Part shown: in pieces, positions 1 through 32,000 of the stretch
How the letters are laid out: each line of letters starts with the position of its first letter
How positions within the stretch are numbered: position 1 is the first letter of the stretch
Assembly (NCBI RefSeq): GCF_048300925.1
Contig: NZ_CP133759.1
Strand: one strand, 5' to 3'
DNA from: Thermithiobacillus tepidarius DSM 3134
GTDB taxonomy: Bacteria > Pseudomonadota > Gammaproteobacteria > Acidithiobacillales > Thermithiobacillaceae
DNA: 32,000 nt
Notes under the pieces: model-generated
Database searches by the model: none
What the model was told of the DNA's origin: nothing
The model's input: the letters and a program-made list of their open reading frames with translations, nothing else
Translations under genes and position numbers: made by a program

Positions 1-808
1 GCTGGTGGACGGTCGCCAGTACAGCTTCTTTTTCGTGCTGCCCCGCGCCTTCGATGCCCGCCGTCCTCCGCTTCAGCCGCAGGCGCTCTTCGATTTCCTG
101 GCACCGGCCATCGTCGGGACGTACCAAGCCCTGGGCCTGCCGGCGGCGGCGCAGGGCAGACATGATTTCTGGGTGAATGGCCGCAAGATCGCCGGCACCG
201 GTTCGGGCCTGCTGGGGCCGTGCCAGGTTTTTGCCAGCAGCTTCATGCTGGACTTCGACGCGGCTTTGTTCGCCCGCCTGGTGGCGGCGCCGTCCGCCGG
301 GTTCCGGGCCTGGTTGGCGGAAGCGCTGGCCGAGTCGATGACTTCCTGGCGCGCCGAGGGAAGCGTGCCGGCGCCGACGGCGCTGGCGGCGGCCCTGCGT
401 GCGCAGGTGGAGCGGCATCTGGGCTGGCGCCTGGAGGAAAGCGCGCCGACGCCCTCCGAGGCGGCCGCCATGGCCGCGGCCCTGGACGAGGTGGAGGCGG
501 ACGAATGGGAGGCGGAAAGCAGTTCGTCCAAGCGGCGCGTGCCATACGGCATCAAGGTGAAGGCGGACACCTATCTGACGGAGCGCCACTGGGATGGGGA
601 GTGGGTGCGCATTCTCACCCGTGCCGGCCGGATCGCGCGCGTGGCCGGGGCCGGCCCGCTGATGCAGGCGGCGATCACCGAGGCGGTGCTGGGTTGCCGG
701 CCAACCGCGCCCGAGCTGGAACCGCGCCTGCGGTGTCTCGGGCCGGCGGCGGCACGGCACTGGGCCGAGCGCATACGGCAGACGGCCCATGTGGAAGAGA
801 ATGGCTAG
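1..808 (+). CDS. Lipoate-protein ligase / octanoyltransferase-like protein, probably 5'-truncated by the window edge, with an LplB-like C-terminal segment
   Basis: Frame open from the window start (track start GTG at 5). Contains the family-like 'FWVNGRKIAGTGSGL' motif; the upstream RRxTGG portion is missing. C-terminal 'YGIKVKADTYL...' resembles an accessory lipoate ligase domain. Confidence 0.6.
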   Translation, partial: LVDGRQYSFFFVLPRAFDARRPPLQPQALFDFLAPAIVGTYQALGLPAAAQGRHDFWVNGRKIAGTGSGLLGPCQVFASSFMLDFDAALFARLVAAPSAGFRAWLAEALAESMTSWRAEGSVPAPTALAAALRAQVERHLGWRLEESAPTPSEAAAMAAALDEVEADEWEAESSSSKRRVPYGIKVKADTYLTERHWDGEWVRILTRAGRIARVAGAGPLMQAAITEAVLGCRPTAPELEPRLRCLGPAAARHWAERIRQTAHVEENG

Positions 809-820
809 AGAGAACGAAGC

Positions 821-1216
821 ATGAGCGACAAGACACCGACCATTCAGCGGCGCTTGCAGCGGGCCTACATCGTGATGTCTTCGGACCCGGAGATCATCGC
901 GGCGTTGCGGGCGGCCACGCCGGCCGGATGGGAGATGAAGGCCGTGACGGATCTGGAAGAAGTGGGCGAGTGGCAGGAAATCCTGCTGCATCGCTTCATC
1001 CTGGTGGATCTCGACGAGGTGGACGTCTTCGATCCGTTGGCGCCCATCCGGGAAGTGCGCACCGAATACATGCTGCAGACGCCGATTTTCTGCTTTGGCG
1101 GGGATGAGGTGGTGCGGGATCAGGCGCGGTTGGCCCGGGCGGACCGGTTCTTCGGGCGCGAGGAAATCGTGCGGCGCTTGCCGGAATTTCTGGAACAGTT
1201 CGGCTGGGGTGGGTAA
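821..1216 (+). CDS. Small receiver-like (pseudo-receiver) hypothetical protein
   Basis: 131-aa ORF, ATG 12 nt after the previous stop. 'YIVMSSDPEIIAALR...RFILVDLDEVD...TPIFCFGG...ADRFFGREE' follows the receiver fold pattern. Confidence 0.55.
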   Translation: MSDKTPTIQRRLQRAYIVMSSDPEIIAALRAATPAGWEMKAVTDLEEVGEWQEILLHRFILVDLDEVDVFDPLAPIREVRTEYMLQTPIFCFGGDEVVRDQARLARADRFFGREEIVRRLPEFLEQFGWGG

Positions 1217-1255
1217 GGGGCGCCGCGACCGCGGTACCCCTTGCCGACAGTCGGT

Positions 1256-1579
1256 TCAGCCGACCCAGACGTGCGCTTCGACATCCAGGCGCAGATCGAC
1301 GGTCTCGCTGCGGCCGCCGGCATTGACCGTGATGTTGGCGATGCGCACGCCCGGGGTGTTGAAGCTGACTTCGCAGCTGAAGGTGCCGGGGAGGGCAACG
1401 GTCTTGCTGCACAGCACCTTGCCTTCCGCCTCCAGCTCCACGTTGGCCTGACCGCTGCCGTCCAGCATGAGCTGCACGCGGAAAGGATGGCCCGCCACCC
1501 GGCGGTAGACTTGCGGGTCACGGTTGGCGTTGTACTGCAGGTTGTTCAGCTTGACCATTTTGATCAGTTTCTGGCTCAT
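1256..1579 (-). CDS. Conserved-looking hypothetical protein, probably all-beta (Ig-like/SoxZ-like appearance)
   Basis: 107-aa ORF, ATG preceded by AGGAGGGC on the minus strand; alternating beta-type sequence. Confidence 0.55.
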   Translation of the reverse strand: MSQKLIKMVKLNNLQYNANRDPQVYRRVAGHPFRVQLMLDGSGQANVELEAEGKVLCSKTVALPGTFSCEVSFNTPGVRIANITVNAGGRSETVDLRLDVEAHVWVG

Positions 1580-1681
1580 GTGCCCTCCTTTATGAGCGAA
1601 TAAGAAAAATTTGTAGATCTATCGGACGTTTGAAGGATACGTGGGGGCCTATGCTAAACGAAATTTTTACTGGACGATAGA
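1580..1681. promoter_or_regulatory. AT-rich divergent intergenic region, probable promoters both ways
   Basis: Lies between divergent CDSs starting at 1579 (-) and 1682/1712 (+); locally AT-rich (e.g. 'aataagaaaaatttgtagatct', 'aaacgaaatttttactgg'). Confidence 0.45.
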
Positions 1682-2122
1682 GTGGCGGACGCCATATCGG
1701 GAGCGGGGTCGATGGAAAGCAAAAATGACTTGCCAGCAAAGCTGGATGCGGTAAACACCGCGCTGTTCGGATTGGAGCGGCGCCTGTCCCAGGGAGAAAA
1801 GCTGCCCCTGTCGGAGACGGTCGATCAAGCGATTGCCTTGGTCGAGGACATCCTGCGCGCCTTCGCCGATGCCGAGGGGAAGCCCTACGCCGAGTCCGAC
1901 CGCATCCTCGAGTTGTGGAAAAAACTGGTGAAAGGCGAGCCTACCTTGAATACAATCCGCGACAACTGTCGGGAACTGGTGTACTACCGCAACTGCATCG
2001 ACATGCAGCGCGAGGACGCCCTGCCGCCGCATCCGGAACGGATGGCCGTGCGGACCGCCCGCCACATCTACTTGTACATGCGCAGCCGCGCCGAGCAGCG
2101 CGGCATGCTGCAGGAAGACTGA
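1682..2122 (+). CDS. Hypothetical alpha-helical protein
   Basis: GTG start at 1682 or ATG at 1712; soluble helical protein located directly upstream of cbbQ. Confidence 0.6.
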   Translation: MADAISGAGSMESKNDLPAKLDAVNTALFGLERRLSQGEKLPLSETVDQAIALVEDILRAFADAEGKPYAESDRILELWKKLVKGEPTLNTIRDNCRELVYYRNCIDMQREDALPPHPERMAVRTARHIYLYMRSRAEQRGMLQED

Positions 2123-2154
2123 CGCCATACCAGCTTTAGCCAGCGGGAGAGTGA

Positions 2155-2955
2155 ATGGAAACCATGCGCACAGCCGCCGACCAGGCCCCTTTTTATCAGC
2201 CGGTCGGCAACGAGGTGGAGATTTTCGAGGCGGCCTACCGCAAGCGGCTGCCGGTGATGCTGAAGGGGCCGACGGGCTGCGGCAAGACCCGCTTCGTGGA
2301 ATACATGGCCCATCGTCTGCGCCGGCCGCTGATCACGGTGGCGTGTCACGAGGATCTCACCAGCTCGGATCTGGTCGGTCGCTTCCTGCTGGAAGGAGCG
2401 GAAACGGTCTGGCAGGATGGCCCGCTGACCCAGGCGGTCAAGACCGGAGCCTTCTGCTATCTTGATGAGATCGTCGAGGCGCGCACGGACACCACCGTGG
2501 TGATCCACCCCCTGACCGATCATCGCCGCCACCTGCCCCTGGAAAAGCGCGGGCAGGAGATCCAGGCCCACGACGACTTCATGCTGGTGATCTCGTACAA
2601 TCCCGGCTACCAGACCGTGCTCAAGGATTTGAAGCCCTCCACCAAGCAGCGCTTCGTGGCCTTGACCTTCGACTACCCGCCCGAGGAGATCGAGGCGCGG
2701 ATCGTGGCCCACGAAGCGGGCGTGGACGCGGCCCTGGCGGGCAAGCTGGTCGCCGCGGCGCGCAAGGCCCGCAACCTGAAGGACCATGGCCTGCAGGAGG
2801 TGACTTCCACGCGGGCGCTGGTCTACGCGGGCAGCCTGATGGCCAGCGGCGTGGCACCCCTGGAGGCCTGCCAGGTGGCTATCGTCAATCCGCAGACGGA
2901 TGATGCCGAGCTGGCGGAGGCGTTGATGGAGATTTTTCGGGCGTATTTTGGATAA
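2155..2955 (+). CDS. cbbQ: CbbQ/NirQ/NorQ-family AAA+ ATPase (RuBisCO activase motor subunit)
   Basis: Walker A 'GPTGCGKT', '[12 protein letters not shown]', Walker B 'AFCYLDEI', 'NPGYQ'; paired with cbbO downstream. Confidence 0.9.
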
Positions 2956-3012
2956 GTGGAGCGGGTTGGACTGGGCTGAAATTGGTTCAGTCCAATGGGG
3001 TTGAGGGTTGGA

Positions 3013-3028
3013 GCGGGCTTCCGCCCGC
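3013..3028. other. Short GC hairpin in the cbbQ-cbbO spacer
   Basis: GCGGGC-TTCC-GCCCGC, perfect 6-bp stem with 4-nt loop. Confidence 0.4.
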
Positions 3029-3187
3029 GGGTGCTTGGGTGTCGGGGGTTGCCCGACAGCCTGCGACCTTTGCCATTCGCTGCGCTCACGCTCGCCTGCG
3101 GCTCGCGAAAACGGGCAGCGCCCGTTGCCTGAGGCGCCGACGGCGCCGGCTCGGACAGGCACTCGCTCGTTGCTGCCGCCCCTGGCG

Positions 3188-3255
3188 GTAGGAGCGAGCT
3201 TGCTCGCGAGCCACTGTGCCGATGGGGAGGCAATCGCGAGCGAGCTCGCTCCTAC
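3188..3255. repeat. Inverted pair of REP-like elements
   Basis: GTAGGAGCGAGCTTGCTCGCGA (3188-3209) and TCGCGAGCGAGCTCGCTCCTAC (3234-3255) in inverse orientation, ~24-nt spacer. Same consensus recurs at 18726 and 18935. Confidence 0.85.
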
Positions 3256-3464
3256 GAGCCAGGATGCCGGCCCGCCAGGATTTGGCACGGCACCGCAGCC
3301 GCCCGGAATACCCGTTTCCGCGGAAAGCCGGCAGGTGAGAGGGACAATGCGGCTAGGGCGGGTTCGCTGCAAGATTGGATGCCCACGGAGCGACTTGGGA
3401 CTGGAGCGCAAGGTCAGGCATTCCACTCGCATTTCACGACTCACGTTTCACCTACCGGACGCAC

Positions 3465-5963
3465 ATGAACACTGCTGCTGAAGAAGTTCTCGAACACCTG
3501 GCCGCCATCAGCTTCGTCGCGGGGCGGGATGCGCGGGCGGCGTTGCCGGCGGTGGAGCCGCTGGGCGATGCCGCGGTGCTGCGCTATCTGGAAGCCGGGC
3601 GCGACTTGTTTTTTTACGATCGCGAGGCGGGCAAGGCGCTTTTCCAGCATACGGCGGCGCTGGTGCCCGCCTTCGGCGGCGTGGAGCCCTGGATCACGCA
3701 GGCGGACAGCTTTCGCAAGTTCCGCGGCAGTTGGAAGGCCCTGAGCGCCTTCCTCGAACAGGCCGGCGAGGTGCGCAGCCGCTACGGCGCGGAGGTGGAA
3801 ACCCGCTGGTACGAGCTGGGCTACGCCTTCCTGGCCAGCCACGTGGACAGCGGCACCGCCTTTTTCCGGGCACCCTTCGCCGAGCTGGCGGGGACGGCGG
3901 GCAGCGTGGCGCGGATGGAAGCCCTGCTCGCACCGGCCAGGGAGCTCCTGAATCAGCGGCTGGGACTCGGCACTTACCTGCAGGGGGCGCTGCGCGTGCG
4001 CCAGATGACCGACGACGCCGGTCTGCTGGACTGGGCGCGGCGCGGCGCCGACGTGCTGCAAAGCGGCCGTCTGCGCGGGGAGGCTTATTTCCGGTTGGAA
4101 AGCGAAGAGAGTCTGGGTTTCCTGCTGGAGGTGCTGCCCGGCTATCGCACCCGCTCTCAGCAGCGTCTGCTGGCCCTGCTGGTGCAGGCCTGGTTCGGCC
4201 TGCCCATGCCGCTGGAGGACAGCAACTGGGCGCCGGACAAGGGGCGCGCCTTCGTGGAAACGGACGGGCGCCGCCTGTTCGTGCCGGCCATCATGGCCGA
4301 CCGCGAGGAAGCCGTGCTGGCCCTGCTGCATACGGCGGGACACATCCGCGCCGGCAGCTACGACCGCGCGGCCATCGAGGCGCTTTTTGCCGTGATCGGC
4401 GTCGAGCATCCGCCCCTCGATGACCAGGAGCGCATCACCTGGCGCCCGCTCTTTGCCCAGTTCGGGCAGGACATGATCCGCTTCCAGCTGATCTTCGACC
4501 TATGCGAGGACCTGCGCGTGGACAACCGGGTCCGGCAGGAGGTGCCCCACTACCTGGAACGCATAGTGCAATTGGCCGAGCGTCGCCCGCGCCCCGCAGG
4601 GCCGGCCGGCGCCTATTTCACGGCGGCGCTGGAGCAGGCCAGGGCCCTGCTGGGCCAGGGCAGATTGCCCGAGCGGCTGCAGCCGCTGCTCGAACCCGGC
4701 GCCACCATCGTCGACAGCTTCCGCATCGCGCTGGCGTGGTACGCCGAGGACAGCTTCCCGTCCATTGCCCTGAGTCAGCGCGGCGAGGCTTACCTGCCCG
4801 GCCGCTCGCCCAACGCCGCCCGGCCGGTCTTCCCCACCCGCAAAGGCAAGCCGGTGGACGATGCCGGCGCGGATGAAGGCGGCTTGCTGGGCCAGCCCCA
4901 CGAGGAGGAACCCAGGAAGGAGGTGCCGCAGCAGGCCGCTGGTCACGATCCCGACTTCGACATCCCGCCGGAGGACACCAGCGGTCAAGGTGGGCGCGTG
5001 GGCGTGGGCAAGCCCATGCCGAGCAAGGTGACCGGCCGCGGGCGGGGCTTCAAGAAGACGGAAGGCGGCATTCCCTATCCGGAGTGGGACTACCGGGCGG
5101 GGAGCTTCAAGGCGGACTGGGCGCGCGTGCACCTGCGCAAGCTGCAGGAGGAGGACGCCGCCGAGGCCGAGCAGCTGATGGGCCAATATCGCAGCGCGCT
5201 GCTGCGCCTGAAAAAAGCCATCCAGGCGCAGAAGCCGACCCGCTTGGCCCCGCTGCGGCGCCAGATGGAAGGCGAGGAGATCGACATCGAGGCGGCGGTG
5301 CAGTTCGTGGCCGAGCGGCACGCCGGCCAGTCGCCCAAGGCCAACGTCTACCGCCAACGCCGTCAGCAGCACCGCGACACCAGCGTGCTCCTGCTGGCGG
5401 ACATGTCCACCTCCATCATGGCCCAGTTGCCGGACGGCGGCGGGCGCATCGTCGACCGCCTGCGCGCGGCCATGCTGCTCTTCGCTGAAGCGCTCAACGA
5501 GGTGGGCGACCCTTACGCCCTCTACGGCTTCGCCAGCAAGTATCGGGACAACGTGTCGGTCTATCCCATCAAGCGCTTCCAGGATGCCTTCGACTCCCGA
5601 GTGCGCGCCGTCATCGGCGGCCTGTCGGGACGCTTGGCCACGCGCATGGGCGCGGCCATCCGGCATGCCACCCGCACCATGCAGGCGAGTCCGGCCCAGC
5701 GGCGGCTCCTGCTCATCCTGTCGGACGGCCGCCCCTCCGATTACGACGACGGCGGCGACGCGCGCTACCTGCACGAGGACACGCGGATGGCGGTGAAGGA
5801 GGCGGTGGACGCCGGCGTGCATTCCTTCTGCATCACCCTCGACCCGCAGGGCAGCCAATATCTGCCCGGCATCTTCGGCGTCGGGCACTACTTGGTGCTG
5901 GATCATCTGGACAGCTTGCCGGCCCGGTTGCCGGAAGTGTATCTGCGCCTGCGCAAGGCCTGA
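3465..5963 (+). CDS. cbbO: CbbO, von Willebrand factor A domain RuBisCO activase adaptor subunit
   Basis: Frame 3375..5963 with ATG at 3465 as the likely start. C-terminal VWA domain with MIDAS 'LLLADMSTSIM' (DxSxS); NorD/CbbO-like; downstream of cbbQ. Confidence 0.88.
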   Translation: MNTAAEEVLEHLAAISFVAGRDARAALPAVEPLGDAAVLRYLEAGRDLFFYDREAGKALFQHTAALVPAFGGVEPWITQADSFRKFRGSWKALSAFLEQAGEVRSRYGAEVETRWYELGYAFLASHVDSGTAFFRAPFAELAGTAGSVARMEALLAPARELLNQRLGLGTYLQGALRVRQMTDDAGLLDWARRGADVLQSGRLRGEAYFRLESEESLGFLLEVLPGYRTRSQQRLLALLVQAWFGLPMPLEDSNWAPDKGRAFVETDGRRLFVPAIMADREEAVLALLHTAGHIRAGSYDRAAIEALFAVIGVEHPPLDDQERITWRPLFAQFGQDMIRFQLIFDLCEDLRVDNRVRQEVPHYLERIVQLAERRPRPAGPAGAYFTAALEQARALLGQGRLPERLQPLLEPGATIVDSFRIALAWYAEDSFPSIALSQRGEAYLPGRSPNAARPVFPTRKGKPVDDAGADEGGLLGQPHEEEPRKEVPQQAAGHDPDFDIPPEDTSGQGGRVGVGKPMPSKVTGRGRGFKKTEGGIPYPEWDYRAGSFKADWARVHLRKLQEEDAAEAEQLMGQYRSALLRLKKAIQAQKPTRLAPLRRQMEGEEIDIEAAVQFVAERHAGQSPKANVYRQRRQQHRDTSVLLLADMSTSIMAQLPDGGGRIVDRLRAAMLLFAEALNEVGDPYALYGFASKYRDNVSVYPIKRFQDAFDSRVRAVIGGLSGRLATRMGAAIRHATRTMQASPAQRRLLLILSDGRPSDYDDGGDARYLHEDTRMAVKEAVDAGVHSFCITLDPQGSQYLPGIFGVGHYLVLDHLDSLPARLPEVYLRLRKA

Positions 5964-5970
5964 GTGCGGC

Positions 5971-7173
5971 ATGAACGAGACCGACAAGTTTGCGCCCCGG
6001 AGCCTGCCCACCCGCGATGCGCTGTTCATCGGCGCGGCCCGCTACCGGCGGCCGAGCTACACCTCCAATCACCCGCTGGCCATCCCGCGGGTCTCCCTGG
6101 CCTTGGATCTCATCAACGCCTACGGCGCCATCACGCCCGCCGAGTACCTGACCGGCCGCAAAGCCAGCAACAAGGAGCTGACCTGGTTCCACGAGCCGGC
6201 CTATATCCAGGCGTTCCAGCGCGCCCAGTTCCGCGGCAAGGTGACCCAGGCCGATCGCGAGCGCTTCCAGCTCGGCAACCTGGAAAATCCGTATTTCCCG
6301 GATTTTTTCGACACGCCGAGCCTCGCCACCGGCTCCAGCATCCAAGGGGCGGAGCAGGTGCTCGCCGGGCGCACCGCCTTCAGTCCGGCGGGCGGCATGC
6401 ACCACGCCGCGCCGCATCAGGCGCGCGGCTTCTGCTATCTCAACGATCCGGCATTGGCTATCATGCGCCTGCGGCGGGCGGGACTGCGGGTGTTGTACCT
6501 GGATATCGACGCGCACCATGGCGACGGGGTGGAAGCCGCCTTCGTCGATGATCCGGAGACTCTGACCGCCTCCATCCACATGGACACGAGCTACGCCTAT
6601 CCCTTCCAGGGCGGCGGCATCGACGACCAGCCGGGTGGTGCCGTCAACCTGCCCCTGCCGCCGGGCATCAACGACGCGGAGTACCGCCTGGCCTTCCACA
6701 GCCTGTGGTCGCGGCTGCTGGAAGGCTTCCGGCCGGACGTGGTGGTGCTGCAGGCGGGGACGGACATCCTGACCCACGATCCCCTGAGCAAATTCCGGGT
6801 CTCCAACGGCGTGTTCTGGGAGGCGGCGACACGCGTCATCGACGAGAGTCCACGGCTGCTGGTGCTGGGCGGCGGCGGCTATCATCCCATCGCCTTGGCG
6901 CGCTGCTGGACCGGCGTGTGGGCGCGACTGACGGGACGCGCTCTGGACGAGCGCCTGCCGGATGCCGCCAGTGCCCTGCTGCGCGCCGTCAACTGGGAGC
7001 TGGACGACGAAGATGCCGAGGAAACCGAGCGGCTGTATACCCACTTGAGCGACCTGCCCAACGACGGCCCGGTGCGGGAAGAAGTGCGGGCGCGCGTGCA
7101 GCGGCTGCTGGACAGTCACCCGCTGCTGGCGCCGCGGGTCATGGCCGTCAGACAGATTGAAAGCAAGGACTGA
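5971..7173 (+). CDS. Histone deacetylase / acetoin utilization (AcuC/HDAC-like) family protein
   Basis: 'GGMHHAAPHQARGFCYLNDPALAI', 'LYLDIDAHHGDGVEAAF', 'LGGGGYH': class I/II HDAC active-site and zinc motifs. Starts 7 nt after the cbbO stop. Confidence 0.88.
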   Translation: MNETDKFAPRSLPTRDALFIGAARYRRPSYTSNHPLAIPRVSLALDLINAYGAITPAEYLTGRKASNKELTWFHEPAYIQAFQRAQFRGKVTQADRERFQLGNLENPYFPDFFDTPSLATGSSIQGAEQVLAGRTAFSPAGGMHHAAPHQARGFCYLNDPALAIMRLRRAGLRVLYLDIDAHHGDGVEAAFVDDPETLTASIHMDTSYAYPFQGGGIDDQPGGAVNLPLPPGINDAEYRLAFHSLWSRLLEGFRPDVVVLQAGTDILTHDPLSKFRVSNGVFWEAATRVIDESPRLLVLGGGGYHPIALARCWTGVWARLTGRALDERLPDAASALLRAVNWELDDEDAEETERLYTHLSDLPNDGPVREEVRARVQRLLDSHPLLAPRVMAVRQIESKD

Positions 7174-7183
7174 GACGAACCCC

Positions 7184-8332
7184 ATGCCAAACCAAGAAAC
7201 TGCATTGCTGCCCGGCCATGCCACGCCGGAGGGGACCAAGGCCTATCAGGCCCGCTTCGGCGCCCGCCTGCCCGAGTCGCATTACAGCGACTTTCTGAAG
7301 ACGCACATCAAGATGTCATCCATCGGCATCGGCACCTTTCCGGGGCAGCCCGACGAGGCCACCGACGAGGCCTACGCCCGGATCGTCAGCCGCGCGCTGC
7401 AGGAAGGGGTCAACGTCATCGATACCGGGGCCAACTACCGCTACGGCCGCTCTCCGCGCGCGGTGGGGGAGGGGGTGCGCCGGGCTTTGGCGGCGGGCGT
7501 GCCCCGCGAAGCCATGTTCCTGGTGTCCAAGGGCGGTTTCCTCACTCTGCCCGAGGGACGGCCCGACGACATGGCGGCTTTCTTCAGGCGGGAGATCATG
7601 GCCAAAGGACTGGGCTCGCCCGAGGACTTGGCCCAAGGCATCCATCTGCTGAACCCCGCCTACATCCTTTGGCAACTGGAGCAGAGCCGCCGGGCCATGG
7701 GCGTGGAAACCCTGGACGCCTTCCTGGTGGACCAGCCGGAGATCCACATTCCGCTGATCGGCAAGGAGCGCATGCACCGCAAGCTGCTGCGCGTTTTCGA
7801 GGCGCTGGAGATGGCGGTGGCGGCGGGCAAGCTGCGTTACTACGGTATTTCCACCTTCAATGCTTGCCGGGTCGAGACGGACAATCCGCTCTTCCAGTCC
7901 ATGACCAGTCTGATCGGCTTGGCGGAGAAGGCTGCCGGCGAGGGCAAGCGGCACCACCTGCGCATCGTGCAGATGCCCTTCAACTACCTGATGACCGAAG
8001 GCTTCACCCGCTTCAGCCAAGCCACCGGCCAGGGCAATGTGGCCTCCACCATCCAGGCCGCCTTCCAGCTGCGCCTGTATCTCATGGCCAGCCACACCCT
8101 GGGCAAGGGCATCCTGGCCCGCGAGAGCCCGGAAATCTTCCCGGCCATGATGCCCACGTTGGCCAATCCGGCGCAGCGGGCCATCCAGTTCAACCGCTCC
8201 ACGCCGGGGGTGGGCACCACCCTGGTGGGCATCAGCCAGCCGGCCCACCTGGAAGATGCGTTGGCGGTGGCGCGCAGCGAGCCTTTGCCGAAGGAGCAGT
8301 ATCTGAAAATGTATCAGCGGGCGGAGGATTAG
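7184..8332 (+). CDS. Aldo/keto reductase family protein (atypical active site)
   Basis: 'VNVIDTGANYRYGRSPRAVGEGVRRAL', 'FLVSKGGF', 'LRYYGISTFNA'. ATG at 7184 preferred over TTG 7157. Confidence 0.8.
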   Translation: MPNQETALLPGHATPEGTKAYQARFGARLPESHYSDFLKTHIKMSSIGIGTFPGQPDEATDEAYARIVSRALQEGVNVIDTGANYRYGRSPRAVGEGVRRALAAGVPREAMFLVSKGGFLTLPEGRPDDMAAFFRREIMAKGLGSPEDLAQGIHLLNPAYILWQLEQSRRAMGVETLDAFLVDQPEIHIPLIGKERMHRKLLRVFEALEMAVAAGKLRYYGISTFNACRVETDNPLFQSMTSLIGLAEKAAGEGKRHHLRIVQMPFNYLMTEGFTRFSQATGQGNVASTIQAAFQLRLYLMASHTLGKGILARESPEIFPAMMPTLANPAQRAIQFNRSTPGVGTTLVGISQPAHLEDALAVARSEPLPKEQYLKMYQRAED

Positions 8333-8358
8333 GCCCCAGCGGAGCCGGCATTCGCACA

Positions 8359-8381
8359 GCAGCCCCCGCGCTGGGGGCTGC
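8359..8381. terminator. Strong GC hairpin between convergent genes, possible bidirectional terminator (no clear U tract)
   Basis: GCAGCCCCC-GCGCT-GGGGGCTGC, perfect 9-bp stem; lies between stops at 8332 (+) and 8401 (-). Confidence 0.45.
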
Positions 8382-8400
8382 CCGGGCCGGGCGGGACAGC

Positions 8401-8684
8401 CTAGTGGCTGTAGCGGCGGTTCAGGAAGTAGAGCACGGACAAAAAGCCCAAGGCCAGCATGACGGAGTCCAGGTTGGGGTGGCGCGCCGGATGGGCTTCC
8501 TCCTCGGCCAGCAACCTGCTCAAGTCGGCTGCATCGGCTGCGCCCAGCGGAGTGCCAGACGCGCTGGCCAGCAGCGGGATGCTTTGCGGAGCCTGCGCCA
8601 AGGCGGTCAGCGGCATGGCTGCAAGCAGTATGGCGCAAAGGAACAGCAGAGCAAACAGGCTTCCCTTTGGAAGACGGTTTTCCA
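8401..8684 (-). CDS. Small exported hypothetical protein with N-terminal signal and C-terminal hydrophobic helix
   Basis: 'MENRLPKGSLFALLFLCAILLAAMPLTALAQA' signal-like start; C-terminus 'LDSVMLALGFLSVLYFLNRRYSH'. ATG at 8684 chosen within track ORF 8401..8712. Confidence 0.55.
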
Positions 8685-8918
8685 TGTTTTTCCCCTTTGT
8701 GAGTTGATCCAAGCTTGGTGCGCTTTGCGGCCTTCAGATGCCGGCGCTGTTATGTTGACGCGGTGCAGCACTGAGTCGCTTTAAGTTCTCCCCGAGGCAA
8801 GTGTATGCCTTCCGGGAGGCGTGGCCATGAGGCCTTGGTCTGATTGGCAGGGGAGGTGCTGAATGCCGGGCCGACAGGCTGGGACTGGCGCCGGATTTCG
8901 CCCGGCTGCTCCCTGGTC

Positions 8919-9497
8919 TCAGCTCTCGTCATCCTTTTTCGGCGCCTGCTTGAGCCGGGCCAGCTCAGCCAGCATGCGCTCCTGCTCCGCGAAGGAGGGC
9001 GCGCGCTTGCCGGCCCCGTATCGGGTTTTGTCGGGCTCCTTGCCCTGGTTGACGGGCACATGGCCCGCCTGCTCCCGTTCCTTGGTGGACACATAGTCAT
9101 GCAGGCCCTGGTCGTAATCCGCGTAGCGTCCCTGGTAGCCAGGCGGGGCCGGAGGGGCGCTCTTGCTGAGCCACAGGGTCTTTCGCAGCTCCTTGTTGAG
9201 CTGGGAGATGCGGTCGGCGATGCGGCTGAGATCGTAGAGGGCCGCAGCCGCCATGGCTCCGAGCAGCACGGCGCCGGGCAGCGGCCAGCCTGCCGCGAAC
9301 AGGCCCAATGCCGCAGCGCTGGCTGCGGGGTAGAGCCAGAACCAGGGTTCCTTCAGATACCAGCGGTGCAGCCCCAGAGGGAACAGCAGCCACAGGGCGT
9401 AGGCCACGGCGGGCTTGCGTTGGGCGCGCAGTAGGCGCAGCTGCAGCGATTGCAGGCCGCCGCCTTCCAGATCCATTTTCTTCCATGTCTTGGTCAT
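8919..9497 (-). CDS. TM2-domain-like membrane protein
   Basis: 'PAVAYALWLLFPLGLHRWYLKEPWFWLYPAASAAALGLF' resembles the TM2 domain; divergent from the LysR gene. Confidence 0.65.
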   Translation of the reverse strand: MTKTWKKMDLEGGGLQSLQLRLLRAQRKPAVAYALWLLFPLGLHRWYLKEPWFWLYPAASAAALGLFAAGWPLPGAVLLGAMAAAALYDLSRIADRISQLNKELRKTLWLSKSAPPAPPGYQGRYADYDQGLHDYVSTKEREQAGHVPVNQGKEPDKTRYGAGKRAPSFAEQERMLAELARLKQAPKKDDES

Positions 9498-9608
9498 GGC
9501 TCATACCTTCGTTGAATGCGGTATTAAACCGTTTGATAATGTTCTGGTCTAAGTTTATTGTTGTAAGCAGTCTGCGCCTGCGCGCAAGGGGCCAACCGGG
9601 AATCGCAA

Positions 9609-10520
9609 ATGGCTGACAGAAGATTGCAAGTCTTTCACACCGTGGCCCGCCTGTTGAGCTTCACCAAGGCGGCCGAAATCCTGCACATGACGCAGCCGGC
9701 TGTCACCTTCCAGATCAAACAGCTGGAGGAGCAGTTTAACACACGTCTGTTTGACCGTACCCACAACCGCATCAGCCTGACCGAGGCGGGCACCATCGTT
9801 TTCGAGTACGCGGAGCGCATCCTCAATCTCTACAGCGAGCTGCAGAACCGGGTGGGCGAAATGACCGGGGACGTGCGCGGCGTGCTCCTGCTGGGCGCGA
9901 GCACCACCATTGCCGAGTACATGCTGCCGCGCGTGCTGGGGGACTTCAAGGAGCGCTACCCTGAGGTGCAGGTGCGCATGCACGTGGCCAATACCGACCG
10001 CATCGTGAGCATGGTGGAAGACAACACCATCGATTTGGGCGTGGTGGAAGCGGCGGTCAGCAACAAGAGCCTGGCCGTGCGCAAGTGCTGCATGGACCAG
10101 ATGGTGGCCATTTTCCCGCCGACCCATTTTCTGGCGCAGCAAAGCAGCGTGAGGGCGGCGGATCTGCTCAATTACGCCTTCGTATCGCGCGAAGAGGGGT
10201 CCGGCACGCGGGAAGTCACCAACGAGTATCTGGCCGCCGCCGGCCTGGACCCCAACGACCTCAACATCACCATGGAGCTGGGCAGCCCCGAGTCCGTCAA
10301 GGGCGCCGTGGAAGGCGGGCTGGGCATTTCCGTGGTGTCGGAAGCGACGGTGCGCAAGGAGATCGCCCTGGGCACGCTGGTGGCGATACCGCTGGAGCCG
10401 CCCCTGGCCCGGCCCTTCCTGTTCGTGTATCAGAAGCAGAAGTTCCGCAGCCATGTGATGGACGAGTTTCTGGAATTCGCCAAGGAGCGCTGCGGCGACG
10501 AGTGGGTCTTCCCGTCCTAA
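9609..10520 (+). CDS. LysR-family transcriptional regulator (CysB/CysL/CbbR-like)
   Basis: N-terminal wHTH 'LQVFHTVARLLSFTKAAEILHMTQPAVTFQIKQLEEQFNTRLFDRT' and substrate-binding domain. Confidence 0.92.
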   Translation: MADRRLQVFHTVARLLSFTKAAEILHMTQPAVTFQIKQLEEQFNTRLFDRTHNRISLTEAGTIVFEYAERILNLYSELQNRVGEMTGDVRGVLLLGASTTIAEYMLPRVLGDFKERYPEVQVRMHVANTDRIVSMVEDNTIDLGVVEAAVSNKSLAVRKCCMDQMVAIFPPTHFLAQQSSVRAADLLNYAFVSREEGSGTREVTNEYLAAAGLDPNDLNITMELGSPESVKGAVEGGLGISVVSEATVRKEIALGTLVAIPLEPPLARPFLFVYQKQKFRSHVMDEFLEFAKERCGDEWVFPS

Positions 10521-10549
10521 CGGACGTTTCCTTATTGCAGGAGTCGGGT

Positions 10550-11290
10550 GTGAAGCGATTTGCCGTGGTGCAGCACAGCTATTCCGAATTTCTGGGCCTG
10601 ATCGAAACCCAGCTTGAGAAGCGCGACATCGGCTTCATCTACTTCCGGCCTTTCCTGGGCCAGGATCTGCCGGGCAGCGGCCTGCAATTCGATGCCCTCT
10701 TCCTGCTGGGCGGGCCCATGTCGCCGCTGGATAGCGGGCAGCATGCCTGGCTGCAGGACGAGATCCGCGTGATCGGCGCTTTCCGCCAAGCCAGGCGTCC
10801 CATCGTCGGCATCGGCATGGGCGCCATGCTGATGGCGGCTTACGAGGGGGCGCAGCTGAGCGCGGAGCCCGCCATCAACGCCTACTGGACCACGGCGCAC
10901 AAGACCCGCACCGGAGAGGGGGATCCCCTGGCCGAGGCAGTGGATGGTGAGCCCGTGCTGGTGTGGGCGCCGGGACAGGCGATCCTGCCGCCGGGCATGG
11001 AACCGATCCTGGTGGACGACGCCGGCCGCTGGATCGCCTTCCGCCCCGACGCCCAGAGCATCGGCATGCTGTTTCGGCCGGAAATGAAGCCGGGCATGAT
11101 CGAGGACATCCTCATGGAGGAGGACCGCGAAGTGCCCGAGAATGTCGGTGAGCTCATGGAACGCATGCGCGAGCTGTGGCCGCAGATGCAGCGCCAGACC
11201 GACAAGGTGGTGGTGGCGCTGGTGAGCAGCCTGCAGCTGATGCAGGAGCGCCACAAGCCGCCCGTGTTCAGCCTGAAGGTGGAGCAATGA
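10550..11290 (+). CDS. Class I glutamine amidotransferase-like protein with degenerate catalytic residues
   Basis: 'FDALFLLGGPMSPLD', 'RRPIVGIGMGAMLMAAYEGAQL', 'GMLFRPEM' align in order to the GATase1 pattern. GTG start at 10550 (track ORF begins further upstream inside the LysR gene). Confidence 0.7.
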   Translation: MKRFAVVQHSYSEFLGLIETQLEKRDIGFIYFRPFLGQDLPGSGLQFDALFLLGGPMSPLDSGQHAWLQDEIRVIGAFRQARRPIVGIGMGAMLMAAYEGAQLSAEPAINAYWTTAHKTRTGEGDPLAEAVDGEPVLVWAPGQAILPPGMEPILVDDAGRWIAFRPDAQSIGMLFRPEMKPGMIEDILMEEDREVPENVGELMERMRELWPQMQRQTDKVVVALVSSLQLMQERHKPPVFSLKVEQ

Positions 11291-11670
11291 CCGAAGTTGA
11301 GAAAAGACTGCTGCTGATCCTGGCGGATCTCGGCGAGACCGAACAGCGGAGCCTGCTGGATTTCGCGGAGTTTCTGGCGAGCCGGGCCGGTGCGGTGCGG
11401 GCTTTGCCCGCACCCCGGACGCGGGAGCCGGCGCAACCGGATCTGCTCCCGCGTCCCGAGCAGGAAACGGTGGTGGGCGCCATCAAGCGGCTGCGCCAGA
11501 GCTATCCCATGCTGGACCGGCGCAAGCTCCTGAACGAGACCTCCGCGGCCATGTCCAAGCATGCCATCGGCGGCGTCAAGGCGGAGATCGTCATCGACGA
11601 ACTCGAGGAGGTCTTCGCCCGTCATTACACTCTTTACTGCGAAACCTTCTACAGCGCCTCCGACGCGTAG
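11287..11670 (+). CDS. Hypothetical protein, translationally coupled to the upstream gene
   Basis: ATGA overlap with the preceding stop at 11287-11290; 'LLLILADLGETEQRSLLDFAEFLASR'; 127 aa. Confidence 0.65.
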   Translation: MTEVEKRLLLILADLGETEQRSLLDFAEFLASRAGAVRALPAPRTREPAQPDLLPRPEQETVVGAIKRLRQSYPMLDRRKLLNETSAAMSKHAIGGVKAEIVIDELEEVFARHYTLYCETFYSASDA

Positions 11671-13034
11671 TCCGCCAGGCGCGAGCGTTCGCCGCGGCGC
11701 AGGGTGATGTGGCCGCTGTGGGGCCAGTCCTTGAAGCGGTCCACCACGTAGGTCAGGCCCGAGGTGGTTTCCGTCAGGTAAGGCGTATCGATCTGGGCGA
11801 TGTTGCCCAGGCAGACGATCTTGGTTTCCGGGCCGGCGCGGGTGACCAGGGTCTTCATCTGCTTGGGAGTCAGATTCTGGGCCTCGTCGATGATGACGAA
11901 CTTGTTCAGGAAGGTGCGCCCGCGCATGAAGCTCAGGGACTTGACCCGGATGCGCTTGCTCAGCAGGTCCTGAGTAGCCTGCCGACCCCAGACCCCGCCG
12001 TCGCCGCTCTGCCCCAGGATCTCCAGGTTGTCCTCCAGCGCGCCCATCCACGGCATCATCTTTTCCTCCTCGGTGCCGGGCAGGTAGCCGATGTCCTCGC
12101 CCACCGGCACGGTGGCGCGGGTGATGATGATCTCGTTGTAGCGCTTCTCGTCCATGATCTGGTGCAGAGCCGCGGCCAGGGTCAGCAGGGTCTTGCCGGT
12201 GCCGGCCTGGCCGAGGATGGACACGAAGTCGATCTCCGGATCCATGAGCATGTTCAGGGCGAAATTCTGCTCCCGGTTGCGGGCGTTGATGCCCCACACG
12301 CTGTGGCGGCTCTGGGTGTAATCCCGGGCGCGCTCGATGATGGCGGCGTTGGGCTCCACCTCGCGGACGATGAAGTTGAAGTCCGGGTCGTCCTCCAGGT
12401 AGAGGAACTGATTGGGATGCCACTGCCGGGTCAGCGGTCCGGTGATGCGATAGAAGGTGCGGCCTTCCTCGCGCCAGGCGGCCACTTCCTTCTCGTGGTT
12501 TTCCCAGAAGTCGGCCGGCACGGCGCACACGCCCGTGTAGAGCAGGTCGGCGTCCTCCAGAGCCTGGTCGGTGGTGTAGTCCTCCACCCGCAGGCCCAGG
12601 GTGCGGCCCTTGATGCGCAGGTTGATGTCCTTGCTGACCAGGATCACGTCACGGTCGGGATGCTGCTCGCGCAAATCCAGCGTGATGGCCAGGATCTGGT
12701 TGTCCACCTTGCCGCCGGCCATGTTGCTCGGCAGTGTGTGGGTGTGGGCGATGGTCTGAAAGTAGAGCCGGCCCTCGGCATGGGGCAGGGGCAGGCCGGT
12801 GTCGATGTCGGCCGTGCTGCCCAGGAGTTCGTCGAGATAGCGGCTGACCTGACGCACGTTGCGGGCGGTTTCGGTCAGGCCCTTCTTGTGGGCATCCAGC
12901 TCCTCCAGGACCACCATGGGCAGCAGGATGTCGTGCTCCTGAAAGCGGAACAGGGCGCTCGGATCGTGCATCAGCACGTTGGTGTCCAGGACGTAGAGTC
13001 TTTTGCGGCTGGCGTCGGGGGAGTCGGATTGCAT
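11649..13034 (-). CDS. PhoH-family ATPase with N-terminal PIN domain (YlaK/PhoH2-type)
   Basis: PIN start 'KRLYVLDTNVLMHDPSALFRFQEHDI'; PhoH Walker A 'GQAGTGKTLLTLAAAL'; 'FVIIDEAQNLTPKQMKTLVTR'. Start set to ATG 13034 rather than 13109. Confidence 0.9.
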   Translation of the reverse strand: MQSDSPDASRKRLYVLDTNVLMHDPSALFRFQEHDILLPMVVLEELDAHKKGLTETARNVRQVSRYLDELLGSTADIDTGLPLPHAEGRLYFQTIAHTHTLPSNMAGGKVDNQILAITLDLREQHPDRDVILVSKDINLRIKGRTLGLRVEDYTTDQALEDADLLYTGVCAVPADFWENHEKEVAAWREEGRTFYRITGPLTRQWHPNQFLYLEDDPDFNFIVREVEPNAAIIERARDYTQSRHSVWGINARNREQNFALNMLMDPEIDFVSILGQAGTGKTLLTLAAALHQIMDEKRYNEIIITRATVPVGEDIGYLPGTEEEKMMPWMGALEDNLEILGQSGDGGVWGRQATQDLLSKRIRVKSLSFMRGRTFLNKFVIIDEAQNLTPKQMKTLVTRAGPETKIVCLGNIAQIDTPYLTETTSGLTYVVDRFKDWPHSGHITLRRGERSRLADYASEAL

Positions 13035-13062
13035 GATGTCTGCCCTGTACTTGGAATGATCG

Positions 13063-13539
13063 CTAGGGAAGCCGCTTGACGAGATCCAGCATGGCGGCGG
13101 CGTGGCCATCCACCTTGACCTTGCGCTCCACGTGGGCCAGGCGGCCGTCGCGGTCGATGACGAAGGTGCTGCGCTCGATGCCCATGACCTTTTTGCCGTA
13201 CATGTTCTTTTCCTTGATCACGTCGTAGGCGCGGCATGCGGTTTCGTCGACGTCAGCCAGGAGCGGAAAGGGGAAGCCGTATTTTTCAGCGAACTTGCAG
13301 TGGGACTGGATGGTGTCGCGGGAGATGCCCAGCACCTCGGCGTCGGCGCCTTGGAACTCCGGGTACAAGGCGGCGAAATCGCGCCCTTCGGTGGTGCAGC
13401 CGGGGGTGTCGTCCTTGGGATAGAAGTACAGCACTATCTTCCGGCCGCGCAGGTCGGCAAGGCGGATCTGGCGCCCGTCATGGGCGGGCAAGGTGAAATC
13501 CGGTGCGGCGGCGCCGGTTTGCAAAGCGGTGTCGTTCAT
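13063..13539 (-). CDS. bcp: Peroxiredoxin, thioredoxin-dependent thiol peroxidase (BCP/PrxQ type)
   Basis: 'FTLPAHDGRQIRLADLRGRKIVLYFYPKDDTPGCTTEGRDF...LGISRDTIQSHCKF'. Confidence 0.9.
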   Translation of the reverse strand: MNDTALQTGAAAPDFTLPAHDGRQIRLADLRGRKIVLYFYPKDDTPGCTTEGRDFAALYPEFQGADAEVLGISRDTIQSHCKFAEKYGFPFPLLADVDETACRAYDVIKEKNMYGKKVMGIERSTFVIDRDGRLAHVERKVKVDGHAAAMLDLVKRLP

Positions 13540-13710
13540 TTCCCCTCCATGTTGTCGCAAGCTCCACAAGTTCCAAGTTAGCCAGCCGCACCGCCCTTGT
13601 CCAGCCCCGGAAGGCCGGCGGATCGGGGCCGATTGCGGGAATTGCCTTGCCAAATCGGGGTAAGGCTCAGTACCATTGCTCTTCATTTGCGACTGGTGGA
13701 GATGCGCTTT

Positions 13711-14586
13711 ATGTTCCAAGGCAGTATGGTTGCCCTGGTGACGCCCATGCAGGACGACGGCACCCTCGACGAGGTCCGTCTGCGCGAGCTGGTGGAGTGG
13801 CACCTGTCCGAGGGCACGGATGCCATCGTGGCCGTGGGAACGACCGGCGAATCCGCCACGCTGAACGAGACGGAACACCTGCGCGCCATCCAGATCGTGG
13901 TGGAACAGGTGCGTGAGCGGGCGCCGGTGATTGCCGGCACTGGGGCCAACGCCACCAGCGAGGCCATCGCGCTCACCACGGCGGCGGCGGAGCTGGGGGC
14001 CGACGCAGCCCTGCTGGTCACCCCCTACTACAACAAGCCGACCCAGGAAGGCCTGTTTCAGCATTATCGCGCCATTGCCCAGGCCTGCCCCCTGCCGCAG
14101 ATCCTCTACAACGTGCCTGGGCGCACCGGCTGCGATCTGCAACCCGCCACCATCGAACGCCTGGCCGCGATTCCCAATATCATCGGGGTCAAGGAGGCCA
14201 CCGGCAACATCACCCGCGCCGAGGAGATCCTGGCCCGCTGCGGCGGGCGCATGGACGTCTATGCCGGCGACGATGCGTCAGCCTTGGCGCTGATGCTGCT
14301 GGGTGCCAAGGGCGTCATCTCCGTCACCGCCAACGTGGCGCCGGGCGACATGGCGCGCATGTGCCGCGCGGCACGCGAGGGCGACCTGGCGACGGCGCGC
14401 ACCCTCAACGACAAGCTGCTGCCCCTGCACGTGGATCTCTTCCTTGAATCCAATCCCATCCCTGTCAAATGGGCGTTGGCGGAGATGGGCCGCATCGGCC
14501 CGATGCTGCGCCTGCCCCTGACCCCGCTCAGCGAAAGCTTGCGGCCCCAGCTCTTGGCGTCCATGCGCCAGGCGGGCTGCCTGTGA
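13711..14586 (+). CDS. dapA: 4-hydroxy-tetrahydrodipicolinate synthase
   Basis: 'MFQGSMVALVTPMQDDGTLDE', 'VAVGTTGESATL', 'YYNKPTQEGLFQH', 'YNVPGRTG', 'GVKEATGN'. Confidence 0.95.
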   Translation: MFQGSMVALVTPMQDDGTLDEVRLRELVEWHLSEGTDAIVAVGTTGESATLNETEHLRAIQIVVEQVRERAPVIAGTGANATSEAIALTTAAAELGADAALLVTPYYNKPTQEGLFQHYRAIAQACPLPQILYNVPGRTGCDLQPATIERLAAIPNIIGVKEATGNITRAEEILARCGGRMDVYAGDDASALALMLLGAKGVISVTANVAPGDMARMCRAAREGDLATARTLNDKLLPLHVDLFLESNPIPVKWALAEMGRIGPMLRLPLTPLSESLRPQLLASMRQAGCL

Positions 14587-14618
14587 TTTTGCCGATTCCA
14601 GTCCGGAGATCGAAACCC

Positions 14619-15758
14619 ATGTCGCGTTGGATCATCGTTGCCGCCTCGTCGGCGTTCCTGCTGGCCGGCTGCCAGTATTTGCCTTTCACGGGAGATAAGA
14701 GCGGGCCCAAGTACAATGACGCCAAGACTCTGCCCCCCCTGGAAGTGCCGCCGGATCTCCTGGCCGCGCCGGTCCAGCCGGGATTGCAGATCCCGCCCGC
14801 CAGGGCGGCGGCACCGGCGGGGGGCAGCCCTGCCAGTCCGGCGCCCGCCAGTCCGGCCGGTTTCGCCGTGTCCGAACGCGGTCGCGATGTGCCGTCCGCC
14901 GCGCCGGCCGCAACGCAGCCGGCAACAGTCGCCGCCAGTACGCTGACGGACAGCGGTGCGGCCTCCACTCTGCGCGTCCAGATGCCTGCCGCCGTGCTGT
15001 GGCCGGTGGTGCGGACGGCCCTGCAGAAGGAGGGCTTCACGGTGGCCAGTCTGGACGAGCAGGCCGGCGTGCTGGAAACGGATTGGCAGGGGCAGCGTAC
15101 TGGCTTGAGCGCTCTGCTCGGATCGGCCGTGGCCCCGAACGCGCGGGAAAAATACATCGTGATCATGCGCGGCGAAGCGGATGGCAGCCAGGTGCTGAGC
15201 GCGCGGCAGATCCGCCAGGACAGCGATCCGCAGACGACCGGCGAGGCCTGGACCGAGGCGCAACCCGATGCCAAGGCGGTGGTGGCCCTGCTGAAGTCCA
15301 TCCAGGAGAGCATCGAGCAGGGTGGCAAGCAGGCCGCTCTGCCATCCATGAAAGTGGAGCGCCTGCGCGATCAGCAGGGCAGCTATCTGGTGTTGAGCCT
15401 GCCGCCGGAGCAGGCCCAGGCGCGGGTGGAAGAAACCCTCAAGGGTTTGGGCTATCAGGCCGTGGCCGGCCAGCGCCCGGGCGAGTTCGTCGTCACCGCG
15501 TCGGCGGAGCAGGCGCAGAAGAAAAAGGGCATCCTTGCGGACATCTGGTCGCAATTGAGCGAGGGCGTGCGCGGCGCTTTCCGCAGCGATGACAAGGCCA
15601 AGGCGGCGCAAGTGCAGATGCGCGTGCGCCTGTCCCGCGATGCCCAAGGCCCGGGCAGCGTGTTGGAGGTGCTGCCGGTTGACCAGGGCGCCCAGGGCGC
15701 GGTGGAGCGCCTGCTGCAGCAGTTGGCCGAGCGTCTGGGCGGCCGTTCGGCCGCCTGA
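14619..15758 (+). CDS. bamC: Outer membrane assembly lipoprotein BamC (NlpB)
   Basis: Lipobox 'LLAGCQYLPF', 'LPPLEVPPDLLAAP', BamC-like repeats; located immediately after dapA as commonly seen. Confidence 0.85.
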   Translation: MSRWIIVAASSAFLLAGCQYLPFTGDKSGPKYNDAKTLPPLEVPPDLLAAPVQPGLQIPPARAAAPAGGSPASPAPASPAGFAVSERGRDVPSAAPAATQPATVAASTLTDSGAASTLRVQMPAAVLWPVVRTALQKEGFTVASLDEQAGVLETDWQGQRTGLSALLGSAVAPNAREKYIVIMRGEADGSQVLSARQIRQDSDPQTTGEAWTEAQPDAKAVVALLKSIQESIEQGGKQAALPSMKVERLRDQQGSYLVLSLPPEQAQARVEETLKGLGYQAVAGQRPGEFVVTASAEQAQKKKGILADIWSQLSEGVRGAFRSDDKAKAAQVQMRVRLSRDAQGPGSVLEVLPVDQGAQGAVERLLQQLAERLGGRSAA

Positions 15759-15759
15759 G

Positions 15760-16527
15760 ATGGCCGTGCGCTTCGCCTGTCTGGGAAGCGGCAGCGGCGG
15801 CAATGCCTGGGTGGTGGCCAGCGGCAGCACCCGCGTGCTGCTGGACGCCGGTTTTTTCGGGCAGGAAACCGCTTGGCGCCTGGGGCGATTGGGCCTGTCG
15901 CCGGCGGACCTGGATGCCGTGATCCTGACCCACGAGCATGGCGATCACGTGCGCGGGGCCGGCGTGCTGGCGCGGCGCTTCCGCCTGCCCGTGTGGTCGA
16001 CTGCCGGCACCGCGCGCGCCGTGGCGCGCCTGGGGCCTTTTCCCGAGTTGCACGCCTTCCGGGCGGGTGCGCCCATCGTCTTGGGCGACTTGCGCCTGGA
16101 CCCCTTTGCAGTCCTGCACGACGCCGCCGAACCGTGCGCTTTTGTGGTTTCCGACGGCGATCGCCGCTTGGGCTTGGCCACCGACCTGGGCTGCGTCACC
16201 CCGCCGGTGGAAGCCGCCCTGGCGGCCTGCCACGCTTTGGTGCTGGAGTGCAATCATGATCCGGACATGCTGCGGACCGGGCCCTATCCGGCCAGCCTGA
16301 AGCAGCGGGTCGGTGGCGCCTACGGGCACCTGTCCAACGCCCAGGGCGCGGCGCTGCTGGGTGCATTGCGGCATGGGCATCTGGGGACGGTGGTCGCCGC
16401 CCATCTGAGCGCCAAGAATAATCGGCCGGCCCTGGCGCAGGGGGCCTTGGCCCAGGTGCTGGGCTGCGCGCCCGCAGAGGTGCGCGTTGCGGATCAGCAC
16501 CAAGGACTGGATTGGCATACTGTTTAG
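15760..16527 (+). CDS. MBL-fold metallo-hydrolase (YycJ/WalJ-like)
   Basis: 'FACLGSGSGGNAWVV', 'VILTHEHGDHVRGAGVLARRF', 'YGHLSNAQ'. Confidence 0.85.
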   Translation: MAVRFACLGSGSGGNAWVVASGSTRVLLDAGFFGQETAWRLGRLGLSPADLDAVILTHEHGDHVRGAGVLARRFRLPVWSTAGTARAVARLGPFPELHAFRAGAPIVLGDLRLDPFAVLHDAAEPCAFVVSDGDRRLGLATDLGCVTPPVEAALAACHALVLECNHDPDMLRTGPYPASLKQRVGGAYGHLSNAQGAALLGALRHGHLGTVVAAHLSAKNNRPALAQGALAQVLGCAPAEVRVADQHQGLDWHTV

Positions 16528-16538
16528 AAGGTTGAGAC

Positions 16539-17846
16539 ATGATCGAACGTTATACCCGCCCGGAAATGGGCGCCCTGTGGACCCAGGAAGCCAAGTATCA
16601 GGCCTGGCTGGACGTGGAGCTGGCCGCCTGTCGGGCCTTGGCGGCCCAGGGCCGGATTCCGGCCGAGGATCTAGCCACCATCGAGGCCAAGGCCGCTTTC
16701 GACGCGGCGCGCATCGAAGAGATCGAACGCGAGGTCAAGCATGACGTCATCGCCTTCTTGACCTCCGTAGCCGAGTTCGTGGGGCCGTCCAGCCGCTTCA
16801 TCCACCAAGGGCTGACCAGCTCCGACGTGGTGGACACCGGCTTCGCCCTGCAATTGAAGCGGGCCGGCGAGCTGCTGCTGCAAGGCATGGACCGTCTCAT
16901 GCGCGCCCTGCACCGCCGTGCCTGGGAACACAAGGACACCATCATGATCGGTCGCTCCCATGGCATCCATGCCGAGCCGGTGACCTTCGGCCTCAAGCTG
17001 GCCGTCTGGTACGCCGAGGCCGGCCGCAACCGGGCACGGCTGCAGGCTGCCATCGACGACGTGGCGGTGGGCATGCTCTCCGGCGCGGTGGGCACCTTCG
17101 CCAACATCGATCCCTCGGTGGAAGAGGCGGTGTGCCGCGAGTTGGGCCTGACCCCCGAGCCGGCCAGTACCCAGGTCATTTCCCGCGACCGCCACGCCCA
17201 TTTTTTCAACACCCTGGCCGTGATTGCCGGCTCCATCGAAAAGATTGCGGTGGAGATCCGCCATCTGCAGCGCACCGAGGTGCTGGAAGCCGAGGAGCCC
17301 TTCACCAAGGGGCAGAAGGGCAGCTCCGCCATGCCGCACAAGCGCAACCCGATCCTGTCGGAGAACCTGACGGGTTTGGCGCGGCTGGTGCGCGGCTATG
17401 CGGGCATGGCCCTGGAGAACATCGCCCTCTGGCACGAGCGCGACATCTCCCATTCCTCCGTGGAGCGGGTGATCGGGCCGGATGCCACCATCACGCTGGA
17501 CTTCATGCTGCATCGGGTGAGCGGGCTCATCGAAAACCTGGTGGTCTACCCCGAGAACATGCTGAAGAATCTCAACCAGATGCACGGCCTCATCTTTTCG
17601 CAGCGGGTGCTGCTGGCCCTCACCGAGAAGGGCGCGCTCCGGGAGGATGCCTACCGCTGGGTGCAGCGCAACGCCATGCGCGTCTGGGAGGCGGGCGAGG
17701 ACTTCAAGTCCCTGCTGGCCCGGGATCCGGACGTGAGCGGCAAGTTGAGCCCGGCCGAGCTGGATGAGCTCTTCAGCCTGGATTACCACACCAAGGAGAT
17801 CGACCGGATCTTCGAGCGGGTGTTCGGGCCGTCCCTTTCCGTGTAA
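16539..17846 (+). CDS. purB: Adenylosuccinate lyase
   Basis: '[14 protein letters not shown]', signature '[12 protein letters not shown]', 'HDVIAFL', '[12 protein letters not shown]'. Confidence 0.97.
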
Positions 17847-17875
17847 GCCGGGCGCGCCCGGCCTGGAGCCATAGC

Positions 17876-18586
17876 ATGCAAAAAGGCGAGCAACTGTACG
17901 AGGGCAAGGCCAAGGTGGTGTACGCCACCGACGACCCCCAGCGCCTCATCCTGCACTTCAAGGACGATACCTCCGCTTTCGACGGCGAGAAGGTGGAACG
18001 CTTGGCCCACAAGGGCGAGGTGAACAACAAGTTCAACGCCTTCATCATGCAGAAGCTGGCGGCGGCGGGCATCCCCAATCACTTCGAGCGCCTGCTCTCC
18101 GAGCGGGAGAGCGTAGTCAAGCGTTTGGAGATGATCCCGGTGGAGTGCGTGGTGCGCAACGTCACCGCGGGCTCCATCTCCCGACGCCTCGGCGTGCCCG
18201 AAGGCATGGAACTCGATCCGCCTACCTTCGAGTTCTTCCTCAAGAACGACGCTTTGCATGATCCCATGGTCAACGAGTCGCACATCCGTGCCTTCGGCTG
18301 GGCCACGGAAGAAGAGGTGGCACGCATGAAGGAGCTCACCTACAGGGCCAACGAGGTCCTGAAGAAGCTCTTTGCCGACGCCGGGCTGATCCTGGTGGAC
18401 TTCAAGCTGGAATTCGGCCGCTTCGACGGCCAGGTGCTGCTCGGCGACGAGTTCAGCCCGGATGGTTGCCGCCTGTGGGATGCGCAGACGCGCGAGAAAC
18501 TGGACAAGGATCGCTTCCGCCGCGGCTTGGGGGGCGTGGTGGAGGCGTATCAGGAGGTGGCGAGGAGGCTGGGGGTGGCGTTGTAG
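17876..18586 (+). CDS. purC: Phosphoribosylaminoimidazole-succinocarboxamide synthase (SAICAR synthetase)
   Basis: '[34 protein letters not shown]', '[13 protein letters not shown]', 'LVDFKLEFG'. Confidence 0.97.
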
Positions 18587-18690
18587 CCTGGGCTGCGCTT
18601 GCGGCTGGAGTTAGGTGCCGGGGGTTGCCCGGCGGCAATCGGCTTTTTGCCGCTCGTTGCGTTCGCATTCTTGGACGCGCAAGCGAGTAG

Positions 18691-18716
18691 GTTGGGCTGC
18701 ACCTGCGTAGCCCAAC
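18691..18716. repeat. Intergenic inverted repeat
   Basis: GTTGGGCT (18691-18698) and AGCCCAAC (18709-18716) with 10-nt loop. Confidence 0.6.
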
Positions 18717-18725
18717 GGGTTTAAG

Positions 18726-18793
18726 GTAGGAGCGAGCTGGCTCGCGATCCGCCACCCCGGCCGCCGCCCGATCGCGGGCCAGCCCGCTTCTAC
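18726..18793. repeat. Inverted pair of REP-like elements (copy 2)
   Basis: GTAGGAGCGAGCTGGCTCGCGATC (18726-18749) and GATCGCGGGCCAGCCCGCTTCTAC (18770-18793). Confidence 0.85.
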
Positions 18794-18934
18794 AGCCTAA
18801 GCTGCCGGCCCGCTAGGCTTGGCATGGCGACGCAGCCGCCCGGAACACCCGCTCTCTGGGGGAGAGGGCAGGGTGAGGGGACGGTAGTGCGAAGGCCCGG
18901 CCATCGCCCCTGGACCGCGCTGCCGCCGCCAGCC

Positions 18935-19001
18935 GTAGGAGCGGGCTGGCCCGCGATCAGCATAGCGACCGCCGCCGAGTCACGGGCCAGTCCGCTCCTA
19001 C
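18935..19001. repeat. Inverted pair of REP-like elements (copy 3)
   Basis: GTAGGAGCGGGCTGGCCCGCGATC (18935-18958) and TCACGGGCCAGTCCGCTCCTAC (18980-19001). Confidence 0.85.
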
Positions 19002-19161
19002 CCTCCCGTGAACCCGCGCGGCCCAGTTTGCTGCCGTGGCAACGATGGCACGGCGCCCGCGCGCCGCATGCTCTTCTGCCAGGAACGGGCGGGATGGGGA
19101 CGATTTGGATTCGGCGGTCCCTGTTCCTTAATCATCTGCTCCGCGTGCGGGAGGTCACTGC

Positions 19162-19794
19162 ATGTACATCCCCTCTGCTTTCAAGGAAAGCTCGCTGCCG
19201 CGCTTGCAGGCGTTCGTGCAGGACCATCCTTTCGCCGCCCTGGTGACTTGCCCGTCCGAGCGCTCCGGAGCGGGGCCCTTTGCGAGTCATGTGCCGCTGC
19301 TGCTGAATGCCGATCGGGGAGCGCAGGGCGTGCTGCGCGGGCATGTGGCGCGGGCCAATCCGCAGTGGCGGCACTTCGCGCCAGCGCGGGAGGTGCTGGC
19401 GATTTTCCATGGGCCGCATGCCGCCGTGTCTTCCGCCTGGTACGAGGAACCGGCTGCGGCTGTGCCGACCTGGAATTACGCGGCGGTGCATGTCTATGGC
19501 CGGGTCCGGCTGATCGCGGACACGGAGGAGGCACTTGTCCTGCTGCGGGACATGACGGCGCGCTTCCAGCCCGAAGGCGGCCATGTGCCGCTGCAGCCCC
19601 CTGCGGCGCGCACGCAGCAGCTGCTGTCCGCCATCGTGGCTTTCGAGATCGACATTACCCGCTGGGAAGGCAAGTTCAAATTGGGCCAGAACCGTTCCGC
19701 GGCGGACCGCCGGCGCATTCGGGAGGCGTTGCGGGAGCGGGGTGGGCATGATGATCTGGCGCTGGCGGAGATGATGCAGACGTTGGATAATTAG
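19162..19794 (+). CDS. FMN-binding negative transcriptional regulator, PaiB family
   Basis: 'MYIPSAFKESSLPRLQAFVQDHPFAALVT', 'SHVPLLL', 'VLAIFHGPHAAVSSAWY'. Confidence 0.88.
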   Translation: MYIPSAFKESSLPRLQAFVQDHPFAALVTCPSERSGAGPFASHVPLLLNADRGAQGVLRGHVARANPQWRHFAPAREVLAIFHGPHAAVSSAWYEEPAAAVPTWNYAAVHVYGRVRLIADTEEALVLLRDMTARFQPEGGHVPLQPPAARTQQLLSAIVAFEIDITRWEGKFKLGQNRSAADRRRIREALRERGGHDDLALAEMMQTLDN

Positions 19795-19928
19795 CGTTTT
19801 GCCACGTCTGTTTCGCAAATGCGAGGTTGCGCTTGCGAAGACGGTTGCGCCGAGCTGCGCTGCCGGCACGCGCTCTCGTCCCAGGCGGCGCACCTCTCGA
19901 TATCCACCGGGTTTGAAAAGGTCGAACC

Positions 19929-22900
19929 ATGCTCCAAATTCGCGGCTCCGCTGCCCTGTCTCCCTTCCGTCTGGACAAGCTGATGTCCGCCCTGCGGGAA
20001 AAAACTCCGCACATCCGCCATGTTTACGCCGAATTCGTCCACTTTGCTGAGTTGGGCGGTGATCTGGGCGCGGATGAGCACATTGTGCTGGAGCGTCTGT
20101 TGACCTACGGCCCCAGGCTGGCGGAGGAGGAGCCCGTCGGGCAATTGTTGCTGGTGCTGCCGCGCTTCGGCACCATCTCGCCCTGGTCCAGCAAGGCCAC
20201 CGACATCGCCCGGCATTGCGGTCTCGAAAAAATCAGGCGCCTGGAGCGGGGCGTGGCCTTCTATGTGCGCAAGGCGGACGAGAGCGCCCTGACGTCCGCC
20301 GAGCGGGCGGCGCTGCTGCCCCTGATCCACGATCGCATGACCGAGATGGTGGTGGACGATCTGGCCGATGCCGAGGGCCTGTTCCGGCACGCCGAGCCGG
20401 CGCCCCTGCAGACCGTGGATGTCCTGAACGGCGGCCGGGCGGCGCTGGCGCAGGCCAATCTGGCCTGGGGCCTGGCCTTGAGCCCGGACGAGATGGATTA
20501 TCTGGTGGAGAATTTCACCCGCATGGGGCGCAACCCCACGGACGTGGAGCTCATGATGTTCGCCCAGGCCAATTCGGAGCATTGCCGCCACAAGATCTTC
20601 AATGCCGAATGGGTCATCGACGGCGAGCGGCAGGAACTGTCCCTTTTCGCCATGATCCGCAATACCCACCGGCAGCATCCCGCGGGCACCCTGTCCGCCT
20701 ACAAGGACAACGCGGCGGTGATCGAGGGCTTCGCCGTCGAGCGCTTCTTCCCCGACCCCGAAACCCAGGGCTATGCTTACCATGCCGAGGATACCCACAT
20801 CCTCATGAAGGTGGAGACCCACAATCACCCCACCGCCATCTCGCCTTTCCCGGGGGCGGCGACCGGGGCCGGCGGCGAGATCCGCGACGAGGGCGCCACC
20901 GGCCGCGGCGCCAAGCCCAAGGCGGGGCTCAGCGGCTTTTCCGTGTCCAACCTGCGCATTCCCGGTGCCGAGCAGCCCTGGGAACAGCCGGCCTACGGCA
21001 AGCCGGAACGCATCGCTTCGGCGCTGGACATCATGCTGGAAGGCCCCATCGGCGCGGCGGCCTTCAACAACGAGTTCGGGCGTCCCAGCATCTGCGGCTA
21101 CTTCCGCACCTTCGAGCAGGCGGTGGCCGGCGAAGTGCGCGGCTATCACAAGCCCATCATGCTGGCCGGCGGCCTGGGCAACATCCGCCCCCAGCACGTG
21201 CAAAAGCGGGAGATCCCGGCGGGCGCCTATCTCGTCGTGCTGGGCGGGCCGGCCATGCTGATCGGCCTGGGCGGCGGCGCTGCCTCCAGCGTGGCCACCG
21301 GCGAGGGCCAGGAGGAGCTGGATTTCGCCTCGGTGCAGCGCGGCAACCCGGAGATGCAGCGCCGCGCCCAAGAGGTGATCGACCGGTGCTGGCAGTTGGG
21401 TGAGGCCAATCCCATCGTGTCCATCCACGATGTGGGGGCGGGCGGCCTGTCCAATGCCCTGCCGGAACTGGTGAACGATGCCGGCCGCGGCGGACGCTTT
21501 CAGCTGCGCAGCGTGCCCAACGAGGATCTGGGCATGTCGCCCATGCAGATCTGGTCCAACGAAGCCCAGGAGCGCTACGTGCTGGCCGTCGGCCAGGAGC
21601 ATTTCGAACGCTTCCGGGCCCTGTGCGAGCGCGAGCGTTGCCTTTATGCGGTGGTGGGCGAAGCCACCGCCGAGCAGCGCCTGGTGCTCGAAGACAGCTA
21701 CTTCCGCAACACCCCCATCGACATGGAGCTGAGCGTGCTGCTGGGCAAGCCGCCGCGCATGACCCGGGTCGTGCAGCGTTTGCCGCGCCCGGCGGTGCCC
21801 CTCGACAGCACCGGCATCGAGCTGCGGGAGGCGGCCTACCGGGTGCTGCGCCTGCCGACCGTGGCGGACAAGCGCTTTCTGATCACCATCGGCGACCGCA
21901 GCGTCGGCGGGCTGGTCTGCCGCGACCAGATGGTCGGCCCCTGGCAGGTGCCGGTGGCCGACGTGGGCGTCACCGCCATGAGCTTTACGGGCTATCGAGG
22001 CGAGGCCATGAGCATGGGCGAGCGCACGCCGATGGCACTGCTCGATCCGGCCGCCAGCGGCCGCATGGCCATCGGCGAGGCGCTGACCAACCTGGCGGCG
22101 GCCCGCGTCGAGCGCCTGGAAGACGTGAAGCTGTCTGCCAACTGGATGGCGCCGGCCGGCCACCCGGGCGAGGACGCCGGCCTCTATGACACGGTCCGGG
22201 CCGTGGGCATGGAGCTGTGTCCGGCGCTCGGCATCGCCATCCCGGTGGGCAAGGATTCCATGTCCATGAAGACGGTCTGGCGCGAGGGCGGGGAGGACAA
22301 GGCGGTCACCGCGCCCCTGTCCCTGATCGTGTCCGCCTTTGCCCGGGTGCCGGACGTGCGCAGGACCCTGACGCCGCAGCTACGCGCCGATCCGCAGACG
22401 GATCTCTTCCTCGTCGACCTCGGCGCCGGCCGCAACCGGCTAGGCGGCTCGGCGTTGGCCCAGGTCTACAAGCAGCTGGGCGACACACCGCCCGATCTCG
22501 ACGATCCGCAGCTCTTCAGAGGCTTTTTCGCCGCCGTGCAGCAGTTGAACGAGGCCGGCTTGGTGCTGGCCTACCACGACCGCTCCGACGGCGGCCTCTT
22601 CGCCACCCTCTGCGAAATGGCCTTCGCCGGGCACTCGGGCCTCGACGTGCAGCTCGACGGCCTGGGCGACGAGCCGCTGGCCGTGCTCTTCAGCGAAGAG
22701 CTCGGCGCCGTGCTGCAGACCCCTCGCGCGGCACGGGAACGGGTGCTGGCCGTGCTCGGTCAGCACGGATTGGCAGCCGTCAGCCACTGCATCGGCGCAC
22801 CCGCGAGCGACGACCGCATCGTTTTTCGCATGGGCGGGCGCGAGGTGCTGGCGGACAGCCGCATCGATCTCCAGCGCGCCTGGTCGGAGACCAGCTACCG

Positions 22901-23816
22901 CATGCAGTCCCTGCGCGACAACCCCAAGTGCGCCCAGGAGGAGTACGATGCCCTGCTGGACGCCGAGGATCCCGGCCTGCATGCTCATCTGAGCTTCGAT
23001 CCCGACGAGGACGTGGCCGCGCCCTATCTCAACCTGGGCACCCGGCCGCGGGTGGCCGTCCTGCGCGAACAGGGCGTCAACGGCCAAGTGGAGATGGCGG
23101 CGGCCTTCGAGCGCGCCGGCTTCGCCGCCGTGGACGTGCACATGAGCGACATCATCGCCGGGCGGGTCAGTCTGCAGGATTTCCGCGGCTTCGTCGCCTG
23201 CGGCGGCTTTTCCTACGGCGACGTGCTGGGCGCCGGCGAGGGCTGGGCCAAGTCCATCCTCTTCAATGCTCGCGCCCGCGACGAGTTCGAAGCCTTCTTC
23301 CAGCGCAGCGACAGCTTTGCCCTCGGTATCTGCAATGGTTGCCAGATGATGTCGAACCTGCACGAGATCATCCCCGGCGCCGAGCTGTGGCCGCACTTCG
23401 TGCGCAACGAATCGGAGCAGTTCGAGGCCCGGCTGGCGCTGGTGGAGGTGCCGGAAAACCCGTCCATTTTCTTCCGAGGCATGGCCGACTCGCGCATGCC
23501 CATTGCCGTGGCCCACGGCGAAGGCCGGGCCGAATTCCGCGATCCGGCGCAACTGGACCAGGCGCTGGCGTCCGGGATCGTGGCCATGCGCTGGGTGGAT
23601 CACCGCGGCCAGCCGACCCAACGCTATCCTTTCAACCCCAATGGCTCGCCCAGCGGCATTGCCGGGCTGACCACGCCCGATGGACGCTTCACCGTTGCCA
23701 TGCCGCATCCGGAGCGCGTGTTCCGGGCGATACAGCACTCATGGCGGCCGGACGATTGGAGCGAGGATGGCCCGTGGATGCGGATGTTCAGGAATGCGCG
23801 CGTGTGGACCCAGTGA
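19929..23816 (+). CDS. purL: Phosphoribosylformylglycinamidine synthase (full-length single-chain FGAR amidotransferase)
   Basis: 1295 aa; '[12 protein letters not shown]', '[34 protein letters not shown]', C-terminal GATase '[11 protein letters not shown]', 'MPHPERVFR'. Confidence 0.97.
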
Positions 23817-23964
23817 GGAGCCGATGAGCAGAAAAGCCACTCCGATGAAGCGCGTACGCCTTTGGTAAGTTGCCTGCGCCGGCCGATGCCAGCAAACTCG
23901 GTAAATGAGCGGTGTTTTACAGAAAACCGTCTTTACTTACATGCAAGGGCAAAAGGAGCGCGTA

Positions 23965-24039
23965 ATGTACAACATTCTGTATATCATCGGCGCCATCGTG
24001 GTCATCGTGGTGGTTTTGCGGGTATTGGGTTTGATGTAG
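23965..24039 (+). CDS. Very small single-TM membrane protein (24 aa), not in the ORF track
   Basis: ATG at 23965 after RBS 'AAAGGAGCGCGTA'; translates to MYNILYIIGAIVVIVVVLRVLGLM then TAG. Confidence 0.55.
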   Translation: MYNILYIIGAIVVIVVVLRVLGLM

Positions 24040-24244
24040 CGCGACAGGACGCTGACGATCCCTATGGGGCCTTTCTTGCGGCACGGGTGTCGCTGACTGC
24101 GCCGTGGCGCACCCGCAAGCAGGGGGAATATGGGTTGTTGGAGGGTGCCCGAGAAGCGGCGGGCCATGGTGGAACCTGCTTGGTAATCGCAACAGGAAAA
24201 TACAGGCTTTGGGCGGTTTTTCGAACCCGGCGCCAAATGCAACA

Positions 24245-24274
24245 AAGCCCGTCCCGCATCGGCGGGACGGGCTT
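24245..24274 (-). terminator. Rho-independent terminator of the cold-shock gene
   Basis: AAGCCCGTCCCGC-ATCG-GCGGGACGGGCTT, perfect 13-bp stem; on the minus strand it is followed by TTGTTGCATTT. Located 11 nt past the csp stop. Confidence 0.85.
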
Positions 24275-24285
24275 GAATCAGTATT

Positions 24286-24489
24286 TTAACGAGGAATCAC
24301 TCGGCTGGTCTGCAGACCCTTCGGACCCCGCGTTACTTCGAATTCGACTCTCTGGCCTTCGGAGAGGGTTTTGAAGCCGTTGATCTCAATGGAGGAAAAA
24401 TGGGTGAAGACGTCCTCGCCGCCATCGGTGGGGGTGATGAAGCCATAGCCCTTCGCATCGTTGAACCACTTCACGGTACCGGTTTGCAT
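24286..24489 (-). CDS. Cold-shock protein, CspA family
   Basis: '[32 protein letters not shown]' (RNP1-type KGYGFI and DVFTHF), 67 aa. Confidence 0.96.
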
Positions 24490-24715
24490 GTGTCGTCCTC
24501 TTGCTCGTTTGAATGTTGCAATAAAGCCTGTAAACAGTGCTGATTAGAAGGATGCTGTACCCCCGGCGAATGACGGTTTCCAGCCGACCCGAAATCTATC
24601 CTCCCGCAGCTTGTTGCCCGAAGCATGTTCGGTAATATGTTTTTAGCCTTTAAAGGTGGTTCCAGCAATAAGCCTTTAGTTCTACGAAATAATCGCCTGT
24701 CTGTGGAGATGCGCC

Positions 24716-25105
24716 ATGGAGCATGAAGAATCGCTGGAAGCGCTGTTTCTCGATGAAGCCGAGGAGGCGGTGGCTGCGTTGCCGGATTGGGTGCAGGCGC
24801 AAATGAGCAATGTCGCCTTTTTCGTGGAGGCCTATCCGAGCGCCGAAGTCCAGGCCAGCCTGGGCGTGGAGGATCCTTACGATCTGCTTGGCCTTTACAC
24901 CGGCACGCCCTTGCCCGATCGGGGCGGGCAATACGGTTACGGGAATCTGCCCGACGCCATTTACCTGTATCGTGAGCCCATCCTGGCTTATTGCGAGGAG
25001 ACCGGGGAGGATCTGCGGCATTGCGTCCGCCACGTGGTGGTGCATGAGGTCGGCCACTACTTGGGCCTGTCCGACGCGGAGATGGAGGCGATAGAAAAAA
25101 GTTAG
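24716..25105 (+). CDS. Zincin-like metallopeptidase family protein (DUF1025-type)
   Basis: 'HVVVHEVGHYLGLSD' (HExxHxxxxxD); 'IYLYREPIL'; ~130 aa. Confidence 0.82.
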   Translation: MEHEESLEALFLDEAEEAVAALPDWVQAQMSNVAFFVEAYPSAEVQASLGVEDPYDLLGLYTGTPLPDRGGQYGYGNLPDAIYLYREPILAYCEETGEDLRHCVRHVVVHEVGHYLGLSDAEMEAIEKS

Positions 25106-25121
25106 CCCGCCATGGGCGGGC
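25094..25121 (-). terminator. Rho-independent terminator for the 25150..25449 gene, overlapping the 3' end of the convergent metallopeptidase gene
   Basis: On the minus strand: GCCCGCC-CAT-GGCGGGC then TAACTTTTTT. Stem arms 25105-25111 and 25115-25121; T run is complement of 25095-25100. Confidence 0.8.
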
Positions 25122-25149
25122 CAACACTTCAATGAAACGGGTGCTGCCT

Positions 25150-25449
25150 TTAGCGCTTGGCCTGAGCCCGTTTGGTTTCGGTTTGTCCTTGCTGATAGGC
25201 CAGTTCCGCCTGGATCTTGGCCTCCTTCGCCAGCTGTTCGGCCTTGTCGAATTCGTTCTTCTTGTAGGCGTCCTGGGCGTCCTTCATCAGTTTCTCCGTG
25301 GTGGTCCACAGATAATGGATGGAGTCGGCCTGGGCCACGGCTGCCTGGGCCTCCTTCAGCGCCTGGTCAGCACTGGCCTGGTCTGCCAACGCGGGCAGGG
25401 AGGCGAAGAGCGCCGCGCCCGCGGCAACGGCGGTCAAAAGCTTTTTCAT
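25150..25449 (-). CDS. Small periplasmic SoxXA-binding-protein-like (SoxK/SAXB-like) helical protein
   Basis: 'MKKLLTAVAAGAALFASLPALADQ' signal peptide; 'WTTTEKLMKDAQDAYKKNEFDKAEQLAKEAKIQAELAYQQ' resembles the SoxXA-binding pattern. ATG 25449 has SD AGGAGATG; the track ORF runs upstream to 25530. Confidence 0.6.
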   Translation of the reverse strand: MKKLLTAVAAGAALFASLPALADQASADQALKEAQAAVAQADSIHYLWTTTEKLMKDAQDAYKKNEFDKAEQLAKEAKIQAELAYQQGQTETKRAQAKR

Positions 25450-25641
25450 GCACATCTCCTTCAGTCCGGATGGTTTCAAGCGCTTTCCTCGTGCGCTTTT
25501 AAGCATAGATCCTGTGCCGGCTTTTGCCAAGCGAGGCTGACTCTGCGGCAGCGGATGCTGCGATTTTCCCGCAGGGGAGTTATGCTATATTAAAGATAAG
25601 ATCAAGCTGACCGGTAAGACGGGTCACGACAGGATGCTAAA

Positions 25642-26148
25642 ATGATTGACGCAGACGGCTACCGTCCCAATGTGGGGATGATAATTTGCAATGACAAGGA
25701 CGAAGTGCTGTGGGCGCGCCGCATCGGAGAGCGCTCCTGGCAGTTTCCGCAGGGCGGCATGCACCCCCACGAGAGCCCGGAAGAAGCCATGTTTCGGGAG
25801 CTGAAGGAGGAGGTGGGTACCGACAAGGTCGAAATTCTGGGGCGTACCCGCAACTGGCTGCGCTACGAGCTCCCCTACAGCCGTCACCGTGCCCGCTCGC
25901 GCACCCGCTACCGCGGCCAGAAGCAAATCTGGTTCCTGTTGCGCTTTGCCGGTGATGAAGAGGAGATCAACCTGGCCACCGCCCGGCCTGAATTCGACGA
26001 GTGGCGCTGGGTGGACTACTGGTCGCCCATCGACGAGATCATCGAGTTCAAGCGCCAAGTCTATCAGCAGGCCCTATGCGAACTGGCGCCCTTGCTGGGC
26101 AAGGCGGTGCCGTCGGGGCGCTGGGCAGTGCGTAGCGGGAGCGTGTAG
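25642..26148 (+). CDS. rppH: RNA pyrophosphohydrolase (Nudix)
   Basis: 'MIDADGYRPNVGMIICN', 'SWQFPQGGMHPHESPEEAMFRELKEEVG' Nudix box. Confidence 0.95.
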   Translation: MIDADGYRPNVGMIICNDKDEVLWARRIGERSWQFPQGGMHPHESPEEAMFRELKEEVGTDKVEILGRTRNWLRYELPYSRHRARSRTRYRGQKQIWFLLRFAGDEEEINLATARPEFDEWRWVDYWSPIDEIIEFKRQVYQQALCELAPLLGKAVPSGRWAVRSGSV

Positions 26149-26212
26149 GGGAAACGCGGAGATGTTGCCGCGGAGCGCTTCAAGCGCTCTGGCGGGGACT
26201 GCGGAGGTGCAG

Positions 26213-26250
26213 GCGCCCTCCTGGCCGGAGCCGGGAGGGCGCTCTCGTTT
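26213..26250 (+). terminator. Probable terminator downstream of rppH
   Basis: GCGCCCTCC (26213-26221) and GGAGGGCGC (26234-26242) 9-bp stem, followed by TCTCGTTT. Confidence 0.55.
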
Positions 26251-26255
26251 CGGCC

Positions 26256-26375
26256 TTACTTTTTCATGGACTTGATGGCGAAATAGGCCGACATGACCCC
26301 GACCATGCCCACCGCGAAAGCAACGGTGAAGACCGACAGCACTCCAGTGCTCGTGCTAAACAGGACATCCAGCAT
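26256..26375 (-). CDS. Small membrane protein (39 aa), DUF3149-like, not in the ORF track
   Basis: Manual translation: MLDVLFSTSTGVLSVFTVAFAVGMVGVMSAYFAIKSMKK*; upstream AAGGAGGC acts as SD. Confidence 0.6.
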   Translation of the reverse strand: MLDVLFSTSTGVLSVFTVAFAVGMVGVMSAYFAIKSMKK

Positions 26376-26425
26376 TGTAGCCTCCTTGGGTGTTTGTGGC
26401 GGTTCCATGATACTGCCAAGATAAA

Positions 26426-26454
26426 AAAATATAAAGGTATTTTTATTTTGTAAA
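26426..26454 (-). promoter_or_regulatory. Candidate sigma-70-like promoter for the 26256..26375 ORF
   Basis: Minus strand TTTACA (26454-26449), 17 nt, TATTTT (26431-26426), in a very AT-rich island. Confidence 0.35.
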
Positions 26455-26551
26455 GAGGCGTGCCGATGCCGGGGGCGTGCAACGCACCCGAAGCGGGGAG
26501 GCTAGGCGGCAACCCTCCGTCCGTGCGTCGGGAGAGCGGCCGGAATGTTGC

Positions 26552-26668
26552 CTATTTGCCTGAAGCCTTGAGGAACAGGAAAACGGCCAAAGAGATCAGT
26601 ACGACAATGATGCCGACGAAAGCTGCCAGACTCATGATGCCCAGATCGGTATCGAGAAAGTTCAGCAT
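26552..26668 (-). CDS. Small membrane protein (38 aa), DUF3149-like, not in the ORF track
   Basis: Manual translation: MLNFLDTDLGIMSLAAFVGIIVVLISLAVFLFLKASGK*; upstream AAGGAGAC acts as SD. Confidence 0.6.
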   Translation of the reverse strand: MLNFLDTDLGIMSLAAFVGIIVVLISLAVFLFLKASGK

Positions 26669-26738
26669 GTGTGTCTCCTTGTCTTTTACCCCACTCTGAT
26701 TTTAAATCGAATCTCCCGCAAATGAGAATGGCCTGCCT

Positions 26739-27356
26739 ATGCAAGAACTCCTGAGCTTTTTCGATCGCAGCGTATACTGGGTGGAAGGCGGCAACGAGCG
26801 TCCGGCCGTGTACTACATCCATGACCGTGAGGCAGGCGGCATCCTGGTGAATGCCCCGCGCTTCTCCCCGGAACGGCTGGCGCAGCTGCGCGCCATCGTG
26901 GAGCCGGCCTATCTTTTTCTGCCCAGCCGCCTGGGCGCGCAGGATCTCGGCGCCTGGCAGGCGGCTGGCGTGAAGCTGGTGGCCTACGGCCATGAGGGGC
27001 GGGGGCTGGAGGTGCCCATGGATGTCGAGTTGGACAACAAGACCCGCTTCACCCGCACCATGGACTTCCTGCCCATGTCGGGGCGCACGGCCGGCGCCTG
27101 CGCCTTGCGCTTCAAGAACAAGCCGGGCGCCATCTTCTTCGGACCGATTCTGGAGCCGGGCGCGGACGGCTGGCCGACGCTGGTGTTCCACCCGGATGAT
27201 CACTCCGCCGAGTCCCGGCTCTTCGGTGTGCTGGGCTTGCAGGACCTGCATTACGAGTACGCCTTCACCGATCGCTTCGAGCCGGGCGTGACCCGCTACG
27301 GTCCCGGCGCCGACGCAGCCATCCAGGCCGCCATCAATCGGGTCCTGGAGAGCTGA
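26739..27356 (+). CDS. Hypothetical protein, possible MBL-fold relative lacking the HxHxDH metal motif
   Basis: 205-aa ORF 'VYWVEGGNERPAVYYIHDREAGGILVNAPRFSPERLAQL'; coherent coding over its full length, assignment weak. Confidence 0.6.
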   Translation: MQELLSFFDRSVYWVEGGNERPAVYYIHDREAGGILVNAPRFSPERLAQLRAIVEPAYLFLPSRLGAQDLGAWQAAGVKLVAYGHEGRGLEVPMDVELDNKTRFTRTMDFLPMSGRTAGACALRFKNKPGAIFFGPILEPGADGWPTLVFHPDDHSAESRLFGVLGLQDLHYEYAFTDRFEPGVTRYGPGADAAIQAAINRVLES

Positions 27357-27368
27357 CGGGGTGGTGCG

Positions 27369-27824
27369 CTAGCCGTTGCCGGTATTCGCCCGCTCGCTTC
27401 TGCTTTCCGGGCGCGGCGGGTAGCGGATGGCCAGGGTACGGGCGCCCACCAGCACGGCCAGGAGCCCGGCGATGGCCAGCAGGTCGGGCCAGGCGAGGCT
27501 GTGGCCGTACAAGCCGATGAGGAGTTCGCGCATGATGAAGACGATGGTGACGTCGGCCAGCACGTGCAGGCGGATGCGATGGAACTCCACGTAGTCGGTG
27601 AAGGTGCGGAACAGCTCGATGAGGACGAAGACGCCGAGCACATTGATGACCAGCTGGGTAACGCCCTTGCCGGCGCTGTCGACCACCGGAAAGATCAGCA
27701 TGAGGTCCATGACCAGCTTGTAGAAGCTGATGGCCAGGGTCACCAGCATGACCAGGATCAGGCCGATGACGAGGATGTCCAGAAGCTGCGCGTAAAGGCG
27801 CATGGTGCGGTTTTTCAGATCCAC
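27369..27824 (-). CDS. psiE: Phosphate-starvation-inducible PsiE-like membrane protein
   Basis: 'FYKLVMDLMLIFP...LIELFRTFTDYVEFHRIRLHVLADVTIVFIMRELLIGLYG'. GTG start at 27824 preferred: SD GGGAGG sits 7 nt upstream. Confidence 0.75.
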   Translation of the reverse strand: MDLKNRTMRLYAQLLDILVIGLILVMLVTLAISFYKLVMDLMLIFPVVDSAGKGVTQLVINVLGVFVLIELFRTFTDYVEFHRIRLHVLADVTIVFIMRELLIGLYGHSLAWPDLLAIAGLLAVLVGARTLAIRYPPRPESRSERANTGNG

Positions 27825-27842
27825 TTTCGTTCCTCCCAAAAG

Positions 27843-27867
27843 CAAAGGGCCCGCGAAAGGCCCTTTG
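27843..27867 (-). terminator. Terminator-like hairpin after the E2-E3 gene, before psiE
   Basis: CAAAGGGCC-CGCGAAA-GGCCCTTTG 9-bp stem, followed on the minus strand by CTTTTGG. Confidence 0.55.
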
Positions 27868-27879
27868 GGTTGAGCGCTC

Positions 27880-30870
27880 TCAGGCGCCTTGCTTGGCCGC
27901 GCTGCGCCGCAGCCGGGACAGCAGGCGGCGGGCCATCTCTCCGAAGAGCTCCGTCTGCGTCGGGTGCGGATGGATGGCGTGGGCCACCTGCTCCAGGGTC
28001 AGGCCCGCCGACACCATCATGACCGCCTCGCCGATCAGGGTGTCCGCGTGGTCGGCCAGGAAGTGCACGCCGACGATGCGGTGGCTGCTCTTCTCGGCGA
28101 CGATCTTGATGAGGCCGTCGGTTTCGCCGGTCATCATGGCCTTGGCGTCGATGCTCATGGGCACCTTGACTTCGGCGCAGTCCAGGCCCCGGGCCTTGGC
28201 CTGCTCCACGGACAGGCCCACGAAGGCGGCTTCGGGCCGGGTGAAGATCACGCCGCAATCCTTGGCCTCGTCGTACTTGGCCGGGTGGCCGAGCAGGTTG
28301 GAGGCCGCCACGCGGCCCTGCTGGCCCGCCGTGTGCGCCAGCATGAGCCCGCCGATCACGTCGCCGACGGCGTAGATGTGCGGCACGTTGGTGCGGCCGC
28401 CGGCATCCACGGCGATGGCGCCGCGCTCGCCGAGCTGCACGCCGGCGGCGGCCAGATTCAGGCCATCGGTCTGCGGACGCTTGCCGGTGGCCATGAGGAC
28501 CAGATCGCAGTCGAGCCGCTGCTCGCGGCCTTCGCCGTCGGCAAAGCGCACGCGCATGGCGCCGGGCTGGCCGTCGATGGCCTGCACCTTGGCGCTGGTC
28601 AGGATCTGCATGCGCTCCTCGGCGGAGAGCAGCTTCGCCAGGGTGGTGGCGATCTCCGCTTCCACTTCGGCCAGGGGCCGGGCCTGGGCTTCCAGCACGG
28701 TGACCTCGGCGCCGAAGTCGCGGAAGATCTGCGCCATTTCCATGCCGATGGCGCCGGCACCGATCACGCACAGGCGGCGGGGCGGGGAGGCCAGGTTCCA
28801 GACCGTGTCGGAAGTGACGACGCCGCCGCTTTGCAGGCCCTCGGCCGCGCCGGGAATGGGCGGCACGAAGGTCGGGGCGCCGGTGGCGATGACGGCGGCG
28901 CCGAAGCTGATCTCGCCAGCGTCCTTGCCCTCGATGCGGACACCATGGGGGCCGGTGAAGCTGGCGAAGCCTTCGAGCACGGCGATCTTCATGCCCTTGT
29001 CGGTCTTCAGCGCCATTTCGCCGCGGGTCTGCAGGACCTGCTTGCGGTGGGCCTCCAGGCGCTCCCAATCGAGCTCGGGACGGTCGGTGTTCCCAATGCC
29101 CAGCAGAGCGTCATGATGGCGGTCGCGCATGCGGTCGGCGGCCGCGCGCCAAGCCTTGGACGGAATGCAGCCGCGCCACAGGCACTCGCCGCCGGGCAGG
29201 GGGGCATTGTTGATCATGGCCACCTTGATGCCGTGCTCGGCCAGTTCGCGGGCGCAGTCCTCGCCGCCCGGGCCGCCGCCGATCACCACCACCTGATAGT
29301 CGTAGTCGCCCGCCGGGATGGCCGGACCGGGACTGCCGAGCCAGGACTCCGGCTGCTCGATGACGCGCTTGAGATCCACCAGGAAGGCGGCCGCCTCGGC
29401 GCCATTGACCACCCGGTGGTCGGCGGTGATGGTGATGGGCATGCCGCTGGGTCCGGCGGCGGCGATGGCGATGATGGCCGCAGTGCCGGGGGTGACGATG
29501 GCGTCGAATTGGGCGACGCCGTACATGCCCATGTTGGAAACCGTGAAGGTGGGGTTGGCGTACTCCTCGGGAGCCAGGCGGCGCTTGCGCGCCCGTTCGA
29601 CGATGCCGTTCCATTCCTGGTGCAGCGTCTGGACGTCGCGGGCGCCGACATTGCGCAGCACCGGTACCACCAAGCCGCCGCCCTCGGCGGTCACGGCGAT
29701 GCCGATATCCTGGAAGTCGCGCTCGACGATCTTGTCCACCGGCTGATAGGCGGCGTTGACCAGGGGATGCAGCTTGAGCGCCTCGGCGGCGGCCTTGGCG
29801 ATGGCCACGGTCACGGACACGCCGTTGGCCTTGGCGGCGCGGATCAGCGCCTCGGGCTGCACGTTGACGGTCACATGGAAGGTCGGCATGGTGAGGCTCG
29901 CCGTCATGCTGCGGCTGACCGCCTTTTCGATGGCGCTCATGGGCCGGCCTTCGCCGGGCACCTGGATCTCGGGCAGCTCCCAGCCAGCGGGGGCGGCGGC
30001 TGCTTGGCCCGGCCGGGCTTGCAGCACGTCGTTGCCGACGATCAGGCCCTGAGGACCGCTGCCGTTCAGGCCGGCAAGGTTCACATTCAGGCCGCCGGCT
30101 AGCTTGCGCGCGTAGGGCGTGGCGAGCTTGCCCGCCGGGCGCGGAGCCGGCTTGCCGCCGGTCAGGATCGGGGCGGCCGCGGATGCCGGTTTGGATGGCG
30201 CGGCGGAGGACTGGGTTGTCGCCTGGGTTTCCGGCGCCTTGGCCGCGCCAGCCACTTTCACCGACTCGCTGACCACTTGCTCGGGATGATCCACCAGGTA
30301 GCCCATGGCTTCGCCGACGGGCACGACGCTGTCCACGGCGGCCAAGGGGCCGGACAGGTAGCCTTCGCGGAACACCTCCACGTCCATGATGGCCTTGTCG
30401 GTCTCCACGGTGGCGACCACGTCGCCGCGATTGATCTTGTCGCCCGGCTGCTTCTCCCAGGACACCACCACGCCTTCGGTCATGGTGTCGGACAGCTGCG
30501 GCATCTTGATAGTATAGCTCGCCTCCGCCGGCGCAGCGGCGGGCGCGGCAGTCGGGGCCGCGGTGTTGGGGGTGGGCTCGGCCATGGCCACGGCGCCGCC
30601 GGGAGCCACTTGGCCCACTTCCTCCGGCGTGGCCACCAGGTAGCCCATGGCTTCGCCGACGGGCACGACGCTGTCCACGGCGGCCAAGGGGCCGGACAGG
30701 TAGCCTTCGCGGAACACCTCCACGTCCATGATGGCCTTGTCGGTCTCCACGGTGGCGACCACGTCGCCGCGATTGATCTTGTCGCCCGGCTGCTTCTCCC
30801 AGGACACCACCACGCCTTCGGTCATGGTGTCGGACAGCTGCGGCATCTTGATGACATAAGCTTCGGCCAT
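27880..30870 (-). CDS. Fused dihydrolipoamide acyltransferase (E2) - dihydrolipoyl dehydrogenase (E3), with two N-terminal lipoyl domains and a PSBD
   Basis: One uninterrupted 996-aa ORF: two 'VVATVETDKAIMDVEV' lipoyl motifs; PSBD 'ATPYARKLA...GPQGLIVGNDV'; E2 'ADHRVVNGAEAAAFL'; E3 FAD site 'VVIGGGPGGEDCA', disulfide 'GGECLWRGCIPSK', NAD site 'VIGAGAIGMEMA', 'HPHPTQTE'. Confidence 0.9.
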   Translation of the reverse strand: MAEAYVIKMPQLSDTMTEGVVVSWEKQPGDKINRGDVVATVETDKAIMDVEVFREGYLSGPLAAVDSVVPVGEAMGYLVATPEEVGQVAPGGAVAMAEPTPNTAAPTAAPAAAPAEASYTIKMPQLSDTMTEGVVVSWEKQPGDKINRGDVVATVETDKAIMDVEVFREGYLSGPLAAVDSVVPVGEAMGYLVDHPEQVVSESVKVAGAAKAPETQATTQSSAAPSKPASAAAPILTGGKPAPRPAGKLATPYARKLAGGLNVNLAGLNGSGPQGLIVGNDVLQARPGQAAAAPAGWELPEIQVPGEGRPMSAIEKAVSRSMTASLTMPTFHVTVNVQPEALIRAAKANGVSVTVAIAKAAAEALKLHPLVNAAYQPVDKIVERDFQDIGIAVTAEGGGLVVPVLRNVGARDVQTLHQEWNGIVERARKRRLAPEEYANPTFTVSNMGMYGVAQFDAIVTPGTAAIIAIAAAGPSGMPITITADHRVVNGAEAAAFLVDLKRVIEQPESWLGSPGPAIPAGDYDYQVVVIGGGPGGEDCARELAEHGIKVAMINNAPLPGGECLWRGCIPSKAWRAAADRMRDRHHDALLGIGNTDRPELDWERLEAHRKQVLQTRGEMALKTDKGMKIAVLEGFASFTGPHGVRIEGKDAGEISFGAAVIATGAPTFVPPIPGAAEGLQSGGVVTSDTVWNLASPPRRLCVIGAGAIGMEMAQIFRDFGAEVTVLEAQARPLAEVEAEIATTLAKLLSAEERMQILTSAKVQAIDGQPGAMRVRFADGEGREQRLDCDLVLMATGKRPQTDGLNLAAAGVQLGERGAIAVDAGGRTNVPHIYAVGDVIGGLMLAHTAGQQGRVAASNLLGHPAKYDEAKDCGVIFTRPEAAFVGLSVEQAKARGLDCAEVKVPMSIDAKAMMTGETDGLIKIVAEKSSHRIVGVHFLADHADTLIGEAVMMVSAGLTLEQVAHAIHPHPTQTELFGEMARRLLSRLRRSAAKQGA
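30291..30510. repeat. Direct repeat copy A (encodes second lipoyl domain)
   Basis: Identical by eye to 30633-30852; offset 342 bp (114 codons, in frame). Confidence 0.9.
30633..30852. repeat. Direct repeat copy B (encodes first lipoyl domain)
   Basis: Partner of 30291-30510. Confidence 0.9.
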
Positions 30871-30957
30871 GCTACACCTTTTTAGTGAGCTGTCAGCGGA
30901 CCGCCAACCTGTGCGGAAAGACGGGGCCCGCTGTCTGCAAGACTTGGAAAACTGGAT

Positions 30958-30978
30958 TCACGCTGCCTGGCAGCGTGA
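30958..30978. promoter_or_regulatory. Perfect palindrome in the pdhB - E2/E3 spacer
   Basis: TCACGCTGCC-T-GGCAGCGTGA, 10-bp arms around one centre base, no U tract. Confidence 0.5.
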
Positions 30979-31023
30979 GCGGGGGCAGCGGGATCAAGCC
31001 GCGGCGCCGCCCGCGATGACTAC

Positions 31024-31995
31024 TTACTTGCCGAGCATCCGCAGCACCGCATGCACCACTTGCGAGGCATTGGGAATGGCGGCTTTTTCCAGCTTGTGAT
31101 TGTAGGGAATGGGCACGTCGGCGGCGTGGATGCGCACCGGGGCGGCGTCCAGCTCGAAGAAGGCCTCTTCGTTGATAATAGCGATCACTTCGGAGCCCAC
31201 GCCGCACGGTGCCTCGTCTTCCTCCACCACGATGGCGCGGTGGGTCTTGGCCACGCTGGTCTTGATGGCGGCGCGGTCCAGCGGCTTCAGGGCGCGCAGA
31301 TCGACCACTTCGCAGTCGATGTTGTGATGCTTGGCCAGGAACTCGGCGGCTTCCAGCGCCCAGTGCACGCTGATGTTGTAGCCGAACAGGGAGACGTCCT
31401 TGCCGGGACGGATCACCTCGGCGCCTTCCAGGGGCGTGAAGTATTCCTCGTCCGGCACCTCGCCTTTCATGTTGTACATGAGTTCGTGTTCGATGATCAC
31501 CACCGGGTCGTCGCAACGTACGGCGCTCTTCAGCAGGCCGTAGGCGTCGCGGGGATCGCGGGGAGTGACCACGCGCAGGCCGGAAACGCCCATGAACACT
31601 TTCTCCATGCGCGCCGAGTGCTGGGCACCGAGCTGGTGGGCGGTGCCGCCGGGCATGCGGACCACCACCGGGGCCTTGATGCGGCCGCCGGACATGTAGT
31701 GGACCTTGGCGGCCACGTTGATGATCTGATCCATGGCCAGCCAGGCGAAATTGACGCTCATGATTTCGATGATGGGACGGCAGCCGATCATGCTGGCGCC
31801 AATGCCGATGCCGGTGTAGGAGTTTTCGGAGATGGGCGTGTCGATGATCCGCTCGGGACCGTATTTGGCGTAGAGGCCCTGGGTGGCCTTGTAGGTGCCG
31901 CCGGCCACGCCGATGTCCTCGCCCATGGCGAAGACCAGGGGGTCGCGGGCCAGCTCTTCATCGTGGGCCCGCTGAATGGCCTGCCAGTACATCAT
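31024..31995 (-). CDS. pdhB: Pyruvate/2-oxoacid dehydrogenase E1 component beta subunit
   Basis: 'MYWQAIQRAHDEELARDPLVFAMGEDIGVAGGTYKATQGLYAKYGPERIIDTPISENSYTGIGIGASMIGCRPIIEIM'; upstream of the E2-E3 gene on the same strand. Confidence 0.92.
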   Translation of the reverse strand: MMYWQAIQRAHDEELARDPLVFAMGEDIGVAGGTYKATQGLYAKYGPERIIDTPISENSYTGIGIGASMIGCRPIIEIMSVNFAWLAMDQIINVAAKVHYMSGGRIKAPVVVRMPGGTAHQLGAQHSARMEKVFMGVSGLRVVTPRDPRDAYGLLKSAVRCDDPVVIIEHELMYNMKGEVPDEEYFTPLEGAEVIRPGKDVSLFGYNISVHWALEAAEFLAKHHNIDCEVVDLRALKPLDRAAIKTSVAKTHRAIVVEEDEAPCGVGSEVIAIINEEAFFELDAAPVRIHAADVPIPYNHKLEKAAIPNASQVVHAVLRMLGK

Positions 31996-32000
31996 CTCGC

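Follow-up and report, generated by a model that had tools for sequence, protein, structure and literature searches.

The locus described here raises the question whether one polypeptide can be both the acyltransferase (E2) and the dihydrolipoyl dehydrogenase (E3) of a pyruvate dehydrogenase (PDH) complex and, if so, where the E3 would be placed in the assembled particle. In the analysed stretch of DNA (32,000 nucleotides, hereafter the window) a single open reading frame extends from 27880 to 30870 on the minus strand, starts with ATG and encodes 996 amino acids (ORF listing of the window). All features described below are on the minus strand.

Domains and genetic context

From its N-terminus, the 996-residue protein consists of two lipoyl domains, a peripheral-subunit-binding domain (PSBD), the E2 catalytic domain, a six-residue Gly/Pro spacer and a complete E3. 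The Pfam E-values of the domains, 1e-28 to 1e-70 each, are far beyond chance. A sequence-only reading had proposed that two lipoyl domains, PSBD, E2 and a complete E3 share one 996-residue frame, and this was upheld by the ORF and by Pfam.

Lipoyl domain 1 (residues 4-78, 30637..30861; Pfam Biotin_lipoyl) and lipoyl domain 2 (residues 120-193, 30292..30513; Biotin_lipoyl at 120-189) carry their lipoyl-lysines, K45 (codon 30736-30738) and K159 (codon 30394-30396), in the sequence ETDKA, of which the DKA motif is near-invariant across the family. At the DNA level, lipoyl domain 2 and the unit of lipoyl domain 1 share 97-100% identity. The two domains are separated by Ala/Pro-rich flexible linker 1 (residues 79-119, 30514..30636; column conservation 0.30, AF2 pLDDT 33-37) and followed by flexible linker 2 (residues 194-247, 30130..30291; conservation 0.40, pLDDT 28-31). 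The PSBD comprises residues 248-284 (30019..30129), with a Pfam E3_binding (PF02817) match of 37.8 bits (cutoff 23.7) at 249-283. Its R255 is invariant, whereas the Arg of the usual 'GR[IV]' motif is replaced by Leu; this Arg was present in 0 of 100 family members, versus all 7 of the E2 representatives that are truly unfused. Linker 3 (residues 285-308, 29947..30018; pLDDT <50 at residues 289-299) connects the PSBD to the E2 domain.

The E2 catalytic, core-forming domain (residues 309-511, 29338..29946) matches PF00198 (2-oxoacid_dh) with 162 bits over profile positions 7-231 of 232. Its active-site residues are S445 and H485, the latter in DHRVVNG (His codon 29416-29418); S445, D484, H485, R486, N489 and G490 are all invariant among the aligned relatives. 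Taken alone, the E2 half scored 322.7 bits with TIGR01349, still the top E2 model (sucB 204). This score is below the equivalog cutoff of 445, and the domain is therefore a diverged E2p outside that equivalog set. The best solved matches were the 60-mer mammalian E2p structures 8x03 and 6ct0. The domain ends with PESWL, in the same place where canonical E2 ends: the alignment to 8x03 reaches the last three residues of that protein, where the fused chain goes on, and PESWL, the hydrophobic 'ball' at the C-terminus, pairs with PITMLL of the mammalian sequence.

The E3 half (residues 525-996, 27883..29298) matches Pfam Pyr_redox_2 with 236 bits (residues 525-852) and Pyr_redox_dim with 99 bits (residues 873-979). 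It contains the FAD motif GGGPGG (residues 531-536), the redox disulfide C563/C568 (GGECLWRGCIPSK), the NAD motif GAGAIG (G704-G709) with E727, and the dyad H969/E974 in HPHPTQTE, all invariant in 50 sequences. The equivalents of D344 and E431 of 1EBD are D867 and S954; these E3-side 'electrozipper' positions are variable among ordinary free E3s and are therefore uninformative on loss of PSBD binding.

This half might not be a PDH E3 at all but a diverged flavoprotein disulfide reductase that acts, for example, in an antioxidant relay with the lipoyl domains. Its best NCBIfam model, TIGR01350, narrowly missed the equivalog cutoff (390.6 versus 408.8 bits; MerA-type models 322), an Arg-rich helix (974-995) takes the place of the canonical '...AIHF' tail at the C-terminus, and the nearest non-E2 relative, P0124, is a lipoyl-E3-CMD (AhpD-like) protein, suggestive of a peroxidase relay in its lineage. 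Lipoamide dehydrogenase is, however, the top family by ~70 bits. Sequence and fold comparisons alike gave overwhelmingly E3s as the best matches (1ebd_A, E=4e-74; Foldseek TM(target) 0.83-0.89, E=1e-43, to solved E3s including 1EBD and 2EQ7), and single mercuric reductases appear only lower down the lists. The invariance of CxxxxC, of the NAD-specifying Glu and of the His-Glu dyad argues in the same direction, as does the fusion of this half to E2 in a three-gene PDH operon; no second E3 gene was found in the visible parts of the operon. We consider a non-E3 function very unlikely, and both halves, as judged from their motifs, look catalytically competent; each of the catalytic motifs is intact in the window protein and conserved in more than 120 relatives.

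Directly upstream, in the same operon, is an E1beta (pdhB-like) gene of 323 codons (31024..31995; Pfam Transket_pyr and Transketolase_C), separated from the fused gene by a 153-nt intergenic region (30871..31023) with a ribosome-binding-like (Shine-Dalgarno-like) motif, AAGGTG, ahead of the fused-gene ATG. The E1beta scored 376.3 with the PDH E1beta model NF006667 (NCBIfam, cutoff 321), and the orthologous E1alpha 406.3 with TIGR03182 (cutoff 393.85). With both E1 subunits above PDH-specific models, the complex is, by sequence, PDH rather than an acetoin, BCKDH or OGDH complex. The E1alpha gene is expected past the window end and is present in the related locus L064. Directly downstream of the fused gene lies a PsiE-family membrane protein gene (27369..27845; Pfam PsiE), whose position is conserved, although its product probably does not belong to the enzyme. 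A promoter and terminator scan gave one weak promoter-like match that runs into the start codon. Its two terminator-like matches arise from the lipoyl duplication in the coding sequence, read on the wrong strand; all three were discarded.

The joint between E2 and E3

The joint (residues 512-524, 29299..29337) consists of the spacer GSPGPA and the E3 N-terminal cap IPAGDYD, and the window protein reads here PESWL-GSPGPA-IPAGDYDYQVVVIGGGPGGEDCA. A linker had been placed near 29300-29345, and its sequence, ESWLGSPGPAIPAGDYDYQVVVIGGG, was indeed located at residues 508-533 (window ~29272-29349). The joint has the pattern of the family: PExW[LM], a short G/P/A spacer, then [IP]PxGxWD[YV]..VVVIGGGPGGEDCA.

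The trivial explanation, a sequencing or assembly artefact in which a lost stop or an indel at ~29320 merged adjacent pdhC and lpd genes, has some precedent in the separate, adjacent E2 (4981-6375) and E3 (7292-8647) genes of the distant alphaproteobacterial locus L063, and in the related locus L060, which is split across frames. L060, however, has frameshifts throughout, E1beta included, and is therefore a poor assembly. In the window GC3 was 0.82-0.95 in every 100-codon window of the fused ORF (0.90 for codons 451-550 and 0.87 for 501-600), and this steady value across the joint argues against a switch of reading frame there. An independent MAG protein, P0001, is also 996 residues long and differs by just 7 residues. 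Independent genomes of 59 species, and finished chromosomes too, have the joint in frame with both flanks conserved, and an artefact can be regarded as extremely improbable.

The six-residue spacer was found in 116 of 120 family proteins (best 120 clusters), with a family composition of 31% G, 27% P and 18% A, and its pLDDT in the predicted monomer was 69, versus 28-42 for the other linkers. From the constant length we first read a rigid joint of fixed length. This reading was downgraded, since the spacers in the genome loci of Thiobacillus, Hydrogenophilaceae and Sulfurifustaceae are 5-23 residues of Ala/Gly/Pro and only the flanking elements are conserved; the variation among these betaproteobacterial members means that rigid mounting is not required.

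The spacer could also be a site where a polyprotein is cleaved, or the boundary could hold an internal start from which free E3 is made. Its G/P/A-rich composition is like that of exposed linkers, the last E2 position is Met in most family members (PExWM-G...), and P0123, a 487-residue protein with 61% identity, begins MGSSAKTTVIPEGDWD, exactly at the joint. The window protein, on the other hand, ends its E2 domain with Leu, and the internal start is therefore not conserved. We found no conserved cleavage motif, clades differ in the length of the spacer (5 to 23 residues), and P0123 could itself be a frameshifted or miscalled fused gene. The maintenance of the fusion across classes argues for selection on the covalent link. 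Processing into two products thus appears very improbable, though less so than an artefact, and we regard the window protein with considerable confidence as a genuine, conserved bifunctional E2-E3 subunit of the PDH complex.

Distribution of the fusion

The arrangement had been thought rare. In a search with the window protein the best 120 clusters (90% identity) were all fused, 884-1140 residues long, and contained both PF00198 and PF07992. Identity to the window protein was 81% for Thermithiobacillus and 66-70% over 98% of the query for Acidithiobacillus (978-996 residues); other hosts are Igneacidithiobacillus, Thiohalospira, Ectothiorhodospiraceae and a Solemya symbiont. A single-frame tblastn HSP extended from E2 through E3 in 59 of the 60 genomes of related species, and at every related locus long enough an E1beta homologue was directly upstream of the fused gene. 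The finished chromosome of Acidithiobacillus sulfuriphilus (CP155436.1) has the order E1a-E1b-E2E3-PsiE. These numbers (at least 120 clusters, at least 59 species) are lower bounds of family size. At the source, members already go by names such as 'pyruvate dehydrogenase complex, E2 and E3 components' or 'Dihydrolipoyl transacetylase and lipoamide dehydrogenase of the pyruvate dehydrogenase...'. With these names, the clusters and the finished genomes, the supposed rarity and novelty must be given up. In Acidithiobacillia, and in many sulfur and iron oxidisers among the Gamma- and Betaproteobacteria, the fused gene is the usual form in which PDH E2 and E3 are encoded. As to whether the fusion is both common and characterised, the first proved true, the second at the sequence level only.

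We take the window protein to be the orthologue of the Acidithiobacillus E2-E3 fusion 'PdhC'; an 'unusual E2-E3 subunit fusion' in Acidithiobacillus (Thiobacillus) ferrooxidans was reportedly described by Powles and Rawlings in 1997. The fusion is real, ordinary for the clade and already known, and only its three-dimensional assembly is new ground. The orthologue in A. ferrooxidans ATCC 23270, ACK79015.1, has 983 residues. A. ferrooxidans PdhC shares with the window protein the architecture of two lipoyl domains, PSBD, E2 and E3, and in both operons the fused gene comes behind those for E1alpha and E1beta; the window host differs in being Thermithiobacillus-like, with 66% GC and T. plumbiphilus (81%) as the best named match. 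The lipoyl duplicates of the window are identical at the DNA level, whereas the T. plumbiphilus fusion has one lipoyl domain. In A. ferrooxidans PDH is given as three genes, AFE3068-70, and 2-oxoglutarate dehydrogenase subunits are absent altogether (PMC2621215).

For genome annotation the fusion is of little consequence. Public records often label the gene just 'FAD-dependent oxidoreductase'. P0123 can be read either as a genuine free E3 or as a miscalled gene. P0122 (536 residues), considered as an unfused close relative, was rejected as a contig-end fragment that still ends 'GPAIPEGNWD'. Protein searches with the junction gave no candidates for a 60-residue query and only 11 short fragments, hence no family count, for a 180-residue query; the word index used is ill-suited to junction-only queries. 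No paper on a PDH E2-E3 fusion was found in the open full-text literature, where matches to 'E2-E3 fusion' all concerned ubiquitin enzymes, and among the sequence and fold matches in the PDB no entry spans both halves.

We also found 13 far more distant E2-E3 fusions, with 26-36% identity. The distant single-chain lipoyl-PSBD-E2-E3 set comprises P0129-P0136, P0143, P0148, P0155, P0161, P0182, P0232 and P0235, two of which carry archaeal names (Bathyarchaeota and Promethearchaeota). Their domain order is identical to that of the window protein, and the PSBD was kept in all ten scanned with Pfam. Unlike the window protein they have one lipoyl domain, and their linkers (11-48 residues) are unrelated. 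In a neighbour-joining tree they were scattered among free E3s; from their sequences they are probably independent events, and they point to recurrent evolution of E2-E3 joining. Altogether at least six apparently independent E2-E3 fusions were counted.

Proposed assembly of the complex

The covalent link was said to fix the E2:E3 stoichiometry, and it is necessarily 1:1. It was also held that the retained PSBD challenges the standard model of E3 docking. Its retention is no paradox, because in a mitochondrial-type complex with alpha2beta2 E1 the PSBD docks E1; the E1 of this operon is of the alpha/beta type, and the ten distant fusions keep the domain as well. In Bacillus stearothermophilus this domain accepts either E1 or E3; the PSBD of mammalian E2 binds E1 alone. 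The lost Arg of the 'GR[IV]' motif hints that the PSBD of the fused family may be re-specialised to E1 only.

The predicted structure is that of a monomer (pTM 0.53) and therefore does not show how E3 is placed with respect to the core. We propose that the E2 domain trimerises and, as it is of the mitochondrial/alphaproteobacterial type, probably builds a polyhedral core via its retained C-terminal hydrophobic 'ball', PExW[LM]. The chain would leave the inter-trimer contact by the six-residue Gly/Pro spacer, which would hold the E3 within a few nanometres of the core instead of ~10 nm out on the PSBD tether. Because E3 is active only as a dimer, each E3, present once per E2, would most likely pair with the E3 of a two-fold-related neighbouring trimer. 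The PSBD would be left free for alpha2beta2 E1 alone, E3 no longer competing, and the swinging lipoyl arms would shuttle between the peripheral E1 and the core, where the sites of E2 and E3 would lie.

The geometry of E3 relative to the core is proposed tentatively, at somewhat less than even odds. With similar reserve, the most simple arrangement may be one in which E3 dimers bridge two-fold-related trimers, as in a designed 'trimer plus dimer' cage fusion. The fused genes could then specify a PDH particle that has never been visualised, with E3 dimers near the E2 scaffold at 1:1 and a PSBD for E1 only, a solution possibly evolved repeatedly.

The fusion would be tolerable in hosts that are mostly chemolithoautotrophs with a TCA cycle lacking 2-oxoglutarate dehydrogenase, where, we propose, E3 need not be shared among complexes. 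The named hosts are chemolithoautotrophs only, and this, with the lack of 2-oxoglutarate dehydrogenase in A. ferrooxidans, suggests a rule that E3 becomes fusable once sharing between complexes ends. The fusion is a natural experiment on the building of 2-oxoacid dehydrogenase complexes: there would be no competition of E1 and E3 for the PSBD, the stoichiometry is fixed and E3 would be forced beside the core, which bears on the swinging-arm model and on how far the lipoyl arms need E3 in the outer shell.

The division of labour would resemble that in the mammalian and yeast PDH complexes with E3BP, whose E2 is of the same mitochondrial type. There the PSBD of E2 itself serves E1, and a dedicated covalent element attaches E3 to the core. 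E3BP, however, is a core-integrated paralogue that holds E3 non-covalently and sub-stoichiometrically, whereas in the window protein E3 is part of every E2 chain. Lipoyl-E3 fusions, such as Neisseria P64k (1OJT/1BHY), the N. gonorrhoeae protein 5U25 and many proteins of 560-600 residues, also have E3 covalently joined to a PDH module and show that an N-terminal extension of E3 is tolerated. They carry a lipoyl domain alone on a long flexible linker and are free dimers docking on the PSBD, whereas the E3 of the window protein starts six residues after a core-forming E2 domain. Actinobacterial OdhA/Kgd, in which an E2o-like acyltransferase is fused to E1o, is another case in nature where two catalytic components of one 2-oxoacid dehydrogenase complex are fused, but there the E2 is joined to E1, is without lipoyl domains and uses those of E2p (PMC8146983).

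The fused E2-E3 gene

On the minus strand, a single ORF spans 27880-30870 (996 codons in the ORF listing of the window); it starts with ATG, preceded by a Shine-Dalgarno-like AAGGTG. The sequence-only reading, which gave no strand, had described its product as one chain with two lipoyl domains, a PSBD (peripheral-subunit-binding domain), E2 and full E3, and had proposed a domain search of the 996-aa protein. Pfam returned all of these parts: two lipoyl domains (residues about 4-78 and 120-189), E3_binding/PSBD (249-283) and the 2-oxoacid dehydrogenase acyltransferase domain, which at 309-511 covers positions 7-231 of the 232-position profile. They are followed by a complete pyridine-nucleotide disulfide oxidoreductase domain (525-852) and the E3 dimerisation domain (873-979). 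The peptide quoted earlier as the linker corresponds to residues 508-533. Third-position GC was 0.82-0.95 in all 100-codon windows of the gene, joint included, and this steadiness shows that the frame does not change at the joint. The fused gene is real and was rightly described.

Comparison with other genomes showed that the fusion is not an artefact. A protein search of a 5.8-billion-protein collection was performed and the best 120 clusters were taken; all were 884-1140 aa long and contained both PF00198 and PF07992 (120/120). A 250-aa query across the joint retrieved 60 related species-representative genomes; E2 ran into E3 in one tblastn HSP and one frame in 59 of these. The lone exception, a 665 kb MAG contig (CAVZVG010000005.1), had both E1beta and E2E3 broken into 4-6 frames each; frameshifts all through, E1beta included, indicate a poor, indel-ridden assembly. 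The E1beta gene (58-80% identical) lay just upstream of the fused gene in every locus reaching far enough. On the finished Acidithiobacillus sulfuriphilus chromosome (CP155436.1) the order is E1alpha (328 aa)-E1beta (326)-E2E3 (996)-PsiE (157), which the window matches with E1beta at 31024-31995 upstream of E2E3, and PsiE at 27369-27845. P0001, a database protein from an independent MAG, is likewise 996 aa long, with 7 residues different from those of the window protein.

The arrangement had been taken to be rare. The 120 uniformly fused clusters and the 59 single-frame genomes contradict this. An orthologue of the same family (ACK79015.1, 983 aa) is present in Acidithiobacillus ferrooxidans ATCC 23270, and two source names in the collection count as earlier recognition of the fusion: that of EGQ60378.1, "pyruvate dehydrogenase complex, E2 and E3 components", and that of UniRef100_E6QEY0. 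Powles and Rawlings reportedly described the fusion in 1997 ("...has an unusual E2-E3 subunit fusion"). Our search of the open-access literature found no paper mentioning a PDH E2-E3 fusion; in the A. ferrooxidans genome paper PDH is given as three genes, AFE3068-70 (PMC2621215). The E2-E3 gene is thus no rarity: it encodes the ordinary PDH subunit of its clade, conserved and recognised before.

Family assignment and distribution

Residue conservation was assessed in an alignment of 50 close-family members. Invariant or nearly so were the lipoyl-lysine motifs (K45, K159), Ser445 and DHRVVNG (H485) of E2, and, in E3, the glycine motifs for FAD and NAD, C563 and C568 of the redox disulfide, E727, which specifies NAD, and the H969/E974 dyad. 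Judged by these residues, both halves look functional. Solved lipoamide dehydrogenases were the closest matches of the E3 half, both in sequence (1ebd_A, E=4e-74) and in fold (TM 0.83-0.89); the closest solved match of the E2 half was the mammalian 60-mer E2p. Both halves scored below the equivalog cutoffs of their models (E3, 390.6 vs 408.8 for TIGR01350; E2, 322.7 vs 445 for TIGR01349), which were still the best-scoring ones; the halves are diverged members of these families. Among the NCBIfam PDH models, the window E1beta scores above the cutoff of NF006667 and the orthologous E1alpha above that of TIGR03182, which identifies a PDH of the alpha2beta2-E1, mitochondrial/alphaproteobacterial type.

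At 50% clustering the entire close family collapsed into one representative, P0121. The named hosts of the family are Acidithiobacillus, Igneacidithiobacillus, Thermithiobacillus, Thiohalospira, Ectothiorhodospiraceae, Solemya symbionts, Thiotrichales, Chromatiales, Thiobacillus/Thiobacillaceae, Hydrogenophilaceae, Sideroxydans, Sulfurifustaceae and Acidiferrobacteraceae. To our knowledge, essentially all are sulfur-, iron- or hydrogen-oxidising chemolithoautotrophs.

The nearest free relatives were about 40-44% (E2) and about 40% (E3) identical, with two exceptions, P0123 (61%) and P0124 (50%). P0123 (487 aa) is an apparent stand-alone E3, which starts with MGSSAKTTVIPEGDWD exactly at the joint; it is possibly a natural fission product, or else a miscalled or frameshift-broken fused gene. 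P0124 (797 aa), the nearest non-E2 relative of the fused E3 lineage, keeps the GDWDY cap and consists of lipoyl, E3 and a C-terminal carboxymuconolactone-decarboxylase/AhpD-like domain with CxxC (Pfam CMD, 50 bits). Its domains suggest a reductase relay of lipoyl, Lpd and AhpD parts within one chain.

Thirteen far more distant single-chain proteins span E2 and E3 (26-36% identity, 646-928 aa); the distant chains in the database set were P0129-P0136, P0143, P0148, P0155, P0161, P0182, P0232 and P0235. All ten scanned with Pfam had the order lipoyl-PSBD-E2-E3 with one lipoyl domain. Two carry the names Bathyarchaeota and Promethearchaeota (Asgard); for some the sole annotation is 'hypothetical protein'. 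The linkers of the distant proteins (11-48 aa) are unrelated, and in an unbootstrapped neighbour-joining tree these proteins lie scattered between free E3s, which suggests that E2-E3 fusion arose several times. Another database protein, P0197 (1250 aa), combines two tandem E3-like flavoprotein modules with interspersed EF-hand domains (Pfam); this odd architecture is unrelated to the fused gene.

The joint, the PSBD and a proposed assembly

In the alignment, the fused chain runs on exactly where mammalian E2 ends (PESWL-G vs PITMLL-end). In 116 of the best 120 proteins a 6-residue Gly/Pro/Ala spacer comes after PExW[LM], the end of E2; the conserved E3 N-terminal cap IPxGDWDY and the first Rossmann strand come next. 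Conservation over residues 512-524 was 0.81, level with the catalytic domains, vs 0.30 and 0.40 in the lipoyl linkers. In the AlphaFold2 monomer (mean pLDDT 81, pTM 0.53) the spacer had a pLDDT of 69, vs 28-42 for the other linkers. A rigid joint was considered and dropped, since the spacer reaches 23 Ala/Gly/Pro-rich residues in betaproteobacterial and Sulfurifustaceae members; the shortness of the tether is conserved, but rigidity is not required.

The canonical E3 tail '...G.AIHF' is replaced in the fused family by an Arg-rich C-terminal helix. In the window protein this family-specific element, ELFGEMARRLLSRLRRS, comprises residues 974-996 (27883-27951); R981, R982, L983, R986, L987 and R989 are invariant, and AlphaFold2 predicted a long helix over residues 974-995 (pLDDT 76-92). 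Possible contact partners of the predicted helix are the core and the acidic lipoyl domains.

Retention of the PSBD next to a covalently attached E3 had been seen as a challenge to the docking model. This paradox dissolves when the E1 type is considered, because in alpha2beta2-E1 complexes the PSBD docks E1. The Bacillus stearothermophilus PSBD binds E1 or E3 in a mutually exclusive manner, and that of mammalian E2 binds E1 only, E3 being recruited via E3BP. By this comparison the fused E3 would take away one client of the PSBD, not the need for it. The PSBD was kept in 10/10 distant fusions tested. R255 is invariant in the close-family PSBD, whereas the Arg of the usual "G-R-[IV]" motif, present in 7/7 truly unfused E2 representatives, was found in 0/100 close-family members (Val in 47, Glu in 36, Ala in 12). 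Loss of this Arg is consistent with release from E3 binding, no proof of it; the PSBD-contact positions on the E3 side were uninformative.

The structural question left by the fusion is how a trimer-forming and a dimer-forming enzyme linked by 6 residues assemble. Sequence and fold searches of the PDB found no chain spanning both halves. We propose that E2 trimers would assemble via the retained C-terminal hydrophobic knob, and that the chain would leave the two-fold contact and become E3 six residues later. Since E3 must dimerise to be active, the E3 halves of two-fold-related trimers would most plausibly pair, and do so outside the core; by a rough volume estimate, thirty 100-kDa dimers are too large for the inside of a 60-mer. 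The outcome would be one E3 per E2, near the core, with the PSBDs occupied by E1 alone. In canonical complexes E3 lies about 10 nm out (PMC8146983). Hosts in which no other complex draws on E3 may be able to afford the fused arrangement; no 2-oxoglutarate dehydrogenase subunit is present in A. ferrooxidans, and this lack is typical of obligate autotrophs (PMC2621215).

Lipoyl units and neighbouring genes

The two lipoyl coding units of the minus-strand gene (30273-30510 and 30615-30852) share 97% identity over 238 nt and 100% over a 210-nt core, and they repeat at a period of 342 bp; across the family, the median identity within a genome is 78%. Thermithiobacillus plumbiphilus, the nearest named relative (884 aa), has one lipoyl domain, and the database protein P0003 has three. 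Together these observations indicate a recent tandem duplication or gene conversion in the T. tepidarius lineage. Two identical terminator-like hairpins (30410-30428 and 30752-30770, plus strand) are the antisense reading of the duplicated lipoyl coding sequence, not terminators.

Housekeeping genes occupy 3375-26148: a VWA-domain protein (3375-5963), a histone-deacetylase-family gene (5971-7173), an aldo/keto reductase (7157-8332), an NlpB/DapX-like lipoprotein (14469-15758), purB-like (16539-17846), purC (17876-18586), purL (19929-23816) and a NUDIX/RppH-like gene (25642-26148). The window ORFs scanned showed no second lpd and no further gene for a 2-oxoacid dehydrogenase. The PsiE-family (phosphate-starvation-inducible) membrane protein gene, on the minus strand, lies 34 nt downstream of the fused gene; in A. 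sulfuriphilus, where this synteny is conserved, it overlaps the fused-gene stop codon.
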